31,811 nt of DNA from a virus. Both the position numbers and the translations under genes were made by a program. The notes beneath the pieces were generated by a model, which was not told where the DNA came from, ran no database searches, and saw only the letters and a list, made by a program, of their open reading frames with translations. Shown in pieces: positions 1-31,811 of this stretch (within the stretch, counting starts at the first letter, position 1; the number at the start of each line of letters is the position of its first letter). The stretch lies in the UHGV virus genome UHGV-0116366; one strand, written 5' to 3'.

Positions 1-1
1 C

Positions 2-76
2 TTCGAACGTCTGATGGAAGGCGCTAAACTGCTGAAATGCAGCGAGTTTGGTGACGCGATCATCGAAAACATGTAA
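2..76 (+). CDS. icd: 3' end of isocitrate dehydrogenase gene (partial; window starts inside the gene)
   Basis: Frame beginning at nt 2 translates to FERLMEGAKLLKCSEFGDAIIENM followed by TAA; this matches my recollection of the enterobacterial Icd C-terminus (KCSEFGDAIIENM). icd is a known integration site for lambdoid prophages such as e14 and phage 21. Confidence 0.75.
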   Translation, partial: FERLMEGAKLLKCSEFGDAIIENM

Positions 77-101
77 TCTGCTTTCTTGATTGCAACTGAA
101 A

Positions 102-128
102 CGGGAGCCAATTGGTTCCCGTTTTTAT
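102..128 (+). terminator. rho-independent terminator downstream of icd
   Basis: Hairpin aacgggagcc-aatt-ggttcccgtt followed by a T-run (ttttattatt). Confidence 0.6.
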
Positions 129-145
129 TATTAGCTTTCGAGCGG

Positions 146-165
146 TTATCAAAATATTATCAAAA
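146..165 (+). promoter_or_regulatory. tandem direct repeat TTATCAAAA (x2, 11-bp period) in the promoter region of the 200-1036 gene
   Basis: ggTTATCAAAAtaTTATCAAAAcag read directly; sits between a possible -35 (ttagct) and the start codon. Confidence 0.35.
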
Positions 166-199
166 CAGTTTAACAAAACGAACAAGGATAGCTTAAGTA

Positions 200-1036
200 A
201 TGATTCGTCTTTTAATGCTGATTAGTGCAGTATTTGGGATCGGCTATGGTTACGCGATAACGCATGATGTTTGGCCTTTTGAAGGTATGGATGCGAACCA
301 GCGAGGAGTTTTTGGCGACTCTTGGGGCGCTTTTACCTCAATCTTTTCTGCTATGGGGTTTTGTGGGGTTTTATGGACGATAAAGCTGCAGATGGATGCA
401 ACAAAAAAAATAGAGGATGATTTTAGGAAAAGGGAAGAAGCTGAAAAAATTAGGGATTTTGAGAACTCCTTCTTTAATATGTTGAGTATATTGCAAACAT
501 TAATTAAAGATATGAGGGTTGAAGGCTCTTCCGGGAAGACTTTGGCAGAAGGGCGTCATGTTTTTCTTTATTTTTTCAGACGATTCAAAAAAGAAGTTAG
601 ACAAAAAAATGGAATGTTATTAGATTATGACTCGAGTGATGAATCTGAAATTAAAAAAGCATCATCGAGAATGTCTAATGAATATAGGTTTTATTTCAGG
701 AATAGAGCTCAAAATTTATCTCATTACTTCAGATATATCTATAATATGTTTAAAATAATCCACGAATCTGATTTGTCTAACGTTAACAAGAAAAAATACG
801 CAAACATTTTACGCGCTCAACTTTCTAATTATGAGTTGCTAATGCTGTTTTATAATGCCAATTTCGTTCATGGTCAGAAATTTAAAGTATATATGAGCTT
901 GTATGCGATTCTGGATAATCTGCCAGCAGAGAAGCTTATAAATAAAAAACATGTTGCATTCTATGATAAAGAAGCGTGGGGTGATAATCTTGATGCATTA
1001 CAGTATCACCCCAAGTTTTTTGATTATGCAGATTAA
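200..1036 (+). CDS. AT-rich moron encoding a membrane-anchored protein; possible abortive-infection/exclusion (Abi-like) protein
   Basis: 278-aa ORF with hydrophobic N-terminal segments (LLMLISAVFGIGYGYAI, FTSIFSAMGFCGVLWTI) and a Lys/Asn/Tyr/Phe-rich soluble domain. Codon composition is much more AT-rich than flanking phage genes. It lies between the attachment-site gene (icd) and int, where e14 carries lit. Functional call is from memory of Abi-like families and is not verified. Confidence 0.55.
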   Translation: MIRLLMLISAVFGIGYGYAITHDVWPFEGMDANQRGVFGDSWGAFTSIFSAMGFCGVLWTIKLQMDATKKIEDDFRKREEAEKIRDFENSFFNMLSILQTLIKDMRVEGSSGKTLAEGRHVFLYFFRRFKKEVRQKNGMLLDYDSSDESEIKKASSRMSNEYRFYFRNRAQNLSHYFRYIYNMFKIIHESDLSNVNKKKYANILRAQLSNYELLMLFYNANFVHGQKFKVYMSLYAILDNLPAEKLINKKHVAFYDKEAWGDNLDALQYHPKFFDYAD

Positions 1037-2163
1037 TTATTAATAATTTTTATCCAATCCTTGCCTCTATCATCATGGTATCTGGCTGTTTGCTGGGGAG
1101 ATTTATGCCCCAGCAGTTTTTGAGTATTTACTCCCTGGTCTTCATACAGACGTTCTGCCAGAGAGCGCTGCTCGTGAAAAGTTGCAGGCGTGCCCTCACC
1201 CCATTCAATCTCTGCTTTATCCCGTGCTTTGCTGAAATTCATCGTAATGGTGTTGGACTTCACCTGCGCACCGCGCTCCGCCTGCGACGTTGCCCGAAAG
1301 AAGTGGATCATATACGGGCTGACTGCATAATCCCGACATCTGGCAACAACATCCCGAAGACACCAACCTATAGCATTAAGTCGCAGAGAAAGAGGGATTG
1401 CGATTTTGCTCCCGGTTTTTTCCTGAATGACATGGAGATGATCATCCCAAATATCGCTAAATTTCATTCGCGAGATATCACCTAACCGCTGGCCAGTCAC
1501 CAGTGCTAACAGCATAGCATTCCCCATATACTGATGTTTCTTATCCGCGATATCGAAAATCTTCTGCCACTCGTCGAGGCTAAGTCGTTGTCTGGTAATC
1601 TTGCGCCTGGGCTGTTTAGTAGCAAGGGCAGGGTTGTGACCAGACGGCACTTCACCGTAGTGTTGGGCCTCTTTGAATACATCGATCAGAACTGAGCGAA
1701 CAACTTGCGCCATTCTTGGTTGGCCTGCAGATAGATACTCTTCAAGAATTTGAGCAATATCCCTGACATCAACAGAAGATATGAGCTTCATTCCCGCACG
1801 TTCCTTAAGTAGTGCAACTGGCTTGGCTTTTTGTTTATATGTATTCTCCTTGATATCACCTGAAGCGAATCTTTCCTCTTGAATTTTCCAGTATCGCTCA
1901 AGCCAGGTAATAGTCGTAATTGCTTTACCCTTGCTGGCAGCGATTCGATCGCTAATAGCCAGTACCTGTCTTGAACGCTGCTCAGCAAGTCTTGCGTTTG
2001 CCTCAGTAGCAATTGCTCTAGCCTCAGCTTCATCAGTACCCAGGCTGTGAAATTTCCCAGTCATAGGGTGCTTGTACCGCCAATACACTTTATTGACCTT
2101 ACGACTGTATAGTGGATAGAGGTTAGGTATTGATACATTATTTTTACGTGGTCTCGCAGCCAT
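1033..2163 (-). CDS. int: tyrosine integrase, lambda Int family
   Basis: C-terminus LLGHKSPQQTARYHDDRGKDWIKI closely resembles the lambda Int catalytic-tyrosine region (LLGHKSDTMASQYRDDRGREWDKI). The ORF is open to 2229, but the ATG at 2163 (MAARPRK...) gives a lambda-like ~20-nt overlap with xis. Confidence 0.9.
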   Translation of the reverse strand: MAARPRKNNVSIPNLYPLYSRKVNKVYWRYKHPMTGKFHSLGTDEAEARAIATEANARLAEQRSRQVLAISDRIAASKGKAITTITWLERYWKIQEERFASGDIKENTYKQKAKPVALLKERAGMKLISSVDVRDIAQILEEYLSAGQPRMAQVVRSVLIDVFKEAQHYGEVPSGHNPALATKQPRRKITRQRLSLDEWQKIFDIADKKHQYMGNAMLLALVTGQRLGDISRMKFSDIWDDHLHVIQEKTGSKIAIPLSLRLNAIGWCLRDVVARCRDYAVSPYMIHFFRATSQAERGAQVKSNTITMNFSKARDKAEIEWGEGTPATFHEQRSLAERLYEDQGVNTQKLLGHKSPQQTARYHDDRGKDWIKIINN

Positions 2164-2389
2164 CGCTGAGGATCCTTTGTAATTTTGGTGAATCAGATTT
2201 CTTGATAACCGGCGCAGCAAGTTCTCCAACCAATTCCGCGTCCTCCCTAACTCTCCAGAGCCTACCTTGCTTCATTGCTGGCGGAGAAAAGAGATTTTGC
2301 TTAGCGTAACGGCGCAATGTAGAGACGCTAGGTGGATTACTTCTGTATTTATCGGTTGCCCATTCTTCAAGAGTTAACATCTGAATCAT
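2144..2389 (-). CDS. xis: excisionase (Xis-like DNA-binding protein)
   Basis: 81-aa basic protein immediately upstream of and overlapping int; MIQMLTLEEWA...RYAKQNLFSPPAMKQGRLW resembles lambda Xis (MYLTLQEWNARQ...). GGAG RBS upstream. Confidence 0.7.
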   Translation of the reverse strand: MIQMLTLEEWATDKYRSNPPSVSTLRRYAKQNLFSPPAMKQGRLWRVREDAELVGELAAPVIKKSDSPKLQRILSDGCETT

Positions 2390-2968
2390 GCGTTATTCTC
2401 CATATAACCCAGCTGCACCCGGGTTTTAACATCAACTATTCGTATGGTTCTCCGCTGCCGTGTATACCGCTACTTTCAGCAGATTGAATCAGTTAACTTT
2501 CCCTACGACCCACGGCTTAGAAGTCCGTTGCTCTCTTTAAGCTAACATCGCAACTGGAAGCGCGCTCCGGTAGTTTTGGATTAACGACTGACCATAAAGG
2601 TTAAGGGACAGAACGCGCTTTCATGTTGAGCCCTGAAAAAGGCTGGCGGTTACCGGACAAACGGGAAAACACCGGGCCGCCAGAACAGGGAAGTACTTGT
2701 TATTGCTTTGGCCTGCTTTTAACCACATCAGGCGCGGTGGTAGGTATCTTCGGGCGGGGCGCTGGGGACCAACCAGCTACAACCCCTACGGTATTTACAC
2801 TCCACGCCGTGGGTTAACGGCTCCGTATCGTGGCTGAGTTTCTGTTGCTGGTGGTCAAGCCAGCTTCGCAACCCCTCCCGAAGACACCTGTCAGCGAATC
2901 ATCCGGTCATTCATATGCCACCGGCGGCTACTTCGTGGGCGTCCTGCCTGTTCGCTGTTGATGAATAA

Positions 2969-2997
2969 AATCTAACTTAACTTAGCTTTTAGATCAA
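2969..2997 (-). promoter_or_regulatory. PL-like leftward promoter with overlapping operator
   Basis: On the minus strand: TTGATC - 17 nt - TAGATT. The 14-bp near-palindrome CTAACTTAACTTAG (2973-2986) lies in the spacer and matches the operator consensus found at OR. Confidence 0.45.
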
Positions 2998-3051
2998 GAA
3001 AAAACACCAAACTATTCTTAGCTTGATGTTAAGAGGAAGATTAGAGGTGGG

Positions 3052-3678
3052 TTAAAGCTCGTACTGAACGCCTTTGACAACGCCGATGATCAGGCAATTA
3101 CCGTTAATTGAAATGTTTGGATAGCGTGGATTTAAGGGAACTAAGAACTTTTGAGGCCCATCGATGACAAGTTTTTTTACAGTAGCCTCGTTTGTCCCAT
3201 CAAGCCTGGCTACGACTATCTTTCCATGAAGTGGCTCTGCATCTGGATCTACTATGACTGTTGCCCCTTCAGGGATTGTCGGGAGGCCATTAGGGTTTGT
3301 CATCGAATCACCTTTAACCTCCAATGCAAAGGAGCTATCCCCTATGCGGAGTGATGTCTCTATCCACTTATCTACTTCGCTGAAAACTTCTGCTGCTTTA
3401 CATTCTGTAAACTGTCCAGCCTGAACCCAGGATATCACCGGAATCCTTCGCATCTTGGTTATCAGATTGCCTTCAAATTCAGTGCCATAAAGTATGTAAT
3501 CAATTGATGTGTTGAAATACTTTGCAAGTTTCGCAAGTGACTCGCCTCCTGGCACATTAACGTCTTTTTCCCAATACCCAACCGCCACATCACTAACACC
3601 GCAGAACTTACCCAGTTCTTTCTGCGAGGTTTTGGTTATGCGCCTGAGAGCTTTGATGCGCTGACCGACAGTTTCCAT
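3052..3678 (-). CDS. cI: CI-type phage repressor (N-terminal HTH_XRE, C-terminal S24 LexA-like peptidase)
   Basis: N-terminus QRIKALRRITKTSQKELGKFCGVSDVAVGYWEKDVNVP (HTH). C-terminal domain has GDSM (Ser nucleophile) and VKK (Lys) as in LexA/CI autopeptidases. Divergent from cro. Confidence 0.9.
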   Translation of the reverse strand: METVGQRIKALRRITKTSQKELGKFCGVSDVAVGYWEKDVNVPGGESLAKLAKYFNTSIDYILYGTEFEGNLITKMRRIPVISWVQAGQFTECKAAEVFSEVDKWIETSLRIGDSSFALEVKGDSMTNPNGLPTIPEGATVIVDPDAEPLHGKIVVARLDGTNEATVKKLVIDGPQKFLVPLNPRYPNISINGNCLIIGVVKGVQYEL

Positions 3679-3704
3679 TTGAACACCATAAATAAATTAA
3701 AAGG

Positions 3705-3767
3705 CTAAGCAATCTTAGTTTTTATTGACCAAAGTTAGATTGGTTATTAATATCTAATCAAACTTAG
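3705..3767. promoter_or_regulatory. OR-like operator cluster: CTAAGCAATCTTAG (3705-3718), CCAAAGTTAGATTGG (3729-3743), CTAATCAAACTTAG (3754-3767)
   Basis: Repeated 14-bp CTAAG-N4-CTTAG inverted-repeat sites in the cI-cro intergenic region, overlapping the PR -35/-10 and start site. Confidence 0.5.
3725..3753 (+). promoter_or_regulatory. PR-like rightward promoter for cro (TTGACC - 17 nt - TAATAT)
   Basis: Near-consensus sigma70 hexamers with 17-nt spacing, 28 nt upstream of the cro ATG. AGGAGG RBS at 3771-3776. Confidence 0.55.
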
Positions 3768-3780
3768 CTAAGGAGGCGTT

Positions 3781-4008
3781 ATGACAACCGATGATATTGA
3801 AAACTACTTCGGCAGTACTGAGAAGGTTGCCGAATTTTTTGGAATCACAAGCGAGGCTGTTTACCAGTGGCGTAATAGAACTGGTCGCCTTATCCCAAAA
3901 GGGCGTGCAGCTGAAGCAGCATATCGAACCGGGGGGAAATTGGTTTTTCATCCCGACCTTTACGAAAAGCGTAGCGATGCTTCAGTAAAACTCAAACCAC
4001 AGGAATAA
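3781..4008 (+). CDS. cro: Cro-like repressor
   Basis: 75-aa protein divergent from cI with a strong RBS; FGSTEKVAEFFGITSEAVYQWRN resembles Cro/YdaS-type HTH. Confidence 0.75.
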   Translation: MTTDDIENYFGSTEKVAEFFGITSEAVYQWRNRTGRLIPKGRAAEAAYRTGGKLVFHPDLYEKRSDASVKLKPQE

Positions 4009-4018
4009 GGGGGGAGCT

Positions 4019-4570
4019 GTGGGTAACGAACCTATTTGGAAAGTCGAACGTCAGCCAGCCTGGCTGGTGGCGGCGATAAAAAAAACGATCACCGATCTTC
4101 CTGGTGGTTATGCCGAGGCGGCGGAATGGTTGGGCGTGACAGAGAACGCATTGTTCAACCGCCTTCGTGTTGACGGCGACCAAATCTTCCCGCTGGGCTG
4201 GGCAATGGTTTTACAACGTGCTGGTGGTTCAACTCATATTGCTGATGCCGTTGCGCGCCATTCTCAGGGCGTATTTGTACCGCTGGCAGACGTTGATGAT
4301 CTGGATAACGCCGATATAAACCAGCGCCTGATGGAGTCCATTGAATGGATAGGTCGTCATTCTAATTTTGTACGTAAAGCCACGGCTGATGGGGTAATTG
4401 ACGCAGATGAGCGTGCTCAGATTGAGGAAAACAGCTATCAGGTTATCGCGAAGTTCCAGGAGCACGTAACGCTTCTTTATCGAGTTTTTTGTGTCGCTGA
4501 AAAGAGTGACGCCCGCGAGTGTGCAGCTCCGGGCGCCTTGGCGAACAACTCTTCGAGTATGGAGAAATAA
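4019..4570 (+). CDS. CII-like regulatory protein (phage 186 CP76 type)
   Basis: 183-aa ORF directly after cro, GTG start. Length and position match the e14 ymfL / CP76 family; call is by recollection of the family, not alignment. Confidence 0.55.
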   Translation: MGNEPIWKVERQPAWLVAAIKKTITDLPGGYAEAAEWLGVTENALFNRLRVDGDQIFPLGWAMVLQRAGGSTHIADAVARHSQGVFVPLADVDDLDNADINQRLMESIEWIGRHSNFVRKATADGVIDADERAQIEENSYQVIAKFQEHVTLLYRVFCVAEKSDARECAAPGALANNSSSMEK

Positions 4571-4742
4571 TCCGCATGAGCAGTTTAACGGCTTTTAACC
4601 GTCTACCGCAACTAAGGATGATCCCGGTTTCGGGTACTCCGTTGTTTCGGTATGAACGCAGATTATCAAACCGCTGGGTTCCGTGTAACCACAGTAGGGC
4701 GGTTTCAATTGTGGGGGTCTACAACCGGAGGGCAAAACGCCT

Positions 4743-4922
4743 GTGCGCGAACTTAACCGAAGGTTCAAAGACCACCGCGGAGTGCCAGTCCGTGTTATCC
4801 GCTGGGAGCCAGAAACACAGCGCGTTATCTATCTGCGTGATGGCTACCCACACGAATGCTTCAGCCCACTTGAGCATTTCAGGCAAAAGTTCAGGGAGAT
4901 AACGGACGATCATGAGCACTAA
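4743..4922 (+). CDS. small hypothetical protein (frame uncertain)
   Basis: Frame 0 reads VRELNRRFKDHRGVPVRVIRWEPETQRVIYLRDGYPHECFSPLEHFRQKFREITDDHEH, which is protein-like. GTG start preceded by GGAGG 11 nt upstream. The overlapping 127-aa ORF at 4519-4902 has a Ser/Ala/Arg/Cys-rich composition and looks wrong-frame. Confidence 0.35.
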   Translation: MRELNRRFKDHRGVPVRVIRWEPETQRVIYLRDGYPHECFSPLEHFRQKFREITDDHEH

Positions 4923-5769
4923 ATTAACCGGCTACGTATGGGATGGTTGCGCGGCGTCGGGCATGAAGTTGTCTAGTGTCGCGATCATGGCTCGCCTTGC
5001 TGATTTCAGCAGCGATGAGGGGGTGTGCTGGCCGTCTATTGAAACTATTGCTCGCCAGCTTGGCGCAGGGCCGAGCACTATCAGAACGGCAATCGCTAAG
5101 CTTGAAAAAGATGGCTGGCTCACGCGTACACAGCGCCGTAATGGTAACCGTAATGCGTCGAACGTTTACCGCCTGAATGTGGCGAAACTTCAGGCTGCCG
5201 CATTTTCTCAACTGTCAGATTCTGACACGTCAAAATCTGACGCATCAAAATTTGACACCTCAAAAACTGACCCGTCGAAATCTGGCAAAATCGGCGGTTT
5301 TGACCCGTCAGAATCTGGCGGGGATCCGTCAGTAAAATCAACACAAGATCCACAAGTAACTTCAAAACCCTCTTGTCCGGTTGCGGCGCAACCAGACCCT
5401 GAAGTTGTGATTACCGACCAGGCGATTTTGGTTCTGACCCATTTGAACCAGATCAGCGGATCCCGGTATCAGAAATCCAAAACATCCCTGGAGAATATCC
5501 GCGCCCGACTGCGTGAGGGATACAGCGTTGCAGACCTGCAACTGGTTATCGACCTGAAGCATGAGCACTGGCACGAGAACGACGAGCAATACCAGTACAT
5601 GCGGCCGGAAACGCTTTTTGGTCCGAAGAAATTCGAGAGCTATCTGCAAAGCGCTACCCGCTGGGATCAGAAGGGACGGCCTAAACGCGCTGATTGGGGT
5701 GCGAAAAAGCGCGATGTGATGGCTTTTGGTCCGGTTGATACAACGATTCCTGCGGGGTTCAGAGGATGA
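4912..5769 (+). CDS. phage replication initiator (N-terminal HTH, C-terminal conserved phage replication domain)
   Basis: N-terminal winged-HTH-like region (SIETIARQLGAGPSTIRTAIAKLEKDGWLTR). C-terminal block (LENIRARLREGYSVADLQLVIDLKHEHWHENDEQYQYMRPETLFGPKKFESYLQ) is typical of lambdoid replication-organiser proteins. Iterons lie inside the gene. Confidence 0.8.
   Translation: MSTKLTGYVWDGCAASGMKLSSVAIMARLADFSSDEGVCWPSIETIARQLGAGPSTIRTAIAKLEKDGWLTRTQRRNGNRNASNVYRLNVAKLQAAAFSQLSDSDTSKSDASKFDTSKTDPSKSGKIGGFDPSESGGDPSVKSTQDPQVTSKPSCPVAAQPDPEVVITDQAILVLTHLNQISGSRYQKSKTSLENIRARLREGYSVADLQLVIDLKHEHWHENDEQYQYMRPETLFGPKKFESYLQSATRWDQKGRPKRADWGAKKRDVMAFGPVDTTIPAGFRG
5215..5335. repeat. origin-like iteron array inside the replication gene (about six copies of GTCARAWTCTGAC-like 12-13-mers)
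   Basis: tcagattctgac / gtcaaaatctgac / atcaaaatttgac / ctcaaaaactgac / gtcgaaatctggc / gtcagaatctggc are readable in tandem; they encode the low-complexity SDSDTSKSDASKFDTSKTDPSKSG linker. Confidence 0.6.
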
Positions 5770-6647
5770 CGTTAAACAAATATTGCCAGGCGCTGGCGGC
5801 ATTACGTAGCCAACCAGCCCACGAATTGAAAGAAGTTGGCGATCAGTGGCGGACGCCGGATCTGCTTTTTTGGGGGATCAACGCGCTATTTGGTCCATTA
5901 GTTCTGGACTTGTTTGCAGACGACGACAACGCGAAGTGCCCGGCATGGTACACCGCCGAAGATAACGCGCTGACACAGAACTGGTCTGAACGTCTGGATG
6001 AACTGGGCGGAGCGGCGTTTGCCAACCCTCCATATAGCCGCTCGCAGTATCACGACAGGCAGGCGATCACGGGTATGACACACATCATGAATCACACCAT
6101 GGACATGCGTGAAAGAGGTGGTCGCTATATTTACCTGGTGAAGTCTGCCACAAGTGAAACATGGTGGCCGGAAGATGCCGATCACATCATGTTTATTCGT
6201 GGTCGTATTGGGTTCGATCTGCCTGTGTGGTTTGTACCTGCTGACGAAAAACAGAAACCCACCAGCGCGTTTTTTGCCGGTGCCATAGCTGTATTCGATA
6301 AGTCATGGCGTGGTGAGCGGTTCAGCTATATCAACCGCACTGAGTTGGAGGCAAAAGGTCGGGCATTTATGGCGCTGGCTCAATTCGCTGTTGGTAAAGA
6401 GCAAACAATTGCAACGCTGGCAGCCCAGGAACCAGCAGCACCACCAAAAACTGAGTCACGAATCTGGCCTCTCGAAGTTGGTCTGGTGTTTAACCAAGTG
6501 GAAGGCGCTGATGTATTGAGCGAGGCCCAGCAGAACAAACTGAAAGCCAACATCAATCAACTCTGGCTGGAGCGGACGGCCACCAGCGAAATTATCGCAA
6601 TTGCGCGTGGCCTTGTTGGCAGCATGCAGGGGGTAACCCATGCGTGA
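5766..6647 (+). CDS. DNA N6-adenine methyltransferase (phage Dam-like) with C-terminal extension
   Basis: FANPPYS motif (NPPY catalytic motif of amino-MTases) in the N-terminal ~170 aa; C-terminal ~120 aa of unknown function. Confidence 0.75.
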   Translation: MTLNKYCQALAALRSQPAHELKEVGDQWRTPDLLFWGINALFGPLVLDLFADDDNAKCPAWYTAEDNALTQNWSERLDELGGAAFANPPYSRSQYHDRQAITGMTHIMNHTMDMRERGGRYIYLVKSATSETWWPEDADHIMFIRGRIGFDLPVWFVPADEKQKPTSAFFAGAIAVFDKSWRGERFSYINRTELEAKGRAFMALAQFAVGKEQTIATLAAQEPAAPPKTESRIWPLEVGLVFNQVEGADVLSEAQQNKLKANINQLWLERTATSEIIAIARGLVGSMQGVTHA

Positions 6648-8637
6648 GATTATCGTTGATAACTTTGCTGGTGGCGGTGGCGCATCAACGGGTATTGAAC
6701 TGGCAATCGGGCGCAGCGTGGATATTGCGATCAACCACGACGAAAACGCCATTGCGATGCACAAGACGAACCACCCGGACACACTGCATTATTGTGAATC
6801 CGTATTTGACGTGGATCCGGTAGCCGCCACCGGAGGTAATCCTGTCGGACTGGCATGGTTTAGCCCGGACTGCCGACACTTCTCGAAGGCAAAAGGCGCA
6901 AAGCCTGTGAAAAAAGAGATACGCGGTCTGGCCTGGATTGTTCTGCGTTGGGCACTGGCGAAGCGACCGCGCGTGATGATGCTGGAGAACGTGGAAGAGT
7001 TCAAAACGTGGGGACCGTTAATTGACATCCCGCCTAAACCTGATTTGCCGGAAGCCCTTTTGGCGGATTTTATTGGCCCGGTTTACCCTGGAAATAGTCG
7101 CCCAGACCCTGCCCGCACTGGAGAAACATTCAATGCATTTGTCGGCATGCTGTCCACTGGCATTCCTGCTGATCACCCGGCACTGGCTGAGGTTTGTGAG
7201 TTTCTGTCTATTGTAAGAGGTAGCGAGCAGGCGAAAAAGCTGGTGGATGGGCTCGGATATGATGTTGATTATCGTGAACTGCGCGCGTGTGATTACGGCG
7301 CGCCGACGATCCGCAAACGCTTCTTCATGGTTATGCGCTGCGATGGCTGCCCAATCCAGTGGCCTACTGTTACCCATGGGGATCCTAAGTCTCTGGAGGT
7401 GCAGAGCGGCAGGCTGATGCCATGGCGTACCGCTGCGGAATGTATCGACTGGAATGTTCCGGCCCTGTCCATCTTCGACCGCAAAAAACCGCTGGCGGAG
7501 AACACTTTGAAGCGGATCGCGCGCGGCATACAGCGCTTTGTTATCGAAAGTGCGTCGCCGTTTATCGTGAAGTGCAACCACACCACGACCAAAGGAAAAT
7601 ACGACTGTTTCCGTGGGCAGGAGTTGAGTGAGCCGCTGCAGACCATTACGAAAACCCATGGCTACGCGTTAGCCGTGCCACACCTGACAAAATTCCGCAC
7701 TGGCGCAACCGGGCAGCCCGTTACCGAGCCTGTCCCGACGGTAACCGCTGGCACATCAAAACGTCCAGGTGGGAATGGGCATGCACTCGGGATTGTTGAG
7801 GCTGCACTGACACCATTCCTGGCGGGTAATGGTGGTAGTGAATACCAGGCTAAACCACGCCCGCTGGATAAACCTGCTCATACCATTCTGAAGCAATCCC
7901 GCGCCTGTCTTGTTGCGCCAGTGATAGCCCGCCAGTTTGGGGCCAGCGTCGGCCATCGGGCAGACGAACCGAGCGCAACCATCACCGCTGGCGGTGGCGG
8001 TAAATCTCAACTGGTAACGCCTACGCTGATCCAGATGGGTTATGGCGAACGTCCAGGACAAGAACCGCGTGTGCTGCGACTGGATAACCCGCTGGGGACC
8101 GTTACTGCAGGTGGAAATAAATTCGCGACGGTGAGCGCGTTCCTGGCAAAACACTACGGCGGTAACTATACGGGGCCGGGTGTCAGTATGGATGAACCCG
8201 CGCACTCAGTGACCACTGTCGACCATCATGCAGTAGTTGCCTCTCATCTGGTGAAACTGCGAGGAACATGCCGCGACGGGCAGTGCCTTGATGTGCCCAT
8301 GCCAACAATCACCGCTGGTGGCCAACACGTGGGTGAGGTACGCACATTTCTCGAGACGTATTGCGGGGAAAGTGACGATGAATGGCTGGTAACGATCGAT
8401 GGGGTTAAATACCAGATCGTTGATATCGGAATGCGCATGTTGCAGCCGCATGAACTCTACAAAGCGCAGGGCTTCCCCGATGGATACGTTATTGATCAGG
8501 ACTACCGTGGAAATCGCTATGCAAAAGATAAGCAGGTAGCCCGCTGCGGTAATGCGGTACCACCACCATTCGCCAGGGCGCTGGTGGAGGCAAATCTTCC
8601 GGAACTGTGTGCAGTGCAACAGCAGGAGGTGGCATGA
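6640..8637 (+). CDS. DNA (cytosine-5) methyltransferase with unusually long variable region, possibly multispecific
   Basis: Motif I FAGGGG, PC-like motif FSPDCRHFS, motif VI MMLENV, motif VIII YGAPTIRKRFFMV, C-terminal CGNAVPPP. About 360 aa separate motif VIII from motif IX/X and contain four copies of a (T/V)(I/V)TAG(G/T) motif. Confidence 0.85.
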   Translation: MREIIVDNFAGGGGASTGIELAIGRSVDIAINHDENAIAMHKTNHPDTLHYCESVFDVDPVAATGGNPVGLAWFSPDCRHFSKAKGAKPVKKEIRGLAWIVLRWALAKRPRVMMLENVEEFKTWGPLIDIPPKPDLPEALLADFIGPVYPGNSRPDPARTGETFNAFVGMLSTGIPADHPALAEVCEFLSIVRGSEQAKKLVDGLGYDVDYRELRACDYGAPTIRKRFFMVMRCDGCPIQWPTVTHGDPKSLEVQSGRLMPWRTAAECIDWNVPALSIFDRKKPLAENTLKRIARGIQRFVIESASPFIVKCNHTTTKGKYDCFRGQELSEPLQTITKTHGYALAVPHLTKFRTGATGQPVTEPVPTVTAGTSKRPGGNGHALGIVEAALTPFLAGNGGSEYQAKPRPLDKPAHTILKQSRACLVAPVIARQFGASVGHRADEPSATITAGGGGKSQLVTPTLIQMGYGERPGQEPRVLRLDNPLGTVTAGGNKFATVSAFLAKHYGGNYTGPGVSMDEPAHSVTTVDHHAVVASHLVKLRGTCRDGQCLDVPMPTITAGGQHVGEVRTFLETYCGESDDEWLVTIDGVKYQIVDIGMRMLQPHELYKAQGFPDGYVIDQDYRGNRYAKDKQVARCGNAVPPPFARALVEANLPELCAVQQQEVA

Positions 8638-9020
8638 AACTTGTGCTCCCGTTCCCTCCAAGCGTGAACACTTACTGGCGCGCCCCTAATAAGGGGCCGC
8701 TGGCCGGTCGTCACCTCATTAGCGCTGATGGTCGTAAATACCAGAGCGCTGCCTGCGTGGCGATCATTGAGCAATTACGACGTCTCCCGAAGCCATCGAC
8801 TGAACTGGCAGCGGTAGAAATCACTCTGTACCCGCCGGATGCGCGCCGCCGGGATATCGATAATTACAACAAAGCCCTGTTTGACGCGCTGACGCATGCG
8901 GGTGTCTTGGAAGACGACAGCCAGATTAAGCGCATGCTGGTGGAATGGGGACCCGTAGTGCCGAAAGGTCGGGTAGAGATAACGATCAGCAGATATGAAC
9001 CGGCGGGTGCAGCCGCCTGA
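8634..9020 (+). CDS. rusA: Holliday junction resolvase RusA
   Basis: MKLVLPFPPSVNTYWR...DIDNYNKALFDALTHAGVLEDDSQI is the RusA signature. ATGA start/stop overlap with the MTase; AGGAGG RBS. Confidence 0.85.
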   Translation: MKLVLPFPPSVNTYWRAPNKGPLAGRHLISADGRKYQSAACVAIIEQLRRLPKPSTELAAVEITLYPPDARRRDIDNYNKALFDALTHAGVLEDDSQIKRMLVEWGPVVPKGRVEITISRYEPAGAAA

Positions 9021-9033
9021 TATGGAGAAAAGT

Positions 9034-9717
9034 ATGAGCCAGTTAGCAACAACAGCATTAACCATGTCCAGCAGCGATATTGCTGAGCTGGTGGAATCAC
9101 GACATGACCATGTTAAACGGTCCATTGAACGCCTGGCAGAGCGCGGTGTTATTGAACTCCCCCCAATGGGGGAAGTTAAAAATCACCTCAATCAGTCGGT
9201 ATCGGTTTATCTGATAGGGAAGCGGGACAGTTATATCGTTGTCGCGCAGCTGTCGCCGGAGTTTACCGCGCGTCTGGTTGATCGCTGGCAGGAGCTTGAG
9301 CAGGCACAGCAGCAGACGATTCCTCAATCATTCTCTGAAGCCCTACGTCTTGCAGCTGACCTTGCAGAACAAAAACAGCAGTTGACTAACGAACTTGCTG
9401 CCGCGGCGCCGAAGGTAGAGTTTGTTGATCGGTACTGTACAGCCAGTGGGTCAATGTCATTCCGCCAGGTGGCAAAACTGCTTAAGGCCAAAGAGCCAGA
9501 TCTGCGGTTATTCCTCCTTGAGAACGACATCATGTATCGCCTTGGCGGAACGATGACCCCACGGCATCAGCATATTGATGCAGGCCGTTTTGAAGTGAAA
9601 ACCGGCACATCCGTAACCTCAAATCATGCATTCAGCCAGGCACGTTTCACGGCGAAAGGCGTGCGCTGGATTGGTGGACTGTGGGCAGAACACATTGCCA
9701 GGGGGCAGGTCGCGTGA
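9034..9717 (+). CDS. phage antirepressor (Rha-like N-terminus, KilA-C/Ant-like C-terminus)
   Basis: LTMSSSDIAELVESRHDHVKRSIERL resembles the Rha-family N-terminal motif; start at 9034 chosen because of GGAGA RBS (the ORF is open from 8995). Confidence 0.65.
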   Translation: MSQLATTALTMSSSDIAELVESRHDHVKRSIERLAERGVIELPPMGEVKNHLNQSVSVYLIGKRDSYIVVAQLSPEFTARLVDRWQELEQAQQQTIPQSFSEALRLAADLAEQKQQLTNELAAAAPKVEFVDRYCTASGSMSFRQVAKLLKAKEPDLRLFLLENDIMYRLGGTMTPRHQHIDAGRFEVKTGTSVTSNHAFSQARFTAKGVRWIGGLWAEHIARGQVA

Positions 9718-10709
9718 GAGCTCTGCTTACCCCCGAGATCGCCCATCGTATGGGGATTGTGCTGTTCCGTCCCGGTGCGGAACTGATGCACCTCTTCATG
9801 CGTGGTCGCGTTCTGCTCGAGCCTGAACCAGAAGAAATGGCGTCTTTCAGTACCGGGGCTGTTCCGGCAGCCATTCAGCCGCTGGCTGATGATCCGGTAA
9901 TGCGTCAGGTCTTCGAGAATGAGAGGGTTATTCAGCGTGCCGGTGGGCTTCCTTCCCTTGAGCAATGGTTGAGTACCCGGTTTGATTGCCAGTGGCCACA
10001 TTCATCGTGGCACGATAAGAACTTCACAACAATGCGACACCCACCAGGAAGTATTCGCCTGTGCTGGCATTGCGATCACACTTTGTCGGGGCAGCATACC
10101 GAACAGCTTGCAGGTATAGCCGCAGGAAACCTGGTATCCTGGATTCTGGAAGTCATTCGGCGTGATTCTGGTTTTCCTGAGTCGCATATCCTGACGCTTC
10201 CGGAACTGTGCTGGTGGATGGTCAGAAACGACCTGGCTGATGTTATTCCGGAAAGCGTTGCGCACAAAGGGCTGCGCCTTCCGGATGAGAAGATCCGTTC
10301 TGTCATGAGGGAAAGCGACATAGTGCCTTCCTCGTCAGCAACCAGACTCGTGCAGGAGAAGGCGAAAAAGATCCTCACGCTTTCTGTTGATCCGGAGTCG
10401 CCAGAGTCTTTTATGCTCAGGCCAAAACGTCGCCGCTGGATAAATGAGACGTACACCCGCTGGGTTAAAACACAACTCTGTGAGTGTTGCCGACGGCCAG
10501 CAGATGATCCGCACCATATCGTAGGGCACGGTATGGGGGGAACAGCAACAAAAGCCCATGACCTCTTCGTGATCCCTCTGTGCAGAGAGTGCCACGACGA
10601 GTTACACGCCGATGTATCGGCATTCGAGCAGAAGCATGGTACGCAGCTTGAGCTGTTACTGCGTTTTATGGATCGGGCGCTGGCGATCGGCGTAATTGCG
10701 ACAGCTTAA
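9714..10709 (+). CDS. DUF968-like phage protein with C-terminal Cys/His zinc-binding (HNH-like) motif
   Basis: C-terminus CECCRRPADDPHHIVGHGMGG...KAHDLFVIPLCRECHDELH. Length and position (between antirepressor and Q) resemble Qin YdfU-type proteins. GTGA start/stop overlap with the upstream gene. Confidence 0.5.
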   Translation: MRALLTPEIAHRMGIVLFRPGAELMHLFMRGRVLLEPEPEEMASFSTGAVPAAIQPLADDPVMRQVFENERVIQRAGGLPSLEQWLSTRFDCQWPHSSWHDKNFTTMRHPPGSIRLCWHCDHTLSGQHTEQLAGIAAGNLVSWILEVIRRDSGFPESHILTLPELCWWMVRNDLADVIPESVAHKGLRLPDEKIRSVMRESDIVPSSSATRLVQEKAKKILTLSVDPESPESFMLRPKRRRWINETYTRWVKTQLCECCRRPADDPHHIVGHGMGGTATKAHDLFVIPLCRECHDELHADVSAFEQKHGTQLELLLRFMDRALAIGVIATA

Positions 10710-10726
10710 GTGTATGGAGAAAAGTA

Positions 10727-11089
10727 ATGCGTGATATTCAGATGGTTTTAGAACGCTGGGGGGGCTGGGCATCAGCTGATAATTCTGGCGTTGACTATTC
10801 CCATATTGCCGCTGGCTTCAAGGGACTTTTACCGCAGACAAGCAAAACCAGGTTGTCATGTACAGATGATGATGCGCTTATCATTGAAAGTTGCCTAGCA
10901 CGACTGAAAAGCCGAAAGCCATATGAGCATTCGCTTCTTGTCGCTCACTACCTTTACGGTATCTCGAAGAGGAAGATAGCAAAAGCGCGAAAGAAGGATG
11001 AGAAACTGATACGCATCGAGATACAGATGGCTGAGGGGTTTATAGATGGTTGTCTCTCAATGCTTGATGTTCGTCTAGATATGGACTAA
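10727..11089 (+). CDS. late-gene antiterminator Q (phage 82 / QuuD type)
   Basis: 120-aa protein beginning MRDIQMVLERWGGWA, characteristic of the small Q antiterminator family; GGAG RBS; located upstream of the lysis genes. Confidence 0.7.
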   Translation: MRDIQMVLERWGGWASADNSGVDYSHIAAGFKGLLPQTSKTRLSCTDDDALIIESCLARLKSRKPYEHSLLVAHYLYGISKRKIAKARKKDEKLIRIEIQMAEGFIDGCLSMLDVRLDMD

Positions 11090-11137
11090 TTATTTTTGAT
11101 AGAGGCATTGTTGTTAGTTAATGTCTCTATCTTTACT

Positions 11138-11383
11138 CTAACTAAGGCCAAGGTATGCCAATACTACAGCTGTAATAATGCCAATAACAATACTTTTTAT
11201 GTTTTCTAAAATGAAATTAATAATCCTGCGCCATATAGTAATTGGATTTTCTTTCTTATATATCAATTTGTTAGTCGGCGCTCCAGACTTGTTTTTTTCA
11301 GCGAAAATATCATCTGCACCATCAATGTCAGCAAGTGTGCTTGAAGATGTTTCATTTTCATTAAGGTGTATTTTTTTTTGCAT
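11138..11383 (-). CDS. hypothetical membrane-anchored small protein (AT-rich moron)
   Basis: 81-aa ORF antisense to the late operon with a C-terminal hydrophobic helix (IVIGIITAVVLAYLGL); strongly AT-rich codons. Confidence 0.45.
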   Translation of the reverse strand: MQKKIHLNENETSSSTLADIDGADDIFAEKNKSGAPTNKLIYKKENPITIWRRIINFILENIKSIVIGIITAVVLAYLGLS

Positions 11384-11412
11384 TCCTTATGACAAACATT
11401 GGTCTATTATAT

Positions 11413-11703
11413 TTATCCATACAATACACTCCTTATAAATATACTGCATTGTGAAGGTTTGAAATTTGGTATGTTTTTTGTTACTCGTCGCATGCTGTGT
11501 GCATTAAATTTATCAATGTTTTTATTGGCCTTTATGGTTTTGCAATTGTCAATTATATAAGGTGTCTCACTACTGTTGGTTGTATTTCCATTTAAAGTTA
11601 TGCTTTCAACATTATTTGCGATGAGAAATGGAGTATTCAGGTTTGAGGTATTATTATTAAAAACTACGTGACCACAGTTTTGTACGTAAAATATTGCATG
11701 CAT
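11413..11703 (-). CDS. hypothetical Asn/Thr-rich protein (AT-rich moron)
   Basis: 96-aa ORF upstream of and co-oriented with 11138-11383. A sigma70-like promoter on the minus strand (TTCTCA - 17 nt - TATACT) lies just upstream at about 11720-11750. Weak RBS. Confidence 0.35.
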   Translation of the reverse strand: MHAIFYVQNCGHVVFNNNTSNLNTPFLIANNVESITLNGNTTNSSETPYIIDNCKTIKANKNIDKFNAHSMRRVTKNIPNFKPSQCSIFIRSVLYG

Positions 11704-11812
11704 ATTAGTAACTCACGAAAGCATTAGTATACAAAGCAAGCATAACATTGAGAACACTCTACAGATTTTTAAGGAAAAAACAATCACGCGGTCCGCATTA
11801 CTTGGTGTATTG

Positions 11813-11829
11813 TGTTAAGAGTGGTCACT
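11813..11829. repeat. copy 1 of 17-bp motif TGTTAAGAGTGGTCACT
   Basis: 16/17 identical to 15348-15364 (TGTTAAGAGTGGTTACT); both lie just upstream of rightward late-gene blocks after antisense moron insertions. Confidence 0.5.
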
Positions 11830-11855
11830 TAGACGCGAACTTAAATATTTCAGAA

Positions 11856-11881
11856 CCTCGCCAATCGGCGGGGTTTTTTTC
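11856..11881 (+). terminator. rho-independent terminator (tR'-like) upstream of the lysis cassette
   Basis: cctcgccaatcggcgggg hairpin followed by tttttttc; lies downstream of Q and upstream of the holin, as expected for a Q-modifiable terminator. Confidence 0.5.
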
Positions 11882-11989
11882 ATTTCAGGCCCAGGTTAAA
11901 AACTGCAGATTAACCGTGATCACATGAGCTTGCGGCCTGAACCCTTTCCCCTCGTTTCTGAGAGGATTCACAGCAATTGAGGGGGACAG

Positions 11990-12376
11990 ATGTCCGAACC
12001 AATAACCGGCACAGGTTTAGCTGGTGGCGCTTTAACTGGGGCGAGTGTTTACGGACTGTTAACCGGAACAGATTATGGTGTGGTGTTTGGCGCGTTTGCC
12101 GGGGCTGTATTTTACATTGCAACGGCTGCGGACCTTAGCGCAGCACGTCGGCTGGCGTATTTTGTCGTGTCCTACATTGCCGGGATCATCTGCTCAGGGC
12201 TGGTTGGTTCAAAGCTGGCTGACTGGACTGGTTACAGTGATAAGCCTCTGGACGCTATCGGAGCCGTAATCGTTTCTGCTTTAGCTGTCAAAATCCTGAC
12301 GTTCCTGAATAACCAGGATGTCGGCTCGCTGGTGGCGCTGATAACGCGCCGGGGAGGTTCAGGTGGTACTAAATGA
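11990..12376 (+). CDS. holin-like membrane protein
   Basis: 128-aa Gly/Ala-rich protein with several hydrophobic helices, first gene of the lysis cassette. Confidence 0.55.
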   Translation: MSEPITGTGLAGGALTGASVYGLLTGTDYGVVFGAFAGAVFYIATAADLSAARRLAYFVVSYIAGIICSGLVGSKLADWTGYSDKPLDAIGAVIVSALAVKILTFLNNQDVGSLVALITRRGGSGGTK

Positions 12377-12644
12377 CCCATCGGCAACAATCAACGCGCT
12401 GCTTTGCGCTGGGGTAGTGTTGACCCTGATGTTTTACCGTCGTGGTGATTCCCGACATCGACCATGGGTGTCTCGCTTAGCGTGGCTGCTTACGGTCATC
12501 TACAGCGCTGTACCACTGGCCTATCTGTGCGGTATCTACCCTTATTCATCGTGGGCCACTATCGGGGCCAACATTATTTTCCTGTCTGTGCTGGTCTCCG
12601 TCAGAGGCAATGTGGCGCGGCTTATTGATGCTGTTTACAAATAA
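12363..12644 (+). CDS. holin/antiholin-like membrane protein
   Basis: 93-aa protein with 2-3 TM segments and charged C-terminus; GTG start preceded by GGGGAGG; overlaps the upstream gene. Confidence 0.5.
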   Translation: MVLNDPSATINALLCAGVVLTLMFYRRGDSRHRPWVSRLAWLLTVIYSAVPLAYLCGIYPYSSWATIGANIIFLSVLVSVRGNVARLIDAVYK

Positions 12645-12799
12645 AAAAGCGAGTCGCAACGACATCGCTACAACCCGCAAAGTAGATAGAATCATTAGGA
12701 TTTATCTTAAGTCTCATTGTGACTTAAATTAAATTGAATTTCATCATCTTAGGTGAATTCTAATCCCTACCATTAATAGTGGTTTAATCCGGTACACAT

Positions 12800-13414
12800 A
12801 TGAACCAATCACAATTTCAGCAGGCGGCTGGTATCAGCGCCAGGCTTTCTGCACGCTGGTTTCCGCACATTGATGCGGCAATGAAAGAGTTTGGTATTAC
12901 AGCAGTTAATGATCAGGCCATGTTCATTGCGCAAGTCGGGCATGAGTCTGCTGGCTTTACCTCGCTGGCAGAAAGTTTTAACTACTCGGTTGAAGGGCTG
13001 AAGAAAACCTTCGGTAAGCGCCTGACGCCGTATCAGTGTGAAATGCTGGGGCGTGTTGATGGTAAGCAGGTGGCCCACCAGCCGCAAATAGCCAATCTGG
13101 TTTACGGTGACCGCATGGGGAATAACAGCCAGGGGGACGGCTGGAAATATCGCGGTCGTGGCCTGCTTCAAATCACCGGCCGTGAGAACTACACCAAATG
13201 CGGTGCGGCACTGAAACTTGACCTTGTCAGTACGCCAGAATTGCTAACGCAGGAACGACATGCGGCCCGTTCGGCGGCGTGGTACTTCACGTTACGCGGT
13301 TGCCTGATGTATTCGGGTGACGTGGAACGTGTAACGCAGATTATTAACGGCGGGCAGAACGGCATTAAAGACCGCCGTGAACGTTACGCCAAAGCAAAAG
13401 CCGCACTGGTATGA
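12800..13414 (+). CDS. endolysin, glycoside hydrolase family 19 (chitinase-like)
   Basis: MFIAQVGHESAGF...YRGRGLLQITGRENY...INGG is the GH19 phage endolysin signature. Confidence 0.85.
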   Translation: MNQSQFQQAAGISARLSARWFPHIDAAMKEFGITAVNDQAMFIAQVGHESAGFTSLAESFNYSVEGLKKTFGKRLTPYQCEMLGRVDGKQVAHQPQIANLVYGDRMGNNSQGDGWKYRGRGLLQITGRENYTKCGAALKLDLVSTPELLTQERHAARSAAWYFTLRGCLMYSGDVERVTQIINGGQNGIKDRRERYAKAKAALV

Positions 13415-13421
13415 GGTCACT

Positions 13422-13691
13422 ATGGGACTTGAAATGATTATCGGCCTGGTTGTTGCTGTGCTGGCTGCAATTGCAGGTGCTTTTGGTCTGGGTAAATCAC
13501 GCGGTACTAACATCGCTGAGACAAAAGCGAACCAGCAACGCACTGAAGAACGTGCAGCAGCTACTGAGGCCGTTGCAGAACGCCGGGTAGAAACAACAAA
13601 AGGAGCCAGGGATGTACAGCAGACTGTTAATCATCTTCCTGATGACGATGTTGACCGCGAGTTGCGCGAAAACTTTACCCGCAAAACCTGA
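13422..13691 (+). CDS. i-spanin (Rz-like)
   Basis: N-terminal TM (MGLEMIIGLVVAVLAAIAGAF) followed by a charged, coiled-coil-like periplasmic domain, immediately after the endolysin. Confidence 0.7.
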   Translation: MGLEMIIGLVVAVLAAIAGAFGLGKSRGTNIAETKANQQRTEERAAATEAVAERRVETTKGARDVQQTVNHLPDDDVDRELRENFTRKT

Positions 13692-13860
13692 AGTAACGGA
13701 CACGGCCTGTGACTGGGTAAGCATCATCTACCTCACTGAGCACGATATTGCTGTGCTGGATAAGCAGACTAAGAAAGACATTCTAGCGCATAACAAAGCA
13801 TGGCAGTCAAATTGTGAAAATGCGACTGTGAGCCTTAATCCTATAATGACCACGAAATAG
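13612..13860 (+). CDS. o-spanin (Rz1-like lipoprotein), overlapping Rz out of frame
   Basis: Signal peptide with lipobox LTASC; starts inside Rz in another frame and extends beyond it. Confidence 0.65.
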   Translation: MYSRLLIIFLMTMLTASCAKTLPAKPEVTDTACDWVSIIYLTEHDIAVLDKQTKKDILAHNKAWQSNCENATVSLNPIMTTK

Positions 13861-13899
13861 AAAATTGCTATGTTGTATCTTTCAAATGAGGGGAGCAGC

Positions 13900-14136
13900 A
13901 TGAGCCAAGTTACATTAACTATTAGTGAACTTTATGAAATTGCAGAGCAGTATTATGGAAACGAACTCTACCGTATAGAAGTTTGCAACATTGGAATTAG
14001 GTTCGTGTGTTTGGATCGTAGCAAGGGCAATGAAGAGTACTCTGCATTTTTCCAGACTCCTTTAAAAAATCTGTCTATAAACTCACTTAGAGGCTTTCTC
14101 GATGCGGAAACACAGGAGGAAAGCATAAGCAATTGA
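13900..14136 (+). CDS. hypothetical small protein (AT-rich moron)
   Basis: Start at 13900 preferred (GAGGGGAG RBS); product MSQVTLTISELYEIAEQYYGNELYRIEV... has no recognisable family. Confidence 0.45.
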   Translation: MSQVTLTISELYEIAEQYYGNELYRIEVCNIGIRFVCLDRSKGNEEYSAFFQTPLKNLSINSLRGFLDAETQEESISN

Positions 14137-14296
14137 AGGGCAGGTCACCTTTGATGGTGTCATTTGCTTGAATTGTTTTAAAAATGCACAAGCCCGTTAC
14201 AGTGTGAATGTGGTATGCATTACTGCGGGTATTTGCTGAGTGCCTGTGTTAATGTTGCTGCTGTAATAATGAGATGGTTTGTAAAAAAGGAAGGGA

Positions 14297-14611
14297 TTGA
14301 AAATGATTTTCCAAAATATTCAGACGTACTACATTACCAGCGATAAACATAAGGTTATTCCGCGATATGTCCGATATGACGTAATTAAATTGGATGATAA
14401 TGCTTACATAGTAAATGTTATTGATGACCAACAAAGAGGTATCTCGCCCCCTTATAGTCTTGTTATGTTAGATAAAATTACAATTACTAAAGCTGAGTAT
14501 CTTGATAAGTACCAAATTGGTTCCTTTACTGGGGTTAGAACGCAAAGTCCTCCAACCTTTGAAGGATATATTACAGAACATCTTCAAGAGCATCGTAATC
14601 AGTTAGATTAA
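14297..14611 (+). CDS. hypothetical protein (AT-rich moron)
   Basis: 104-aa ORF with AAGGAAGGG RBS; followed by a terminator hairpin. Confidence 0.5.
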   Translation: MKMIFQNIQTYYITSDKHKVIPRYVRYDVIKLDDNAYIVNVIDDQQRGISPPYSLVMLDKITITKAEYLDKYQIGSFTGVRTQSPPTFEGYITEHLQEHRNQLD

Positions 14612-14624
14612 GTTCCGTATCAAC

Positions 14625-14668
14625 ATAAGCCACTGTTTTTCTATGGTGGCTTATGTGTGTTTTTATTT
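14625..14668 (+). terminator. terminator hairpin between convergent moron genes
   Basis: ataagccac ... gtggcttat inverted repeat followed by gtgtgttttta. Confidence 0.5.
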
Positions 14669-14678
14669 AGCTGTGCAT

Positions 14679-15047
14679 TCAAAGAAATATTTTATTGATT
14701 AATGCTTCTATAGATGGCCAGATGGATAAGGTATTTGCACCGATGCTAGTAAGTTTTTCAAGAAGGTCAACTTTTGACTCTTTCGTCGGCTCAATTTCAC
14801 TAATGGTAGCAAGTAATCGGTCATAACCTTTTTGACCTAACTCTTTTTCGCATACACTTTTGTTACTCTTGATTAAAAGTTGAGCTTGATAAATTAGTTC
14901 AAGCGTCTCCCTATTGCCGATCAGATTCTCATTAACTTTTGTATTAGGAGAATTCACTACTTCAATTGCTGTATCTATAACATCAACAGTGTTGTTATTC
15001 ACTTCGCAACCAATTGAGTCTTTAATAACAATACCTTTGAGAGCCAT
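14679..15047 (-). CDS. hypothetical protein, possible C-terminal part of a split HEAT-repeat protein
   Basis: ATG at 15047 preceded by GAGGT RBS; lies 9-20 nt downstream of the HEAT-repeat ORF in a different frame. Confidence 0.45.
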   Translation of the reverse strand: MALKGIVIKDSIGCEVNNNTVDVIDTAIEVVNSPNTKVNENLIGNRETLELIYQAQLLIKSNKSVCEKELGQKGYDRLLATISEIEPTKESKVDLLEKLTSIGANTLSIWPSIEALINKIFL

Positions 15048-15067
15048 GGCATACCTCACTAAAGATT

Positions 15068-15274
15068 TTATTTTCGACGATATAAACGACCAAGAGCAGT
15101 GACCGCAGCGACTTGAACATCAGAATTTGAGTCCTTCGTCATAGTTAACAACCGCGAAGCAATTTCACTAGTTGCTGTGGCACCCTCTCCGAGCGCTAAA
15201 GCAGCGGCAGTTTTAACTTTTACGTCACTATCTTTTGTCATGATTAACAAACGATTAGCAATTTCACTTAGCAT
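15068..15274 (-). CDS. small HEAT-like repeat protein
   Basis: Two ~30-aa internal repeats (EIANRLLIMTKDSDVKVKTAAALALGEG / EIASRLLTMTKDSNSDVQVAAVTALGRL) matching the D-x-x-V-(R/K)-x-x-A-A-x-A-L-G pattern of PBS-lyase HEAT-like repeats; strong GAGGAGGG RBS. Confidence 0.55.
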   Translation of the reverse strand: MLSEIANRLLIMTKDSDVKVKTAAALALGEGATATSEIASRLLTMTKDSNSDVQVAAVTALGRLYRRK

Positions 15275-15347
15275 GATCCCTCCTCATATAAATATCTCTA
15301 CACCATATGGCAACATATTTTGGTTAGCAATACATTGTTTTCAAACC

Positions 15348-15364
15348 TGTTAAGAGTGGTTACT
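15348..15364. repeat. copy 2 of 17-bp motif TGTTAAGAGTGGTTACT
   Basis: See 11813-11829. Confidence 0.5.
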
Positions 15365-15458
15365 GAGGAACTACCAAATTTACTTCGTACTCGAAGTGTC
15401 TTTAACTAATGTTTACGCGCATTAGACAATGTGCCACCGTAAAAGTGAGAGGACTTCA

Positions 15459-15809
15459 ATGCCTGAAAGAACACCTAAAGCCTGCCGTGTTCGAGGCTGC
15501 CGAGGCACGACTACTGATCCATCAGGCTATTGTGAAAGCCATAAAAGTGAAGGGTGGAAATCCTACAAACCGGGGAAATCCCGGCATCAGCGTGGTTATG
15601 GGACAAAGTGGGAAGTCATACGCGCTCGCATACTGAAGCGTGACAAAGCTCTATGCCAGAACCATCTACGTGAGGGAGTTGTGAAACAGGCTTCATGTGT
15701 GGACCACATCAAAGCGAAGGCCCACGGCGGTACTGATGAAGACAGCAACCTTGAAAGCCTGTGCTGGTCGTGTCATGCAGCGAAGACCGCGCGTGAGCGG
15801 CTCAAGTGA
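15459..15809 (+). CDS. HNH endonuclease (packaging-associated)
   Basis: Cys-rich zinc-finger/HNH pattern (CRVRGC...CESH...H...CW.CH) in the usual position upstream of terS in HK97-like cos phages; the ORF is open from 15429. Confidence 0.8.
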   Translation: MPERTPKACRVRGCRGTTTDPSGYCESHKSEGWKSYKPGKSRHQRGYGTKWEVIRARILKRDKALCQNHLREGVVKQASCVDHIKAKAHGGTDEDSNLESLCWSCHAAKTARERLK

Positions 15810-15934
15810 GAATTGATATCATCATCAGCCAGGGGAGGGGGGGGCAAATCTCTACGACCGCGCGCCTTCTGGACTGCCCGCCTCCTCGAATTTTTTTACC
15901 CGCGAAAAATCAAATTTAACCAGGAGTATCGCTT
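15810..15934. other. candidate cos / packaging-initiation region
   Basis: Intergenic region between HNH and terS containing the G-tract ggggaggggggggc and GC-rich cgcgcgcc / cccgcctcc elements; position-based inference only. Confidence 0.3.
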
Positions 15935-16435
15935 ATGGCTGGAACGGCGGGGCGTTCCGGGCGTCGGCCTAAGCCAACGGCGCGCAAGGAGCTGGCTGGA
16001 AACCCCGGCAAGCGAGCCCTGAATAAAGATGAACCGGTATTCACGCCGATTAAAGGAGTGGAGCCACCAGAATGGTTTTCCGATGTAGACGATGGCCTGC
16101 CGCTGGCAACGATCATGTGGGAGCTGACTACAAAGGAGTTATGCGGTCAGGGACTCTTATGCGTCACTGATCTGGCCGTACTGGAGCGCTGGTGTGTCGC
16201 ATATGAATTCTGGCGAAGGGCTGTGAAAAATATCGCCGTGGAAGGTCTTTCAGTTACTGGGGCCATGGGCGGTAAAATAAAAAACCCCGAACTCACCGCC
16301 AAAAAAGAGCAGGAATCGGAGATGAGTTCTACCGGTTCAATGCTTGGCCTTGACCCAAGCAGCCGTCAGCGGCTCGTTGGCCTGGCCGGAAAGAAACAAG
16401 CCTCTAACCCATTCCTTAAGATGATTAGCTCATGA
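15935..16435 (+). CDS. terminase small subunit (P27 family)
   Basis: 166-aa protein [30 protein letters not shown]... typical of P27-family TerS; immediately upstream of terL. Confidence 0.85.
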
Positions 16436-18165
16436 GCCGGAAATCGTACCCCAACGTTAATGCCGCGAATCAGTACGCCCGTAACGTAGTGCGGGGAAAG
16501 ATTCCGGCATGTCAGTTCGTCATTCAGGCATGCCAGCGTCATATCGATGACATGGTCGCAGAGAAAAGTAAGAAGTTCCGGTACCGCTTCGATAAAGATG
16601 CAGCGGAGAAGGCCGCAAAGTTTATTCAACTGCTGCCGCACACAAAGGGAGAGTGGGCGTTCAAAAGAATGCCGATAACCCTGGAGCCGTGGCAACTTTT
16701 TATTGTGTGCAGCGCCTTTGGCTGGGTACAGAAGGGAACGAAGCTTCGCCGTTTTCGGGAGGTCTACACCGAGATTCCCCGTAAGAACGGCAAATCTGCG
16801 ATTTCAGCTGGTGTGGCGCTCTACTGCTTCACCTGTGATAACGAGTTCGGTGCTGAAGTTTACTCTGGCGCGACAACGGAAAAACAGGCGTGGGAAGTAT
16901 TCCGTCCCGCTCGCTTGATGTGCAAGCGTACGCCGCTGCTGGTGGAAGCGTTCGGCATTGAGGTAAACGCCTCTAACCTGAACCGTCCCGAGGACGGCGC
17001 ACGCTTTGAGCCGCTGATCGGCAATCCCGGCGACGGTGCTTCACCGCATTGTGCGATTGTCGACGAATATCACGAACACCCTACTGATTCGCTGTACACC
17101 ACTATGCTGACGGGCATGGGCGCGCGCCGACAACCGCTGATGTGGGCGATCACCACAGCAGGTTACAACATCGAAGGACCGTGCTACGACAAACGACGTG
17201 AAGTGATTGAAATGCTGAATGGCACGGTACCCAACGACGAGTTGTTTGGCGTGATCTATACGGTTGATGAAGGTGACGACTGGACTGATCCAAAGGTGCT
17301 TGAGAAAGCCAATCCGAATATGGGTGTCTCTGTCTACCGCGACTTCCTGTTGAGCCAACAGCAACGTGCTGTGAACAATGCCCGTCAGGCTGGTGTTTTT
17401 AAAACGAAGCATCTCAACATCTGGGTTGCTGCTCGGGCCGCATTCTTCAACCTGGTTTCTTGGCAGAACTGTGAAGACAAGACGCTTACCCTCGAACAAT
17501 TCGAAGGTCAGCCATGCGTTCTGGCTTTTGACCTGGCGCGAAAGCTGGACATGAACAGTATGGCGCGGTTGTTCACCAGGGAGATTGACGGTAAGACACA
17601 TTATTACAGTGTTGCGCCTCGTTTCTGGGTTCCTTATGACACGGTTTTCAGTGTTGAAAAAAACGAAGACCGTCGCACGGCTGAGCGCTTCCAGAAGTGG
17701 GTTGAAATGGGGTTGCTCACCGTGACTGATGGGGCAGAGGTTGATTACCGTTACATCCTCGAAGAGGCAAAAGCGGCAAATAAACTGAACCCTGTAAGCG
17801 AGTCGCCGATTGACCCATTTGGCGCAACGGGACTGTCTCACGATCTTGCTGATGAAAGCCTTAACCCGATAACTATTGTTCAGAACTACACCAACATGTC
17901 GGACCCGATGAAAGAGCTGGAGGCCGCAATTGAGTCTGGGCGTTTTCATCACGACGGAAATCCGATTATGGGCTGGTGTATTAGCAACGTCGTCGGAAAG
18001 TATCTCCCGGGCAACGACGATGTGGTTAAACCCATCAAAGAGCAGAACGAAAACAAAATCGATGGTGCGGTTGCACTGATTATGTCGATTGGTCGTTCAA
18101 TGCTTTACGAAAAGGTGGACTCTATCTCCGAGCGTATCGAATCCCGCGGCATCCGCTCACTTTAA
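16432..18165 (+). CDS. terminase large subunit
   Basis: 577-aa protein with ATPase and nuclease regions ([14 protein letters not shown]..., AIVDEYHEH...) in HK97-like arrangement. Confidence 0.9.
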
Positions 18166-18177
18166 ACCGAGGCGTTT

Positions 18178-18360
18178 ATGATCCTGACAATACTCACTCC
18201 ATTGGTCGGAGTGCTGGGGGCTCTATTGCTCTCATTTGGGGCGTGGATGATTTATCCCCCTGCAGGCTATATTGCCGGAGGTCTACTGTGTCTGACCTGG
18301 TCATGGCTGGTGGCAAAGTTTATATCCAACATGCCAGTGAACAAAACGGGAGGTGACTGA
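18178..18360 (+). CDS. small hydrophobic protein
   Basis: 60-aa ORF with two predicted TM helices between terL and portal. Confidence 0.4.
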
Positions 18361-19589
18361 TGTTCTTCCCCGGTATGTTTTCCAAAAGCACCCAGCCAGT
18401 TTACACCGTGGCTGATCTTGCGCATGAGGTCGGGTTGTCTTACGACACTTATACCGGGAAACGCGTAAGCAGCCAGCGGGCTATGCGGCTCACTGCGGTG
18501 TTTGGCTGTGTTCGTGTACTGGCAGAGTCTATAGGTATGCTTCCCTGCAACATATTTAAGACAACGGGAAAAGGGAAGGAAAAGGCTACAGGTGAAAGAC
18601 TTCAAAAGTTAGTTTCTTTAAAACCTAATGGTTACATGACCCCCCAGGAGTTCTGGGAGTTACTTATTGTATGTCTGTGTCTTCGTGGGAACTTTTACGC
18701 CTATAAAGTTAAGGCGTTCGGGGAAGTCGTTGAACTTCTCCCGCTTGATCCTGGGTGTGTTCAGCCAAAGTTGAATAGTAATTGGGAGCCTGTCTACCAG
18801 GTCACCTTTCCGGACGGATCAATCGACGTTTTAGGTCAGGAGGATATTTGGCACATTCGCATTCTAACTCTGGATGGGCTGATCGGGTTAAATCCCATAG
18901 CCTATGCCAGGGAAGCTATCTCGCTTGGTCTGGCGACGGAAGAACACGGCGCAAGGCTATTCAGCAACGGTGCAGTAACATCTGGGGTGCTCCGCACTGA
19001 TAGTGAATTGAGTGATGCAGCATACGCCCGTCTGAAGGCTGATTTTGAAGAAAAACACCAGGGTTTAGGTAATGCCCACAGACCAATGATCCTTGAGATG
19101 GGGTTGGACTGGAAATCGATGGCGCTTAGCGCAGAAGACAGTCAGTTCCTGGAGACTCGAAAATTCCAGCTTGAGGAAATTTGCCGTTTGTTTCGCGTTC
19201 CCATGCACATGATCCAGAACACTGACCGAGCGACGTTCAGCAATATTGAAGAACTGGGAATGGGATTTATTAACTATTCTCTGGTTCCTTACCTTACTCG
19301 TATTGAACAACGTATCAATATCGGGCTCATTAAAGAAGAAAAGCAGGGTACTCACTACGCCAAATTTAATGTTGGTGCGCTACTTCGTGGTGATATGAAG
19401 TCGCGATTCGATGCCTACGCAACAGCAATAAATTGGGGTATGTATTCACCGAATGATTGTCTTGAGTTGGAGGACCGCAACCCGCGACCAGGTGGAGATA
19501 TCTACCTCACGCCAATGAACATGACAACGAAACCATCTGACGGCAGCAAGCAAGCCAAAACGGAGGTACGACAAGATGCCGATGACTAA
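18360..19589 (+). CDS. portal protein (HK97 family)
   Basis: 409-aa protein in canonical position after terminase; sequence character typical of HK97-family portals. Confidence 0.9.
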   Translation: MFFPGMFSKSTQPVYTVADLAHEVGLSYDTYTGKRVSSQRAMRLTAVFGCVRVLAESIGMLPCNIFKTTGKGKEKATGERLQKLVSLKPNGYMTPQEFWELLIVCLCLRGNFYAYKVKAFGEVVELLPLDPGCVQPKLNSNWEPVYQVTFPDGSIDVLGQEDIWHIRILTLDGLIGLNPIAYAREAISLGLATEEHGARLFSNGAVTSGVLRTDSELSDAAYARLKADFEEKHQGLGNAHRPMILEMGLDWKSMALSAEDSQFLETRKFQLEEICRLFRVPMHMIQNTDRATFSNIEELGMGFINYSLVPYLTRIEQRINIGLIKEEKQGTHYAKFNVGALLRGDMKSRFDAYATAINWGMYSPNDCLELEDRNPRPGGDIYLTPMNMTTKPSDGSKQAKTEVRQDADD

Positions 19590-20229
19590 GCAGCGGTTGG
19601 ACATTCCGCTGAAACTGAAGTCCGTCAGCGACAACGGAGAGTTTGAAGGTTATGGCTCCGTGTTTGGTGTGAAGGACAGTTATGACGACGTGGTTGTTCC
19701 AGGTGCATTCAGTAAGTCGCTGGACGCCTGGCGCGAGAAGAAGTCCCTTCCTGCGATGCTCTGGCAGCACCAGATGGACGAGCCGATCGGTGTTTACACC
19801 GACATGAAAGAGGATGACGTCGGGTTGTATGTGAAGGGGCGGCTTCTTATTGACGACGATCCCCTCGCAAAGCGCGCACATGCCCATATGAAGGCCGGTT
19901 CTTTAACCGGCCTTTCTATTGGCTACATGTTGAAGGACTGGGAGTACGACCGAACAAAAGAGGTGTTTCTTCTCAAAGAAATCGACCTCTGGGAAGTCAG
20001 TCCGGTGACGTTCCCCTCAAATGACGAAGCGCGAATCAGCGATGTCAAAAGCGCGTTTGCGCGCGGCGAAATGCCCTCTCAAAAAAGTATTGAAAGAGTC
20101 CTGCGTGACGTTGGGCTCTCACGTACCCAGGCCAAAGCATTCATGGCCGGGGGATATAGCACACTGAATCTGCGCGACGCTGATGATGTGGACTCTGCTT
20201 TGAATGCACTTAAAAACATCACATTTTAA
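19576..20229 (+). CDS. prohead protease (HK97 family, S78)
   Basis: 217-aa protein between portal and major capsid; FEGYGSVFGVKDSYDDVVVPGAF motif typical of the prohead protease family. Confidence 0.85.
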   Translation: MPMTKQRLDIPLKLKSVSDNGEFEGYGSVFGVKDSYDDVVVPGAFSKSLDAWREKKSLPAMLWQHQMDEPIGVYTDMKEDDVGLYVKGRLLIDDDPLAKRAHAHMKAGSLTGLSIGYMLKDWEYDRTKEVFLLKEIDLWEVSPVTFPSNDEARISDVKSAFARGEMPSQKSIERVLRDVGLSRTQAKAFMAGGYSTLNLRDADDVDSALNALKNITF

Positions 20230-20243
20230 TCTGGAGTAAAAAC

Positions 20244-21458
20244 ATGGCAGTAGAAATCAAAGATGTAGAACAGGTCGCGCAGGAACTTCAGGCGAAGTTT
20301 GACGACTTTAAAGCTAAGAACGATAAGCGTATTGACGCGATCGAAAGCGAGAAGGGTGCGCTGGCAGGGCAGGTCGAAACGCTGAACGGTAAACTGTCTG
20401 AACTGGAAAGTCTTAAGTCTGATCTGGAAGCAGAACTCACTGCATTAAAGCGACCTGGCGGCGGAGCAAAAGGCAAGTCCGTTACCGAACACAAAGCTGC
20501 CTTTATGGAATTTGTCCGTAAGGGCAACGAAGATGGCCTACGCGAACTGGAGCAAAAAGCACTTCAGACGGGAGTGGATGCCGATGGCGGTTATGCCGTT
20601 CCTGAAGAACTGGATCGTAGTCTTCTGAACCTGCTACATGATGAAGTCGTTATGCGACAGGAGTCGACGGTTATCTCGCTGAGCACACCAGACTATCGTA
20701 AGGTGGTAAATATTGGTGGGGCTAAATCAGCCTGGGTGAGTGAAACTCATGCTCGCCCCGCGACAGATACGCCGACTCTGGCACAAATCAAACCTTTCAT
20801 GGGTGAGATTTATGCTAACCCTCAAGCGACGCAGACCATGCTCGATGATGCATTCTTCGATGTCGAATCGTGGATCAACAGTGAGCTTGCGCTGGGATTC
20901 GCAGAGGCAGAAGAGATTGCGTTTACTACGGGTGATGGTAGCGATAAACCGAAGGGTTTTCTGGCCTATGCGTCAGCTCTGACTGATGACAAAACCCGCC
21001 CGTTTGGCACTCTGCAGCATATCCTGTCCGGGGCTGCAACCGGGCTTACTGCTGATGCGATTATCAAGCTGATTTATACGCTTCGCAAAGTTCATCGTAA
21101 TGGCGCCAAGTTTATGATGAACAACAACACACTGTTCGCCGCCCGTATCCTGAAAGACAAAGAAGACAACTACCTGTGGCGCCCTGGGCTGGAGCTTGGT
21201 CAGCCGTCAACGCTGGTGGGTTACGGCATCGCTGAAAACGAGCAAATGCCAGATATCGCCGCTGATGCTAAAGCTATCGCCTTTGGTAACTTTAAGCGCG
21301 GCTATACGATCGTTGACCGTCTGGGTACACGTGTTCTGCGCGACCCGTTCACTAACAAACCTTTCGTTGGTTTCTATACCACCAAACGCACTGGCGGCAT
21401 GCTGACGGATTCGCAGGCTATCAAAATCATGCAGATTGGCGCGCCGGCTAACCCGTAA
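20244..21458 (+). CDS. major capsid protein (HK97 fold)
   Basis: 404-aa protein with N-terminal coiled-coil scaffold-like delta domain followed by the capsid domain; canonical position. Confidence 0.9.
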   Translation: MAVEIKDVEQVAQELQAKFDDFKAKNDKRIDAIESEKGALAGQVETLNGKLSELESLKSDLEAELTALKRPGGGAKGKSVTEHKAAFMEFVRKGNEDGLRELEQKALQTGVDADGGYAVPEELDRSLLNLLHDEVVMRQESTVISLSTPDYRKVVNIGGAKSAWVSETHARPATDTPTLAQIKPFMGEIYANPQATQTMLDDAFFDVESWINSELALGFAEAEEIAFTTGDGSDKPKGFLAYASALTDDKTRPFGTLQHILSGAATGLTADAIIKLIYTLRKVHRNGAKFMMNNNTLFAARILKDKEDNYLWRPGLELGQPSTLVGYGIAENEQMPDIAADAKAIAFGNFKRGYTIVDRLGTRVLRDPFTNKPFVGFYTTKRTGGMLTDSQAIKIMQIGAPANP

Positions 21459-21500
21459 CCTTTAACGATGGCGGGCACATGTCCGCCTTCAGGAGTTGAA

Positions 21501-21770
21501 ATGGTCATCCTTTTAAAACCTCTTAAGTGGTCGCCAGACGGTTGCCGAATCGAAATCATTGAAGCCGGGGAACATGACGAACTTCCGGCACGTGCGATTG
21601 AAATTGCCGAGCAGATCGGCATTCTGGCGCAGGCTGAAACAGTTAGTGGTGAAGTCATTCCTCCAGTGCCACCTTCCGAGCCTAATCCAGCCCCTTCACA
21701 GGATGCACTCCCTGAGCCAGAACCTGAGCCGACGGTGGTGACTAAGCCAAAGAAGACCGAAAAAAAATAA
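21501..21770 (+). CDS. hypothetical Pro/Glu-rich protein
   Basis: ATG at 21501 with GGAG RBS (ORF open from 21468); C-terminal PPVPPSEPNPAPSQDALPEPEPEP low-complexity tail. Confidence 0.45.
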   Translation: MVILLKPLKWSPDGCRIEIIEAGEHDELPARAIEIAEQIGILAQAETVSGEVIPPVPPSEPNPAPSQDALPEPEPEPTVVTKPKKTEKK

Positions 21771-21790
21771 CCCGCTCTGCGGGTTTTTTT
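21762..21790 (+). terminator. rho-independent terminator after the capsid module
   Basis: cccgctctgcggg hairpin followed by ttttttt, preceded by an A-run. Confidence 0.6.
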
Positions 21791-21797
21791 ATGGGTG

Positions 21798-22130
21798 ATG
21801 CAAATGCCGCTTATCTCGTTAGAAGACATCAAGAGCCAGCTACGCCTTGAACCCGATTACAGTGAAGAAGATCAATATCTCACTTTGATCGGTGCTGCGG
21901 CTGAGTCACGAACGTCCGAATACCTTAACAGGAATCTCTATCCCGAAGGTGCAACGATACCATCCAGCGATCCCGACGGGATGGTTATGCCGGCGTCTGT
22001 CCGTCTGGCTATTCTGTTTCTGGTTACTCACTTCTATGAGAACCGTTCAGCGGTCAGTGAGGTCGAAATGGTTGAATTACCGATGGCCTTTACCTGGCTC
22101 GCGCGGCCGCACCGGATTTACCCGCAATGA
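21798..22130 (+). CDS. head-tail connector protein (gp6-like)
   Basis: ~110-aa protein after the capsid gene; sequence character of the phage gp6-like connector family. Confidence 0.7.
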   Translation: MQMPLISLEDIKSQLRLEPDYSEEDQYLTLIGAAAESRTSEYLNRNLYPEGATIPSSDPDGMVMPASVRLAILFLVTHFYENRSAVSEVEMVELPMAFTWLARPHRIYPQ

Positions 22131-22540
22131 AACTACGTCAGGCGCAAACCAGCGCGACTTACTTGCTTCCTGACCCTGGCGAACTCGATAAACGAGTGAG
22201 TATCCGACAACGTGTCGATTCCCCGAGCGATGATATGGGAACTGAGCCAACGTATCCGGTGCAGTTTCCTGCTTGGGCAAAGGTAGTGCAAACCAGCGCC
22301 ACTACCTACCTGGAGACCGCGCAGACCGATAACGTTATCACGCATTACATCACCATTCGCTGGCGCAGGGGGATCACTACGGATTTTGAAGTGGTTCTGA
22401 ATGACCTGGTGTACCGGGTTAAACGGGTGCGTGACCTGAACAGCAAGCGGCGATATTTGCTGCTGGAATGCACTGAACTTGGTGAGGTCCCGGTAAATTC
22501 TGGAGGTAATTCCAATGGCGGAACCATTTTTTCACGTTGA
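22127..22540 (+). CDS. head-tail adaptor / head closure protein
   Basis: 137-aa protein in the conserved position of the HK97 gp9-like head-tail joining protein. Confidence 0.6.
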   Translation: MKLRQAQTSATYLLPDPGELDKRVSIRQRVDSPSDDMGTEPTYPVQFPAWAKVVQTSATTYLETAQTDNVITHYITIRWRRGITTDFEVVLNDLVYRVKRVRDLNSKRRYLLLECTELGEVPVNSGGNSNGGTIFSR

Positions 22541-23018
22541 TTTTCAGCAGCCTAATGACATGCGCTTTAATCGCGCTCGCGTTCGGCGTGCTTTTGTCAC
22601 CATCGGCCAGCGCCATATGCGCGATGCTCGTCGCCTGGTGATGCGCCGCGGTCGATCTGAGCCAGGTGAGAACCCCGGCTACCAGACTGGCCGGCTGGCT
22701 AAATCCATCGGTTACATGGTGCCTAAAGCCAGTGCTAAACGACCCGGCTTTATGGCTCGAATCGCACCAAACCAGCGGAACGGGCAGGGGAACCGGCTCA
22801 TCACTGGCGATTTCTATCCGGCATTTCTCTTCTACGGTGTGCGCGGTGGTGCTAAGCGTCGTCGTAGTCACCATCGTGGCGCTTCCGGCGGTAGCGGCTG
22901 GCGGCTGGCCCCGCGTAATAATTTTATGGTTGAAACGCTCAATAAAAACAGCCCCTGGACGCGTTATTACCTGGCGCGGGAATTACGGCTCTCACTCAAA
23001 CCGGAGAAACGGCGCTGA
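22515..23018 (+). CDS. HK97 gp10-like neck/tail component
   Basis: 167-aa basic protein in conserved position; by recollection of the HK97_gp10 family. Confidence 0.55.
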   Translation: MAEPFFHVDFQQPNDMRFNRARVRRAFVTIGQRHMRDARRLVMRRGRSEPGENPGYQTGRLAKSIGYMVPKASAKRPGFMARIAPNQRNGQGNRLITGDFYPAFLFYGVRGGAKRRRSHHRGASGGSGWRLAPRNNFMVETLNKNSPWTRYYLARELRLSLKPEKRR

Positions 23019-23578
23019 TGAAACTGGCCCCGATTATTGCTGCGCTACGTGCGCGCTGCCCCATTTTTGAAAATCGCGTTGCTGGCGCTGCGCAATTTAA
23101 GGATTTGCCAGAAGTCGGGAAAATGAAACTACCAGCGGCCTACGTGGTGCCCGGTGACGATTCACCCGGCGAGCAGAAAAGTCAGACGGACTACTGGCAG
23201 GATTTGACCGAAGGTTTTTCCGTAATCGTTTTTGTCAGTAACGGTCGCGATGAGCGCGGGCAGTTTGCTTCTTATGACGTGGTTCACGACGTGCGACAGA
23301 TGTTGTTCAAGGCATTGCTGGGGTGGAACCCGGAAGAGCGAGGTGAGCCCATAACCTATGCTGGCGGCACGCTACTCGATGTGAACCGTCACGAACTGAG
23401 CTACCAGTTCGACTTTACAGTGCAGAACGAACTCGGCAGTGATGATACGCGGCAGATTGATGACCTCAACAATCTGGACGAATTCAAAACGCTGGCTATC
23501 GATGTTGATTTTATCGATCCGGGACATGGCCCCGATGGGGACCCCGAACATCATACAGAGATAACTCTCCCCACCTGA
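23018..23578 (+). CDS. Mu gp37-like tail-associated protein
   Basis: 186-aa acidic protein directly upstream of a Mu-like sheath gene; family assignment from position and memory only. Confidence 0.45.
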   Translation: MKLAPIIAALRARCPIFENRVAGAAQFKDLPEVGKMKLPAAYVVPGDDSPGEQKSQTDYWQDLTEGFSVIVFVSNGRDERGQFASYDVVHDVRQMLFKALLGWNPEERGEPITYAGGTLLDVNRHELSYQFDFTVQNELGSDDTRQIDDLNNLDEFKTLAIDVDFIDPGHGPDGDPEHHTEITLPT

Positions 23579-23586
23579 GGAAAACC

Positions 23587-23763
23587 ATGTTTGTAAAACC
23601 CCTAAAAGGGCGGTCAGTACATGACCCTGCCCGAGGCGACCTTTTGCCTGTTGAAGGGCGAAATGTTGAAGAAAGCAGCTACTGGCTGCGCCGGGAAGCC
23701 GCTGGCGATATCAGGCGCGTGAACAAAGTTAAACAGAAAAAGGTGGAAACCAATGACCGTTAG
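23587..23763 (+). CDS. small protein (58 aa, Mu gp38-like position), missed by the >=60-aa ORF track
   Basis: Translated by hand: MFVKPLKGRSVHDPARGDLLPVEGRNVEESSYWLRREAAGDIRRVNKVKQKKVETNDR; GAGG RBS 6 nt upstream; its stop overlaps the sheath start. Confidence 0.45.
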   Translation: MFVKPLKGRSVHDPARGDLLPVEGRNVEESSYWLRREAAGDIRRVNKVKQKKVETNDR

Positions 23764-25252
23764 TTTCAGCACTATCCCGGCAAATACGCTGGTGCCACTG
23801 TTTTATGCTGAGATGGATAATTCGGCGGCAAATACAAGTCAGGAGTCAGCGCCGTCGTTGCTGCTGGGGCACGCAAACACCGGTGCGGCAATTGAGCCTG
23901 ATTCGCTGGTACTGATGCCCTCCGCTGATTATGCGAAACAGATTTGTGGTACCGGCAGTCAGCTTGCACGCATGGTTGCTGCGTATCGTAAAACCGATCC
24001 TTTTGGTGAGCTTTACATCATTGCTGTCCCTGAGCCAGCGGCAGGAGTGGCGGCCACGTATACCCTGACCGTAACTGGCGCAGCAACTGAGAGCGGCACG
24101 GTGAATGTTTATGTCGGGCGTACTCGTATTCAGGCAGCAGTTGTAAGCGGTGATGATGTTGAGGCTGTGGCATCGGGCATTAAAGATGCAATCAATGCTG
24201 ATCCGACATTGCCGGTTATCGCTTCGTCTGCTGCTGGCGTGGTCACTCTGACAGCGCGTCACAAAGGTCTGAGCGGGAATGAAATCCCCGTGGTTCTGAA
24301 TTATTACGGTTACGGTGGTGGTGAAGTGTTGCCTGCAGGCATAGCGGTAGCCGTCGCTGCTGTCGCTGCCGGAACGGGGGCTCCGGTACTCAATGGCGCT
24401 ATTGCCGCTATGGCTGATGAGCCGTTTGATTATATTGGCCACCCGTTCAATGATTTGGCCTCGGTTAATGCATTTGTCAGCGAAATGAACGATACCAGCG
24501 GTCGCTGGAGCTACGCCCGTCAGCTTTATGGGCACGTTTATACTGCAAAACTCGGAACGCTTTCTGAGCTGGTTGCTGCCGGTGATCAGCTTAACCAACA
24601 GCACATCACTGTGGCGGGTTACGAGAAAGAAACGCAGACCCCGGCAGACGAACTTGCAGCCAGCCGAACAGCGCGCAATGCCGTCTTTATCCGTAACGAT
24701 CCAGCGCGCCCAACCCAGACAGGTGAACTCGTGGACATGCTACCGGCACCAAAAGGGAAGCGCTTCACGATGACCGAGCAGCAGTCTCTGCTGTCACATG
24801 GGATTGCAACGTCATACGTTGAAAGCGGTACGTTGCGCATTCAGCGCGACGTTACAACGTACAAGAAAAACGCCTACGGTGTTGCAGATAACAGCTATCT
24901 CGACAGCGAGACGCTGCATACCAGCGCTTATGTTTTGCGCAGGCTGAAATCGGTTATCACCAGTAAATACGGGCGCCATAAACTGGCGAACGACGGCACA
25001 CGCTTTGGTCCTGGTCAGGCGATTGTTACCCCGGCAGTTATCAAAGGGGAATTGCTGGCGACTTACCGACAGATGGAGCGCGCCGGGATCGTTGAAAATT
25101 ACGACCTGTTCAAGCAATACCTGAAGGTTGAACGCGACGCGACAAACCCAAACCGTATCAACACTCTGTTCCCGCCTGACTATGTTAACCAGTTGCGAGT
25201 GTTTGCGGTCGTTAACCAGTTCCGCCTTCAGTATCAAGAGGAGTCCGCATAA
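23753..25252 (+). CDS. contractile tail sheath protein (Mu gpL-like)
   Basis: 499-aa protein followed by tube, chaperone and tape-measure genes in Mu-like order. Confidence 0.85.
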   Translation: MTVSFSTIPANTLVPLFYAEMDNSAANTSQESAPSLLLGHANTGAAIEPDSLVLMPSADYAKQICGTGSQLARMVAAYRKTDPFGELYIIAVPEPAAGVAATYTLTVTGAATESGTVNVYVGRTRIQAAVVSGDDVEAVASGIKDAINADPTLPVIASSAAGVVTLTARHKGLSGNEIPVVLNYYGYGGGEVLPAGIAVAVAAVAAGTGAPVLNGAIAAMADEPFDYIGHPFNDLASVNAFVSEMNDTSGRWSYARQLYGHVYTAKLGTLSELVAAGDQLNQQHITVAGYEKETQTPADELAASRTARNAVFIRNDPARPTQTGELVDMLPAPKGKRFTMTEQQSLLSHGIATSYVESGTLRIQRDVTTYKKNAYGVADNSYLDSETLHTSAYVLRRLKSVITSKYGRHKLANDGTRFGPGQAIVTPAVIKGELLATYRQMERAGIVENYDLFKQYLKVERDATNPNRINTLFPPDYVNQLRVFAVVNQFRLQYQEESA

Positions 25253-25608
25253 TGGCGCGCATTGCAGGTACCTGTTATTTCAAAATTGATGGTCAGCAAT
25301 TATCCATGACCGGCGGTATTGAGGTGCCGATGAACACGAAGGTCAATGATGATGTCATTGGCATGGCTGGTGACGTCGACAGAAAAGAGACTCACCGCGC
25401 ACCATATGTTAAGGGCACGTTTAAGGTGCCGAAAGATTTCCCGGTCAACAAGGTGACGACTTCAGACCAGATGACCATTACAGCCGAACTGGCAAACGGT
25501 CAGGTTTATGTCCTGTCGTCAGCCTGGCTGCACGGTGAAGCAAACCACAACGCCGAAGAAGGTACGGCGGATCTTGAATTCCACGGTGAAGAAGGGGATT
25601 ACCAGTAA
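25252..25608 (+). CDS. tail tube protein (Mu gpM-like)
   Basis: 118-aa protein immediately after the sheath, ATGA-coupled. Confidence 0.8.
   Translation: MARIAGTCYFKIDGQQLSMTGGIEVPMNTKVNDDVIGMAGDVDRKETHRAPYVKGTFKVPKDFPVNKVTTSDQMTITAELANGQVYVLSSAWLHGEANHNAEEGTADLEFHGEEGDYQ

Positions 25609-31811: not shown

What the first reader, a model, noticed from the sequence alone, without database searches (positions are those of the whole stretch)
2390..2968. About 570 nt ORF-poor, GC-rich leader downstream of PL with no N-like gene
A sigma70-like leftward promoter with an embedded operator (2969-2997) points into a region with no ORF of 60 aa or more on either strand. My hand scan of the minus strand found only tiny ATG-initiated frames; the longest open stretch is 56 codons with no ATG (FADRCLREGLRSWLDHQQQKLSHDTEPLTHGVECKYRRGCSWLVPSAPPEDTYHRA). 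Lambdoid phages normally encode N, cIII, kil and recombination genes here. The phage has Q but no recognisable N, so this transcript could be a structured regulatory RNA (for example a put-like cis-antitermination RNA as in HK022), or encode a non-canonical small protein.
Basis: partly seen in the sequence, partly recalled or inferred. Interest (0 to 1): 0.6.

Follow-up and report, generated by a model that had tools for sequence, protein, structure and literature searches.

The report
Conserved structured RNA leader after PL
The gene-less stretch after this prophage's leftward early promoter is a stack of conserved folded RNA modules plus a deletion scar. The first module is a widespread, unannotated 64-nt RNA that may help RNA polymerase read through terminators, although that function is untested.

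Summary
The observation largely holds. Window 2390-2968 has no credible gene, and the phage (e14-like, inserted at icd) has Q but no N.

Read on the minus strand, the region is a mosaic:
- **PL with an operator:** 2997-2969.
- **Element A (2956-2893):** a 64-nt three-way-junction RNA starting about 7 nt after the predicted start site. It has strong covariation (94.9% of cells paired, against 20-41% in slid controls). It has no Rfam match. There is one copy per phage. It occurs in more than 240 viral contigs, in about 25% of complete E. coli genomes including K-12 e14, and in T5-like Providencia phages.
- **Module B (2889-2742):** a 148-nt folded RNA (z = -4.8) with a covarying loop-loop contact.
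- **Terminator:** a conserved intrinsic terminator at 2683-2636.
- **Truncated tRNA-Arg(UCU):** 2551-2501, followed by a deletion scar. A relative carries about 4.3 kb of early genes at that point.

Element A is not a member of the HK022 put family; both sequence and architecture differ. My best reading, at about 40%, is a put-like, host-directed antitermination leader. The support is position, the terminator downstream, the absence of N, and frequent adjacency to rrn-type boxA. No experiment backs this.

The parts
2969..2997 (-). PL promoter: -35 TTGATC (2997-2992), 17-nt spacer, -10 TAGATT (2974-2969). The operator CTAAGTTAAGTTAG (2985-2972) overlaps it. The predicted start site is A2962.
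   Evidence: Read from the sequence. The operator motif occurs 4 times against 0.16 expected. Relatives carry TTGACA-type promoters at the same place, and the gap from the -10 element to helix P1 is 12-15 nt in 77 of 116 good promoters. The cI terminator (3030-3003) abuts the -35 element.
2893..2956 (-). Element A, a 64-nt three-way-junction RNA. P1 pairs AGCGAA (2956-2951) with UUCGCU (2898-2893). P2 is GGC-AGGAC-GCC (2948-2938). The invariant linker is CACGAAGUAGCCG (2937-2925). P3 pairs CCGGU with ACCGG (2924-2920 with 2907-2903) around the loop GGCAUAUGAAUG. The 3' junction strand is AUGA (2902-2899).
   Evidence: On alignment A2 (112 sequences), 94.9% of cells are paired against 20-41% in slid controls, and 11 of 14 pairs change on both sides. 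RNAalifold finds the same helices on its own. Model R1 scores 95.5 bits here, and the next best hit in the window scores 15 bits. There is no Rfam match.
2742..2889 (-). Module B, a 148-nt multi-helix RNA. It is closed by an 18-bp outer helix (GGUGUCUUCGGG-AGGGG pairing with CCCC-G-CCCGAAGAUACC). A loop-loop ('kissing') contact joins GACCA (first hairpin loop) to UGGUC (last hairpin loop).
   Evidence: The minimum free energy is -74.3 kcal/mol against -54.0 +/- 4.2 for shuffles, z = -4.8. On alignment A3 (14 sequences), 97.5% of cells are paired against 32-48% in slid controls, and 10 pairs change on both sides. The loop-loop pair at columns 40/142 is U-A in 8 sequences and C-G in 6. B occurs either 8 nt after A or 145-282 nt after it, behind an ORF.
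2636..2741 (-). Module C. It holds an intrinsic terminator with hairpin CUGGCGGCCCGG...CCGGUAACCGCCAG (2683-2643) and U-tract 2640-2636. In Nissle and strain 1943 prophages this module lies just before rdgC.
   Evidence: The hairpin is worth -18.0 kcal/mol. The same terminator type lies downstream of A in 37 of 178 distinct contexts and in none on the antisense strand. The stem changes in a compensated way in L016. Homology to the relatives is shown.
2556..2623 (-). Spacer hairpin (GAAAGCGCG pairing with CGCGCUUCC). A related prophage carries such a unit on both sides of its tRNA-Arg.
   Evidence: Alignment and blastn against L254. I did not analyse it further.
2501..2551 (-). Truncated tRNA-Arg(UCU) pseudogene. 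The 5' acceptor strand, the D arm (with a 4-nt deletion), the anticodon arm and the start of the T stem remain. The T loop and the 3' acceptor strand are missing.
   Evidence: It is 79% identical to the intact tRNA-Arg(tct) of the E. coli PCP07014 prophage. ARAGORN finds no tRNA in the window. The Rfam tRNA model scores only 14.9 bits at 2478-2551.
2423..2500 (-). Junction, or deletion scar: 78 nt with no homologue in the relative, which holds about 4.26 kb of early-left genes at this point.
   Evidence: Window 2422-482 is 97.3% identical to L254 10334-12274 (xis, int, abi). The tRNA matches L254 6001-6071. The genes in between are annotated. The 256-nt query covering this segment (window 2385-2640) found no match in the phage collection.
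2390..2422 (-). The xis 5' untranslated region with its Shine-Dalgarno sequence (GGAG). The xis ATG is at 2389.
   Evidence: 97% identity to the xis upstream region of L254. Pfam Exc for 2144-2389.

Best explanation
The PL transcript begins with element A, a self-contained 64-nt three-way-junction RNA. I propose that A folds as it leaves RNA polymerase and binds a conserved host transcription component: RNA polymerase itself and/or the Nus factors. This would make the elongation complex resistant to termination.

The complex could then cross the roughly 570-nt untranslated leader, which is otherwise a target for Rho. It could also pass the intrinsic terminator at 2683-2636 and reach xis and int. 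In relatives it would reach the whole early-left operon.

This is a functional analogy to HK022 putL, not membership of that family. The steps stand as follows:
- **Shown:** the structure of A, its conservation, its placement at the 5' end, the terminator downstream, and the absence of N.
- **Inferred:** binding to the host machinery and antitermination.

The rest of the region has separate explanations. Module B is a second structured RNA of unknown role; it could be an RNase III processing site or a shield against Rho. The last roughly 190 nt are a tRNA-Arg remnant and a deletion scar that removed the early-left genes.
For: 1. **Real structured RNA.** A has three helices with compensatory changes. 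It is always in the sense orientation of the early-left operon in the annotated phages.
2. **Placement.** P1 starts about 5-9 nt after the predicted start site behind several unrelated promoter/operator types. The gap from the -10 element to P1 is 12-15 nt in 77 of 116 cases. putL is placed in the same way (PMC9378689).
3. **Conserved core, variable surroundings.** The unpaired nucleotides (CACGAAGUAGC, GGCRUAYGAA, GAUGA) are nearly invariant. The flanks, the neighbouring ORFs and the immunity regions all vary. The hosts span Escherichia, Salmonella, Yersinia, Pectobacterium, Pantoea, Xenorhabdus, Providencia and Aeromonas. This pattern points to a conserved host partner rather than a phage protein.
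4. **A terminator follows.** A conserved, covarying intrinsic terminator lies between A and the operon. SfV's record annotates terminators in the same layout.
5. **No N in carriers.** The window has Q and no N. mEp237 has Q annotated and no N. Phage LLS is reported to lack N (PMC12315714). phi80, which has N and nutL, lacks A.
6. **Link to boxA.** A perfect rrn-type boxA (GCUCUUUAA) lies within 120 nt downstream of A in 22 of 178 distinct contexts, mostly at +28-29. In T5-like Providencia phages A is followed 8 nt later by boxA at the head of the pre-early operon, which is transcribed before the phage has made any protein of its own.
Against: - No experiment addresses function.
- There is one copy per phage and none on the PR side. 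Both N/nut and put act on both early operons.
- A shows no sequence or architectural similarity to put.
- The thermodynamic stability of A alone is ordinary, z about 0. The same is true of putL.
- The window has no boxA, so any dependence on Nus factors is not general.
- My generic terminator count was not enriched on the sense strand. Only the specific CUGGCGG-type terminator was.
- The absence of N is hard to prove, because N proteins are small and diverse.
Confidence: 0.4

Rival explanations
1. Element A is a nut-like recognition site for a phage-encoded antiterminator or other RNA-binding protein made elsewhere in the genome. It would be the equivalent of boxB, often paired with boxA.
For: A lies next to boxA in 22 of 178 contexts, and next to a hairpin plus boxA in the strain 1943 type. 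The mEp collection is described as Nus-dependent (PMC11893012), and mEp237 and mEp460_4F5 both carry A. Most lambdoid carriers share a CII/YmfL-like gene after cro.
Against: The ORFs next to A differ between phages: ClpX zinc-finger-like, SfV orf33, kil, or none. There is no second site on the PR side. A heads the pre-early operon of T5-like phages, which lack the lambdoid regulators and where no phage protein yet exists. The near-invariance of A across very different phages fits a host partner better.
Confidence: 0.15
2. A (with or without B) is an early-expressed RNA that acts in trans after release from the leader. Possible roles are a decoy, a sponge or an anti-defence RNA aimed at a host factor. 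B's long outer helix would serve as the RNase III cleavage site that frees it.
For: A is at the very start of the earliest transcripts in two unrelated phage lifestyles, lambdoid PL and the T5-like pre-early region. From general knowledge, both regions are rich in host-takeover functions. B has an 18-bp outer helix directly after A in 25 contexts. PL to the terminator would give a discrete RNA of about 320 nt in the window.
Against: A never occurs as a free-standing gene with its own terminator. It is always fused to the 5' end of an operon, and what follows it is highly variable. No target is known. boxA adjacency points to transcription elongation.
Confidence: 0.15
3. A is a 5'-terminal stabiliser or processing signal. 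It would protect the early-left mRNA from RppH- or RNase E-dependent decay starting at the 5' end, or tune translation of the first ORF.
For: A has a constant position a few nucleotides from the 5' end. In K-12 e14, A ends 27 nt before the ymfJ ATG. In several contigs a Shine-Dalgarno sequence and ATG follow within 10-30 nt.
Against: A simple protective hairpin would not need about 30 nearly invariant unpaired nucleotides and a three-way junction. The distance to the first ORF ranges from about 10 nt to more than 500 nt.
Confidence: 0.12
4. A is a riboswitch aptamer that senses a small molecule and gates early-left transcription.
For: A compact three-way junction with invariant junction and loop nucleotides is typical of aptamers.
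Against: No conserved expression platform follows P1; the downstream sequence changes immediately. There is no Rfam riboswitch match even at E = 10.
Confidence: 0.05
5. The region encodes a non-canonical small protein: the 56-codon minus-strand frame or the 64-aa plus-strand ORF.
For: The open frames exist.
Against: Neither has a Pfam match. Homologues of this stretch differ by indels of 1, 2 and 4 nt, and their substitutions preserve base pairs rather than codons. The minus-strand frame has no ATG.
Confidence: 0.02

Closest known systems
HK022 / HK639 put RNAs (putL, putR): cis-acting, factor-independent processive antiterminator RNAs
   Same: Both are about 65-70 nt. Both are encoded immediately downstream of PL in a lambdoid phage that has Q but no N. 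Both are followed by terminators, are self-contained, and occur in Enterobacterales phages. Neither folds more stably than its shuffles (PMC9378689).
   Different: There is no sequence similarity. The covariance model of A misses the HK022 locus. A is a three-way junction, whereas put is two tandem stem-loops with a triple helix. There is one copy of A per phage, whereas put has an L and an R copy. A is often followed by boxA, and A also occurs in T5-like phages. The activity of A is untested.
lambda-type nut sites and the rrn leader (boxA/boxB/boxC, Nus-factor antitermination)
   Same: The position in the early leader is the same. In 22 of 178 contexts, A is followed by an rrn-consensus boxA. 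In the strain 1943 type the order is hairpin then boxA, as in rrn operons.
   Different: A is much larger and more complex than a boxB hairpin. No N-like protein is encoded next to it. The window's own leader has no boxA. There is no PR-side copy.
The lambda N-leader RNase III site (a large hairpin between nutL and N)
   Same: Module B is a long, stable helix-closed structure in the PL leader, downstream of the antitermination-site position. This comparison rests on my own knowledge of lambda.
   Different: B has a branched interior and a covarying loop-loop contact. It has two interior types. No cleavage data exist, and B shows no sequence similarity to anything annotated.
EAR (eps-associated RNA) of Bacillus, another RNA element tied to processive antitermination
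   Same: Both are structured cis RNAs placed within an operon and proposed to make RNA polymerase resistant to terminators. This comparison rests on my own knowledge.
   Different: The phylum, size and fold are all unrelated. EAR is in Rfam, and it did not match the window.

Membership tests
HK022-type put antiterminator RNA | Sequence or profile similarity to putL/putR of HK022, HK75, O276, HK639 or phiEt88 | tested here: not met
   blastn of the window leader against the HK022 PL region finds only chance words. Model R1 finds nothing in the HK022 locus L004 at E < 0.01. A putL query finds 24 phage records, none of which carries A.
HK022-type put antiterminator RNA | Two adjacent stem-loops (stem I with a triple helix, stem II about 14 bp) | tested here: not met
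   Both covariation and RNAalifold give a three-way junction, P1 enclosing P2 and P3. The put architecture is taken from PMC9378689.
HK022-type put antiterminator RNA | Two sites per phage, one after PL and one after PR | tested here: not met
   There is one R1 hit in the window and one across 22 kb of mEp237. Every other locus with a hit has one, apart from a second, P2-less copy in L222.
HK022-type put antiterminator RNA | [quoted passage not shown] | tested here: met
   P1 starts about 7 nt after the predicted start site. Q is present and no N was found among the predicted early proteins scanned.
HK022-type put antiterminator RNA | Suppresses termination and pausing by binding the beta' zinc-binding domain, without protein factors | not testable with these tools
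   This needs in vitro transcription, rpoC (Y75N-type) genetics or cryo-EM.
lambda/rrn nut site | boxA consensus (CGCUCUUA / GCUCUUUAACAA) in the leader | tested here: not met
   The window leader has no boxA. The only near match is at 6391-6402 on the wrong strand, and the count is no higher than chance. boxA is present in a subset of relatives.
lambda/rrn nut site | A cognate N-like arginine-rich protein encoded downstream | tested here: not met
   The window has no ORF between PL and xis. Pfam finds no N among the predicted early proteins scanned.
Any Rfam 15 family | Score at or above the family's gathering threshold | tested here: not met
   There are no matches at the gathering thresholds over the whole window. 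At E <= 10 over 2100-3200 there is only noise plus the 14.9-bit tRNA remnant.
tRNA (for 2501-2551) | Complete cloverleaf detected by ARAGORN or the Rfam tRNA model | tested here: not met
   ARAGORN finds none and Rfam scores 14.9 bits against a threshold of 29. The intact homologue in L254 is called tRNA-Arg(tct). The window copy is therefore a pseudogene.

The most novel reading that the evidence does not exclude
Element A would be a new structural class of host-directed, cis-acting antiterminator RNA, only the second such phage RNA after put. It would be far more widespread than put: about a quarter of complete E. coli genomes, many Enterobacterales prophages, and T5-like virulent phages. 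It would work alone or together with boxA/Nus. Module B would be a second, previously undescribed large structured RNA with a loop-loop tertiary contact.
Probability: 0.3. Interest if true: 0.85.

Novelty: new variant of a known kind. Interest (0 to 1): 0.68.

Why it matters
RNA-only control of transcription elongation is known in phages from essentially one family, put of HK022/HK639. How the many lambdoid phages without N express their early operons remains open. The LLS genome paper, for example, can only guess at 'a put RNA-mediated mechanism' (PMC12315714).

Element A is a concrete, testable candidate:
- It has a defined 64-nt fold and clear mutational targets.
- Copies exist in tractable strains: K-12 e14 upstream of ymfJ, Nissle 1917, Salmonella ST64B and Shigella SfV.
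- Its link to boxA suggests a bridge between put-like and Nus-dependent mechanisms.

Whatever its function, A and B are abundant structured RNAs that genome annotation and Rfam currently miss.

Tried and rejected
- **Rfam:** scans at the gathering thresholds and at E <= 10 found nothing relevant.
- **Similarity to HK022 putL:** blastn found none.
- **King et al. 2011 (HK639 put RNAs) and Mehta et al. 2004 (e14):** neither paper is held, so I compared against the phage records directly.
- **Literature search for the motif strings:** only unrelated primer sequences came up.
- **AgvB/AsxR anti-sRNAs of EHEC prophages:** these lie at the PR' moron site and are 51-60 nt sRNAs with their own terminators, so they are not this element.
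- **phi80 'M3 RNA' idea:** phi80 has N and nutL and no element A.
- **Hammerhead-like reading of the junction (GAUGA, CGAAG):** rejected by inspection. The junction strands are 2, 13 and 4 nt, whereas a hammerhead has 7, 3 and 1.
- **RfaH ops-like GGCGG(C)TA:** it lies on the template strand, so I rejected it.
- **A 7-codon mini-ORF inside A (AUGAAUGACCGGAUGAUUCGCUGA):** it is not conserved in ZF40, AH07 or SPN3UB.
- **Generic terminator census:** my detector was too permissive, giving 2.4 per 1.5 kb on the sense strand and 4.4 on the antisense strand. I discarded it in favour of the specific CUGGCGG-type count. The first version of that script crashed.
- **14-mer scan of genome contigs:** most hits were chance matches in GC-rich genomes. 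Only Enterobacterales hits passed the covariance model.
- **Second (PR-side) copy:** none was found.

Full report
**Setting.** The window starts with the last 24 codons of icd ([24 protein letters not shown]). It then runs through an AbiC-like gene (200-1036, plus strand), a lambda-type integrase (1033-2163, minus strand) and an excisionase (2144-2389, minus strand). After the gap under study come these genes:
- an S24/HTH repressor (3052-3678, minus strand);
- a P22-type Cro (3781-4008);
- a CII/CP76-like gene (4019-4570);
- replication, Dam, Dcm, RusA and antirepressor genes and a DUF968 gene;
- a Q antiterminator (10727-11089).

This is the layout of the K-12 cryptic prophage e14, which also sits at icd. 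The window shares 70-84% identity with e14 over icd', int-xis, element A and ymfL. No N-like protein was found among the predicted early proteins scanned.

**Check of the observation.** The gap has no credible gene.
It has no ATG and no Pfam match, and it lies over a structured RNA whose homologues differ by 1-, 2- and 4-nt indels.
It also has no family match.
- PL is a moderate promoter, TTGATC-17-TAGATT at 2997-2969.
- The operator motif CTAAGN5TTAG occurs at 2972-2985 and at two sites between cI and cro. That is 4 matches counting both strands, against 0.16 expected.
- GC content is 52.8% against 50.1% for the window. Only the two structured modules reach 59%.

**Element A: discovery and spread.** I aligned the PL-proximal sequence with three relatives that carry different immunity regions: E. 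coli 1943, Nissle 1917 and Salmonella ST64B. A block of about 65 nt is nearly identical in all four, while the promoter upstream and the sequence downstream differ.

- blastn found the block in ST64B, SfII, SfIV, SfV, ZF40, AH07, YeP1-3, phiNP, SPN3UB, mEp237, mEp460, SEN34, Klebsiella phages and Aeromonas pAEv1818. It also found it in the T5-like Providencia phages PSTCR5 and PR1.
- In every annotated lambdoid case it lies just beyond the 3' end of the repressor gene or immunity module, in the sense orientation of the early-left operon.
- In the T5-like phages it heads the pre-early operon that encodes the A2/A1-like and dmp genes.

**Element A: structure.**
- A 112-sequence alignment (A2) supports a three-way junction.
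- P1 covaries widely: AGCGAA/UUCGCU, GUCAUC/GAUGAC, ACCACC/GGUGGU and AGGAAC/GUUCCU.
- P2 is GGC/GCC around a variable purine-rich loop.
- P3 also covaries: CCGGU/ACCGG, CUACC/GGUAG, CCUGG/CCAGG, CCCGA/UCGGG and CCGAC/GUCGG.
- Overall, 94.9% of cells are paired against 20-41% when partners are slid. Eleven of 14 pairs change on both sides, and 0 of 500 shuffles reach the observed score.
- RNAalifold finds the same helices without guidance.
- The linker CACGAAGUAGC, the P3 loop GGCRUAYGAA and the 3' strand GAUGA are almost invariant.

**Element A: searches with the covariance model R1.**
- The window scores 95.5 bits at 2960-2891, and the next best hit scores 15 bits.
- Every fetched viral or phage locus with a hit has one, except L222. 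L222 has a second copy that lacks P2.
- The HK022 locus gives no hit, and neither does phi80.
- Among genome hits, only Enterobacterales pass the model: Xenorhabdus, Photorhabdus, Yersinia, Serratia, Rouxiella, Pantoea, Kosakonia, Kluyvera, Leclercia, Enterobacter, Phytobacter, Scandinavium and E. coli.
- megablast finds A in 1382 of 5426 complete E. coli genomes, and PGAP annotates nothing there.
- K-12 e14 carries a slightly degenerate copy (71.5 bits) between ymfK and ymfJ, 27 nt before the ymfJ ATG. ymfJ is induced late in the SOS response (PMC11002266).
- Rfam 15 has no matching family, and the motif strings do not appear in the searchable literature.

**Element A: position and neighbours.**
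- Behind several different promoter/operator types, the gap from the -10 element to P1 is 12-15 nt in 77 of 116 well-scoring promoters. A is therefore the first thing transcribed.
- What follows A is modular:
  - Module B follows in 32 of 178 distinct contexts.
  - An rrn-consensus boxA lies within 120 nt in 22 of 178, usually at +28-29 and preceded by a small hairpin. In the T5-like phages it lies at +7, and their operon holds three boxA copies.
  - Other contexts have a ClpX zinc-finger-like ORF, SfV orf33-like ORFs, or a conserved 'UUAACGCGCAGCAGG...' module.
- A CUGGCGG...CCGCCAG terminator with a U-tract lies downstream in 37 of 178 contexts and in none on the antisense strand. Its stem changes in a compensated way in L016.
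- In the window this terminator is at 2683-2636 and is worth -18 kcal/mol.

**Module B.**
- Window 2889-2742 folds at -74.3 kcal/mol, against -54.0 +/- 4.2 for shuffles (z = -4.8).
- Fourteen homologues keep an 18-bp outer helix and several inner hairpins.
- A loop-loop contact changes in a compensated way: GACCA/UGGUC in some sequences and GACUA/UAGUC in others. The pair at columns 40/142 is U-A in 8 sequences and C-G in 6.
- Overall, 97.5% of cells are paired against 32-48% in slid controls, and 10 pairs change on both sides.
- B can be separated from A by an ORF, so it is an independent module.
- A second interior type shares the same outer helix.
- Its role is unknown. An RNase III site like the one in the lambda N leader, or a structure that keeps Rho off a long untranslated RNA, are reasonable guesses only.

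**The xis-proximal third.**
- Window 2568-2502 is 79% identical to a stretch of the E. coli PCP07014 prophage that holds an intact tRNA-Arg(UCU).
- The window copy keeps the 5' acceptor strand, a D arm with a 4-nt deletion, the anticodon arm and the start of the T stem. It then breaks off. ARAGORN and Rfam both reject it as a tRNA.
- In that relative, about 4.26 kb of early-left genes lie between the tRNA and xis. They include a ParB-like gene, DUF4752, ead/Ea22 and a dcm pseudogene.
- From 33 nt upstream of xis onwards, the two sequences are 97.3% identical.
- So 2500-2423 is a deletion or recombination scar.
- This explains why PL here leads almost directly to xis-int. It does not touch the PL-proximal 330 nt, which is non-coding in all relatives.

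**Interpretation.** I separate 'works like' from 'is a member of'.

Membership fails on every testable criterion except location: sequence or profile, architecture and copy number.

'Works like' remains the best-supported reading, for six reasons:
- The element is self-contained and sits at the very 5' end.
- Its invariant single-stranded nucleotides, set against variable phage contexts and varied hosts, imply a conserved host partner.
- A conserved terminator and, in this window, a 570-nt untranslated stretch lie between it and the genes.
- Carriers lack N, and an N-bearing phage lacks the element.
- A is repeatedly coupled to boxA, the one host signal known to assemble termination-resistant complexes.
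- It heads an operon in T5-like phages that must be read by unmodified host polymerase.

Three points weigh against this reading: the single copy, the lack of any experiment, and the fact that other 5'-leader functions fit much of the same evidence. Those alternatives are a trans-acting early RNA, a stabiliser, and a protein-binding site. I put the antitermination reading at about 0.4.

**Verdict.** It comprises two unannotated structured RNA families, a terminator and a tRNA/deletion scar. It is a new structural variant of a known kind of element, a phage early-leader regulatory RNA. It is not a member of the put family, and its function is unproven.

Noticed in passing
window 2742-2889 (minus strand): Module B is a second structured RNA with no Rfam match. 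It is 148 nt long, has z = -4.8, and has a covarying loop-loop contact. Two interior types share one outer helix, and it can sit apart from element A.
   Followed up: yes
window 2501-2551 and 2423-2500 (minus strand): A truncated tRNA-Arg(UCU) pseudogene is followed by a 78-nt junction. The related E. coli PCP07014 prophage has an intact tRNA and about 4.26 kb of early-left genes at this point.
   Followed up: yes
L132 3558-3566, 4006-4014, 4415-4423; L133 5058, 5506, 5916 (Providencia phages PSTCR5 and PR1): Three perfect rrn-type boxA sequences (GCUCUUUAA) lie in the pre-early (first-step-transfer) operon of these T5-like phages. The first is 8 nt after element A and the others are in intergenic gaps. 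This suggests Nus-factor antitermination of pre-early transcription.
   Followed up: partly
L001 4938-4975 and about 20 IMG/VR loci (for example L026, L030, L062, L064): Element A is followed by a small hairpin (AAGCGCC..GGACGCUU) and then GCUCUUUAACAA. This is the boxB-then-boxA order of ribosomal RNA operons, placed in a prophage PL leader.
   Followed up: partly
L377 6611-6681 (E. coli K-12 MG1655, about 1,202,110-1,202,180, minus strand): The cryptic prophage e14 carries a slightly degenerate copy of element A in the ymfK-ymfJ intergenic region. One P1 pair is mismatched and the P3 loop is altered. It offers a handy experimental handle.
   Followed up: partly
L222 981-1037 (minus strand): A second, shorter copy of element A lacks helix P2 and the CACGA part of the linker. 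It lies about 600 nt downstream of a full copy on the same strand.
   Followed up: no
L055/L056 about 2089-2159 and L184 7763-7831: These copies of element A are chimeric. Their 5' and 3' P1 halves come from different subtypes, so P1 cannot pair. They look like recombination breakpoints inside the element.
   Followed up: no
L129 3560-3620, L130 3560-3620 and many IMG/VR loci; also upstream of A in L009 and L017: A further conserved non-coding module (..UUAACGCGCAGCAGGU..AACGUUCCGCUGGCCGGCGAUAAGG..) accompanies the SPN3UB/mEp237 subtype of element A. Its role is unknown.
   Followed up: no
window 2556-2623 (minus strand); L254 about 5950-6017 and 6190-6280: A hairpin unit of about 70 nt (GAAAGCGCG...CGCGCUUCC) is repeated on both sides of the prophage tRNA-Arg in the relative. 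The window has one copy.
   Followed up: no
window 1-78, 200-1036: The prophage is inserted at the 3' end of icd, as e14 is, and carries its own replacement icd end (78% identical to K-12). Next to it lies an AbiC-like abortive-infection gene.
   Followed up: partly
L003 4190-4555 and about 35 IMG/VR loci (for example L013, L008, L022): The commonest first ORF after element A is a small ClpX C4 zinc-finger-like protein (MN.YFTCSFCG...). Its function in the early-left operon is unknown.
   Followed up: no

What the first reader, a model, noticed from the sequence alone, without database searches (positions are those of the whole stretch)
2973..3767. Immunity-region architecture: CTAAG-N4-CTTAG operators flanking cI, with a probably leaderless cI transcript
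Three 14-bp sites sharing CTAAG/CTTAG inverted arms occur at 2973-2986 (in the PL spacer), 3705-3718 and 3754-3767 (overlapping PR, TTGACC-17-TAATAT). The cI ATG is only a few nt downstream of a TATTTA-like -10 on the minus strand, suggesting a leaderless maintenance transcript as for lambda PRM. This defines the immunity specificity of the prophage.
Basis: seen in the sequence. Interest (0 to 1): 0.4.

Follow-up and report, generated by a model that had tools for sequence, protein, structure and literature searches.

The report
P22-type prophage immunity switch, new specificity
The three repeated sites are real repressor-binding sites of an ordinary phage on/off switch built like that of Salmonella phage P22, but two weaker sites were missed and the idea that the repressor message has no leader is not supported.

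Summary
The three sites are real. The core CTAA-N6-TTAG occurs exactly three times in 31.8 kb (0.28 expected), always next to cI. It is kept at the same places in 12 relatives from six genera whose coding DNA is only 74-80% identical. Two details need correcting: the first site is 2972-2985, and only 3705-3718 has both perfect arms.

The region matches phage P22 immC nearly base for base. Site 3754-3767 is OR1, 3705-3718 is OR3, and a missed weak site at 3730-3743 is OR2. Site 2972-2985 is OL1, and a missed candidate at 3008-3021 is OL2. The cI N-terminal domain is 44% identical to P22 C2. Relatives with a P22-like recognition helix use TTAAG arms instead of CTAAG.

The leaderless claim is not supported. 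P22's PRM -10 (TAAGAT, inside OR3) is invariant here and predicts a start near 3706. That gives a leader of about 28 nt carrying a conserved GGTG ribosome-binding motif. A start at the ATG cannot be excluded.

This is an ordinary new member of a known kind.

In passing, the PL transcript starts with an unannotated 74-nt structured RNA (2962-2889) with strong covariation. It is present in a quarter of complete E. coli genomes.

The parts
3052..3678 (-). cI repressor gene (208 aa): HTH_3 N-terminal domain plus S24 autopeptidase C-terminal domain
   Evidence: Pfam HTH_3 38.9 bits and Peptidase_S24 94.7 bits. The N-terminal domain aligns without gaps to the P22 C2 N-terminal domain (E 3e-12). The C-terminal domain aligns to lambda cI (E 1e-25) with the Ala-Gly site, GDSM serine and KK lysine aligned.
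3781..4008 (+). cro (75 aa), preceded by AAGGAGG
   Evidence: Pfam P22_Cro 44.6 bits against a cut-off of 30.2. Weak matches to the N15, Xfaso and P22 Cro structures.
3754..3767 (.). OR1 core, CTAATCAAACTTAG. It starts directly after the PR -10 and covers the PR start.
   Evidence: It occupies the position of the P22 OR1 core. The arms are invariant in 12 relatives while positions 5-7 vary.
3730..3743 (.). OR2 core (weak), CAAAGTTAGATTGG, in the PR spacer. Its first base is the last base of the -35.
   Evidence: It is one of the two best matrix hits (9.4 bits) in the whole window outside the three strong sites; only those sites' own reverse-strand readings score higher. In L010 and L014 the same position reads CTAATAAAGATTAG, a full CTAA-N6-TTAG. 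It matches the P22 OR2 core TAAAGATTCCTTTA base for base in position.
3705..3718 (.). OR3 core, CTAAGCAATCTTAG (perfect arms). It lies 6 nt upstream of the PR -35 and contains the P22-type PRM -10.
   Evidence: Same position as the P22 OR3 core.
3725..3753 (+). PR promoter, TTGACC-17-TAATAT; start near 3760
   Evidence: Promoter scan. TTGACC is invariant in relatives. Collinear with the annotated P22 PR.
3712..3717 (-). Candidate PRM -10, TAAGAT. The homologous start is A3706, giving a leader of about 28 nt.
   Evidence: Same hexamer and same place as the annotated P22 PRM -10 (L204 2179-2174; RM 5' end annotated at 2168). Invariant in 16 of 16 distinct relatives. This is inference by homology, not a mapped start.
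3684..3687 (-). Shine-Dalgarno-like GGTG, 5 nt before the cI ATG
   Evidence: TGGTG sits at a fixed distance in 13 of 16 distinct leaders. The other three have GGGA, GGCGGA or GAAGAAG at 5-7 nt.
3685..3694 (-).
   Evidence: TTGCTT-16-TATGGT scores 6.8 bits in the window only (5.3 in L002 at a 15-nt spacer). TATTTA is not conserved. xATGGT is present in 10 of 16 distinct leaders.
2972..2985 (.). OL1 core, CTAACTTAACTTAG, in the PL spacer. It overlaps the PL -10 by 3 nt.
   Evidence: Identical in 11 of 12 relatives. Same position as the P22 OL1 core.
3008..3021 (.). Candidate OL2 core, CAAACTATTCTTAG, 36 bp from OL1 and inside the cI terminator hairpin
   Evidence: Best matrix hit (11.0 bits) in the window outside the three strong sites, after their own reverse-strand readings. 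It is CAAACTAAACTTAG (16.6 bits) in six relatives. The P22 OL1-OL2 centres are 35 bp apart. Its conservation is confounded by the hairpin.
2969..2997 (-). PL promoter, TTGATC-17-TAGATT; start near 2962
   Evidence: Read. TTGACC is found in most relatives. Collinear with the annotated P22 PL, TTGACC-17-TAAATT. Scores 11.1 bits (L165).
3003..3030 (-). Terminator-like hairpin plus T run after cI
   Evidence: Terminator scan: 12 pairs, loop of 4, then TTTTTTCTTGAT.
2889..2962 (-). 74-nt structured RNA at the 5' end of the PL transcript (a side finding). It sits where P22 has nutL and HK022 has putL.
   Evidence: Covariance model hit of 100.6 bits. Covariation in 4 of 5 P2 pairs and in P1 pair 8-71. 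Widespread and unannotated.
4019..4570 (+). cII-like regulator (YmfL / CP76 family)
   Evidence: Pfam Phage_CP76 38.7 bits.

Best explanation
The region is the immunity (immC-type) switch of a lambdoid prophage. It is built like that of Salmonella phage P22 but has its own operator specificity.

Sites and binding (inferred):
- Dimers of the SOS-cleavable cI repressor, and Cro, bind sites whose 14-bp core is CTAAg-N4-cTTAG. These sit within 18-bp operators as in P22.
- On the right there are three sites: OR1 at 3754-3767 (strong), OR2 at 3730-3743 (weak) and OR3 at 3705-3718 (strong, perfect arms).
- On the left there are two: OL1 at 2972-2985 (strong) and probably OL2 at 3008-3021 (weak).

Mechanism (inferred):
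- Repressor at OR1 and OR2 blocks PR. Repressor at OL1 blocks PL.
- The weak sites are probably filled cooperatively through the lambda-like C-terminal domain.
- OR3 overlaps the maintenance promoter, so it can shut off cI synthesis at high repressor levels or when Cro binds.

cI transcript (inferred by homology):
- The maintenance promoter is most likely the homologue of P22 PRM. Its -10 is TAAGAT inside OR3 (3717-3712), its -35 is poor and lies under OR2, and the start is near A3706.
- In P22 the ATG abuts OR3 and the leader is 4 nt. In this lineage there are 22-26 extra nt, so the message would carry a leader of about 28 nt with a GGTG ribosome-binding site.

Shown here: the existence, significance, conservation and P22-collinear placement of the sites; the protein homologies; and the covariation of half-site with recognition helix across relatives.

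Inferred: binding itself, the occupancy order, cooperativity and the PRM start.
For: Significance and conservation of the sites:
- CTAA-N6-TTAG occurs 3 times against 0.28 expected. In 12 relatives it occurs only at the homologous places.
- OR3 to OR1 spacing is 49 bp in every relative.
- The 63 bp from OR3 to OR1 are 78-100% identical, and 100% in L005. The adjacent cI DNA is 74-80% identical, except in the near-identical L002, which is 96%.
- Within sites the arms are invariant and the central bases vary.
- A matrix trained on the strong sites ranks 3008-3021 and 3730-3743 as the two best hits in the window outside those sites.

Collinearity with P22:
- The curated P22 record annotates OR1-3, OL1-3, PR, PL, PRM and the RM 5' end.
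- Anchored on the -35 hexamers, OR3, the -35, OR2, OL1 and the PL -35 coincide exactly. OR1 and OL2 are shifted by 1 bp.

Proteins:
- The cI N-terminal domain matches the P22 C2 N-terminal domain (E 3e-12, no gaps).
- The C-terminal domain matches lambda cI (E 1e-25).
- Cro belongs to the P22_Cro family.

Specificity covariation:
- All relatives with CTAAG operators keep the helix GVSDVAVGYWEKD.
- Xenorhabdus and Photorhabdus relatives with a P22-like helix, GVSH(V/A)A(I/V)SQWEKE (GVSHVAISQWEKE in three of five), use TTAAG-N4-CTTAA at the same positions, as P22 does.

PRM and leader:
- TAAGAT is invariant in 16 of 16 distinct relatives.
- A Shine-Dalgarno-like motif lies 5-7 nt before the ATG in 16 of 16.
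Against: - No binding or transcript data exist for this phage.
- OR2 matches only 7 of 10 arm positions. OL2 lies inside a terminator hairpin, which could by itself explain part of its conservation.
- No third OL site was found at the P22 OL3 position.
- TAAGAT is part of the operator, so its invariance is not independent evidence for a promoter. Its -35 (ATCTAA) is poor. My promoter matrix ranks this candidate low.
- The fixed 6-nt distance between (T/A)ATGGT and the ATG in 10 of 16 leaders equally fits a -10 that would start the message at the ATG.
- The Shine-Dalgarno-like motif could serve only an establishment (PRE) transcript, as in lambda.
Confidence: 0.75

Rival explanations
1. There are three operators only, and the maintenance cI message is leaderless or nearly so, as for lambda PRM or the 4-nt leader of P22. 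It would start at 3678-3682 from a -10 just upstream of the ATG: TATTTA at 3694-3689, or better TATGGT at 3690-3685.
For: - TTGCTT-16-TATGGT scores 6.8 bits and places +1 on the A of the ATG.
- xATGGT followed by exactly 6 nt and the ATG is present in 10 of 16 distinct relatives.
- The annotated P22 RM start is only 4 nt before the c2 ATG.
Against: - TATTTA is absent from most relatives.
- Three diverged relatives (L199/L007, L008, L009) have no -10-like hexamer there but do have GG-rich Shine-Dalgarno-like motifs.
- The -35 (TTGCTT) becomes TTACTT, TAACTT or TTAATT in relatives.
- With this start OR2 would be centred near -58, a geometry unlike P22 or lambda.
- The 22-26 nt between OR3 and the ATG are absent from P22-like relatives. 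They look like an added leader with a ribosome-binding site.
- The middle OR site and the second OL site are supported by position and by relatives.
Confidence: 0.2
2. PRM has lambda-like geometry: TGGTCA (3731-3726)-18-TAGCCT (3707-3702), starting near 3695. This would put OR2 at -41.5 and OR3 at -16.5, and give a 17-nt leader.
For: - This candidate recurs among the four best-scoring promoter candidates in six of the twelve relatives, though not in the window itself (score 4.6).
- The operator centres would then match the lambda values of -42 and -19 (lambda values from my own knowledge).
- The C-terminal domain is lambda-like.
Against: - Both hexamers are by-products of other conserved elements: the complement of the PR -35 and the arm of OR3.
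- The score is low.
- The whole OR region is collinear with P22, not lambda.
Confidence: 0.12
3. The repeats are not protein-binding sites. They are conserved only because they overlap promoters and a terminator, or through recent common descent.
For: - Every site overlaps or abuts a promoter hexamer or the terminator.
- The close relatives are few.
Against: - The inverted-repeat arms are conserved, but the centres are not.
- The same 5-4-5 layout recurs at both promoters, although the sites sit in different places relative to the hexamers.
- The half-site changes together with the recognition helix in more distant relatives and in P22, where binding is established.
Confidence: 0.03

Closest known systems
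Salmonella phage P22 immC region (c2 repressor, cro; OR1-3, OL1-3, PR, PL, PRM)
   Same: - The repressor N-terminal domain is homologous (44% identity, no gaps). Cro is in the P22_Cro family.
- The operator layout, xTAAG-N4-CTTAx, is the same.
- OR3, OR2, OR1, OL1, OL2 and both lytic promoters sit at the same positions to within 1 bp.
- The TAAGAT hexamer lies inside OR3 in both.
   Different: - The half-site is CTAAG instead of TTAAG. The recognition helix is SDVAVGYWEKD instead of SNVAISQWERS.
- There are 26 nt with a GGTG motif between OR3 and the repressor ATG. In P22 there are 2 nt and a 4-nt leader.
- No OL3 was found.
- There is no gene 24 (N) and no nutL after PL. A 74-nt structured RNA sits there instead.
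- The cII-like gene is of the YmfL/CP76 type, not P22 c1.
Phage lambda immunity region (cI, cro, OR/OL, leaderless PRM message)
   Same: - Divergent cI and cro with a tripartite OR at spacings of about 24 bp.
- A homologous S24 C-terminal domain with cleavage site and catalytic residues.
- Operators on both sides of cI, about 0.75 kb apart, so looping is conceivable.
   Different: - The N-terminal domain and the operators are unrelated.
- The operators are shifted by about 17 bp relative to PR.
- There is no rexAB and no N.
- A leaderless PRM message is not supported here.
Immunity regions of SfV, SfII, ST64B and e14-like prophages (cI, cro, ymfL)
   Same: - Same gene order: cI, cro, YmfL-type cII, then a replication module.
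- SfV carries the same 74-nt RNA next to its PL.
   Different: SfV uses a different repressor and GGTAC-type operators, so it has a different immunity.
HK022 putL antiterminator RNA (compared with the side finding only)
   Same: About 70 nt long, starting within a few nt of the PL start, in a phage without N. The published description is in PMC9378689.
   Different: - There is no sequence or covariance-model similarity.
- The topology is a three-helix junction with a closing stem, not two tandem stem-loops.
- There is only one copy, with no putR equivalent.
- The function has not been tested.

Membership tests
P22-type immC switch | Repressor with an HTH N-terminal domain homologous to P22 C2 | tested here: met
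   phmmer against PDB chains 1adr, 2r1j and 3jxb: E 3e-12. Residues 3-69 align to 5-71 without gaps.
P22-type immC switch | LexA/S24-type autocleaving C-terminal domain (Ala-Gly site, Ser, Lys) | tested here: met
   Pfam Peptidase_S24 94.7 bits. In the alignment to the lambda cI C-terminal domain, QAG, GDSM and KK are aligned.
P22-type immC switch | Divergently transcribed cro of the P22_Cro family | tested here: met
   PF14549 44.6 bits against a cut-off of 30.2.
P22-type immC switch | Three operators with a 5-4-5 core between the two genes, at the P22 positions relative to PR | tested here: met
   OR3, OR2 and OR1 coincide with the P22 cores (0, 0 and +1 bp) when anchored on the -35. OR2 is weak: 7 of 10 arm positions here, but a full match in L010 and L014.
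P22-type immC switch | Three operators at PL | tested here: inconclusive
   OL1 is exact. An OL2 candidate lies at the P22 position +1 bp. Nothing is recognisable at the OL3 position.
P22-type immC switch | Repressor and Cro bind these sites | not testable with these tools
   This needs EMSA or footprinting. Indirect support comes from covariation of half-site and recognition helix.
Leaderless repressor message (lambda PRM type) | A -10 hexamer ending 6-7 nt before the A of the start codon | tested here: inconclusive
TATGGT (3690-3685) fits in the window. xATGGT is present in 10 of 16 distinct relatives and absent in 6.
Leaderless repressor message (lambda PRM type) | Transcript 5' end mapped at or within a few nt of the start codon | not testable with these tools
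   This needs 5' RACE or dRNA-seq on a lysogen.
HK022 put antiterminator RNA (side finding) | About 70 nt of RNA beginning at the 5' end of the PL transcript | tested here: met
   P1 starts 4-8 nt after the predicted start in most of 86 distinct promoter contexts. The window hit is 2962-2889.
HK022 put antiterminator RNA (side finding) | Sequence and structure similarity to putL/putR (two tandem stem-loops) | tested here: not met
   Model R1 finds nothing in the HK022 immunity region at E up to 10 or up to 1. The topology differs (PMC9378689).
HK022 put antiterminator RNA (side finding) | A second copy downstream of PR | tested here: not met
   One copy per locus with filters off.
HK022 put antiterminator RNA (side finding) | Promotes read-through of terminators without a phage protein | not testable with these tools
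   No perfect-stem intrinsic terminator lies within 400 nt downstream in 67 contexts. Rho-dependent termination was not assessed.

The most novel reading that the evidence does not exclude
The 74-nt RNA at the very start of the PL transcript (2962-2889) may be a new class of cis-acting leader element. It would do for N-less lambdoid phages what nut/N or HK022 put do: make the early-left transcription complex resistant to termination or to Rho. Alternatively, it could protect the transcript. It is a separable module that travels with PL promoters of many immunity types.

Within the switch itself, the most novel reading is different. This lineage may have converted the near-leaderless P22-type PRM message into a leadered one with a ribosome-binding site, by inserting about 25 nt.
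Probability: 0.2. Interest if true: 0.65.

Novelty: new member of a known kind. Interest (0 to 1): 0.25.

Why it matters
For the finding itself, the value is annotation.
- It fixes the operators, promoters and immunity group of a prophage type found in Escherichia (including the isolated phage LLS), Enterobacter, Kosakonia, Kluyvera, Serratia and Rahnella.
- It gives a natural specificity pair for the well-studied P22 C2-DNA system: SNVAISQ with TTAAG against SDVAVGY with CTAAG.
- It does not change how such switches are thought to work.

The side finding could matter more.
- It is a covarying, unannotated RNA present in about a quarter of complete E. coli genomes, including Nissle 1917.
- It sits exactly where antitermination sites sit in other lambdoid phages, in phages with no recognisable N.

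Tried and rejected
- Rfam scans found no family. I scanned the whole window at gathering thresholds and 2300-3800 at E up to 5. The only hit was a chance miRNA match on the terminator hairpin.
- Literature searches for the SfV/e14 operators and for ST64B leader RNAs gave nothing relevant. The lambda PreS sRNA lies elsewhere, between ea10 and ral, so it is not this element. King 2011 on new put RNAs is not held.
- The consensus promoter scan finds no minus-strand promoter between cI and cro. My matrix scan gave no candidate that is both strong and conserved. PRM therefore rests on homology with P22.
- I looked for an OL3 at the P22-equivalent position (3036-3050) and found no match.
- The palindrome CTTAGCTAAG (3763-3772), which overlaps OR1 and the cro ribosome-binding site, is present only in the closest relatives. 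I do not treat it as a separate element.
- I tested the PL-leader RNA as a put homologue. There is no covariance-model hit in HK022 or P22 and no second copy.
- I looked for an N-like protein after the RNA. The downstream genes are highly variable.
- I looked for intrinsic terminators within 400 nt after the RNA. A strict scan found none.
- My first viral-contig pattern had a wrong spacer length and found nothing. The corrected pattern worked.

Full report
**Observation**

The region holds cI (3052-3678, minus strand), cro (3781-4008), a YmfL/CP76-type cII-like gene (4019-4570), and xis and int to the left.

The pattern CTAAGN4CTTAG with up to one mismatch hits exactly three places in the 31.8-kb window:
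- 2972-2985, CTAACTTAACTTAG.
- 3705-3718, CTAAGCAATCTTAG, the only site with both perfect arms.
- 3754-3767, CTAATCAAACTTAG.

The expected number is 0.51. The shared core CTAA-N6-TTAG also occurs exactly three times against 0.28 expected, and no shuffle out of 100 reaches three. PR, TTGACC-17-TAATAT (3725-3753), is confirmed by the scan. PL reads TTGATC-17-TAGATT on the minus strand (2997-2969). That is 8 of 12 consensus positions, below the scan's threshold.

**Conservation**

Twelve relatives with 82-94% identical cI proteins were recovered. They are phage LLS, E. coli strain 1943, and Enterobacter, Kosakonia, Kluyvera, Serratia and Rahnella genomes.
- CTAA-N6-TTAG occurs only at the homologous places in each of them. 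The spacing between the two right-hand sites is 49 bp in every case.
- The arms are invariant and the central bases vary.
- The 63 bp spanning the right-hand sites are 78-100% identical to the window. The flanking cI DNA is 74-80% identical in all but the near-identical L002.
- A weight matrix trained on the strong sites ranks two further positions as the best hits in the window outside those sites: 3008-3021 (11.0 bits) and 3730-3743 (9.4 bits). The same two positions come up in nearly every relative.
- In L010 and L014 the middle position is a full CTAATAAAGATTAG.

**What it is**

The cI N-terminal domain aligns without gaps to the P22 C2 DNA-binding domain (E 3e-12; 28 of 63 aligned residues identical). 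The C-terminal domain aligns to lambda cI (E 1e-25) and keeps the Ala-Gly site, the serine and the lysine. Cro belongs to the P22_Cro family.

The curated P22 record annotates OR1-3, OL1-3, PR, PL, PRM and the 5' end of the RM transcript. I anchored the two genomes on the -35 hexamers (sequences):
- The window's 3705-3718, 3730-3743 and 3754-3767 fall on the cores of P22 OR3, OR2 and OR1, with offsets of 0, 0 and +1 bp.
- 2972-2985 and 3008-3021 fall on OL1 and OL2, with offsets of 0 and +1 bp.
- In both phages, OR2 begins with the last base of the PR -35, OR1 begins right after the -10, and OL1 overlaps the PL -10 by three bases.
- Nothing resembling an operator sits at the P22 OL3 position.

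**Specificity**

P22 half-sites are TTAAG; here they are CTAAG. All relatives that keep CTAAG operators have the invariant helix region GVSDVAVGYWEKD. Xenorhabdus and Photorhabdus relatives (cI 43-47% identical) carry a P22-like helix, GVSH(V/A)A(I/V)SQWEKE (GVSHVAISQWEKE in three of five). They have TTAAG-N4-CTTAA sites at the same positions. This joint change of protein and site is the best indirect evidence that the repressor binds these sites.

**The cI transcript**

In P22 the PRM -10 is TAAGAT inside OR3. The RM 5' end is annotated 4 nt before the c2 ATG, which abuts OR3. The Xenorhabdus and Photorhabdus relatives keep that arrangement.

Evidence against a leaderless message:
- The same TAAGAT lies inside OR3 (3717-3712) and is invariant in 16 of 16 distinct relatives.
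- However, 22-26 nt separate OR3 from the ATG. By homology the start would be A3706, giving a leader of about 28 nt.
- That leader varies in sequence except for TGGTG, which lies 5 nt before the ATG in 13 of 16 distinct leaders. The other three have GGGA, GGCGGA or GAAGAAG at 5-7 nt. This is what a ribosome-binding site looks like.

Evidence that keeps it open:
- TATGGT (3690-3685) with TTGCTT as its -35 would start the message on the A of the ATG.
- xATGGT followed by 6 nt and the ATG is present in 10 of 16 leaders.
- The Shine-Dalgarno-like motif could serve only an establishment transcript, as in lambda.

A third candidate with lambda-like geometry (start near 3695) also exists. My estimates are about 0.55 for the P22-homologous start, 0.2 for a leaderless or near-leaderless start, and the rest for other arrangements. 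Only transcript mapping can settle it.

**Mechanism**

The following is inferred. Repressor at OR1 and OR2 blocks PR, and repressor at OL1 blocks PL. The weak OR2 and OL2 are probably filled cooperatively through the lambda-like C-terminal domain. OR3 overlaps PRM and allows autorepression or shut-off by Cro. RecA-stimulated self-cleavage at the Ala-Gly site induces the prophage. OL and OR are about 0.75 kb apart, so looping is possible but untested.

**Side finding**

The PL transcript begins with a conserved 74-nt element (2962-2889, minus strand).

Distribution:
- It occurs in 51 phage records, including ST64B, SfV, SfII, ZF40 and YeP1-3.
- It occurs in at least 120 IMG/VR contigs.
- It occurs in 1382 of 5426 complete E. 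coli genomes, including Nissle 1917.
- Apart from a few phage records that lay a hypothetical-protein CDS over it, none of the listed records annotates it.

Structure:
- An alignment of 39 distinct copies supports three helices. Four of the five P2 pairs covary. P1 pair 8-71 is G-C in 22 copies, A-U in 10 and U-A in 6. Overall 91.5% of cells are paired, against 21-42% when partners are slid.
- The single-sequence fold agrees with this structure.

Context:
- Most copies lie 75-200 nt after the stop codon of an S24 repressor gene, across many specificities.
- P1 starts 4-8 nt after the predicted start of strong promoters that carry many different operator types.
- Downstream genes vary, and none looks like N.
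- There is one copy per locus.
- A covariance model built from the element does not match HK022 putL or putR, or the P22 nutL region. No Rfam family matches.
- A strict scan found no intrinsic terminator within 400 nt downstream.
- Same-immunity relatives such as LLS lack it, so it is a separable module.

It occupies the nutL/putL position (PMC9378689). A role in antitermination, Rho resistance or 5' stabilisation is a hypothesis only.

**Verdict**

The operator interpretation is right but incomplete. The leaderless claim is not supported. The system is an ordinary new member of the P22 immC type with a distinct specificity.

Noticed in passing
window 2889-2962 (minus strand): A 74-nt structured RNA at the 5' end of the PL transcript. 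It has three helices with strong covariation and an invariant junction, CACGAAGUAGCCGC ... GAUGA. It is found in 1382 of 5426 complete E. coli genomes, at least 120 IMG/VR contigs and 51 phage records, essentially unannotated (a few phage records place a hypothetical-protein CDS over it), with no Rfam family and no similarity to HK022 put. Its function is unknown.
   Followed up: yes
window 2390-2888: About 500 nt between the leader RNA and xis have no ORF longer than 47 aa on the transcribed strand and are G+C-rich. The early-left operon here is reduced to this stretch plus xis and int. The close relative E. coli 1943 has rdgC, ead/Ea22-like and other genes there.
   Followed up: partly
window 2690-2740 (minus strand): The block CCACCGCGCCUGAUGUGGUUAAAAGCAGGCCAAAGCAAUAA lies directly after PL in phage LLS, L004 and L011. 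Those loci lack the 74-nt RNA. It may be an alternative PL-proximal leader element.
   Followed up: no
window 200-1036 (+): An ORF of 278 aa with a putAbiC (putative abortive infection) domain (66.9 bits). It is convergent with int, and its 3' end overlaps the int stop by 4 nt. It is a likely defence cargo gene next to the attachment site.
   Followed up: no
window 5766-8637 (+): Two adjacent DNA methyltransferase genes follow the replication gene: a Dam-type N6-adenine enzyme (153 bits) and a 665-aa C5-cytosine enzyme.
   Followed up: no
window 3003-3030: The cI terminator hairpin carries operator-like CTAAG/TTAG sequences at its top in all relatives. One DNA segment may therefore serve as both terminator and OL2.
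   Followed up: partly
L015, L017-L020 (Xenorhabdus and Photorhabdus loci): These prophages have P22-like operators (TTAAG-N4-CTTAA), a P22-like recognition helix and a cI ATG abutting OR3. They nevertheless carry the same 74-nt PL leader RNA as the window.
   Followed up: partly

Follow-up and report, generated by a model that had tools for sequence, protein, structure and literature searches.

The question raised by this locus is whether a cluster of short palindromes within the coding sequence of a phage replication initiator also serves as the origin at which that initiator acts. The locus was analyzed in its full setting, a 31.8-kb stretch of DNA (31,811 nucleotides; UHGV virus genome UHGV-0116366), hereafter referred to as the window. 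The window as a whole corresponds to an integrated SfV/SfII/SfIV-type temperate prophage, and its relevant features are listed in Table 1. The initiator gene is placed in the early-right operon, behind the cI/cro/cII-like genes, and its stop codon is overlapped by the start of the phage Dam gene. The Dcm-like gene is followed by RusA, Ant, and DUF968, and beyond DUF968 lie lysis, terminase, portal, capsid, tail sheath, tape measure, and baseplate genes.

Table 1. Features of the initiator region and of the surrounding prophage genes (positions are those of the window)
Feature	Position	Strand	Sequence	Remarks and basis
Integrase gene	1033-2229	-
cI-like repressor gene	3052-3678	-
cro	3781-4008
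cII-like gene	4019-4570
DUF4222-type small gene	between the cII-like gene and the initiator gene
Replication initiator gene, 285 aa	4912-5769	+		ORF, translation, Pfam, PHROG replication initiation families
Winged-helix DNA-binding N-domain, residues 1-98	4912-5205	+		HTH_36/MarR/GntR/DnaD_N matches
Iterons 1-5, 13-bp palindromes	5214-5286	strandless		exact 15-bp phasing; starts 5214, 5229, 5244, 5259, 5274
Iteron 1	5214-5226		GTCAGATTCTGAC	perfect palindrome
Iteron 2	5229-5241		GTCAAAATCTGAC
Iteron 3	5244-5256		ATCAAAATTTGAC
Iteron 4	5259-5271		CTCAAAAACTGAC
Iteron 5	5274-5286		GTCGAAATCTGGC
Lone right half-site	5298-5304	strandless	TTTTGAC
Iteron 6	5307-5319		GTCAGAATCTGGC	adjoins GATC boxes; nearly invariant across genera
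GATC box A, first 24-bp A-rich repeat	5323-5346		GATCCGTCAGTAAAATCAACACAA	Dam site 5323-5326
GATC box B, second 24-bp A-rich repeat	5347-5370		GATCCACAAGTAACTTCAAAACCC	Dam site 5347-5350
Mosaic (recombination) junction, N-domain+origin module / C-domain module	5352-5363			best matches of the two gene parts differ
Phg_2220_C helical C-domain, residues 174-246	5431-5649	+		Pfam 1.3e-23 (cut-off 27 bits); TIGR02220 1.5e-18
C-terminal tail resembling the E. coli DnaT flexible tail	5704-5766	+	KKRDVMAFGPVDTTIPAGFRG
Dam (N6-adenine) methyltransferase, phage gene	5766-6647	+		Pfam Dam 6.4e-45
C-5 cytosine methyltransferase-like (Dcm-type) gene, 665 aa	6640-8637	+		Pfam DNA_methylase 4e-20; PHROG DNA methyltransferase

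The initiator gene and its repeat element

The initiator matched the PHROG "replication initiation protein" and "O-like" families with E values of 2e-71 and 2.7e-49, respectively, and matches to the PHROG replication-initiator/"O-like" families overall ranged from 1e-49 to 1e-80. Pfam Phage_rep_O, the lambda O family, was absent from the initiator at E <= 0.01, and only the PHROG "O-like" groupings matched. Pfam HTH_36 was found at residues 23-70 (4.5e-12), with weaker matches of the N-domain to MarR, GntR, DnaD_N, and RP-C. The best PDB sequence matches of the N-domain, all weak, were MarR-family chains of the winged-helix type. The N-domain is presumed to be the iteron reader. The C-domain scored 66.9 bits against NCBIfam TIGR02220 (cut-off, 66.65 bits), and by its Phg_2220_C profile match the initiator ranks with the DnaD-like replisome-organiser proteins. 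An AlphaFold (AF2) model, built from a shallow alignment and of low confidence (mean pLDDT, 52.5), consisted of a helix-rich winged N-domain with the topology H-H-H-H-beta-beta, a disordered linker at residues 101-158 (pLDDT, 31-35), a helical region at residues 163-254, and a disordered tail; we make no fold claim for the C-domain from it. Proteins identical or 98-99% identical to the initiator came from genomes of the Citrobacter freundii group and of Salmonella, where their public names are "conserved phage C-terminal domain-containing protein" or "GntR family transcriptional regulator."

Six 13-bp palindromes with the consensus GTCARAWTCTGAC occupy positions 5214-5319. The original prediction, which called for about six imperfect palindromes inside the initiator ORF, was correct in number and place. 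It had described them as tandem units of 12-13 bp, but the 13-bp units are not head to tail; they recur every 15 bp, and the sixth starts 33 bp beyond the start of the fifth. The element also runs past the predicted end at 5335, to about 5370, as two GATC boxes. The repeats do encode a low-complexity linker, as had been proposed. Each 15-bp unit is equivalent to five codons and yields an xSKSD-like pentapeptide (LSDSD TSKSD ASKFD TSKTD PSKSG). The repeats fall at residues 101-136, between HTH_36 and Phg_2220_C, in the linker predicted to be disordered.

Tandem Repeats Finder reported a 15-bp period across 5221-5284, and a repeat finder returned six in-register copies and nine inverted pairs. 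The 11-bp core TCARAWNYTGA had 10 strand-matches in the window (0.89 expected), a number reached in none of 100 shuffles, and seven of the 10 fell within 5215-5270. Scanning with this core motif revealed no second comparable repeat cluster anywhere in the 31.8-kb window. The same tool, applied to lambda as a positive control, found the four annotated iterons with their spacing of 20, 24, and 23 bp.

The original prediction also called for a check of the sequence just downstream for an AT-rich unwinding region. The AT enrichment there is modest, with a GC content of 40% at 5326-5372 compared with 50% for the window, and 35% in the lowest 40-bp window; the segment is A-rich and invariant. Local GC is lowest in the region of GATC box A (0.35), where the AT skew is +0.5, and box A is a candidate unwinding element. 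No DnaA box within one mismatch was present in or near the element, and positions 4500-6000 hold a single one-mismatch site, at 5700. A scan with the IHF consensus detected no site in or near the element. Promoter and terminator scans yielded a single weak promoter-like match, which lies within the iterons and does not exceed what shuffled sequences give, and Rfam returned only far-sub-threshold miRNA hairpin models, which reflect the palindromes. A plasmid iteron origin of the Rep_3 type was considered and rejected: such origins have DnaA boxes and direct repeats that are 17-22 bp long and spaced by about two helical turns, and the units here are 13-bp palindromes at 15 bp without a DnaA box.

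Conservation of the repeats and their covariation with the N-domain

Conservation was analyzed for 80 loci whose products have an N-domain related to this one (63-99% identical). These loci were taken from one-genome-per-species collections, and phage records were added to them. The genera sampled include Citrobacter, Kluyvera, Enterobacter, Yersinia, Pantoea, Rahnella, Proteus, and Providencia. Absence of the repeats from orthologous initiators, or variation without relation to initiator specificity, had been named beforehand as evidence against an origin. The array was instead kept in nearly all 80 loci, always with 15-bp phasing and in three to nine copies, and its synonymous positions were constrained. 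A frequency matrix of the 15-bp units was discarded as circular, because its units had been picked by DNA similarity, and it was replaced by tests in which codons were picked by the encoded amino acid only. By this measure, 76 distinct linkers differed strongly from the rest of the same genes: TCA and TCT accounted for 83% of serine codons in linkers and 27% elsewhere, AAA for 97.5% and 63% of lysine codons, and TTT for 90% and 32% of phenylalanine codons, respectively. Linker residues swap among K/E/N/D and among S/F/P/T, while TCA, third-position T, and GA stay fixed. The bases RAWTY at the iteron centre were conserved as strongly as the arms, and the spacer bases were variable. Some of the uniform codon use among the tandem units could, however, stem from repeat amplification by slippage.

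The distal block reads TTTTGAC-CC-GTCAGAATCTGG-nGGn-GATCCGTCAGTAAAwTCAAAACAw-GATCCaTCAGaTAAAAAAC, that is, the last iteron followed by two GATC boxes; Proteus and Providencia relatives have three GATC boxes. Synonymous diversity was 0.11 in this block and 0.57 in the N-domain (Mann-Whitney p 2.8e-8, with p-values overstated since the loci are phylogenetically related). Ten of its 15 codons had no synonymous variant in 43-68 loci, whereas two glycine codons in its midst varied (0.63 and 0.36). Codons without a synonymous variant include the TTT phenylalanine codon of the half-site (66 of 66 loci), the GAA and TCT codons of iteron 6 (64 and 68 loci, respectively), and the GAT, TCA, GTA, and TCA codons of box A (57-68 loci). 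Invariant codons beside drifting glycine codons indicate old divergence with base-by-base purifying selection rather than a recent sweep. The C-terminal tail of the same proteins had abundant synonymous change under conserved amino acids, and this contrast with the distal block indicates that the method separates protein-level from DNA-level constraint. The gene is a clear-cut case of a coding sequence that is constrained both as protein and as DNA.

Related initiators were also compared for iteron sequence, as the original prediction had suggested, and the repeats were found to change with the N-domain family. Distant N-domain families have other repeats at the same place: GGTCAAATTCCGACC in Vibrio phage Va_PF430-3, GGGGCAGGAGCTGMCC in SI5 and Stx2a_F451, and GTGCAnnAnATTCAC in ST64B. 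Salmonella phage 118970_sal3, whose C-domain DNA is 91% identical to that of the window and whose N-domain is unrelated, carries five to six CCGCAAnCnAGATTGCGG units with a 23-bp period. In these comparisons, the repeat sequence is specific to the N-domain type and travels with the N-domain. Within the family, a change of the recognition helix from STVRTAI to STVITAI pairs with a change of the repeat from GTCA..TGAC to TTCA..TGAA. This covariation is suggestive, and it is imperfect, as phiP27 is mixed. Data published for a phage "P27" (PMC7466680) were not transferred to phiP27, because that phage has a lambda-type O and differs from the phiP27 whose genome record was analyzed here.

The gene is a mosaic. 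SfIV/SfII-type phages, along with 1850 of the 5426 complete E. coli genomes, match its nucleotides 1-440 at about 83%, and Salmonella phage 118970_sal3 matches nucleotides 453-858 at 91%. About one in three complete E. coli genomes carries the N-domain and origin module, as do many other Enterobacterales. The junction lies 33-44 bp past the last iteron, compared with 39-47 bp for the annotated hybrid junctions of lambda.

The origin reading and its alternatives

We consider positions 5214-5370, within the linker-coding part of the initiator gene, to be probably the vegetative replication origin of this SfV/SfII-like prophage, with origin activity assigned by comparison. The closest parallel is the lambda ori in gene O, together with its Stx-phage variants, where dyad-symmetric initiator-binding repeats also lie in mid-gene (PMC7466680). 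The original prediction had drawn this analogy, and the relative position within the linker-coding part bears it out (gene nucleotides 303-408 of 858 here and 349-433 of 900 for the iterons of lambda O). In both cases, the repeats code for a linker that joins a DNA-binding N-domain to a C-domain specific for its partner, a region of lower GC and a hybrid junction lie just downstream, and the gene comes after cII in the early-right operon. The two systems differ in unit length and phasing (13 bp at 15 bp here, 18-19 bp at 20-24 bp in lambda), in the number of sites (six versus four), and in the downstream segment, which is A-rich with two invariant GATC sites here and strongly AT-rich in lambda. 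The initiator here also falls outside Phage_rep_O, and no P gene accompanies it. The locus follows the lambda design but uses an initiator of another family, phases its sites at an unusual 15 bp, has GATC in its putative opening boxes, and encodes no phage loader. Apart from spacing and extent, the original prediction holds in observation and interpretation alike. As the core design is the classical lambda one, the surprise is moderate. Features that count against the origin reading are a putative opening region that is only modestly AT-rich and lacks DnaA and IHF sites, and 15-bp phasing, which is unusual for iterons.

Origin repeats inside coding sequence are also known from the replisome-organiser genes of Gram-positive phages (SPP1 G38P/oriL, lactococcal phages, and the TP901-1 rep genes). 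Those phages have Firmicutes hosts and usually also encode a helicase loader, a helicase, or both. They share with the present system a DnaD-like/Phg_2220_C-type C-domain on an origin-binding protein, but the sequences are unrelated beyond the C-domain family. The oriC 13-mers and P1 oriR have tandem A/T-biased repeats, each starting with a Dam site, beside an initiator-binding array; the units here differ in being 24 bp long, in having another sequence, and in lacking DnaA boxes. In the literature searched, which covered Phg_2220_C, solo initiators, the origin of SfV, and phage proteins resembling DnaT, no account of this origin was found.

In the mechanism that we propose, each of the six palindromes would be bound by a winged-helix dimer of the N-domain. 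With sites recurring every 15 bp, one dimer would be rotated by about 154 degrees around the helix from the next and would thus face almost the opposite way, so that a filled array should wrap or twist the DNA (writhe). The resulting strain could open the adjoining pair of 24-bp A-rich GATC boxes. The C-domain and its DnaT-like tail would then bring in the host DnaB-DnaC helicase complex, because no phage loader is encoded. Transcription of the operon itself would run through the origin, as in lambda. More speculatively, the pair of invariant Dam sites where opening would occur may tie re-initiation to methylation state, and the downstream phage Dam may speed re-methylation and hence escape from SeqA. 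By analogy with oriC and P1 oriR, the GATC pair and the adjacent Dam gene suggest methylation-dependent control. An origin recognized here would supply a defined cis element and a specificity determinant for many SfV/SfII-type prophages, including serotype-converting Shigella phages.

Four other explanations were weighed, which even taken together are unlikely, and each of which fits the dyad symmetry, the third-position invariance, the covariation with the N-domain, and the invariant GATC boxes less well. The array might be an initiator-binding operator or copy-control site, working as an autoregulatory roadblock or by handcuffing, with the true origin elsewhere in the phage. What the data establish is indeed a conserved cis-acting protein-binding array rather than unwinding, the flank is modestly AT-rich, and a weak promoter-like match overlaps the iterons. 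We nevertheless regard such an operator as improbable, since the proven lambda origin has a matching position, module structure, and mosaic junction, a simple operator leaves the invariant A-rich GATC boxes beside the array without an explanation, and the window has no other comparable repeat cluster. It is more improbable still that the 60-bp block owes its conservation mainly to use as a homologous-recombination linker between modules, with no role in replication. The mosaic junction does lie inside the block, and the same block joins several different C-domains, but use in recombination by itself does not hold single third positions invariant while neighbouring glycine third positions drift, nor does it account for palindromic 13-mers that covary with the N-domain. 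Recombination and origin function are compatible if exchange happens at the origin.

The repeats could instead act as RNA or as a single strand, either in an mRNA hairpin that tunes initiator translation or stability or in a hairpin of unwound DNA. Folded as RNA, 5205-5375 reaches -48.6 kcal/mol (z = -4.9), with iterons 1-2 pairing with an inverted distal copy. Any set of palindromic repeats can inter-pair in this way, however, and a single 13-mer allows a stem of only 4 bp. The would-be loop bases RAWTY are as conserved as the arms, the spacers are unpaired and variable, copy number ranges from three to nine, the unstructured GATC boxes are also invariant, and no Rfam family came near threshold. 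We therefore give structured RNA or single-stranded DNA a very small chance. The slightest chance of all goes to a purely protein-level explanation, in which the stretch is no more than a low-complexity Ser/Asp/Lys linker and the palindromes in the DNA are incidental to repeat expansion. In its favour, each unit spans exactly five codons, copy number varies as slippage predicts, and the linker is predicted to be disordered. Against this, charge and polarity change (K/E, S/F/P) while specific bases, including third positions, stay; dyad symmetry is meaningless for a protein; and the non-repetitive distal codons are also without synonymous variation.

Helicase loading and the C-terminal tail

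The helicase-recruitment step of the proposed origin is the weakest link of the mechanism, because the function of the DnaT tail is itself unresolved. No DnaC, DnaB, P, or primase-helicase gene was found after the initiator or in a survey of the 31.8-kb window, which agrees with the original prediction that two methyltransferases (Dam and Dcm-type), and no loader, follow the initiator. Loader-less modules were reportedly catalogued by Weigel and Seitz (2006). Among related initiators, the type of C-terminus predicts the neighbouring partner genes. A loader or helicase gene was present in the next three ORFs for none of about 49 initiators ending in ..IPxGFRG or ..LPENxGFRS and for none of 23 with a longer Phg_2220_C-plus-extension C-terminus. 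Initiators with other C-termini were followed by DnaC-like (+DnaB) or lambda-P genes in 12 of 12 cases.

The last residues of the initiator resemble those of E. coli DnaT. A pairwise BLASTP comparison of the tail with the last 21 residues of DnaT gave an E value of 6e-5, with both segments at the exact C-termini, and the pattern ..KRDV..D..IPPGFRG, common to DnaT and the initiator, is conserved in about 49 related initiators. The NCBIfam DnaT model matched residues 253-285 weakly (E 0.084). Alignment of the C-domain with DnaT by hhalign (E 1e-5) covered the 21 tail residues only, and the DnaT DNA-binding domain PF17948 had no match in the phage C-domain, compared with 3.7e-21 for DnaT itself. 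Homology of the Phg_2220_C and DnaT domains is not claimed, as the profile comparison aligns the tail alone. The similarity is a shared motif and not DnaT family membership.

Published work describes DnaT as linking PriA-PriB to DnaB-DnaC and its 20-residue tail as flexible, with the role of the tail left unresolved there (PMC5778457; PMC4132743). The likeness to DnaT extends over the last ~21 residues and to the placement of a flexible extreme C-terminal tail after a small helical domain, as described for DnaT in PMC5778457; the initiator differs in having no N-terminal trimerisation/PriB-binding region of the DnaT kind. We put forward, as a hypothesis only, that solo initiators may use the tail to engage the helicase-loading factors of the host. 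A wider proposal is possible but doubtful, namely that loader-less Enterobacterales initiators hijack helicase loading by the host through a copied flexible tail of DnaT, which would dock DnaB-DnaC or another primosome partner directly at the phage origin without PriA/PriB, and that the GATC pair makes re-initiation dependent on the phage Dam. If true, tail docking would assign a function to the unexplained tail of DnaT. The DnaT-like tail offers a testable idea for host helicase capture by loader-less phages and is the most promising lead from this locus. The same tail is carried by ST64B and 118970_sal3, which have other N-domains.

Initiator C-terminus and helicase-loader genes

The final 21 residues of the initiator (KKRDVMAFGPVDTTIPAGFRG) matched E. 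coli DnaT at its flexible C-terminal tail. A total of 84 related initiators were compared for their C-termini and for the genes that follow them. All 12 initiators lacking both a DnaT-like tail and a long alternative C-terminus had a loader or helicase gene behind them, and none of the ~72 with either C-terminus did.

Features in and around the initiator gene and in related loci (L093 and L002)
Feature	Location	Description
ORF upstream of the initiator, mechanically called	window 4519-4902	PHROG match
Mosaic junction inside the initiator gene	window 5352-5363	DNA likeness differs on the two sides
Initiator C-terminal tail	window 5704-5766	likeness to E. coli DnaT tail
Cytosine-methylase-like gene	window 6640-8637	Pfam DNA_methylase match
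Truncated initiator copy, annotated pseudogene	L093:2502-3966	E. coli K-12 MG1655, CPS-53/KpLE1 prophage
437-aa initiator, annotated "putative transcriptional activator"	L002:2934-4247	Salmonella phage 118970_sal3

Adjacent genes and GATC sites

An N6-adenine methyltransferase was nearly always encoded behind these initiators, in the window (5766-6647) as in related loci; it was a Dam enzyme or, in some loci, an MT-A70 protein. The GAT codons of the two origin GATC sites were invariant (68 of 68 and 63 of 63 loci), and methylation is possibly linked to initiation. At 665 aa, the cytosine-methylase-like protein is of unusual length. Since its Pfam match is broken into three stretches, the sequence suggests a large insertion or an additional domain. 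A small PerC-like gene (PF06069) very often lies between solo initiator and methyltransferase in related loci (L001, L014, L018, and others), where it overlaps the initiator stop codon by ATGA; it is missing from the window.

The ORF upstream of the initiator, as mechanically called, shares 52 nt with the cII-like gene. Its PHROG match begins at residue 20, which makes the ATG at 4577 the probable true start. Its relatives, which often precede the initiator, are annotated as DUF4222 in E. coli genomes.

Annotation and relatives of the initiator

Public annotation names the product of 4912-5769 a "GntR family transcriptional regulator" or a "conserved phage C-terminal domain-containing protein"; "replication initiator" was not among the names seen for near-identical proteins. 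The "putative transcriptional activator" of 118970_sal3 is a replication initiator. Its N-domain is unrelated to that of the window initiator, and the two share the C-domain and GFRG motif. The 118970_sal3 gene carries its own palindromic repeats, with a 23-bp period (L002, 3292-3447), and reads through past GFRG into a PerC-like domain, which other phages encode as a gene of its own. The K-12 prophage retains an N-terminally truncated initiator copy; behind it lie yfdN (PerC-like) and yfdM, a truncated Dam gene. The pseudogene matches gene nt 234-440, including the iteron region and missing most of the DNA-binding domain.

Folding and mosaicism of the probable origin region

As single-stranded RNA, window 5205-5375 was predicted to fold far better than shuffled sequences (z = -4.9), with the distal inverted copy at 5298-5319 pairing with iterons 1-2. 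The same modeled hairpin could form in unwound DNA. At the mosaic junction, upstream DNA resembled SfIV/SfII-type phages and one third of E. coli genomes, and downstream DNA resembled Salmonella phage 118970_sal3. Annotated hybrid junctions in lambda O occupy the same relative position.

What the first reader, a model, noticed from the sequence alone, without database searches (positions are those of the whole stretch)
5766..8637. Tandem orphan DNA methyltransferases (N6-adenine and C5-cytosine) in the nin-like region
Two methyltransferases of different chemistry are adjacent and translationally coupled, with no cognate restriction endonuclease. This is the signature of phage anti-restriction self-methylation, and possibly epigenetic effects on the host in the lysogen.
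Basis: partly seen in the sequence, partly recalled or inferred. Interest (0 to 1): 0.55.

Follow-up and report, generated by a model that had tools for sequence, protein, structure and literature searches.

The report
Paired orphan phage DNA methyltransferases

Summary
ORF1 (5766-6647, 293 aa) is a phage Dam-family N6-adenine methyltransferase. ORF2 (6640-8637, 665 aa) is a C5-cytosine methyltransferase. They overlap by 8 nt, and no restriction endonuclease was found among the window ORFs scanned. They lie between the replication gene and rusA/Q in the early-right operon of a lambdoid prophage. Paired orphan phage methyltransferases are a known kind, and anti-restriction self-methylation is the most likely role. 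Expression in the lysogen looks unlikely.

- **A distinct clade.** ORF2 belongs to a very large clade with an invariant SPDC motif instead of the canonical PC.
- **A cassette array.** Where the target-recognition domain should be, ORF2 has seven tandem 'PxxT[IV]T' cassettes of about 30-45 aa. Relatives carry 1-12 cassettes of discrete types, with 145 different orders in 151 representatives. Near-identical alleles differ by whole cassettes. This resembles the multispecific methyltransferases of Bacillus phages, but homology to their recognition domains was not shown.
- **A partner domain.** ORF1 is a fusion. Its last ~60 aa ('X') precede the C5 gene in 76 of 78 species-dereplicated genome loci, all 76 Enterobacterales. 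X is free-standing there or fused to Dam, MT-A70, another methyltransferase-like protein or a ParB-HTH protein.

The functions of X and of the array are inferred, not shown.

The parts
5766..6647 (+). ORF1: phage N6-adenine methyltransferase (Dam family) fused to the C-terminal X domain, 293 aa
   Evidence: PF05869 at 153 bits over aa 19-199 and TIGR01712 at 206.8 bits. The start overlaps the stop of the replication gene by ATGA.
5766..6380 (+). Dam catalytic core (aa 1-205), with NPPY at 6024-6035
   Evidence: It is 73% identical to SfV Dam and 70% to Stx2-phage Dam over this part only.
6381..6461 (+). Ala/Pro-rich linker between the Dam core and X (aa 206-232)
   Evidence: This stretch is poorly conserved and varies in length in alignment A3.
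6462..6644 (+). X domain (aa 233-293; WPxEV...HINxxWLE motif; PHROG 16025; no Pfam family). Conserved partner of the C5 methyltransferase gene.
   Evidence: X ends at the methyltransferase start in 57 of 80 viral loci and 76 of 78 genome loci. It is free-standing (85-88 aa) or fused to Dam, MT-A70, a further methyltransferase-like protein or a ParB-HTH protein.
6640..6647 (+). 8-nt overlap ATGCGTGA (ORF2 start codon and ORF1 stop codon)
   Evidence: The same overlap is found in phiNP and Flotzy.
6640..8637 (+). ORF2: C5-cytosine methyltransferase of the 'SPDC' clade, 665 aa
   Evidence: PF00145 at 72.9 bits. The fold matches solved C5 methyltransferases. 8326 clusters at 50% identity match at E<=1e-3.
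6664..6681 (+). Motif I, FAGGGG (AdoMet binding)
   Evidence: nearly invariant in A2.
6862..6873 (+). Motif IV variant, SPDC (catalytic Cys78 preceded by Asp instead of Pro)
   Evidence: S75, P76, D77 and C78 are invariant in 88 family members. It aligns with GPPC of 3g7u. Inteins are inserted at this point in relatives.
6985..6993 (+). Motif VI, ENV
   Evidence: E116, N117 and V118 are invariant.
7306..7320 (+). Motif VIII, TIRKR
   Evidence: T223, R225 and R227 are invariant. It aligns with TIRTR of 3g7u.
7615..8367 (+). Array of seven tandem 'PxxT[IV]T' cassettes (aa 326-355, 358-386, 406-435, 438-467, 480-507, 514-543, 547-576) in the position of the target-recognition domain
   Evidence: The motif occurs 7 times against 0.15 expected, and none of 20000 shuffles reached 7. 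The cassette HMM finds 1443-1618 cassettes in 271 family proteins and none in shuffled copies. Close alleles differ by whole-cassette indels. The cassette types in order are E-L-x-x-D-B-A.
8467..8559 (+). Motifs IX (QGFP, 8467-8478) and X (GNAV, 8548-8559)
8634..8637 (+). ATGA overlap between the ORF2 stop and the rusA start
   Evidence: RusA is PF05866.
3725..3753 (+). PR-like promoter match between cI (3052-3678, minus strand) and cro (3781-4008), the probable source of transcription of the pair
   Evidence: Consensus match only.

Best explanation
The region encodes a two-enzyme DNA-modification module of a lambdoid prophage.

**The parts.**
- ORF1 is a Dam-family N6-adenine methyltransferase whose C-terminus carries a separate ~60-aa domain, X.
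- ORF2 is an active C5-cytosine methyltransferase of a distinct phage clade (SPDC instead of PC).
- ORF2's recognition region, between motifs VIII and IX, is an array of seven short cassettes.

**How it most likely works.**
- The genes are transcribed with the early-right operon after induction or infection. They are probably silent in the lysogen.
- Translation of ORF2 is probably coupled to the end of ORF1/X.
- The enzymes methylate replicating phage DNA, so that progeny are protected from restriction enzymes in the next host.
- The cassette array most likely sets or broadens the range of cytosine sites methylated. In principle it works like the tandem recognition domains of Bacillus-phage multispecific methyltransferases.
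- X most likely acts with the C5 enzyme as a partner or adaptor. When fused, as here, it links an adenine methyltransferase to the C5 enzyme.

**Shown:** gene identities, catalytic motifs, fold, orphan status, cassette modularity and X co-occurrence.

**Inferred:** timing of expression, anti-restriction role, multispecificity and any physical X-ORF2 contact.
For: **Identity and fold.**

**Catalytic residues.** They are invariant across 88 diverse relatives. Inteins sit at the catalytic Cys in several members, which is typical of essential active sites.

**Orphan status.**

**Position.** The pair lies in a tightly overlapped chain rep-ORF1-ORF2-rusA, between cro and Q, without extra promoter signal.

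**The pair as a module.** The same two-gene arrangement with the 8-nt overlap occurs in phages phiNP and Flotzy.

**Cassette array.**
- It is non-random.
- It lies exactly where C5 methyltransferases carry their recognition domain.
- Near-identical alleles (82-99% identity) differ by in-register indels of 35-45 aa, that is, whole cassettes.
- Cassettes fall into discrete conserved types that differ mainly in the 4-6 residues after T-x-T. There are 145 distinct orders in 151 representatives.

**X domain.**
- It is found at 57 of 80 viral loci and 76 of 78 species-level genome loci, always ending at the methyltransferase start. The Dam core is present at only 26 and 36 of these.
- It is free-standing or fused to at least four unrelated upstream proteins.
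- At DNA level, X plus the 5' part of the methyltransferase gene form one conserved block in phages whose upstream Dam part did not match by megablast (H4-H6).

**Literature.** A 2025 review describes orphan phage methyltransferases expressed on induction, and credits tandem recognition domains only to Bacillus phages (PMC12707154).
Against: - No methylation data exist for any member that I could find.
- The cassette HMM does not match the recognition domains of M.SPRI, M.Rho11sI or M.H2I, or M.HhaI, above noise. BLASTP shows only a short motif-level resemblance.
- AlphaFold gives pLDDT <50 for the array in the window protein and in a 4-cassette relative, so its fold is unknown.
- The commonest cassette types (A, B, C, D) are shared by a third to two thirds of the family. 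They may be structural rather than specificity modules.
- X diverges fast (mean 48% identity) and tracks Dam (rho 0.64) more than the 90%-conserved methyltransferase N-domain (rho 0.31).
- Dam+X occurs without the C5 gene in phage LLS and apparently in an E. coli chromosome whose match covers ORF1 only (H14).
- NCBIfam's dcm model scores below its cut-off (53.3 against 100.65).
Confidence: 0.55

Rival explanations
1. These are ordinary monospecific orphan methyltransferases with housekeeping roles for the phage. Examples would be GATC methylation for replication, packaging or avoiding mismatch repair, as with P1 Dmt, plus one Dcm-like cytosine specificity. On this view the cassettes are only a repetitive structural scaffold of a single recognition domain, and X is a dispensable tail.
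For: - ORF1's relatives include the annotated Dam genes of phages SfV and T1 and Stx2-phage methyltransferases. From my own knowledge, T1, HP1 and VT2 Dam enzymes of PF05869 are GATC-specific.
- The commonest cassette types are widely shared and hold fixed C-terminal positions: A is last or penultimate and C is always last.
- There is no homology to proven multispecific recognition domains.
- Dam+X exists without ORF2.
Against: - Whole cassettes come and go between alleles 82-99% identical, including the 'constant' type C, which this window's protein lacks. That is hard to reconcile with one integrated domain.
- 145 different orders in 151 representatives.
- The variable region is about 365 aa, compared with roughly 80-100 aa in monospecific enzymes (the latter figure is from my own knowledge).
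Confidence: 0.27
2. The pair is expressed in the lysogen and acts on the host chromosome as an epigenetic regulator, that is, a moron function.
For: Prophage methyltransferases that change host phenotype are known, for example a Staphylococcus prophage methyltransferase (PMC12435837, listed). Weak promoter-like matches exist in the region, for example at 5222-5251.
Against: - The genes are embedded, with overlapping stops and starts, in the cI-repressed early-right operon between rep and Q.
- Promoter-like matches are no more frequent than in shuffled sequence (10 against 9.2 +/- 3.2).
- GC content is like that of the neighbouring phage genes, not moron-like.
Confidence: 0.08
3. ORF2 is not a plain methyltransferase. 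The Asp-for-Pro change marks a different C5 chemistry, such as transfer of another group, or a non-catalytic DNA-binding role.
For: The SPDC[KTR]H[FH]S signature is invariant and differs from the canonical PCQxFS. A natural C5-carboxymethyltransferase structure (8yf3) appears among the fold matches.
Against: All residues that define cytosine-C5 methyl transfer are present and invariant: Cys78, the Glu of ENV, R225/R227 and the AdoMet motif I. From my own knowledge, the canonical Pro contacts the base through its backbone, so a side-chain change need not alter the chemistry. 8yf3 is only rank 13, with rmsd 11.9.
Confidence: 0.05
4. The methyltransferases are the modification half of a restriction-modification or addiction system whose nuclease lies elsewhere in the prophage or host.
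For: HNH-type proteins exist in the window: the DUF968/HNHc_6 protein at 9681-10709 and an HNH protein at 15429-15809.
Against: Both are standard phage genes, one NinG-region and one terminase-associated. Neither matches any restriction-enzyme model in PADLOC. In the related loci examined in detail (phiNP, Flotzy, LLS and L016) the flanking genes are ordinary phage genes and differ between loci, with no annotated nuclease partner next to the methyltransferase.
Confidence: 0.05

Closest known systems
Phage orphan Dam-family N6-adenine methyltransferases (PF05869/TIGR01712; for example the Dam genes of phages T1, HP1, VT2/933W and SfV)
   Same: The ORF1 core scores far above both curated cut-offs, has NPPY, and is 70-73% identical to the SfV and Stx2-phage enzymes.
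   Different: ORF1 has an extra C-terminal X domain that those relatives lack; their matches stop at aa 203-220. Its specificity is untested.
Multispecific C5 methyltransferases of Bacillus phages (M.SPRI, M.Phi3TI, M.Rho11sI, M.H2I, M.phiBssHII)
   Same: They are phage-encoded orphan C5 enzymes with several short tandem modules between motifs VIII and IX. Modules contain a P-x-x-T-[ILV]-T-like core. A short match exists (EPAHSVTTVDHH against EPAFTVNTIDRH). Modules appear individually dispensable, judged here from natural alleles.
   Different: There is no detectable homology of the cassettes to their recognition domains. The catalytic clade is different (SPDC). ORF2's family has up to 12 cassettes, against 3-5 recognition domains (the latter from my own knowledge). 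It is found in Gram-negative and actinobacterial phages. No specificity data exist.
Phage P1 Dmt (adenine and cytosine methyltransferase domains fused in one protein)
   Same: It combines an N6-adenine and a C5-cytosine methyltransferase in one phage module (my own knowledge; P1 dmt is mentioned in PMC12707154).
   Different: Here there are two overlapping ORFs, not one polypeptide. The link, if any, would be through the X domain.
Prophage CP-933R putative DNA modification methyltransferase (PDB 3g7u)
   Same: It is the best sequence and fold match among solved structures, and also prophage-encoded.
   Different: 3g7u is 376 aa with the canonical PPC motif and no cassette array. Identity is only 18%.
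Two-polypeptide C5 methyltransferases (M.AquI, M.EcoHK31I)
   Same: They are a precedent for a C5 methyltransferase that needs a second, small polypeptide encoded in an overlapping or adjacent frame (my own knowledge).
   Different: In those enzymes the small chain supplies conserved methyltransferase motifs. X carries none, and ORF2 has all the motifs itself.

Membership tests
Phage N6-adenine methyltransferase (PF05869 / TIGR01712) | Profile score above the curated cut-off | tested here: met
   153.3 bits against 28.1, and 206.8 bits against 97.05.
Phage N6-adenine methyltransferase (PF05869 / TIGR01712) | Catalytic (D/N)PPY motif | tested here: met
   NPPY at aa 87-90, conserved in A3.
Phage N6-adenine methyltransferase (PF05869 / TIGR01712) | m6A formation at a defined site (GATC in characterised members) | not testable with these tools
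   Needs methylome or restriction-protection assays.
C5-cytosine DNA methyltransferase (PF00145) | Profile score above the curated cut-off | tested here: met
   PF00145 at 72.9 bits against 22. NCBIfam TIGR00675 scores only 53.3 against 100.65.
C5-cytosine DNA methyltransferase (PF00145) | Conserved motifs I, IV (Pro-Cys), VI (ENV), VIII (RxR), IX and X in order | tested here: met
   All are present in order and invariant in the clade. Motif IV is a variant: the Cys is present but preceded by Asp, not Pro.
C5-cytosine DNA methyltransferase (PF00145) | Methyltransferase fold of the catalytic domain | tested here: met
   pLDDT >90 over aa 1-270 and 600-660. Foldseek hits are 3g7u at E 4e-11, then DNMT1, M.HaeIII and M.HhaI.
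C5-cytosine DNA methyltransferase (PF00145) | Formation of 5-methylcytosine in DNA | not testable with these tools
   Needs an experiment.
Multispecific C5 methyltransferases (Bacillus-phage type) | Several tandem recognition modules between motifs VIII and IX | tested here: met
   Seven cassettes at aa 326-576, between TIRKR (aa 223) and QGFP (aa 610).
Multispecific C5 methyltransferases (Bacillus-phage type) | Modules homologous to known target-recognition domains | tested here: not met
   The cassette HMM scores are negative or noise on M.SPRI, M.Rho11sI, M.H2I and M.HhaI. BLASTP E-values are 0.003-0.01 for one 23-24 aa stretch.
Multispecific C5 methyltransferases (Bacillus-phage type) | Modules individually dispensable, each carrying one specificity | tested here: inconclusive
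   Natural alleles lack single cassettes, but their activity and specificities are unknown.
Multispecific C5 methyltransferases (Bacillus-phage type) | Methylation of several unrelated target sequences | not testable with these tools
   Needs the methylome of an expressing strain.
Type II restriction-modification system | Cognate restriction endonuclease gene next to the methyltransferase | tested here: not met
   The neighbours are rep, RusA, Rha/KilAC, DUF968 and Q. No restriction-enzyme model matched in PADLOC, and the other window ORFs scanned gave none.
Fused bifunctional phage methyltransferase (P1 Dmt type) | Adenine and cytosine methyltransferase domains in one polypeptide | tested here: not met
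   There are two ORFs in different frames with an 8-nt overlap. No X or Dam fusion to the C5 enzyme was found among 270 family proteins.

The most novel reading that the evidence does not exclude
ORF2 represents a very large, uncharacterised clade of phage C5-cytosine methyltransferases (more than 2500 clusters at 50% identity with E<=1e-30). Their recognition region would be a combinatorial array of 1-12 exchangeable mini-cassettes, which amounts to naturally programmable multispecific methyltransferases outside Bacillus phages. In Enterobacterales the enzyme would work with a dedicated ~60-aa partner domain, X, that can recruit any of several adenine methyltransferases. The result would be a modular two-base DNA-camouflage platform against restriction.
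Probability: 0.3. Interest if true: 0.75.

Novelty: new variant of a known kind. Interest (0 to 1): 0.5.

Why it matters

Two things would matter if confirmed.

- **The cassette array.** If it sets specificity, it would show that the 'many recognition domains in one enzyme' strategy is widespread. Today that strategy is credited only to a few Bacillus phages. Relatives occur in phages of Enterobacterales, Vibrio, Pseudomonas, Burkholderia, Mycobacterium and Gordonia. It would also give a natural library of short modules for engineering cytosine-methylation specificity.
- **The X domain.** It is an unannotated, near-universal companion of this enzyme in Enterobacterales prophages. It may explain how adenine and cytosine methyltransferases are coupled.

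Both points can be tested directly with one cloning experiment and one methylome sequencing run. There is also a practical point: 5mC from such prophage enzymes is easily missed by PacBio methylomes, so this activity may be under-recorded in clinical Enterobacterales.

Tried and rejected
- **AlphaFold on the window protein and on a minimal 4-cassette relative, P0145.** The catalytic domain was confident, but the cassette array had pLDDT <50 in both. The fold of the cassettes is therefore unresolved.
- **Self-BLASTP of ORF2.** It found no internal repeats. The repeats were only recovered by motif anchoring and an HMM.
- **The cassette HMM against Bacillus multispecific methyltransferases and M.HhaI (the latter sequence from memory).** Nothing above noise.
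- **Mirror-tree test of X against the methyltransferase.** It did not support tight co-evolution (rho 0.31, against 0.64 for X and Dam), partly because the methyltransferase N-domain is about 90% conserved.
- **The search for homologous proteins with X alone.** It returned only 32 short fragments and no census of architectures.
- **Exact-match scan of reference genomes for the ORF1/ORF2 junction.** No hit. The source organism was not identified; the closest relatives are in Citrobacter, Salmonella, Enterobacter and Kluyvera.
- **Literature searches for characterised members or for multispecific cytosine methyltransferases outside Bacillus.** Nothing found. The key Trautner-group papers are not held.
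- **The idea that IncA/C plasmid dcm genes, which have bisulfite data, belong to this clade.** The 25 plasmid hits listed (a spread sample of 300 matching records) showed no sign of IncA/C plasmids: mostly phage-plasmids and Acinetobacter plasmids.
- **The 'PAPS reductase' label on neighbouring genes in phage records.** Rejected as an annotation artefact: Pfam finds only Dam.

Full report
**Observation.**
- ORF1 matches Pfam PF05869 (Dam) at 153 bits and NCBIfam TIGR01712 (phage N-6-adenine-methyltransferase) at 206.8 bits. Both are far above the curated cut-offs. It carries NPPY at residue 87.
- ORF2 matches PF00145 (C-5 cytosine methylase) at 72.9 bits against a cut-off of 22. It has the canonical motifs in the canonical order: FAGGGG, a Cys-containing motif IV, ENV, TIRKR, QGFP and GNAV.
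- The ORFs overlap by eight bases, ATGCGTGA, with a purine-rich stretch just upstream.

**Context.** The window is a lambdoid prophage.
- It has a lambda-type integrase (1033-2229, minus strand), a cI-like S24 repressor (3052-3678, minus strand), cro, a cII-like protein and a replication-initiator-like gene (4912-5769).
- The two methyltransferases follow, then RusA, a Rha/KilAC protein, a DUF968 protein, antiterminator Q, lysis genes, small and large terminase subunits and structural genes.
- rep/ORF1 and ORF2/rusA also overlap, each by ATGA, so the four genes form one tightly packed chain.
- No restriction endonuclease appears in the Pfam or PADLOC scans of the neighbouring and unassigned ORFs tested. 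The two HNH-type proteins are the usual NinG-region and terminase-associated ones.
- Promoter-like matches in 3000-12000 are no more frequent than in shuffled sequence. The best-placed one lies between cI and cro.

From the position alone I infer delayed-early expression from the repressor-controlled rightward promoter. That predicts silence in the lysogen.

**ORF2 is a member of a distinct, very large clade.**
- An exhaustive profile search found 8326 clusters (at 50% identity) at E<=1e-3 and 2533 at E<=1e-30, with lengths of 403-1113 aa among the best 150.
- In phage records the family occurs in Gordonia, Mycobacterium, Pseudomonas, Arthrobacter, Vibrio, Aeromonas, Klebsiella, Burkholderia and Bacillus phi105 records, among others.
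- Close relatives (76-93% identity) are annotated 'DNA cytosine methyltransferase' in Citrobacter, Salmonella, Enterobacter, Klebsiella and Kluyvera. Eighty species-level genomes of Enterobacterales, plus two Paenibacillus, carry one.
- The clade signature is WFSPDC[KTR]H[FH]SKA[KR]G. S75, P76, D77 and C78 are invariant in 88 diverse sequences. So are the ENV glutamate and the two arginines of motif VIII.
- The residue before the catalytic cysteine is therefore Asp, not the canonical Pro. It aligns with GPPC of the solved prophage enzyme 3g7u.
- Several long members carry Hint/LAGLIDADG inteins inserted exactly at SPD|C. That is the usual hallmark of an essential active site.
- The AlphaFold model is confident for the catalytic domain (pLDDT >90 over residues 1-270 and 600-660). 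It matches solved C5 methyltransferases: 3g7u at E 4e-11, then DNMT1, MET1, M.HaeIII and M.HhaI.

I conclude that ORF2 is an active C5-cytosine methyltransferase. The meaning of the Asp is unexplained.

**The cassette array.** Between motif VIII (aa 223) and motif IX (aa 610), where every C5 methyltransferase has its target-recognition domain, ORF2 has a conserved stretch followed by seven tandem units.
- *Layout.* The units are at aa 326-355, 358-386, 406-435, 438-467, 480-507, 514-543 and 547-576. Each has the form G-x-x-x-[DE]-x-P-x-x-T-[IV]-T, then a short loop, then a hydrophobic strand.
- *Statistics.* The core pattern occurs 7 times against 0.15 expected, and none of 20000 shuffles reached 7. 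An HMM built from the seven units finds 1443 units in 271 family proteins, or 1618 after one iteration, and none in shuffled copies. Representatives carry 1-12 units.
- *Whole-unit differences.* Alleles 82-99% identical to the window protein differ by clean, in-register gains or losses of single units of 35, 36, 39 and 45 aa.
- *Discrete types.* Clustering the 827 units from 151 representatives gives discrete conserved types. They differ mainly in the four to six residues after T-x-T: VDHH, KDRF, ENRF, KADT, AGGxH and so on.
- *Orders.* There are 145 different type orders among the 151 proteins. Type A is usually last or penultimate, type C is always last, and D/F-B pairs are common. The other types have no fixed place. 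The window protein reads E-L-x-x-D-B-A and lacks the common terminal C unit.
- *Resemblance to known enzymes.* This organisation recalls the tandem recognition domains of the Bacillus-phage multispecific methyltransferases. I recovered those from GenBank records for comparison.
- *Limits of that resemblance.* It is limited to one short stretch (EPAHSVTTVDHH against EPAFTVNTIDRH; E 0.003-0.01). The unit HMM does not score above noise on those enzymes or on M.HhaI.
- *Structure.* AlphaFold leaves the array at pLDDT <50 both in the window protein and in a four-unit relative modelled with a cleaner alignment.

That the cassettes are specificity modules is therefore an inference from position, modularity and type-specific loops. 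It has not been demonstrated.

**ORF1 is a fusion, and its tail is the real constant partner of ORF2.**
- PHROG and BLAST results first showed that the Dam homology ends near residue 205, and that the last ~60 residues match a separate 85-aa family, PHROG 16025, which has no Pfam family.
- In 80 IMG/VR loci holding ORF2 relatives, this 'X' domain lies immediately upstream of the methyltransferase start in 57. The Dam core is present in only 26.
- In 78 usable species-dereplicated genome loci, X is present at 76: every Enterobacterales locus, absent only from the two Paenibacillus loci. Dam is present at 36.
- X (consensus WPxEV...L...Q..L..HINR.WLE..P...I..A..L...M) takes several forms:
  - a free-standing 85-88 aa ORF whose stop overlaps the methyltransferase start;
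  - the C-terminus of PF05869 Dam, as here and in phiNP;
  - the C-terminus of longer Dam-containing proteins (Flotzy);
  - the C-terminus of MT-A70 methyltransferases;
  - the C-terminus of a third methyltransferase-like protein (PHROG 954);
  - the C-terminus of a ParB-HTH protein.
- At DNA level, X plus the 5' part of the methyltransferase gene form one conserved block in phages whose upstream Dam part did not match by megablast.
- There are exceptions and cautions:
  - Phage LLS has Dam+X with no C5 gene, and an E. coli chromosome appears to as well: its match covers ORF1 only (H14).
  - X was not detected next to relatives below about 52% identity.
  - X is never fused to the C5 enzyme itself in 270 family proteins.
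  - X evolves faster than either enzyme, and its divergence tracks Dam more than the methyltransferase.
- I could not run a complex prediction.

The partner or adaptor role of X is my best inference, at roughly even odds.

**Mechanism and rivals.** The best-supported reading (0.55) runs as follows.
- After induction or infection the early-right transcript yields ORF1 and, by coupled translation, ORF2.
- Both enzymes methylate replicating phage DNA at adenine N6 and cytosine C5.
- Packaged genomes then resist restriction enzymes in the next host.
- The cassette array broadens or sets the cytosine targets, and X links the C5 enzyme to whatever adenine methyltransferase the phage carries.

The rivals are:
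- Ordinary monospecific enzymes with phage housekeeping roles, with the cassettes as a structural repeat (0.27).
- Host epigenetic regulation in the lysogen (0.08).
- Altered chemistry, or a pseudo-enzyme (0.05).
- A split restriction-modification or addiction system (0.05).

A trade-off worth noting, from established knowledge, is that 5mC makes DNA a target for McrBC-type enzymes. This may relate to the rarity of the pair in complete E. coli genomes. Matches occur in 38 of 5426 genomes, and none covers 80% of the query. That link is speculation.

**Comparison with what is known.**
- The pair as such is a known kind. Orphan phage methyltransferases expressed on induction are reviewed in PMC12707154. 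That review attributes arrays of recognition domains only to Bacillus temperate phages, and cites P1 Dmt and M.EcoGII as E. coli examples.
- ORF1's core is an ordinary member of the phage Dam family. ORF2 passes the tests for a C5 methyltransferase.
- ORF2 fails the homology test for the Bacillus multispecific group, so I do not file it there. I only say it may work like them.
- It is not a P1 Dmt-type fusion. X carries none of the methyltransferase motifs that the small chains of M.AquI or M.EcoHK31I provide.
- My literature searches found no description of the SPDC clade, the cassette array or the X domain. The held library is incomplete, and REBASE could not be consulted.

**Verdict.** The added value is the atypical architecture: an SPDC clade, a combinatorial cassette array and a conserved X partner domain. 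I rate the finding a new variant of a known kind and give it moderate interest (0.5). The more novel reading, modular multispecific methylation with an adaptor, has a probability of about 0.3.

Noticed in passing
Proteins P0130, P0164, P0191, P0195, P0201, P0215 and P0267 (relatives of window 6640-8637): Inteins (Hint plus LAGLIDADG homing-endonuclease domains) are inserted in these ORF2-family members. Where the junction could be read (P0130, P0164), the insertion is exactly at the catalytic SPD|C.
   Followed up: partly
window 200-1036 (+): An AbiC/AbiP-like abortive-infection gene (PF16872; PADLOC AbiP at 9e-10) lies next to the lambda-type integrase at 1033-2229 (minus strand). It is probably a prophage-borne defence moron, in a low-GC stretch (GC 0.36).
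   Followed up: partly
L001 2674-4008 (Escherichia phage Flotzy) and similar records: Proteins annotated 'phosphoadenosine phosphosulfate reductase' in several phage records match only PF05869 Dam in Pfam. The label seems to come from the name of PHROG 33262 and looks like an annotation artefact.
   Followed up: partly
window 11000-12000 and 13500-15500: Two low-GC islands (GC 0.36-0.41 against about 0.53 elsewhere) hold ORFs with no Pfam or PADLOC match, at 14297-14611 (+) and 14679-15059 (minus strand). They are possible morons between the lysis and packaging genes.
   Followed up: no
window 7021-7098 (ORF2 aa 128-153): A 21-26 aa presence/absence insert (LIDIPPKPDLPEALLADFIGPVYPGNS) lies between motifs VI and VIII. 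It is present in some near-identical alleles and absent from others. The model confidence is low here.
   Followed up: no
L002 8049-9101 (phiNP); L006 from 7877 (LLS): Related phages carry a further annotated 'DNA adenine methylase' downstream of Q. This window has none at that place.
   Followed up: no
L160 and L161 (Paenibacillus brevis, P. hunanensis): ORF2 relatives at 51% identity occur in two Firmicutes genomes, without the X domain. This suggests cross-phylum spread of the clade.
   Followed up: no
window 9681-10709 (+): A 342-aa DUF968 protein with a weak HNHc_6 match overlaps the end of the Rha/KilAC gene (8995-9717). Its first ~170 residues have no family assignment.
   Followed up: no
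E. coli complete genomes: No complete E. coli genome holds the full pair: 38 of 5426 genomes have partial matches. Several, including Nissle 1917, match only part of ORF1 at about 89% identity. Close relatives of ORF2 are annotated in many Citrobacter, Enterobacter, Klebsiella and Salmonella records. A link to McrBC-type restriction of 5mC is a guess.
   Followed up: no

What the first reader, a model, noticed from the sequence alone, without database searches (positions are those of the whole stretch)
7700..8340. Long variable region of the C5-methyltransferase contains four repeated TRD-like modules
Between motif VIII (YGAPTIRKRFFMV) and the C-terminal CGNAVPPP motif lie about 360 aa containing four copies of P-x-(T/V)-(I/V)-T-A-G-(G/T) (VPTVTAGT, SATITAGGGG, LGTVTAGGNK, PMPTITAGGQ). 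Monospecific C5-MTases have a single target-recognition domain; repeated TRD-like units suggest a multispecific enzyme able to protect against several restriction systems.
Basis: partly seen in the sequence, partly recalled or inferred. Interest (0 to 1): 0.55.

Follow-up and report, generated by a model that had tools for sequence, protein, structure and literature searches.

The report
Phage cytosine methylase with seven recognition cassettes
A prophage DNA cytosine methyltransferase carries seven (not four) tandem copies of the short module that normally reads the target sequence, and comparison with thousands of relatives shows these modules are gained, lost and shuffled as cassettes, which fits (but does not prove) an enzyme that protects phage DNA against several restriction systems at once.

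Summary
ORF 6640-8637 (+) is an intact 665-aa C5 cytosine methyltransferase in the early region of a lambdoid prophage. They are the clearest four of seven contiguous ~33-aa units (aa 330-582), consensus DEPxxT[IV]TAGG..hALVaafLakyyGG..G.

The T[IV] matches the conserved "TL dipeptide" that sits between recognition Loops 1 and 2 of a C5-MTase target-recognition domain (TRD).

The family is large: 2533 representatives at E<1e-30, in phages and plasmids of many phyla, with 1-12 units each.

- Close homologues differ by clean one-period indels, all with the same phase.
- Across 150 distant representatives the co-inherited block is strand-loop-PxxT[IV]T-loop (AMI 0.36 versus 0.07).
- Cassette types recur at different positions and in both orders.
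- Every unit is under strong purifying selection (dN/dS 0.01-0.1, dS saturated).
- The experimentally multispecific Bacillus phage enzymes carry exactly one such motif per putative TRD segment (segments drawn by eye), and their GGCC domain is the best BLASTP match to unit 6.

Multispecificity is therefore plausible (about 0.5) but untested. AlphaFold could not resolve the array, and no methylome exists. I rate it a new variant of a known kind.

The parts
6640..8637 (+). C5 cytosine DNA methyltransferase gene, 665 aa
   Evidence: ORF. Pfam PF00145 E 4e-20. More than 8000 homologues. The exact protein is present in JGI/IMG and ENA, in a 90%-identity cluster of 1124 members from Salmonella, Citrobacter and E. 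coli.
6664..6681 (+). Motif I FAGGGG (AdoMet binding), aa 9-14
   Evidence: Sequence. Invariant in close homologues and more than 90% conserved in distant ones.
6862..6885 (+). Motif IV SPDCRHFS with catalytic Cys78 (a 'PDC' variant of the PC motif)
   Evidence: P76 and C78 are invariant in 111 distant sequences. Inteins are inserted at about this position in long family members.
6985..6993 (+). Motif VI ENV, aa 116-118
   Evidence: Invariant E116, N117 and V118.
7027..7089 (+). Variable 21-aa insertion in the catalytic domain (aa 130-150), present or absent among close homologues
   Evidence: 49 of 121 close sequences lack it.
7294..7332 (+). Motif VIII YGAPTIRKRFFMV, aa 219-231
   Evidence: T223, R225 and R227 are invariant. 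Aligns to motif VIII of 3g7u and of HhaI.
7555..7671 (+). Cassette 1 (aa 306-344): SPFIVKCNHTTTKGKYDCFRGQELS-EPLQTITKTHGYAL
   Evidence: Unit 1 starts at aa 330. The left boundary is approximate.
7672..7806 (+). Cassette 2 (aa 345-389), carries VPTVTAGT with a long loop 2. Absent in P0107 and in phage phiNP.
   Evidence: deletion of exactly aa 345-389.
7807..7911 (+). Cassette 3 (aa 390-424), carries PAHTILKQ. Absent in 8 close homologue clusters.
   Evidence: the deletion is aligned as aa 394-428; the breakpoint is ambiguous within the strand.
7912..8013 (+). Cassette 4 (aa 425-458), carries SATITAGGGG
8014..8130 (+). Cassette 5 (aa 459-497), carries LGTVTAGGNK. Absent in 38 close homologue clusters.
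   Evidence: deletion of exactly aa 459-497.
8131..8235 (+). Cassette 6 (aa 498-532), carries DEPAHSVTTVDHHAV. It is the best BLASTP match to what I recall as the GGCC ('H') TRD of the Bacillus phage enzymes. An extra cassette is inserted after it in some homologues.
   Evidence: score 46, reached by 0 of 500 shuffles; E 0.01 and 0.003. The insertion is seen.
8236..8337 (+). Cassette 7 (aa 533-566), carries PMPTITAGGQ. This type is usually penultimate in the family.
   Evidence: type D is followed by type A or by the end of the array.
8338..8433 (+). Tail (aa 567-598). It holds the strand of cassette 7 plus the remnant of the family's usual terminal cassette, whose PxxTxT motif has been lost here (ESDDEWLVTIDG against DEPLGTVTTNDRFGLVTVDG in phiNP).
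8434..8487 (+). Motif IX RMLQPHELYKAQGFPDGY, aa 599-616
8545..8568 (+). Motif X CGNAVPPP, aa 636-643
5766..6647 (+). Upstream phage Dam-type N6-adenine methyltransferase. Its stop overlaps the C5 gene start by 8 nt (ATGCGTGA).
   Evidence: Pfam PF05869 E 6e-45. Sequence. The same pairing occurs in Citrobacter phage phiNP.
8634..9020 (+). Downstream RusA resolvase. The likely start is ATG 8634, which overlaps the methylase stop (ATGA) and follows a GGAGG.
   Evidence: Pfam PF05866. Sequence.

Best explanation
The gene encodes an orphan, phage-borne C5 cytosine methyltransferase. The region between motifs VIII and IX is a tandem array of seven short target-recognition cassettes. Each cassette has a hydrophobic beta-strand, a Gly-rich loop (Loop-1-like), the DEPxxT[IV]T strand that carries the conserved 'TL' dipeptide, and a second variable loop (Loop-2-like). 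The proposed mechanism is inferred. One catalytic core is shared, and any one cassette can dock beside the active site and present its two loops to the major groove. The enzyme would then methylate several unrelated short sequences. The gene is translationally coupled to a Dam-type adenine methylase in the early-right operon of a lambdoid prophage. It would be expressed on induction or infection and would pre-methylate progeny DNA, so that the phage escapes several Type II (and other methylation-sensitive) restriction systems in its next host. Shown here: the intact catalytic motifs, the seven units, their cassette-wise inheritance, their dispensability, and the selective constraint on them. 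Inferred: that each cassette, or most of them, specifies its own target.
For: (1) The catalytic motifs I, IV, VI, VIII, IX and X are intact and conserved, and the core is modelled at pLDDT above 90.
(2) Seven contiguous units tile aa 330-582, with P3, T6 and G30 invariant.
(3) In solved C5-MTases the TL dipeptide lies between recognition Loops 1 and 2 (PMC2790894).
(4) M.SPRI, M.Phi3TI, M.Rho11sI and M.H2I, which are multispecific by experiment (PMC8936443; PMC12707154), show exactly one [SA]PT[IL]T[TS]-type motif in each of the putative TRD segments I delimited by eye in their sequences. The unit HMM scores their variable regions above all 500 shuffles. Unit 6 against what I recall as the GGCC TRD is the best BLASTP segment between the proteins.
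(5) Homologues that are more than 80% identical differ by clean one-period indels at three places within the query's array, plus an extra cassette inserted after cassette 6 in some. The computed breakpoints all fall at unit positions 16/17-21; the phase of the insertion was read by eye from the alignments. The variants are abundant in genomes.
(6) In 150 representatives at 50% identity or less, the second half of unit i is co-inherited with the first half of unit i+1 (AMI 0.36 and 0.31). It is not co-inherited with its own first half (0.07-0.09; control 0.07-0.11). The heritable module is therefore Loop1-TL-Loop2.
(7) There are 115 cassette types. The middle types occur at positions 1-9 and in both orders: CB is common, and BC and FB also occur.
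(8) dN/dS is 0.02-0.11 for the array and 0.01-0.1 for most units, with dS saturated at 1-2.5. That is as constrained as the catalytic core.
(9) The usual terminal cassette has lost its TL motif in this lineage while the protein stays constrained, so no single unit is privileged.
(10) The context is orphan and early-phage, beside a second orphan methylase and with no nuclease partner.
Against: No experimental specificity exists for any family member in the literature I could search. AlphaFold2 gives pLDDT 27-65 across the array even with 111 diverse sequences, so independent folding of the cassettes is not shown. The cassettes (34-45 aa) are at or below the 38-53 aa that I recall for the Bacillus TRDs. 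Seven to twelve specificities in one enzyme would be unprecedented. Cassette order is only partly free: type A is terminal in 83 of 88 cases and D, I and J are usually penultimate, as expected if part of the array is a fixed scaffold. The similarity of the unit HMM to the Bacillus TRDs is weak (4-12 bits), and the HMM does not detect the TL region of E. coli Dcm or of M.HhaI. The cassette 5 and 6 matches to the Bacillus TRDs are borderline after correction for 35 comparisons. Heavy m5C would expose the phage to the McrBC-type Type IV systems common in enterobacteria (general knowledge).
Confidence: 0.5

Rival explanations
1. There is one composite recognition domain. The repeated beta-hairpins stack into a single extended beta-sheet or solenoid-like small domain. 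Only one or two hairpins next to motif IX read the bases. The others give non-specific DNA affinity or act as scaffold. The enzyme has one target, possibly a short or relaxed one.
For: Both models predict a strand-loop-strand for each unit (DSSP). Open-ended repeat proteins tolerate changes in copy number. The C-terminal cassettes are position-specific across the family: A is terminal in 83 of 88 cases and D, I and J are penultimate. The pair C then B is frequent, 21 of 55. From my recollection of its structure, the canonical small domain of M.HhaI is itself built from several hairpins.
Against: Type-specific loops are conserved under strong purifying selection while they differ sharply between types. 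That is the signature of distinct binding surfaces rather than scaffold repeats. Coupling across the cassette boundary is no higher than the neighbour control. Cassettes occur in both orders. Single cassettes are dispensable in abundant natural variants. The cassette nearest motif IX has lost its TL motif here.
Confidence: 0.28
2. The array is mostly relics. One or two cassettes are active, and the rest are inactive 'pseudo-domains' of the kind I recall being described for the rho11s and H2 enzymes. They would be kept as raw material for recombination.
For: M.Rho11sI and M.H2I contain an extra M-type segment, and rho11s has a G-to-E change in its F-type loop (sequences). That these are inactive is my recollection of Lange et al. 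1991. The query's own terminal cassette is degenerate.
Against: dN/dS of 0.01-0.1 in most units across lineages whose synonymous sites are saturated is not expected for inactive relics.
Confidence: 0.12
3. The array reads DNA collectively. Successive hairpins contact successive positions along the DNA, as in a repeat code, so the array specifies one long or composite site. Alternatively the array binds something other than DNA, such as a host defence protein.
For: The period is regular at 33 aa, the loops are variable, the copy number is variable and the order is combinatorial.
Against: No precedent exists among C5-MTases. The unit carries the TL motif, which in solved structures lies beside the flipped base, and only one unit at a time can occupy that place. 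Nothing else supports this reading.
Confidence: 0.05

Closest known systems
Multispecific C5-MTases of Bacillus subtilis-group temperate phages (M.SPRI, M.Phi3TI, M.Rho11sI, M.H2I, M.SPBetaI) and the chromosomal M.BssHII
   Same: They are orphan, phage-borne enzymes with one catalytic core. Several contiguous short TRDs lie between motifs VIII and IX, each with a single T-[ILV] motif followed by a Gly-rich loop and a hydrophobic strand. The last TRD is conserved across enzymes. Unit 6 resembles their DEPAFTVNTIDRHGVA segment.
   Different: The catalytic cores belong to different subfamilies. BLASTP finds only motif-level matches, and the query has SPDC where they have SPCQ. The query has seven cassettes, and its family has 1-12, against 2-4. 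The period is shorter and more regular. The hosts are Proteobacteria, Actinobacteria, Firmicutes and archaea, on phages and plasmids. No specificity has been measured.
Monospecific C5-MTases with solved DNA complexes (M.HhaI, M.HaeIII)
   Same: The catalytic fold is the same. The TRD logic is Loop 1, then the TL dipeptide, then Loop 2 (PMC2790894), which is the composition of each cassette here.
   Different: They have one TRD. The unit HMM does not detect their TL region, and no PDB chain matches the unit profile.
Dorothy_75 / PopTart_63-type orphan methylases of actinobacteriophages (Gosselin et al. 2023, PMC9957025)
   Same: They are probably the same protein family. The query finds 50 Gordonia and 25 Mycobacterium phage records by tblastn. 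Long family representatives carry a Hint/LAGLIDADG intein, as that paper describes for its methylases. The paper also reports within-gene recombination and a patchy distribution.
   Different: That paper deals with inteins, a homing endonuclease and the 'ShiLan' insertion. Its text does not mention cytosine, target recognition or the repeats analysed here. I did not compare the query directly with Dorothy_75.
TRD movement in Type I HsdS subunits ('domain movement', PMC3077401 and PMC3467074, seen only as titles and abstracts)
   Same: The evolutionary principle is the same: recognition modules move between positions and between genes while the catalytic machinery stays fixed.
   Different: The enzyme class is different (adenine MTase complexes with two TRDs per subunit), and so is the TRD fold.

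Membership tests
DNA (cytosine-5) methyltransferase, Pfam PF00145 | Profile match above the curated cutoff | tested here: met
   72.9 bits against a cutoff of 22, E 4e-20. NCBIfam TIGR00675 scores only 53 bits against a cutoff of 100.65, so it falls below the 'dcm' threshold.
DNA (cytosine-5) methyltransferase, Pfam PF00145 | Motif I FxGxG, motif IV Pro-Cys with the catalytic Cys, motif VI ENV, motif VIII RxR, and motifs IX and X | tested here: met
   FAGGGG at aa 9, SPDC at aa 75-78, ENV at aa 116, TIRKR at aa 223-227, QGFP at aa 610 and GNAVPPP at aa 637. All are conserved in 111 distant relatives. Variants: PDC in place of PCQ, and T in place of Q in motif VIII.
DNA (cytosine-5) methyltransferase, Pfam PF00145 | Catalytic-domain fold | tested here: met
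   The core has pLDDT above 90. The Foldseek top hits are 3g7u, DNMT1/MET1, M.HaeIII and M.HhaI.
DNA (cytosine-5) methyltransferase, Pfam PF00145 | Transfers methyl to C5 of cytosine in DNA | not testable with these tools
   Needs expression followed by 5mC mapping.
Multispecific C5-MTases (SPR / phi3T / rho11s / H2 type) | Two or more contiguous TRDs between motifs VIII and IX, each with its own TL-type motif | tested here: met
   Seven units, each with T[IV]. The Bacillus enzymes show one motif in each of the putative TRD segments I delimited by eye.
Multispecific C5-MTases (SPR / phi3T / rho11s / H2 type) | Each TRD confers one specificity, and removing it abolishes only that specificity | not testable with these tools
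   Proxies only: natural one-cassette deletions occur in abundant, constrained homologues, and cassettes are co-inherited as blocks.
Multispecific C5-MTases (SPR / phi3T / rho11s / H2 type) | Sequence relatedness to the SPbeta-group enzymes beyond the universal motifs | tested here: not met
   BLASTP gives only short segments with E of 0.003 or worse for a single comparison. The unit HMM scores 4-12 bits. I therefore file this as working like that family, not as a member of that lineage.
Multispecific C5-MTases (SPR / phi3T / rho11s / H2 type) | Encoded by a temperate phage with no cognate endonuclease | tested here: met
   The neighbours are integrase, cI, cII, a replication gene, Dam, RusA, Ant, Q and TerL, with no nuclease partner. 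Five related phages show the same early-region position.
Dorothy_75-type actinophage methylase family (PMC9957025) | Homology to the actinophage methylases, and an intein at a conserved site in some members | tested here: inconclusive
   Actinophage hits. Inteins at about aa 78-98 of long representatives. No direct alignment to Dorothy_75 was made.

The most novel reading that the evidence does not exclude
A very large family of orphan C5 methyltransferases, spread across phyla on phages and plasmids, uses a combinatorial array of up to a dozen ~35-aa recognition cassettes (Loop1-TL-Loop2). The cassettes are exchanged and reordered between genes. Single enzymes would then carry many more specificities than the two to five known from Bacillus, and would form a natural, modular toolkit for retargeting cytosine methylation.
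Probability: 0.4. Interest if true: 0.72.

Novelty: new variant of a known kind. Interest (0 to 1): 0.58.

Why it matters
As far as I know, multispecific cytosine methyltransferases are documented by experiment only in a handful of Bacillus phage enzymes and one chromosomal enzyme, all described decades ago. If this family works the same way, multispecificity is a widespread anti-restriction strategy of temperate phages and plasmids. That would include the prophages of Salmonella, Citrobacter, Klebsiella and E. coli. It would also explain why one gene of variable length sits in so many early operons.

The cassette boundaries defined here give exact construct designs for testing one cassette at a time. 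Short, naturally swappable recognition cassettes on a common catalytic core would be useful for engineering site-selective 5mC writers. They would also help in interpreting 5mC motifs in metagenomic methylomes, where one gene may account for several motifs.

Tried and rejected
- **AlphaFold2 with 19 close homologues.** Mean pLDDT was 46, which is unusable.
- **AlphaFold2 with 111 diverse representatives.** The core was good, but the array had pLDDT 27-65.
- **Foldseek against PDB and BFVD.** Only catalytic-core matches appeared, and nothing matched the array. The afdb50 library was not available.
- **Unit profile and cassette 6 against PDB sequences.** No hits.
- **Pfam on the array alone.** No domain. 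PHROGs gives only a generic 'DNA methyltransferase'.
- **DNA-level repeats.** None were found, so recent slippage or duplication is rejected.
- **Unit HMM on E. coli Dcm and on M.HhaI (sequence recalled from memory).** No detection. The link to monospecific TRDs therefore rests on the motif and on the literature, not on a score.
- **Target assignment for cassettes.** Pairwise similarity to the Bacillus TRDs gave only c6~H and c5~F at p about 0.002. That is borderline after 35 tests, so I make no target prediction.
- **Literature.** Nine full-text searches found no description of this array and no measured specificity for the family. The original Trautner-lab papers are not held. The IncA/C plasmid dcm paper gave no usable motif data, and I did not test whether those dcm genes belong to this family.
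- **A first clustering by HMM-defined unit.** It suggested a semi-fixed order. Re-phasing to the cassette boundary changed that picture.
Full report
**What is there.**
The finding lies inside ORF 6640-8637 on the + strand, 665 aa. The product matches Pfam PF00145 (C-5 cytosine methylase) at E 4e-20, 72.9 bits against a cutoff of 22. It carries the expected catalytic motifs:
- motif I, FAGGGG, at aa 9
- motif IV, SPDC, with Cys78
- motif VI, ENV, at aa 116
- motif VIII, TIRKR, at aa 223-227
- motif IX, RMLQPHELYKAQGFP, at aa 599
- motif X, CGNAVPPP, at aa 636

These residues are invariant or nearly so in 111 relatives that share about 50% identity with the query. AlphaFold2 models the catalytic core at pLDDT above 90, and Foldseek matches it to C5-MTases only.

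The window is a lambdoid prophage. It encodes an integrase, a cI-like repressor, cII, a replication protein, a Dam-type adenine methylase, this gene, RusA, an antirepressor, DUF968, Q and terminase. The Dam stop overlaps the start of the C5 gene by 8 nt. The C5 stop overlaps a good RusA start (GGAGG then ATG at 8634), so the three genes look translationally coupled. There is no endonuclease partner.

**Checking the observation.**
All four quoted peptides are present at aa 364-371, 445-454, 485-494 and 553-562, which is nt 7729-8325. T[IV]TAG is expected 0.003 times in a shuffle of this protein, and none of 20000 shuffles had four.

The looser pattern P..[TS][IV][TL] occurs seven times, at aa 332, 364, 412, 444, 484, 520 and 553. 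The seven segments align to one another as DEPxxT[IV]T, then a loop, then a hydrophobic strand, then a Gly-rich loop. An HMM built from them and iterated on relatives tiles aa 330-582 without gaps. Its consensus is DEPLPTVTAGGNHHALVAAFLAKYYGGEVGQPV, with P3, T6 and G30 essentially invariant.

There is no repeat at the DNA level beyond a 19-nt match between two TITAGG sites. The duplication is therefore old. No Pfam model covers the array.

**The family.**
The exact protein exists in IMG and ENA metagenome data. Its 90%-identity cluster has 1124 members from Salmonella, Citrobacter and E. coli. A word-indexed search returned more than 8000 homologues, the scoring cap. The best 120 are Enterobacteriaceae proteins of 580-717 aa. 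An exhaustive HMMER search of cluster representatives at 50% identity found 2533 proteins at E<1e-30.

The top 150 representatives carry 1-12 units, with a mode of 6-7 and a spacing mode of 32-35 aa. By tblastn the family is in 213 phage records (Gordonia 50, Pseudomonas 35, Mycobacterium 25, Vibrio 20 and others) and in 197 plasmid records, including haloarchaeal ones.

Long members carry Hint/LAGLIDADG inteins at about aa 78-98, close to where the query has its catalytic Cys motif. This probably identifies the family with the actinophage orphan methylases of Gosselin et al. 2023. That paper discusses inteins and within-gene recombination, but its text mentions neither cytosine nor target recognition.

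**Why the units look like target-recognition domains.**
In M.HhaI and M.HaeIII the target is read by two loops, Loop 1 and Loop 2. These flank a conserved TL dipeptide in the TRD (PMC2790894). The T[IV] of each unit fits that dipeptide, with a Gly-rich loop on either side.

I fetched the four classic multispecific Bacillus phage enzymes. Published work describes them as carrying multiple TRDs in tandem (PMC8936443; PMC12707154). I divided their variable regions by eye into putative TRD segments. Each segment holds exactly one [SA]PT[IL]T[TS]-type motif, followed by a Gly-rich loop and a hydrophobic strand. There are three in M.SPRI, two in M.Phi3TI and four in M.Rho11sI and M.H2I.

Some points here rest on my memory of the Trautner-lab papers, which are not in the held library. 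These are the assignment of each segment to a target (H = GGCC and so on), the TRD size of 38-53 aa, and the existence of inactive pseudo-domains.

The unit HMM scores the Bacillus variable regions only 4-12 bits. Even so, every score is above all 500 composition-matched shuffles. In direct BLASTP of the query against M.SPRI and M.Rho11sI, the top segment is not a catalytic motif. It is unit 6 against the last Bacillus TRD: DEPAHSVTTVDHHAVVASHLVKLR against DEPAFTVNTIDRHGVAIGEYPKYR, 11 of 24 identical, E 0.003. The HMM does not detect the TL region of E. coli Dcm or of M.HhaI. The link to monospecific TRDs is therefore by motif and by the literature, not by score.

**Cassette behaviour: the main new evidence.**
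- *Clean indels in close homologues.* Among sequences more than 80% identical, the array differs by clean indels of exactly one period.
  - aa 345-389 is missing in one cluster and in phage phiNP.
  - aa 394-428 is missing in eight clusters.
  - aa 459-497 is missing in 38 clusters.
  - An extra unit, in two allelic forms, is inserted after aa 532 in others.
  - The computed breakpoints all fall at unit positions 16/17 to 21, in the hydrophobic strand just after the second loop. I read the phase of the insertion by eye from the alignments.
  - The variants are common in sequenced genomes.
I then asked which halves are inherited together.
  - The strand-plus-loop half of unit i is strongly associated with the PxxT[IV]T-plus-loop half of unit i+1 (adjusted mutual information 0.36 and 0.31 at two thresholds).
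  - Its association with its own first half is only 0.07-0.09, no better than the neighbour control of 0.07-0.11.
  - The heritable block is therefore strand, Loop 1, TL, Loop 2, which is the composition of a TRD. Its boundary coincides with the indel breakpoints.
  - Re-phased this way, the query has seven cassettes of 34-45 aa.
- *Combinatorial architectures.* Cassette strings in the representatives show 115 types. One type (A) is terminal in 83 of 88 cases, and a few types are usually penultimate. The middle types (B, C, E, F, G, H) occupy positions 1-9 with many different neighbours and in both orders.
- *Selective constraint.* I compared the query with five phage homologues. Synonymous sites are saturated (dS 1-2.5), yet dN/dS is 0.02-0.11 for the array and 0.01-0.1 for most individual units. 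That constraint is at least as tight as in the catalytic core.
- *No privileged unit.* The family's usual terminal cassette (DEPLGTVTTNDRFGLVTV in phiNP) has lost its PxxTxT motif in the query lineage (ESDDEWLVTIDG), while the rest stays constrained. The unit next to motif IX is therefore not uniquely required.

**Interpretation.**
The best-supported reading is an orphan phage C5-MTase with a shared catalytic core and an array of independently inherited, individually dispensable, individually constrained TRD-like cassettes. By analogy with the Bacillus enzymes it would be multispecific. It would be expressed from the early operon on induction or infection and would protect progeny DNA from several restriction systems. 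I give this about 0.5.

The main rival, at about 0.28, is a single composite recognition domain built of repeated hairpins, with only one or two of them reading bases. The fixed C-terminal cassettes, the frequent C-B pair and the hairpin-rich nature of canonical small domains favour it. The type-specific loop conservation, the absence of coupling across cassette boundaries, the reversed orders and the natural single-cassette deletions count against it.

A mixed picture with some inactive pseudo-domains is possible (about 0.12), but it fits poorly with the low dN/dS. A collective repeat-code reading, or a target other than DNA, is a remote possibility (about 0.05).

**What could not be settled.**
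It is inconclusive, with array pLDDT of 27-65, probably because cassette shuffling scrambles the alignment. No methylome or restriction-protection data for any member was found in nine literature searches. That library lacks most subscription journals and REBASE, so prior knowledge cannot be excluded. I make no target prediction for any cassette.

**Verdict.**
- Relative to known systems this is a new variant of a known kind. It has the logic of the Bacillus multispecific enzymes, but in an unrelated C5-MTase lineage with far more numerous, shorter cassettes and evidence of family-wide cassette shuffling.
- Interest is 0.58.

Noticed in passing
window 5766-6647 and 6640-8637: Two orphan methyltransferase genes sit in tandem and overlap by 8 nt (ATGCGTGA): a phage Dam-type N6-adenine MTase (PF05869) and the C5 MTase. 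Citrobacter phage phiNP has the same pair. In Escherichia phages Flotzy and Eeyore the upstream partner is instead annotated as a PAPS reductase.
   Followed up: partly
window 8607-9020: The ORF list starts RusA at GTG 8607. An ATG at 8634, preceded by GGAGG, gives the typical MKLVLPFPPSVNTYW N-terminus and overlaps the methylase stop as ATGA. The shorter start is more likely.
   Followed up: partly
window 7027-7089 (aa 130-150): A 21-aa segment inside the catalytic domain (IPPKPDLPEALLADFIGPVYP) is present or absent among close homologues. 49 of 121 lack it, and at least two sequence versions exist. Its role is unknown, and AlphaFold confidence drops there.
   Followed up: partly
family representatives P0130, P0164, P0195, P0201, P0215, P0191, P0267: Members of 930-1113 aa carry a Hint/LAGLIDADG intein at about aa 78-98, close to where the query has its catalytic Cys motif. 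This ties the family to the intein-bearing actinophage methylases of PMC9957025.
   Followed up: partly
alignment columns after aa 570 in Kpn_R1, Kp4866-6, Klebsiella phage 5 and P0065/P0069: A 17-aa acidic segment (TLAVEDYDEERAQQVLA) is inserted between the last TITAGG loop and its strand in many Klebsiella-type homologues. It is absent in the query.
   Followed up: no
window 1-1000, 11001-12000, 14001-15000: Three 1-kb stretches have GC of about 0.36, against 0.50-0.57 elsewhere in the window. They may be accessory (moron-like) or lysis-region insertions.
   Followed up: no
window 7018-7659, 7756-8205, 8206-8661 (minus strand): Long antisense ORFs of 213, 149 and 151 aa lie inside the methylase gene. 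The plus-strand frame is under strong purifying selection and has thousands of homologues, so these are most likely non-coding. They were not searched.
   Followed up: no
phage record KY197768.1 (labelled Bacillus phage phi105), 29224-30543: tblastn finds a family member at 48.6% identity in two pieces, at a place with no annotated feature.
   Followed up: no

Follow-up and report, generated by a model that had tools for sequence, protein, structure and literature searches.

The virus genome UHGV-0116366 carries, between the antiterminator gene Q and the lysis genes, a short island of AT-rich DNA with two small genes on the minus strand. The locus raises the question of whether these reading frames encode proteins and, if they do, what role they have in a prophage at this position and in this orientation. 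The island is very probably a self-contained cargo cassette (a moron), seated in a variable slot that extends from the stop codon of Q to the unit of late promoter and terminator. The explanation that covers the observations best, put forward tentatively, is that of an accessory cassette expressed in the lysogen, perhaps for phage exclusion. The term window is used here for the whole stretch of DNA that was analysed, which has a length of 31,811 nucleotides.

Genome features

The window is a lambdoid prophage. Its landmarks and the features of the island are listed in Table 1. Matches to PF06530 (Q) and PF16931 (holin) confirmed the flanks named in an earlier note on this DNA, and the Q protein also has a distant match to the Q21 structures 6P18 and 6JNX (E 2.3e-4). 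The two holin-family genes are the first late genes. The island consists of 684 nt (11090-11773) between Q and the first of these, and has a G+C content of 31.0%, compared with 51.8% for the backbone; it is thus as AT-rich as had been described, and its composition is unlike that of the backbone, as in a moron. The two minus-strand ORFs reported previously, one of 96 aa (Asn/Thr-rich) and one of 81 aa, are present. ORFs of such lengths are rare by chance: among 2,000 shuffled versions of the island, 0.55% had one of 96 aa or more and 1.9% one of 81 aa or more. No tRNAs were found in the window, and the search of Rfam gave sub-threshold matches only, which were driven by terminators. An AbiC-like gene is located in another AT-rich island of the same prophage.

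Table 1. Positions of the prophage landmarks, the cassette and the late-promoter unit in the window
Feature	Position	Strand	Evidence or remark
Integrase	1033-2229	-	
CI-like S24 repressor	3052-3678	-	
Antiterminator Q, 120 aa, Q21/933W family	10727..11089	+	PF06530 1.6e-53; PHROG 79 2.5e-44; left flank of cargo slot
Terminator-like hairpin, 13 bp, in convergent gap between Q stop and orfB stop	11098..11131	.	Terminator scan on +
orfB, gene of a 93-aa tail-anchored membrane protein (predicted), disrupted	11138..11420	-	93-aa homologues P0005-P0009
orfB upstream frame, 19-aa peptide and stop	11420..11361	-	
orfB remnant ORF, 81 aa	11383..11138	-	
A9 homopolymer (T9 on + strand)	11371..11379	-	+1 frameshift relative to A8 of intact relatives
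orfA, 96 aa, soluble, Asn-rich, internal repeats of ~22 residues	11413..11703	-	Homologues, dN/dS, self-alignment
Candidate sigma-70 promoter TTCTCA-17-TATACT, 22 nt upstream of orfA ATG, uncertain	11726..11754	-	9/12 match
Start of conserved late-promoter unit	11775..11824	+	Conserved across all cassette loci; right flank of cargo slot
A-tract	11775-11780		
Invariant palindrome ACGCGGTCCGCAT	11786-11798		
TAnnnT hexamer TATTGT	11808-11813		
TGTTAAGAGTGG	11813-11824		
Intrinsic terminator, 11-bp G+C-rich stem and U7, probable tR'	11852..11884	+	Terminator scan; fold -17 kcal/mol, z -5.2
Holin-family gene 1	11990-12376	+	PF16931 4.2e-35
Holin-family gene 2	12363-12644	+	PF05449 3.6e-20
GH19 endolysin	12800-13414		
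Terminase	from about 15935		

The cassette genes

A search of 5.8 billion proteins returned four clusters of orfA homologues at 53-99% identity and five clusters of orfB homologues at 65-92% identity, the latter annotated as Citrobacter hypothetical proteins. The orfA protein contains 17 Asn, 8 Thr and 8 Ser in its 96 residues. It has a periodicity of about 22 residues, in which the form h-x-N-C/N-x-x-h-x-h-N-x-N occurs three times. The self-alignment score is 59, versus 29 ± 6 in shuffles; summed over the family the score is 377 versus 267 ± 17, with a weak signal in distant members. An AlphaFold2 model from a shallow alignment (pLDDT 47) has three long strands and two helices. An architecture of about three beta-rich repeats followed by C-terminal helices is suggested by this low-confidence model and forms part of the preferred explanation. 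A beta-solenoid fold is not claimed, since the AlphaFold2 models are of low confidence and Foldseek against the PDB gave no useful match, with nothing below E = 3.7; only the repeat signal is supported.

The second gene had been taken to be the 81-aa ORF, but this ORF turned out to be a remnant. All relatives of orfB have 93 aa and start with MDKYNRPMFVIRNAKK-IHLNENE, and the corresponding gene of the window starts at ATG 11420, from where it reads MDKYNRPMFVIRNAKKNTP followed by a stop codon; the rest continues in another frame. The frame is broken because the window has nine A residues instead of eight. A tract of eight is present in loci L009-L012, L032 and L001-L004, and the tract is interrupted in L013-L015. 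The A9 allele was also found in L031 and L033/L034, which are metagenome contigs 99.9-100% identical to the window; as it recurs in at least two independent samples, orfB appears to be genuinely disrupted in this lineage. A contig with 96% identity has A8 and an intact orfB. The frameshift is thus very likely real, and the +1 slip in the A8 tract would have inactivated orfB of the lineage or, at the least, damaged its N-terminal part, so that the cassette is probably not fully functional in the window. At the residual ATG 11383 an AAGGA motif is located just 1 nt away, a spacing that makes efficient expression of the 81-aa form unlikely. Phase variation at the A-tract is unsupported, as one clade has an interrupted tract and A9 is confined to a single near-clonal lineage.

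The ATG of orfB at 11420 overlaps the stop codon of orfA by 8 nt (ATGGATAA), and a Shine-Dalgarno-like AAGGAG is located inside orfA, 8 nt upstream of this ATG. The overlapping start and the position of the motif suggest that the two genes are translationally coupled. The C-terminal transmembrane anchor that had been noticed in the second ORF was recovered in the repaired 93-aa form, in which the only hydrophobic segment lies at the very C-terminus (Kyte-Doolittle 19-residue mean 2.24, residues 74-92) with K/R-rich sequence on the N-terminal side of it. On this basis the protein is predicted to be tail-anchored with its N-terminus in the cytoplasm, and the topology is kept in distant relatives. 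It would consist of a short N-terminal domain, a basic linker and the membrane anchor. In the AlphaFold2 model, again from a shallow alignment (pLDDT 60), the transmembrane helix alone is confident.

Residues 22-65 of orfA align to residues 4-46 of orfB with 37% identity. With widened alignments the hhalign probability is 88% and the E-value 2.8e-6; with narrow alignments the E-value is 4.4e-5, and pairwise BLASTP gives E 0.003. Judged by these alignments the two proteins are paralogues, the shared part being the N-terminal domain of orfB and repeats 2-3 of orfA, and the cassette would encode a coupled pair of paralogous small proteins. The homology and structure searches that had been proposed as a check found homologues of both ORFs, but matched neither to a known family or fold: no relative was found in Pfam, PHROG, NCBIfam, PADLOC (v2) or the PDB, and the best Pfam and PHROG E-values, 0.08-0.4, are far short of significance.

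Small overlapping genes with a Shine-Dalgarno motif inside the first are also an arrangement of type II toxin-antitoxin modules. Read in this way, tail-anchored orfB would be a small membrane toxin and orfA its paralogous antidote, and the module would stabilise the prophage by addiction. Coupled genes for one soluble and one membrane-anchored protein would suit such a module, the common domain suggests direct binding, and the loss of orfB while orfA stays intact is tolerated, as expected of a toxic orfB. (The same loss speaks against orfB being an antidote that is required in the presence of orfA.) However, neither protein has similarity to the toxin or antitoxin families in Pfam, NCBIfam and PADLOC, and the presumed antidote coming first in the gene order is compatible with addiction, not diagnostic of it. 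The module is considered unlikely, and it overlaps abortive-infection defence rather than excluding it.

Conservation in related prophages

The overlapping pair of orfA and orfB was found in prophages of Citrobacter, E. coli, Enterobacter and Leclercia, constantly at the same position. Every locus recovered has both genes, overlapping and antisense, directly after a Q of the PF06530 type of the window, and all relatives examined, with identities from 99% to as low as about 29%, have intact copies of both. Amino-acid identity to the window is 29-99% for orfA and 33-94% for orfB. Wherever Q is intact, the linked Q has 120 aa and 87-99% identity to that of the window. Only a degraded prophage remnant of E. 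coli departs from this: the Q call of L025 has 138 aa and 68% identity, and no Q was called in L024. The cassette occurs with two types of lysis cassette, holin_8/holin_3_7/GH19 or holin_2/lysozyme.

A profile search of 1.84 billion representatives gave about eight true relatives, all of them small proteins; the zinc-finger and repeat proteins it also returned were spurious. The distant orfA relatives that could be traced, proteins of E. coli, Leclercia and Enterobacter with 25-33% identity, have the same location, and each is followed by an overlapping gene of 89-95 aa with the shared N-terminal motif and a C-terminal hydrophobic anchor. Across the four genera and down to about 29% identity, the frames stay open with equal lengths, overlap and Shine-Dalgarno-like motifs.

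Values of dN/dS are 0.12-0.46 for orfA and 0.16-0.51 for orfB, above those of Q (0.02-0.28) and the holin (up to 0.09), and therefore indicate purifying but relaxed selection on the cassette. Between clades, synonymous sites are saturated in Q (pS 0.77) and the cassette alike; the pair has therefore accompanied this Q type for a long time and co-diverged with it, and a recent one-off insertion was rejected. Hypervariability or diversifying selection of the cassette was rejected as well, since the synonymous sites of Q are equally saturated and dN/dS of the cassette is below 1.

It had been considered earlier that the ORFs might be spurious and not conserved in related insertions. The length, order and overlap kept in the relatives and the dN/dS below 1 speak against this, and orfA and orfB are almost certainly a real, conserved coding pair. 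Decaying or non-functional DNA with chance ORFs in AT-rich sequence would fit the frameshift in the second ORF of the window, the missing known domain and a promoter match at chance level (see below). It does not fit frames, overlap and Shine-Dalgarno-like motifs that persist to about 29% identity in four genera, nor ORF lengths that are rare in shuffles of the island; it is highly improbable and effectively refuted for the family.

The orfA/orfB family is uncharacterised and very rare. No match to the cassette was found in 50,697 phage records, searched with the Citrobacter cassette DNA in near and distant modes and with the E. coli orfA protein. Nor was one found at megablast level in 5,426 complete E. 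coli genomes with the Citrobacter-type and two E. coli-type cassettes as queries. The sole match of the island DNA in these phage records and genomes is the right-hand promoter block. A contig scan with the orfA alignment returned no relatives. Among 80 related IMG/VR loci, one (L099) contains orfAB, in an insert of 697 nt, the same as in the window.

The late-promoter unit and the insertion site

To the right of the cassette, at about 11775-11884, the elements follow in the order A-tract, ACGCGGTCCGCAT, TATTGT, TGTTAAGAGTGG, the repeat ACTTAGA...ACTTAAA, and terminator. This block is better conserved than the cassette in all relatives. Its first part (11775..11824) also occurs downstream of unrelated cargo in mEp390, vB_EcoS-716R3, the cdtI phage and IMG/VR loci including empty sites; the terminator is kept in mEp390 and in Klebsiella phage ST13-OXA48phi12.2. 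In the latter, which is cargo-free, about 28 nt separate the Q stop from the start of the block, and in mEp390 the block follows an unrelated antisense gene. The canonical order in the Q21/933W family is Q gene, pR', sigma-dependent pause element (SDPE), terminator and late genes (10.1101/651190), and because of this order the unit at 11775..11824 is putatively assigned as pR'. The terminator is probably the tR' that Q-modified polymerase reads through. As the block directly follows Q in cargo-free phages and is located downstream of the cassette here, the cassette is placed upstream of pR' and converges on Q. The statement that the two genes are transcribed against the late operon therefore had to be given up. 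The palindrome was rejected as a cassette-specific operator, as it is present with every type of cargo and in empty sites.

For 80 IMG/VR contigs in which Q has 80% identity or more to that of the window, the spacing between Q stop and palindrome was measured. The slot is empty in three and occupied in 77 of them, with distances of 25 nt in the empty contigs and 566-2751 nt in the rest. In the empty ones (L063, L066 and L080) the 25 nt count from the computed end of the Q alignment, and 6 nt of them are two further codons of Q, TTG TAA. In the 68 of 80 loci where the pattern matched, a TGnTA...TGG motif is located 26 nt beyond the palindrome. By DNA similarity the 77 inserts fall into 23 clusters, and at the protein level these reduce to about 14 unrelated families. 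The inserts have 31-43% G+C and a separate hairpin each next to Q, and nearly all of their ORFs are antisense.

Most of the cargo families are uncharacterised. Four match PADLOC models, the PDC models being candidates for defence and not validated systems: a KAP NTPase (PDC-S20, 1.4e-175, six loci), a three-gene set (PDC-S42, 1.1e-32, nine loci) and an HNH nuclease (PDC-M68A, 7.5e-27, three loci), each scored on a cluster representative, and a TIR-TM protein (PDLC03016, 1.6e-57 for the mEp390 protein; four loci and mEp390 itself). The TIR-TM clusters from IMG/VR are 56-65% identical to the mEp390 protein. A weak match to an NYN nuclease was obtained in three loci. Conserved flanks with many alternative cargoes, these four among them, are the pattern of a defence hotspot.

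A slot that is empty or holds other antisense cargo beside a near-identical Q is the signature of a moron, and the elements that the cassette separates are adjacent in ST13-OXA48phi12.2 and in the three empty contigs. The cassette is, with high confidence, cargo of this hotspot between Q and pR'. The kind of element, prophage moron or hotspot cargo, is already known, and the earlier view of the island as an AT-rich antisense two-gene unit of this kind was upheld. Its comparison with stx held in part: the cargo site does adjoin Q, but the sub-site is another one. In L035, whose Q is 74% identical to that of the window, stx is sense-oriented and downstream of the pR' unit; the cassette is antisense and upstream of the block, and so lacks the arrangement of late-operon cargo.

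Strict linkage to one Q subtype across genera could also mean that the cassette regulates the life cycle of the phage, the convergent transcript, the proteins or both tuning Q or lysis. Antisense read-through into Q might damp premature late expression in the manner of lambda paQ, all the more since nothing but a hairpin devoid of a minus-strand U-tract is located between orfB and Q, or orfB, a membrane protein next to the holin genes, might modulate these. Against such a role, the slot is empty or holds other cargo beside a Q of 80-95% identity, and Q therefore does not depend on the cassette for its function. The pair accompanies two different lysis cassettes (holin_8/GH19 and holin_2/lysozyme), protein-level selection would not be explained by a role of the RNA only, and the lineage with a broken orfB persists. 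Neither a holin match in Pfam nor a fixed association with one lysis cassette was found that would point to a holin or lysis accessory. Regulation of the life cycle is considered quite unlikely.

Promoter, hairpin and expression

The sigma-70 promoter TTCTCA-17-TATACT proposed earlier exists as a motif (11754..11726), but matches of this quality are at chance level, with five sites scoring 9/12 in the region versus 4.3 ± 1.9 in shuffles, and the motif is not conserved. It is kept in the closest relatives only, the -10 element is not conserved in L013 and L003, and the distant clade has an extended -10 (TGnTATGAT) beside the palindrome instead. Promoter candidates are present in every relative and differ in position. 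The hairpin between Q and orfB is kept in relatives; its RNA folds with -17.2 kcal/mol (z -5.1) on the plus strand and -11.4 kcal/mol (z -3.6) on the minus strand, where the U-tract is missing.

Since the cassette points away from pR' and towards Q, its promoter could fire in the lysogen without entering the late genes. This would explain why cargo of the slot is almost universally antisense. Expression of the cassette in the lysogen is plausible from this layout. It is not assured, as H-NS often silences AT-rich DNA in enteric bacteria.

Proposed function

The cassette would provide a prophage accessory function at the inner membrane, through which the lysogen is shielded from other phages, either by exclusion or by abortive infection. 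An anti-phage role is the likeliest one in view of the location, the architecture, the relaxed evolution and the sporadic inactivation, with a probability that falls a little below even. Support is also given by the defence-type neighbours in the slot (TIR-TM, PDC-S20/KAP, PDC-S42, PDC-M68A/HNH and the weak NYN match) and by the AbiC-like gene elsewhere in the prophage. The argument from location is an indirect one, as the majority of the cargo families are themselves uncharacterised. Neither protein could be linked by sequence or fold to a characterised family of defence, exclusion or toxin proteins in PADLOC, Pfam, PHROG, NCBIfam or the PDB. As a broken orfB persists in a circulating lineage, any benefit would be dispensable.

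In the mechanism proposed, orfA and orfB probably interact and orfB may act as an effector at the membrane. More speculatively, orfA would bind the homologous cytoplasmic domain of orfB and so control the effector; as a specific mechanism, regulation of orfB by orfA is doubtful. The bolder joint proposal, that orfA and orfB are a previously undescribed two-protein anti-phage system and that the junction from the Q stop to pR' is an unexploited defence hotspot of lambdoid prophages, is possible but somewhat less probable than an anti-phage role by itself. Targeted literature searches gave no description of the slot or of the orfA/orfB family, which is not proof of their being undescribed.

Morons adjoining Q include porins and toxins, and the moron architecture and AT-rich composition would suit a host-directed factor of lysogenic conversion (fitness, envelope or virulence) like bor, lom or the nmpC-type morons. 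NmpC has been given as an expressed moron (PMC9928086). Neither cassette protein, however, has a signal peptide or lipobox, nearly all of their mass would be cytoplasmic, and those slot neighbours that can be annotated are nuclease, TIR and NTPase proteins of defence type, not virulence factors. A conversion factor is considered very unlikely.

Comparison with known systems

The cassettes of mEp390 (gene 047, the TIR-TM protein of PADLOC PDLC03016), the cdtI phage, vB_EcoS-716R3 and SfIV occupy the same slot after a Q of 83-91% identity. They share with orfAB the antisense orientation, low G+C content, a hairpin of their own by Q, and the palindrome and TGTTAAGAGTGG block that follow. Their cargo differs (a 272-aa TIR-TM protein; 147 aa and a 313-aa DUF6731 protein; 108 and 356 aa), and these proteins have no sequence in common with orfA or orfB.

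The proposed mechanism is modelled on lysogen-expressed exclusion pairs such as RexA/RexB of lambda, a two-gene prophage unit of one soluble and one membrane protein that is independent of the lytic programme. The rexAB genes are located in the immunity region and co-transcribed with cI. The orfA and orfB proteins have no sequence similarity to RexA and RexB; RexB is polytopic and much larger, whereas orfA and orfB are paralogues, each shorter than 100 aa, with one tail anchor between them. Tai/Ati of phi80 is an antisense immune gene near Q-controlled transcription, for which the orientation was argued to couple expression in the lysogen with lytic shut-off (PMC11364771). The proteins are unrelated, and tai belongs to the Q-controlled region, where it precedes the packaging module; the orfAB cassette, upstream of pR', would be opposed solely by early transcription through Q.

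Stx phages resemble the window in having cargo next to a Q of the same Pfam family (74% identical). Their stx, tRNA and methylase genes are in sense orientation, downstream of pR'/tR' and Q-dependent, in contrast to the antisense, Q-independent cassette upstream of pR'. The reading of Q-adjacent cargo is refined accordingly: antisense cargo upstream of pR' would be independent of Q, unlike the downstream cargo of stx type.

For the window itself the message is more modest, the cassette being partly broken. If the family is protective, it would be a very small system of unusual design, in which a soluble protein and its tail-anchored paralogue, both of less than 100 aa, have no known domain. 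The short interval from this type of Q to the late promoter behaves as a hotspot for cargo, with many candidate defence genes in it. The P2/P4 hotspots likewise consist of a fixed slot with conserved flanks and many alternative, mostly defence-type cargoes (PMC9122126), in another phage group and with other flanks than the Q stop and pR' unit found here. The sharp flanks of the Q slot, namely the stop codon of Q on one side and the A-tract with the invariant palindrome CGCGGTCCGCA on the other, offer a handle for finding candidate systems in enterobacterial prophages, and if the proposal is true, the slot could be mined as the P2/P4 hotspots were.

Cargo of the Q-to-pR' slot

The interval between the Q stop codon and the palindrome, which lies ahead of the inferred late promoter pR', was surveyed in 80 IMG/VR contigs (L037-L116) whose Q is at least 80% identical to that of the window. 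About 14 unrelated cargo families were identified in this slot, nearly all of them antisense. Several are two-gene sets consisting of a small TM protein and a larger protein of unknown function. A 147-aa protein together with DUF6731 occupies the slot in 19 of these loci, and phages cdtI and vB_EcoS-716R3 have this set as well; 14 loci hold a 336-aa protein, and a 184+367-aa pair is common to SfIV and IMG/VR loci.

Late-promoter unit

The invariant palindrome ACGCGGTCCGCAT is followed by a TAnnnT hexamer and TGTTAAGAGTGG at a constant offset of 26 nt. This arrangement accompanies all cargo types and is also present in empty slots, and is therefore part of the late-promoter unit that goes with this subgroup of Q. 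It is unlike a -35 hexamer and also unlike the Q-binding element, a direct repeat, that has been described for Q21. A direct repeat, kept in relatives, is located between the -10-like elements and the hairpin of the probable terminator tR'; it is a candidate for the element that Q binds or for a sigma-dependent pause element.

Features of the late-promoter unit and of two further AT-rich regions (window coordinates)
Feature	Position	Strand	Remarks
Palindrome ACGCGGTCCGCAT	11786-11798		Invariant
TAnnnT hexamer, then TGTTAAGAGTGG	11808-11824		3' of the palindrome
Direct repeat ACTTAGA / ACTTAAA	11827-11833 and 11839-11845		12 nt apart
278-aa ORF, putative abortive-infection domain	200-1036	+	PF16872 putAbiC, 2.3e-18
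Integrase gene	1033-2229	-	
ORF in third AT-rich island	13870-14136	+	No Pfam match
ORF in third AT-rich island	14297-14611	+	No Pfam match
ORF in third AT-rich island	14679-15059	-	No Pfam match

The orfAB cassette in relatives

Among the relatives of window 10600-12700, the frameshifted A9 allele of orfB recurs in the near-identical contigs L031 and L033/L034, from at least two metagenome samples; L032, a 96%-identical contig, retains A8. An assembly error as the source of A9 was rejected; A9 orfB is a circulating pseudogenised allele.

In the E. coli prophage L020/L021 (locus coordinates 4619-6713), two different Q-type antiterminators stand in tandem, in the order 218-aa PF06323 protein, DUF968, 120-aa PF06530 Q, and the orfAB-type cassette goes with the latter. 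The E. coli loci L024/L025 (locus coordinates 2100-4600) represent a degraded prophage remnant, with the holin gene directly against a tail-fibre C-terminal gene; Q is truncated or missing, yet the orfA/orfB-type pair remains intact.

Three Citrobacter loci (L001, L002 and L005) carry extra 152-aa and 89-aa genes between the conserved terminator block and the holin_2 gene (about 4900-5520 in L001 coordinates), the former on the same strand as the cassette. Pfam and PADLOC searches of both genes gave no matches. This region is a second site for cargo and lies downstream of tR'.

Other AT-rich islands

The AT-rich stretch 1-1200 at the prophage end adjoins the integrase gene, and the island holding the putAbiC ORF has a G+C content of 35-39%. 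Besides the orfAB cassette, this ORF gives the prophage a second moron, one recognisable as defence-type. A third AT-rich island (13800-15600, 35-42% G+C) is flanked by Rz-like genes on one side and HNH/terminase genes on the other, and may be another cargo slot.

Follow-up and report, generated by a model that had tools for sequence, protein, structure and literature searches.

The window, by which we mean the whole 31,811-nt stretch of virus genome UHGV-0116366 that was analysed, carries a Q antiterminator gene, a lysis cassette and a packaging block, with two blocks of antisense cargo ORFs and two copies of a 17-bp motif set between them. The features of the region are given below; motif positions are numbered with T1 at 11813.

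10727..11089, plus strand: Q antiterminator gene, 120 aa, a 933W-like short Q (Pfam PF06530, E 1.6e-53)
11138..11703, minus strand: two AT-rich antisense cargo ORFs of 81 aa and 96 aa, between Q and the predicted late promoter (GC 0.30-0.33)
11775..11780, plus strand: A-tract, possibly an UP-element (motif -38..-33, about -45..-40 from the start site)
11787..11797, plus strand: palindrome CGCGGTCCGCA, candidate Q-binding element (core GCGGTCCGC at 11788-11796)
11808..11813, plus strand: predicted PR' -10 hexamer TATTGT, family pattern TAnnnT (motif -5..+1)
11813..11832, plus strand: copy 1, predicted PR' core (promoter -7..+13, the 17-mer being -7..+10; predicted start A11820)
11840..11845, plus strand: conserved CTTAAA box (motif +28..+33; T30, A32 and A33 conserved)
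11852..11885, plus strand: tR'-like intrinsic terminator (11-bp stem, 6 GC pairs, T-run), ~32-65 nt past the predicted start
11990..13860, plus strand: lysis cassette with two holins, endolysin and spanins, the first late genes (PF16931, PF05449; homologs in relatives)
14217..14256, plus strand: conserved 40-bp element (hairpin, then TGTTAATG) located where the lysis module ends, on the left edge of the second cargo slot
14679..15274, minus strand: antisense cargo, a 122-aa ORF (14679-15047) and a 68-aa HEAT-repeat ORF (15068-15274) (HEAT Pfam matches; source-contig gene calls; GC 0.33-0.43)
15320..15348, plus strand: weak promoter-like setting of copy 2, TTGGTT (15320-15325), 17 bp, AAACCT (15343-15348; A-11, T-7)
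15344..15367, plus strand: copy 2, probable orphan PR' core fragment of ~25 bp (PR' similarity only about -5..+20)
15382..15397, plus strand: 6-bp hairpin ACTTCG-TACT-CGAAGT downstream of copy 2, without a U-tract and absent from the terminator-like scan list
15459..15809, plus strand: HNH endonuclease gene, first of the packaging block (PF01844; gene calls)
15935-16435: terS, packaging block
16432-18165: terL, packaging block

Copy 1 of the 17-mer (TGTTAAGAGTGGTCACT, 11813-11829) and copy 2 (TGTTAAGAGTGGTTACT, 15348-15364), both on the plus strand, are identical at 16 of 17 positions, as the preliminary description had stated, and differ by C versus T at motif position 14. A search of the window with TGTTAAGAGTGGTYACT, allowing up to two mismatches, returned exactly these two sites, and a repeat search lengthened the pair to 18/20 identical positions around an exact 13/13 core. 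The second copy is not due to chance, because none of 100 dinucleotide-preserving shuffles of the window gave any match and we put the probability of meeting the exact 13-mer a second time in 2 x 31.8 kb at ~1e-3; although a pattern with 15 specified bases is found in many unrelated taxa across 596 Gb of genomes, the length and identity of the repeat, the shared strand and the similar intergenic setting leave a chance match next to no probability.

The preliminary description also placed each copy after an antisense AT-rich moron and before rightward late genes, which agrees with the ORF positions and with a fall in GC content to 0.30-0.36 across both antisense blocks. Copy 1 lies 724 bp past the Q stop codon; the holin ATG (11990) follows it after 161 bp, and the AT-rich ORF on the minus strand (11413-11703), which has the copy upstream of it, starts 110 bp away. 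For copy 2 the corresponding distances are 95 bp to the HNH ATG (15459) and 74 bp to the start of the HEAT-repeat ORF (15068-15274), which is likewise on the minus strand with the copy upstream of it. Pfam gave no matches for the two cargo ORFs at 11138..11703. The interval between Q and the motif is a variable cargo slot, since the distance between them spans 5 to 3043 bp in relatives. In many relatives the motif stands straight after Q with no moron between them (distances of 5-50 bp; L001 among them), so that it is not a general marker of cargo boundaries in related prophages, as had been suggested. The same arrangement speaks against the motif being an operator or promoter element that the antisense moron genes share. 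Such an element would explain why each copy stands upstream of an AT-rich ORF that is transcribed divergently, with minus-strand promoter-like sites nearby (11754-11726 and 15344-15317), but the spacing to these sites is unequal, with about 60 bp at copy 1 and 4 bp at copy 2, the cargo genes of one block are unrelated to those of the other, and many relatives have the motif without any antisense gene; we regard this explanation as very improbable.

The association of the motif with Q was seen from both directions. A Q homolog (44-91% identity) lies 5-3043 bp upstream in 94 of 123 motif-selected IMG/VR loci, and at loci picked only by Q homology the motif (at most two mismatches, plus strand) was found downstream of Q in 77/80, with one real copy each. 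The Q protein of the window is 46% identical to that of phage 933W (BLASTP, E 2e-36), matches the Q21 structures 6p18/6jnx weakly (E 2e-4) and is identical to a protein annotated in Citrobacter sp. Cb013. The promoter region matched 358 phage records, including 933W, in which a pR' promoter and a tR' terminator are annotated over the match; Klebsiella phages ST13-OXA48phi12.2 and ST846-OXA48phi9.1, as well as mEp390, carry the segment between Q and the holin, whether or not an antisense moron accompanies Q.

A conservation profile of 62 unique loci selected by Q homology revealed a 13-mer that is nearly invariant except at position 3, followed by conserved C16, T17, G20, CAC (motif 22-24, before the CTTAAA box) and CTTAAA. 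Upstream, T-5, A-4 and T+1 are invariant (62/62), the palindrome CGCGGTCCGCA is invariant at motif positions -26..-16, and A occupies positions -38..-34 in 54-60 of the 62 loci. The terminator keeps its position in relatives and also in 933W, the annotation of which lists it as a putative tR'. TATTGT, the last base of which belongs to copy 1 of the 17-mer, corresponds in the alignment to TATCAT of 933W/Sp5, which the mapped start follows at a distance of 7 nt (PMC7547250). In Sakai Sp5, dRNA-seq and Term-seq yielded a 258-nt PR' transcript (PMC7547250); measuring this length backwards from the second terminator of NC_002695.2 puts the start at motif A8 +/- 1-2. The start at A11820 is thus transferred by homology from the 46%-related Sp5, matched through RNA length and terminator position to +/- 2 nt. 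Judged by these homologies, copy 1 is the core of a Q-dependent PR'-qut-tR' late promoter cassette of the 933W-like Q family, and as such an ordinary, essentially known element. The PR' promoters of this family have no consensus -35, and a consensus promoter scan of the window did not call the one at copy 1. Rfam covariance models gave no match at gathering thresholds over the whole window, and sub-threshold chance matches only over 11600-15600.

Copy 1 also contains a -10-like sequence, TGnTAAGAGT-GGT, followed ~10 nt further on by a look-alike of a T-N-Y-G-type pause site. By analogy with lambda, this arrangement may act as a sigma70 pause element; the -10-like element, at -4..+3, extends across the start site and is nearer than that of lambda (+1..+6), and in one reading frame it ends in G rather than the usual T.

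The palindrome changes between relatives in step with the protein. Its class tracks the class of the C-terminal helix-turn-helix of Q in 105/108 unique pairs, one-to-one over 7 classes, and the class-variable Q residues fall in the segment aligned to the DNA-contact helix of Q21 (S93/K94/H95; PMC6606751). Because palindrome and helix-turn-helix change together, GCGGTCCGC (-25..-17) is probably the class-specific element to which Q would bind. The covariation could partly reflect linkage, though variable cargo can put up to 3 kb between Q and palindrome. The 13-mer is common to all Q classes, presumably because it is read by host sigma70/RNA polymerase and not by Q.

Copy 2 lies 4.3 kb from Q, past the lysis genes and 3.5 kb downstream of copy 1, in the orientation of the late genes. 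It keeps all 13 core bases and 5 of the next 7, and it matches no PR' over more than 21 nt. At motif -5 (promoter -12) A replaces the T that is invariant in the 62 loci, and the A-tract is absent, as are a palindrome in register, the CAC and CTTAAA boxes and a U-tract terminator. Copy 2 is identical in every contig with the HEAT allele (7 distinct contexts) or the HNH allele (8 contexts) of the window, and all contigs that carry it are >98.6% identical; we found no donor context. In three of these contigs the Q has 192 aa and only 21% identity, the promoter region is a different one, and the Q-holin interval of the contig itself is without the motif. Prophages with 50-53% diverged HEAT genes beside HNH have an unrelated 132-bp spacer in which the motif is absent. 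The proposal of a duplicated late-promoter or Q-utilisation element thus holds for copy 1, which contains the position of the Sp5 PR' start (PMC7547250), and fails for copy 2; from its sequence, copy 2 is not a second Q-utilisation site, because it has neither the Q-binding palindrome nor the terminator.

These observations also bear on the possibility that the 13-mer is itself the Q recognition site, with Q loading, or reloading, before both late blocks. The near invariance of the 13-mer and its tight association with the 933W-like Q family would fit such a role. However, one 13-mer serves Q proteins that are only 44-50% identical and differ in their helix-turn-helix, while the palindrome changes with them; the element bound by Q21 does not span the start site but is located upstream of the -10 region (PMC6606751); and copy 2 is kept in prophages in which Q is 21% identical and the promoter region differs. 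Recognition of the 13-mer by Q is accordingly improbable.

A working second late promoter at copy 2, which would restart or boost transcription of the HNH, terminase and head genes past the antisense cargo island independently of Q, is unlikely, yet it fares better than the other alternatives. Copy 2 has the orientation of the late genes, still carries the sequence from the discriminator through the start site and into the initial transcribed region as far as +13, and is preceded by the hexamer AAACCT (A-11, T-7) with the -35-like TTGGTT 17 bp upstream. That the consensus promoter scan did not call the TTGGTT/AAACCT pair is uninformative, as it also missed the real PR' of this family. The pair overlaps a minus-strand promoter-like sequence for the HEAT gene, TTGAAA-16-CAAAAT (15344-15317). 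Against a working promoter stand the loss of the T at promoter -12 and of the A-tract, and the same HEAT-HNH layout with diverged alleles, which has no such element. Moreover, in the absence of a terminator an active promoter would express packaging genes in lysogens, and Q-modified polymerase from PR' should need no restart. Copy 2 may have weak, Q-independent promoter or pause activity at most.

The positions at which relatives cease to resemble one another provide a basis for the origin of copy 2. Mosaic joints at PR' cluster at the edges of the promoter core: similarity is lost at -1..-8 in 49/51 pairs, and right-hand joints fall at +28..+56. At the other edge of the second cargo slot, the 40-bp element gave 84-85% matches in many otherwise unrelated contexts, with different cargo after each. 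Copy 2 is most likely a recombination relic, an orphan fragment of a promoter core. The earlier suggestion of a recombination scar at moron insertions is therefore the better fit for copy 2, where the clustering of joints at the core edges favours it, and does not extend to the motif as a general moron marker.

Taken together, the observed homology, conservation, covariation and joint positions make it likely that copy 1 is the core of a Citrobacter prophage Q-dependent late promoter of the 933W/Sp5 PR' kind, which drives the late genes of Shiga-toxin phages, and that copy 2 is a ~25-bp orphan core left by recombination. In this scheme RNA polymerase would start at about A8 (11820), using TAnnnT as the -10 element, and, by analogy, would undergo a sigma70-dependent pause at about +12/+13 through TGnTAAGAGT, GGT and T-N-Y-G. 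Without Q, transcripts of ~65 nt would end at the terminator at 11852-11885; Q loaded on the paused complex would permit read-through into the lysis genes and then into the packaging genes 3.5 kb on. Copy 2, at the right edge of the second cargo slot between the antisense HEAT-repeat gene and HNH, would have been left by recombination at the promoter core, a preferred mosaic joint. A bolder and rather doubtful extension holds that the ~20-bp core (TAnnnT-GnTAAGAGTGGT-ywCTnnG) is a self-contained sigma70 promoter-plus-pause cassette that takes its Q specificity from an exchangeable palindrome (at least 7 classes), with the orphan copy as a live, Q-independent entry or pause point. If so, copy 2 would re-prime or tune transcription of the packaging genes past the antisense cargo island and would not be a dead scar.

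Among the closest known systems are 933W, Sakai Sp5 and H-19B (Q933-type), which have a homologous Q and a cassette placed after it. The order of palindrome, TAnnnT, TGnTAAGAGTGGT and terminator in the 933W-type PR' is homologous to that of the window; the 933W core TGATAAGAGTGGT, with TATCAT as its -10, lies under the annotated pR'/tR' features, and the primary dRNA-seq start of Sp5 falls inside the motif (PMC7547250). 933W differs in its palindrome class (TTTACGATCGTAAA versus GCGGTCCGC in the window) and in the helix-turn-helix of Q. Unlike the Stx phages, the window has two antisense cargo ORFs between Q and promoter, holins downstream instead of tRNAs and stx, and an extra orphan core 3.5 kb downstream.

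The PR' of lambda, with its sigma70-dependent pause and 6S RNA, follows the logic predicted for the window: a constitutive promoter in which a -10-like element close to the start precedes a G-rich triplet, a Y-G pause site ~10 nt on and then a terminator. The lambda sequence AACGAT GGG, with its pause at +16/+17, has its counterpart in TGnTAAGAGT-GGT and T-N-Y-G of the window by resemblance only. Lambda Q belongs to the unrelated family PF03589, the pause element lies at +1..+6 in lambda versus about -4..+3 in the window, and the Q-binding element of lambda is not a palindrome of this kind.

Q21 and the Q of the window both belong to Pfam PF06530 (weak sequence match), and in both the known or candidate binding element lies upstream of the -10. 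The Q21 loading site combines a direct-repeat TGAGCA binding element at -25..-12 with a pause element (PMC6606751; bioRxiv 10.1101/651190), and it captures the pause early, with 11 nt of RNA in the loading complex, which agrees with the geometry of the window. In contrast, the candidate element of the window is an inverted repeat whose centre lies about 7-8 bp upstream of the Q21 position, and its 120-aa Q has a short turn in place of the long Q21 loop; a TGAGCA direct repeat with subsites 8 bp apart is absent from 11780-11815. A TGAGCA-containing region was seen downstream of the 192-aa Q in L204, L206, L208, L212 and L222.

Finally, the core resembles the boundary sequences of mosaic lambdoid phages, in that similarity between otherwise unrelated PR' regions starts or stops at its edges and copy 2 has its left edge (-5) where the joint usually falls. 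It differs from them in that the shared sequence is a functional promoter core rather than a neutral linker, and in that the orphan copy of the window lies outside any Q-PR' context.

Exactly two matches to TGTTAAGAGTGGTYACT were found in the window (ENA contig ERZ651867 NODE_1118), both on the plus strand, and none of 100 dinucleotide-preserving shuffles of the window yielded one, which bears out the near-identical 17-mer in two places noted in the preliminary description. The copies are identical at 16 of 17 positions (18 of 20 when extended), and both lie in divergent intergenic regions:

10727-11089 (+): antiterminator gene Q (PF06530)
11413-11703 (-): AT-rich ORF, on the left of copy 1
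11813-11829 (+): copy 1 of the 17-mer
11852-11885: strong intrinsic terminator, after copy 1 and before the holins, endolysin and spanins
11990: holin gene, on the right of copy 1
15068-15274 (-): HEAT-repeat ORF, on the left of copy 2
15348-15364 (+): copy 2 of the 17-mer
15459: HNH gene, on the right of copy 2

Copy 1 is a late-promoter/Q-utilisation core of the known 933W-type kind. The genes around it run in the order DUF968 protein, Q, two antisense cargo ORFs, copy 1, terminator and lysis genes. Annotations of this Q protein exist for Citrobacter sp. Cb013 and the C. freundii complex, and the segment from 11808 on is conserved in Klebsiella phages and mEp390, always between Q and holin, with the antisense gene present or absent. 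A motif scan of IMG/VR yielded at least 120 loci; in the 123-locus set formed by these 120 and three from the phage database, a Q homolog (44-91% identity) is located 5-3043 bp upstream of the motif in 94, the remaining loci being too short upstream or chance matches in unrelated DNA. A second, independent sample was picked by Q homology alone; in it, 77 of the 80 loci carried the motif (at most two mismatches) downstream of Q on the Q strand, and further near-matches were as numerous as expected by chance. Sixty-two unique sequences from this Q-selected sample, anchored on the first motif base, T1, gave the following profile:

-38 to -34: A-tract
-26 to -16: CGCGGTCCGCA, invariant
TAnnnT: T-5 and A-4 invariant, plus T1
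13-mer core: TGnTAAGAGTGGT, free at position 3 only
downstream boxes: C16, T17, G20, CAC at 22-24 and CTTAAA at about 29-34, then the terminator

A stem between GTG (9-11) and CAC (22-24) was considered and dropped, since variants G9A and G11A occur without compensation. The 17-mer is a dependable late-promoter landmark in a large family of enterobacterial prophages, Stx phages included, by which the late promoter PR' can be located even with kilobases of cargo between it and Q.

The class-B consensus of the PR' region matches 358 phage records, mostly Stx1/Stx2 converting phages, with 434, SfII and cdtI also among them. In 933W, which reads TTTACGATCGTAAAAATCTGCATATCA-TGATAAGAGTGGT-...terminator, the match falls under the annotations 'promoter, homologous to pR'' and 'terminator, homologous to tR'', and Q933W is 46% identical to the window's Q (E 2e-36). 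For Sakai Sp5, Sy et al. (PMC7547250) used dRNA-seq to map the primary PR' start and Term-seq for the 3' end of the 258-nt StxS precursor. Motif A8 lies 258 nt before the end of the U-run of the StxS terminator in NC_002695.2, which places the Sp5 start at A8 ± 1-2 nt. With this start, the PR' -10 hexamer would be TAnnnT, which reads TATTGT at 11808-11813 of the window, and the 17-mer would run from -7 to +10 of the promoter; transcription in the window would accordingly be expected to begin at A11820, as transferred through RNA length and terminator position. In Stx phages a canonical-looking terminator already follows the PR' start by about 25-50 nt; the published transcript nevertheless extends to the +258 terminator. 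The terminator sites of Sakai Sp5 (L349) are 870-895 and 1075-1103, and 11852-11885 in the window corresponds to the first of these two types; a window RNA of about 65 nt is predicted, possibly a by-product sRNA like StxS.

Copy 2, judged from sequence comparison, is most likely an orphan core fragment at the edge of a cargo slot. It fits the PR' profile from about -5 to +20 only, with A at -5 where genuine PR' has an invariant T; the in-register palindrome, A-tract, CAC and CTTAAA box of the profile are all absent, and downstream lies just a 6-bp hairpin without a U-tract. Compared with 253 PR' flanks, copy 2 has at most a 21-nt stretch of identity. A CAATACATTG palindrome lies upstream of it and was rejected as a binding element, being 6 bp out of register and fitting no Q class. 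Copy 2 is identical in every contig carrying this HEAT allele or this HNH allele, contigs that came from exact HNH and HEAT look-ups and represent the same module only (>98.6% identical to one another). Three of them encode a 192-aa Q only 21% identical to the window's, lack the motif between Q and holin, and have a different post-Q promoter region with TGAGCA; copy 2 thus accompanies the cargo/HNH module rather than a cognate Q. Nor is it a general requirement at this junction, since prophages with 50-53% diverged HEAT genes beside HNH have an unrelated, motif-free 132-bp spacer there.

The positions of mosaic joints fit the view that recombination at a PR' core left copy 2 behind. Where two PR' regions have downstream sequence at least 95% identical and unrelated upstream sequence, similarity ends at -1 to -8 in 49 of 51 pairs; where the upstream sequence is shared and the downstream sequence differs, pairs break at +28 to +56. 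Both sets of pairs are phylogenetically non-independent. This clustering at its edges marks the core as a preferred mosaic joint. On the left, copy 2 ends at -5, where joints usually fall; its right edge (+20) is less typical. Of the two readings offered in the preliminary description, a recombination scar at a cargo boundary is the likeliest for copy 2, whereas a late-promoter or Q-utilisation element holds for copy 1 and is unlikely for copy 2. Relatives of the copy 2 flank were found neither by blastn in the phage database nor in complete E. coli or GTDB representative genomes; its exact 21-mer was not found in IMG/VR, and JGI metagenomes held nothing with the core-plus-flank pattern or the HNH leader. 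Rfam gave no match at gathering thresholds in the whole window. The general pattern (15 specified bases) returned mostly chance matches across phyla from 596 Gb of genome contigs, as expected, and did not help to locate two-copy loci. No donor with a HEAT gene between Q and PR' occurred among five HEAT homolog clusters, all about 50% identical and adjoining HNH with an unrelated spacer. Near-matches in L197 (in or beside an antisense ORF), L174 and L142 were rejected as extra copies, their number being that expected by chance.

Copy 2 may still support weak transcription initiation by sigma70, or pausing that depends on sigma. A minus-strand promoter-like site at 15344-15317, for the HEAT gene, overlaps it. 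Its own promoter-like parts are TTGGTT at 15320-15325 and, after a 17-bp spacer, AAACCT at 15343-15348; a PR'-like discriminator and start region come next. This arrangement would suit a functional second promoter, which is nonetheless unlikely: a strong unterminated promoter at copy 2 would express packaging genes in lysogens, so that activity there should be weak or none. It is highly improbable that copy 2 serves as a second Q site. Unless active, the orphan core is a minor curiosity.

Several other elements accompany these modules. At 14217-14256 lies GCATTACAGCAGGCATTCACTGAGTGCCTGTGATAATG, a conserved stretch of about 40 bp with a 6-bp hairpin and then a TGnTAAT-like sequence. It recurs 3' of the lysis genes in many phages that otherwise differ (L003 4627-4664, L050, L073, L093, L114, L131, L142, L143, L164, L181, L211-L216 and L319). 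The cargo after it differs each time, so the second cargo slot is delimited on its left by this element, which could act as a terminator, processing site or promoter. The HEAT gene, present also in L211-L225, encodes a tiny protein of 68-69 aa with two repeats, contains a 38-nt direct repeat (15132-15169 and 15231-15268) and adjoins HNH divergently in several prophage lineages; alleles only about 50% identical indicate a recurrent cargo position beside HNH. The convergent ORFs 14297-14611 (+) and 14679-15047 (-) are separated by a hairpin at 14623-14656, with a 14-bp stem and T-runs, that looks like a bidirectional terminator in the cargo island, for Q-modified polymerase to read through. Upstream of the RusA-like and Q region, the ORF list contains a 665-aa ORF (6640-8637) with a DNA cytosine-methyltransferase-like motif (FAGGGG) at its start and a long C-terminal extension.

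Five prophages (L204, L206, L208, L212 and L222) combine window-like lysis and packaging modules with the 192-aa Q (DUF1133/PF06530), followed by a different promoter region, ...GCGAACTGAGCAACA..., and a terminator. The TGAGCA found there matches the subsite of the phage 21 Q-binding element; the 192-aa Q gave no sequence match to Q21 structures. A likeness of the core to TTAAATTGTGGT after this Q was set aside as a likely coincidence, as its TTAA includes the Q stop codon.

The palindrome at -25 to -17 (within 11787-11797 of the window) switches as a block between Q subfamilies while remaining palindromic and in register throughout (compare GCGGTCCGC with TTTACGATCGTAAA, from different classes). 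At least seven sequence classes occur upstream of the late-promoter -10 in the window and L001-L203:

Palindrome classes and the helix-turn-helix of the corresponding Q
GCGGTCCGC: ...SKRKIAKARKKDEKLIRIEIQ...
GCGTACGC: ...SLRTIAKKRKCSDGTIRKELQ...
TTTACGTACGTAAA: ...KHCCSDGYIGKRLQ...
TTTACRATCGTAAA (933W included): ...RKHG.SD..[VI]G..LQ...
TGTTATAACA: ...ISLNQVVIRLQ...
ATTCGTTACGAAT: ...CSEGKIRNRL...
TGGAATTCCA: one additional class

This one-to-one map to the C-terminal helix-turn-helix of Q holds for 105 out of 108 unique combinations of Q and upstream sequence; two of the three that deviate are single-base variants of the cognate palindrome. Linkage adds to the correlation, yet Q and palindrome can lie up to 3 kb apart, with unrelated cargo between them. 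The variable Q segment starts at residues aligned with Q21 S93/K94/H95, which contact DNA (PMC6606751). This position, together with the covariation, makes the palindrome a likely Q-binding element. The variable residues were already placed by sequence alignment to Q21, and the homologs of the window's Q available for structure prediction are all at least 86% identical. The result is a candidate, testable specificity code for 933W-type Q proteins, in which helix-turn-helix class corresponds to palindrome class and the start-site core stays constant; this map and the clustering of joints are the most useful by-products of the analysis, for example for antitermination research.

The core itself resembles the phage lambda late promoter, TAAATT-tgactc-A(+1)ACGAT-GGG-ttaatt-C(+16)G(+17), in which AACGAT is the sigma70-dependent pause element and +16/+17 the pause site for Q loading. 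In the core described here, TAnnnT-G-n-TAAGAGT-GGT-yw-C-T-w-Y-G, a second -10-like element would be formed by an extended -10, TGnTAAGAG, or by AAGAGT with A-11/T-7; it overlaps the start site (-4 to +3), and one register ends in G. As in lambda PR', a GG-rich triplet follows the -10-like element, here with T-N-Y-G 9-11 nt past the triplet, and together these predict a pause at about +12/+13. The core may thus work as a lambda-like sigma-dependent pause element, and reading of the 13-mer by host polymerase would account for its constancy across Q proteins that differ at more than half of their residues. The Q21 site is a direct TGAGCA repeat, whereas the candidate site of 933W-type Q is a palindrome; the 11-nt RNA of the Q21 loading complex (bioRxiv 10.1101/651190) is compatible with early capture at the core described here.

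What the first reader, a model, noticed from the sequence alone, without database searches (positions are those of the whole stretch)
13870..15400. AT-rich moron island between lysis and packaging genes with convergent small genes, including a HEAT-repeat protein
About 1.5 kb of low-GC DNA carries two rightward ORFs (13900-14136, 14297-14611), a terminator hairpin, and two leftward ORFs with strong RBSs (15068-15274, 14679-15047). The 68-aa leftward product is two tandem PBS-lyase-type HEAT-like repeats; the downstream ORF may be the other half of a split HEAT protein. The island interrupts the otherwise contiguous late operon and has no recognisable structural function, so it is a prime candidate for an uncharacterised accessory system (defence, anti-defence or lysogenic conversion).
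Basis: partly seen in the sequence, partly recalled or inferred. Interest (0 to 1): 0.7.

Follow-up and report, generated by a model that had tools for sequence, protein, structure and literature searches.

The report
Stacked accessory genes at prophage lysis–packaging hotspot
The AT-rich island is real and sits in a known variable slot of lambda-like prophages, but it is a stack of four independently mobile small genes of unknown function, including a tiny two-repeat HEAT protein, not one coherent system or a split gene.

Summary
Window 13815-15458 has GC 0.34-0.42 against about 0.52 in the flanks. It carries two rightward ORFs (A, B), a strong hairpin, and two leftward ORFs (D, a 68-aa HEAT protein, then C, 122 aa) with good ribosome-binding sites.

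The island lies between the spanins and the HNH-TerS-TerL packaging genes of a Q-antiterminated, HK97-like enterobacterial prophage. Homology to related prophages breaks at exactly these borders.

D is a genuine two-repeat HEAT protein (Pfam, alphaRep matches). Its homologues are complete at 69 aa. They always sit antisense next to HNH and often stand alone.

C is not the other half of a HEAT protein. It belongs to an unannotated ~125-aa family (two beta coils plus four helices, motif SxGANTLSIWP). That family occupies the same antisense slot alone in E. coli, Salmonella and Enterobacter prophages.

A's homologues recur after lysis cassettes in three other phage backbones. In the loci examined, all four genes co-occur only in this island type.

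The slot and layout match lambda bor and the phi80 tai/ati defence and counter-defence pair, but there is no homology to Tai or Ati. The most likely reading is a moron stack whose leftward unit is expressed in the lysogen, possibly for phage-phage conflict. The function is untested. Interest is moderate.

The parts
13815..15458 (.). Variable low-GC cassette (the island) between the o-spanin 3' end and the HNH start codon.
   Evidence: blastn homology to related prophages stops at about 13800-13815 and resumes at about 15469-15471. GC is 0.34-0.42. The cassette is 99.5-100% identical in six other prophages whose spanin (84-100%) and TerS (77-78%) differ.
13900..14136 (+). ORF A, 78 aa, acidic (pI 4.4), same strand as the late operon. 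No known family. Conserved C-terminal motif GFLDAE(TQE).
   Evidence: Homologues at 46-48% identity occur in four viral contigs, and in L028 (the only one whose neighbours were read) it lies directly after holin-lysozyme-Rz and before the terminase. A 36% homologue, unannotated, lies between the spanin/Ant genes and the packaging genes of Cronobacter phage ENT47670. No Pfam, PHROG or PDB match.
14303..14611 (+). ORF B, 102 aa (alternative TTG start at 14297), same strand as the late operon. PHROG family of unknown function.
   Evidence: phrog_31348, E = 5e-26, full length. Nothing in Pfam, PADLOC or NCBIfam. The viral-contig 'hits' were spurious and lie inside a terminase gene.
14623..14656 (.). 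Shared hairpin between the convergent gene pairs. It is an intrinsic terminator for the + strand and a 3' stem-loop without a U-tract for the - strand.
   Evidence: It is 100% conserved in L001-L007.
14679..15047 (-). ORF C, 122 aa (pI 4.9). Member of an unannotated ~125-aa family: N-terminal beta strands with a 22-residue period (two beta-helix-like coils), then four helices, with the C-terminal motif S-x-G-A-N-T-L-[ST]-[ILF]-W-P.
15054..15058 (-). Ribosome-binding site of C (GAGG, 6 nt before the ATG). The D stop and the C start are only 20 nt apart, so the two are read as one operon.
   Evidence: Sequence reading.
15068..15274 (-). ORF D, 68 aa, basic (pI 9.7). Two tandem HEAT-like repeats of the PBS-lyase/alphaRep type, with a conserved LYRR(K/R) tail.
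   Evidence: Pfam, PDB alphaRep matches, internal repeat. Homologues P0001-P0005 are about 50% identical. The gene is always antisense beside HNH. pN/pS is about 0.25.
15278..15285 (-). Ribosome-binding site of D (GAGGAGGG).
   Evidence: Sequence reading.
15317..15344 (-). Candidate sigma-70 promoter of the leftward D-C unit (TTGAAA-16-CAAAAT). Consensus match only.
   Evidence: The region as a whole has no more promoter-like sites than shuffles, so this is weak. The D-HNH spacer is 100% identical in L001-L007. The type-2 HEAT genes in L008 and L013 carry a clear extended -10 (TGTTATAAT) and their own hairpin.
13612..13860 (+). Left flank: o-spanin (lipobox LTASC), overlapping the i-spanin at 13377-13691. 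This is the end of the lysis cassette.
15459..15809 (+). Right flank: HNH endonuclease, followed by TerS (15935-16435) and TerL (16432-18165). HNH belongs to the same recently shared block as the island.
   Evidence: Pfam HNH, E = 1.7e-10. Gene tables. HNH is 99.1-99.7% identical while TerS is 77-78%.
10727..11089 (+). Antiterminator Q, which makes late transcription read through the island's terminator.
   Evidence: Pfam Phage_antitermQ, E = 1.6e-53. The read-through itself is inferred from lambda Q biology.

Best explanation
The island is the cargo of a hypervariable accessory-gene slot, a 'moron' hotspot, at the junction of the lysis cassette and the packaging genes (just upstream of HNH, with cos presumed just beyond it by analogy with HK97) of a Q-antiterminated, HK97-like enterobacterial prophage. 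It is not one system. It is four independently mobile small genes that have been stacked together.

The leftward pair D-C forms its own transcription unit: promoter in the D-HNH spacer, strong ribosome-binding sites, and a 3' hairpin. It runs antisense to the late operon. By analogy with lambda bor and phi80 taiEcA, it is most likely expressed from the resident prophage and damped when Q-modified polymerase reads through from pR' during lytic growth.

A and B lie on the late strand and are most likely expressed only with the late genes. The hairpin would stop non-antiterminated transcription from either side.

The products are small, soluble and cytoplasmic, with no enzymatic motifs. D is a 7-kDa two-repeat alpha-solenoid and C is a beta-coil plus helix-bundle protein. 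The most likely mode of action is therefore stoichiometric binding of a host or phage protein, serving superinfection exclusion, anti-phage defence or counter-defence.

What is shown: borders, mosaicism, gene reality, family assignments, independence of the modules, and the architectural match to known cases. What is inferred: timing of expression, the binding mechanism and the role in conflict.
For: Borders and composition.

Mosaic evidence: the same four-gene block is 99.5-100% identical in prophages with different endolysins (GH19 or GH108), spanins and TerS.

Slot occupancy in relatives:
- HEAT gene alone (L013, L014, L016).
- HEAT plus a 172-aa membrane protein (L008-L012, L017).
- C-family gene alone in E. 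coli, Salmonella and Enterobacter prophages.
- The tblastn co-occurrence matrix shows A, B, C and D together only in the window type.

The type-2 HEAT genes show the textbook moron anatomy: extended -10 TGTTATAAT, ribosome-binding site, gene, hairpin.

Q antiterminator is present upstream, and a strong hairpin sits in the island.

Precedents in the same slot:
- phi80 carries an antisense 204-aa gene and a sense 76-aa gene between Rz and cos.
- He et al. [quoted passage not shown]
- HK97 has other cargo between Rz and HNH.
- An Acb2/Tad1-hairpin anti-defence gene lies next to a C homologue in L024.

The genes are under constraint (pN/pS about 0.25). I saw no obvious signal peptide or transmembrane segment when reading A-D (no predictor was run); properties are.
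Against: There are no expression data.

The window's own leftward promoter is only a 9/12 consensus match, in a region with no excess of promoter-like sites. The hairpin lacks a U-tract on the - strand.

None of the four proteins matches any PADLOC defence model apart from a trivial HEAT-repeat hit at E = 0.004. None matches any protein of known function.

The whole island plus HNH moves as one >99% identical block. That is also what a functionally integrated module would look like.
Confidence: 0.6

Rival explanations
1. The island is one integrated defence and counter-defence module of the phi80 Tai/Ati type, a non-contiguous operon. D and/or C would be made in the lysogen and block a step of incoming phages. 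A and/or B would be made from the Q-dependent late transcript and neutralise D/C so that the prophage does not poison its own lytic cycle.
For: The position and layout match phi80 orf63/orf64: an antisense gene interrupting the late operon, with small sense genes next to it, upstream of packaging. All four genes travel together as a 99.5-100% identical block across mosaic backgrounds. In L028 the A homologue is again followed by an antisense small ORF.
Against: There is no sequence similarity to TaiEcA, AtiEcA or their neighbours. C homologues in E. coli sit alone with no A- or B-like gene, D homologues sit alone in L013/L014/L016, and A homologues occur with different neighbours. A cognate counter-defence would be expected to co-vary with its target.
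Confidence: 0.2
2. D and C are a two-component unit. Either they are two halves of one split HEAT protein, or they are a toxin-antitoxin or sensor-effector pair.
For: The two genes are 20 nt apart, on the same strand, and read as one operon with C's ribosome-binding site just after the D stop codon. They are always together in the window-type island.
Against: D homologues end at the same residue and stand alone. The C family is full length at 122-127 aa and stands alone in hundreds of contigs. hhalign of C against D gives 0.3% probability. The model of C is not a HEAT fold. There is no toxin-like domain.
Confidence: 0.07
3. The genes serve the phage's own lytic cycle. For example, D could be an accessory of HNH/terminase cos cleavage, or A/B could be lysis regulators. 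They would not be conflict or conversion genes.
For: D is always directly next to HNH, and the island plus HNH form one conserved block ending near the HNH-TerS spacer. A always follows a lysis cassette on the late strand.
Against: D and C are antisense to the late operon. Related phages with about 85% identical HNH-TerS-TerL carry a 50% diverged D, no D (E. coli L018-L021), or other cargo. HK97 and phi80 lack all four genes. Essential helpers would not show such presence/absence variation.
Confidence: 0.08
4. The ORFs are non-functional remnants in AT-rich junk DNA.
For: The ORFs are small, they have no known domains except HEAT, and the cassette is rare: it gave no megablast match in 5426 complete E. 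coli genomes or the phage collection.
Against: A, C and D have diverged full-length homologues, and B matches a PHROG family. Substitutions are mostly synonymous. The ribosome-binding sites are strong. Long ORFs are improbable in DNA of 35% GC.
Confidence: 0.03

Closest known systems
phi80 taiEcA/atiEcA (tail assembly inhibition and its counter-defence; He et al. 2024, PMC11364771)
   Same: Both occupy the same slot, between Rz/Rz1 and the packaging genes/cos. Both have an antisense gene interrupting the Q-dependent late operon, flanked by small sense genes (a 'non-contiguous operon'). In both, internal terminators are annotated or found after the lysis cassette.
   Different: There is no sequence similarity. 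The presumed TaiEcA gene (antisense gp52 in the phi80 record) encodes 204 aa, whereas D is 68 aa (HEAT) and C is 122 aa. No phenotype is known here. The candidate partners do not co-vary.
Lambda bor and the 'moron' concept of Juhala/Hendrix (HK97/HK022 comparison). This rests on established knowledge, not on a tool result.
   Same: Both are autonomous genes with their own promoter and terminator and a deviant base composition. Both are inserted between two genes that are adjacent in relatives, to the right of Rz, and antisense to late transcription. Presence/absence variation with sharp borders was tested and met.
   Different: Bor is a lipoprotein. I saw no obvious signal peptide or transmembrane segment when reading D and C (no predictor was run). 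Here several morons are stacked, and two of them are fused into one operon.
PBS-lyase-type HEAT-like repeat proteins (Pfam HEAT_2/HEAT_EZ; E. coli YibA; NblB; designed alphaRep binders)
   Same: The repeat consensus is shared (LxxxLkDxdxxVRxxAAxALGxig). Pfam scores are above threshold, and alphaRep matches reach E = 1e-17.
   Different: D has only two repeats (68 aa) and no capping repeats, whereas the natural full-length families it weakly matches have NCBIfam profiles of 214-898 positions. It also has a conserved basic LYRR(K/R) tail, and it is prophage-borne and restricted to Citrobacter/Enterobacter-type prophages.
Right-handed parallel beta-helix (PbH1) repeats
   Same: The N-terminal 44 residues of C show the 22-residue repeat pattern. 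They give weak NosD/Beta_helix/para_beta_helix hits (E about 0.02) and multi-stretch hits to long repeat proteins. The AF2 strands have a 22-residue period.
   Different: The scores are below all family thresholds. There are only two coils, and they are fused to a four-helix domain with no structural relative.

Membership tests
HEAT repeat (Pfam PF02985 / PF13646 / PF13513), for protein D | Sequence match to the repeat profiles above the curated thresholds. | tested here: met
   HEAT scores 33.8 bits (cut-off 23.5), HEAT_2 31.7 (27.7), and HEAT_EZ 30.5 (27.0).
HEAT repeat (PBS-lyase/alphaRep subtype), for protein D | Tandem helix-turn-helix units of about 31-33 residues with the AAxALG signature. 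| tested here: met
   There are two units, 33 residues apart and 64% identical to each other. D aligns in register with alphaRep repeats. No 3D model of D was made.
HEAT repeat proteins | An extended solenoid of several repeats (usually three or more) forming a binding surface. | tested here: not met
   D has only two repeats in 68 aa, and its homologues are also 69 aa.
Moron (autonomous accessory gene in a phage operon) | Present in some phages and absent in close relatives, with sharp borders between genes that are otherwise adjacent. | tested here: met
   Borders lie at about 13815 and about 15470. Relatives carry alternative cargo in the slot.
Moron | Base composition different from the surrounding phage genes. 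| tested here: met
   GC is 0.34-0.42 against 0.50-0.57.
Moron | Own promoter and own terminator. | tested here: inconclusive
   The hairpin is strong. The window's promoter is only a 9/12 consensus match. The type-2 HEAT genes have a clear extended -10 and a hairpin.
Moron / lysogenic conversion gene | Expressed from the repressed prophage. | not testable with these tools
   This needs transcript or protein data from a lysogen.
Tai/Ati defence and counter-defence (phi80) | Homology to TaiEcA or AtiEcA. | tested here: not met
   BLASTP of A-D against phi80 gp49-gp53 gave nothing better than E = 0.35.
Tai/Ati defence and counter-defence (phi80) | An antisense gene inside the Q late operon, upstream of the packaging module, with an adjacent sense gene. 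| tested here: met
   for the window, and for phi80.
Tai/Ati defence and counter-defence (phi80) | Blocks tail assembly of other phages; the cognate anti-protein binds it. | not testable with these tools
   This needs an experiment.
Known anti-phage defence systems (PADLOC-DB 2.0) | A match to a defence protein model. | tested here: not met
   The only hit is a repeat-level match of D to HEAT-ARM_XIII (E = 0.004, 54 of 1972 profile positions).
Two-gene system or split gene (D+C) | The two families co-occur across genomes, or an orthologue exists as one fused ORF. | tested here: not met
   They co-occur only in the window-type island. Ten D-only loci and eight C-only loci were seen. hhalign gives 0.3%.
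Parallel beta-helix (PbH1) repeat, for the C N-terminus | A profile match above threshold. | tested here: inconclusive
   Scores are E about 0.02, below the cut-offs. The AF2 strands have a 22-residue period at pLDDT 70-85.

The most novel reading that the evidence does not exclude
The 68-aa two-HEAT-repeat protein (D) and/or the ~125-aa beta-coil/helix-bundle family (C) are new prophage-encoded immunity proteins that are made in the lysogen. They would block incoming phages purely by binding a phage or host protein. The late-strand genes A/B would act as cognate counter-defences in a Tai/Ati-like non-contiguous operon. D would then be one of the smallest natural HEAT-repeat binders with a defined biological target.
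Probability: 0.2. Interest if true: 0.6.

Novelty: new member of a known kind. Interest (0 to 1): 0.38.

Why it matters
The junction between the lysis genes and the packaging genes of lambda-like prophages is a proven reservoir of lysogen-expressed conflict genes, such as lambda bor and phi80 tai/ati.

This work gives two uncharacterised families a precise genomic address. One is a minimal two-repeat HEAT protein. The other is a ~125-aa family that this survey found in E. coli, Salmonella, Enterobacter and Citrobacter assemblies, absent from Pfam and PHROGs. The work also shows that they are separate modules, which tells an experimenter to test them singly as well as together.

If either protects against phages, it would add a binding-only mini-protein to the defence repertoire. 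If not, the island is still a clean example of moron stacking.

Tried and rejected
DNA searches:
- Megablast of the island against the phage collection found nothing. Against complete E. coli genomes, only the spanin flank matched.
- tblastn of D, C, B, P0009 and P0041 against 50,697 phage records found nothing.
- Only A hit, to Cronobacter phage ENT47670.

Family libraries:
- PADLOC and NCBIfam gave nothing useful.
- Rfam gave no RNA family in 13500-16000.

Collection scans:
- The genome-contig scan for the HEAT family found 434 pattern matches, none confirmed.
- The viral-contig scan found one locus.
- The viral scan for B returned two hits that lie inside a terminase gene and are spurious.

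Structure of C:
- The first AF2 model, from three sequences, left residues 1-44 unresolved.
- The 21-sequence model resolved them.
- afdb50 was unavailable.
- PDB profile searches for the C and A families found nothing.

Other attempts:
- Papers linking HEAT repeats to prophage morons or defence: none relevant.

Rejected ideas:
- A split HEAT gene.
- A D-C toxin-antitoxin pair.
- Homology to Tai/Ati.
- Bor-like lipoproteins.
Full report
**Observation**

The window is ENA contig ERZ651867 NODE_1118. It is a temperate enterobacterial phage genome. Its features, in order, are:
- a putative AbiC gene (200-1036);
- integrase (1033-2229);
- CI-type repressor (3052-3678);
- replication and methylase genes;
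- antiterminator Q (10727-11089);
- holins, a GH19 endolysin (12800-13414) and overlapping spanins (13377-13860);
- HNH endonuclease (15459-15809), TerS, TerL, portal, protease and HK97-type capsid;
- a contractile tail.

Between the spanins and HNH, GC falls to 0.34-0.42 from 0.50-0.57 on either side.
- A, 13900-14136 +.
- B, 14303-14611 +.
- A 14-bp hairpin at 14623-14656. It folds at -20 kcal/mol with a U-tract on the + strand (z = -4.95), and at -15.3 kcal/mol without a U-tract on the - strand.
- C, 14679-15047 -.
- D, 15068-15274 -.

C and D both have good Shine-Dalgarno sequences.

**Borders**

I compared window 11901-16500 by blastn with 16 related prophage loci fetched through the HEAT protein and its homologues. 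Similarity stops at about 13800-13815, inside the 3' end of the o-spanin ORF. It resumes at about 15469-15471, at the start of HNH. The low-GC stretch is therefore exactly one exchangeable cassette.

Six other contigs carry the same four-gene cassette at 99.5-100% identity, with HNH at 99.1-99.7%. In those contigs the spanin region is 84-100% identical and TerS only 77-78%. Some have a GH108 endolysin instead of GH19. The cassette plus HNH is thus a recently shared mosaic block whose right edge lies in the HNH-TerS spacer.

**Protein D**

D (68 aa, pI 9.7) passes the Pfam thresholds for HEAT, HEAT_2 and HEAT_EZ. Its best PDB sequence matches are the designed alphaRep proteins (E down to 1e-17); that these derive from the PBS-type HEAT-like consensus is from my own knowledge.

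It consists of two repeats 33 residues apart that are 64% identical to each other.

A search of 5.8 billion proteins found only five related clusters. All are 69 aa, about 50% identical, and from Citrobacter and Enterobacter. They share the N-terminus MLSEI, the AAALALGEG core and the C-terminal TALGRLYRR. D is therefore a complete protein, not a fragment. Between two diverged copies, pN/pS is about 0.25.

In every locus the HEAT gene sits in the same place, antisense to the late genes and directly beside HNH. What lies beyond it varies:
- C in the window type;
- a convergent 172-aa membrane protein in L008-L012 and L017;
- nothing at all in L013, L014 and L016, where the spanin gene follows directly.

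The type-2 copies have textbook moron anatomy: an extended -10 (TGTTATAAT), a ribosome-binding site, the gene, and a hairpin.

**Protein C**

C had only near-identical relatives in the word-indexed search. An exhaustive HMMER scan of 1.84 billion representatives then found 123-126-aa relatives at 25-34% identity. A profile search raised this to 20 clusters from E. coli, Salmonella, Enterobacter and Citrobacter. All share the C-terminal motif S-x-G-A-N-T-L-[ST]-[ILF]-W-P.

With a 21-sequence alignment, AlphaFold gives pLDDT 78.9:
- Residues 1-44 form short strands with a 22-residue period, consistent with sub-threshold PbH1/NosD beta-helix hits.
- Residues 45-122 form four helices.

C has no relative by any of these searches:
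- Foldseek against BFVD or the PDB.
- A PDB profile search.
- PHROGs.

Profile-profile comparison with the HEAT family gives 0.3% probability. C is therefore not the other half of a HEAT protein.

The contexts of C's relatives are the most informative result.
- In E. coli (P0041, indexed in 763 blocks of the assembly collection; its locus is in 15 of 5426 complete genomes and annotated 'hypothetical'), the C homologue stands alone. It is antisense, between the o-spanin and HNH-TerS-TerL. This is the same slot D occupies in Citrobacter phages.
- In a contig carrying the Salmonella-type homologue P0009 (cluster members are named Salmonella enterica), it lies alone between a lysis cassette and a lambda-type terminase.
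- In Enterobacter, it lies next to a late-strand gene with an Acb2/Tad1 hairpin domain, which marks a known anti-defence family.

**Proteins A and B**

A (78 aa, pI 4.4) has 46-48% identical homologues in four viral contigs. In L028, the one whose neighbours I read, it sits directly after holin-lysozyme-Rz and before the terminase, on the late strand. It also has an unannotated 36% homologue in the equivalent place in Cronobacter phage ENT47670.

B (102 aa) matches phrog_31348, a family of unknown function, over its full length (E = 5e-26). It matches nothing else. Its two viral-contig 'hits' are artefacts inside a terminase gene.

**Co-occurrence**

A tblastn matrix over all loci shows A, B, C and D together only in the window-type island. 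D homologues occur without A, B or C (ten loci). C homologues occur without A, B or D (eight loci). A homologues occur alone in four viral contigs; a further unannotated copy in ENT47670 was not checked for B, C or D. The island is therefore a stack of independent modules. D and C have been fused into one leftward operon with a 20-nt spacer.

**How it most likely works**

Shown:
- The cassette interrupts a late operon that is controlled by a Q antiterminator.
- It contains a strong intrinsic terminator in the late direction.
- It contains a leftward gene pair with its own translation signals.

Inferred, from lambda Q biology and from the direct precedent below:
- Q-modified polymerase reads through the hairpin in lytic growth, so A and B are late genes.
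- D-C is transcribed from the D-HNH spacer in the lysogen and is damped by the converging late transcription.

The window's own promoter is only a 9/12 consensus match, so this step needs an experiment.

The precedent is phi80. Between Rz/Rz1 and cos it carries an antisense 204-aa gene and a sense 76-aa gene. He et al. 2024 (PMC11364771) showed the following:
- taiEcA, the antisense gene, is expressed in the lysogen and blocks tail assembly of other phages.
- atiEcA lies in the Q-dependent late operon and counteracts it.
- Q expression lowers Tai.

Lambda bor (from established knowledge) and other cargo in HK97 occupy the same slot. None of A-D resembles the phi80 proteins. The resemblance is therefore one of position and logic, not of family.

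All four products are small, and I saw no obvious signal peptide, membrane segment or catalytic motif (by reading; no predictor was run). D is a bare repeat scaffold. A binding-based role in phage-phage or phage-host conflict is the most economical hypothesis. It remains a hypothesis.

**Rivals**

1. An integrated Tai/Ati-like module, with A/B neutralising D/C. The layout and the block-wise inheritance favour it. The independent distribution of the families weighs against it.
2. A D-C pair or split gene. The split version is refuted. The pair version is unlikely.
3. A role in the phage's own packaging or lysis. This is unlikely given the antisense orientation and the presence/absence variation.
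4. Junk ORFs. This is excluded by conservation.

**Verdict**

This is an ordinary kind of feature, a moron hotspot at the lysis-packaging junction, with uncharacterised cargo. The useful results are:
- exact borders for the cassette;
- the refutation of the split-gene idea;
- the recognition of a previously unannotated ~125-aa prophage family, and of a minimal two-repeat HEAT family, both tied to one genomic slot;
- a concrete, testable analogy with phi80 tai/ati.

Novelty is 'new member of a known kind' and interest is moderate.

Noticed in passing
window 11090-11990: A second low-GC island (GC 0.31-0.40) lies between antiterminator Q and the holins. It has antisense ORFs at 11138-11383 (81 aa) and 11413-11703 (96 aa) with no Pfam match. 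In related prophages the same slot holds other cargo: an N6_N4 methylase plus a 240-aa protein (L001), a 463-aa AAA_16/ATPase_2 protein (L005), and 190-240-aa unknown proteins (L003, L008, L009, L013).
   Followed up: partly
window 200-1036: A low-GC gene (GC 0.31-0.40) beside the integrase encodes a 278-aa protein with a putAbiC abortive-infection domain (Pfam E = 2.3e-18). This looks like a third accessory or defence slot in the same prophage.
   Followed up: partly
window 15810-15934 and loci L001-L007: The island plus HNH is at least 99% identical across prophages whose TerS is only 77-78% identical. The mosaic breakpoint falls in the HNH-TerS spacer (88-96% identity), where cos is expected in HK97-like phages.
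   Followed up: partly
L024 5395-5652 (also L023): A late-strand 85-aa gene with an Acb2/Tad1 hairpin domain (Pfam E = 2.3e-11; an anti-CBASS/anti-Thoeris sponge family) lies directly next to a C-family gene in Enterobacter prophages.
   Followed up: partly
L013 7160-7696 (also L014, L016): An antisense 178-aa DUF4145 protein plus a 64-aa ORF is inserted between the endolysin and the spanin in the prophages whose spanin-HNH slot holds only the HEAT gene.
   Followed up: no
L008 6327-6845 (also L009-L012, L017): A 172-aa protein with an N-terminal hydrophobic segment and no Pfam match lies convergent with the type-2 HEAT gene. It is another unknown cargo of the same slot.
   Followed up: no
L020 10005-10375: An E. 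coli prophage carrying the C homologue also has a TIR_2-domain protein further upstream in its early or nin region.
   Followed up: no
window 5766-8637: Two adjacent DNA methyltransferase genes lie in the early region: a Dam-like gene of 293 aa and a 665-aa DNA_methylase. Related prophages carry different combinations.
   Followed up: no
window 15068-15274: The exact 68-aa HEAT sequence is in the gene-position index (65 blocks). It is absent from the clustered protein collection and did not return itself in the homology search. Very short proteins like this one may be under-represented in that resource.
   Followed up: no
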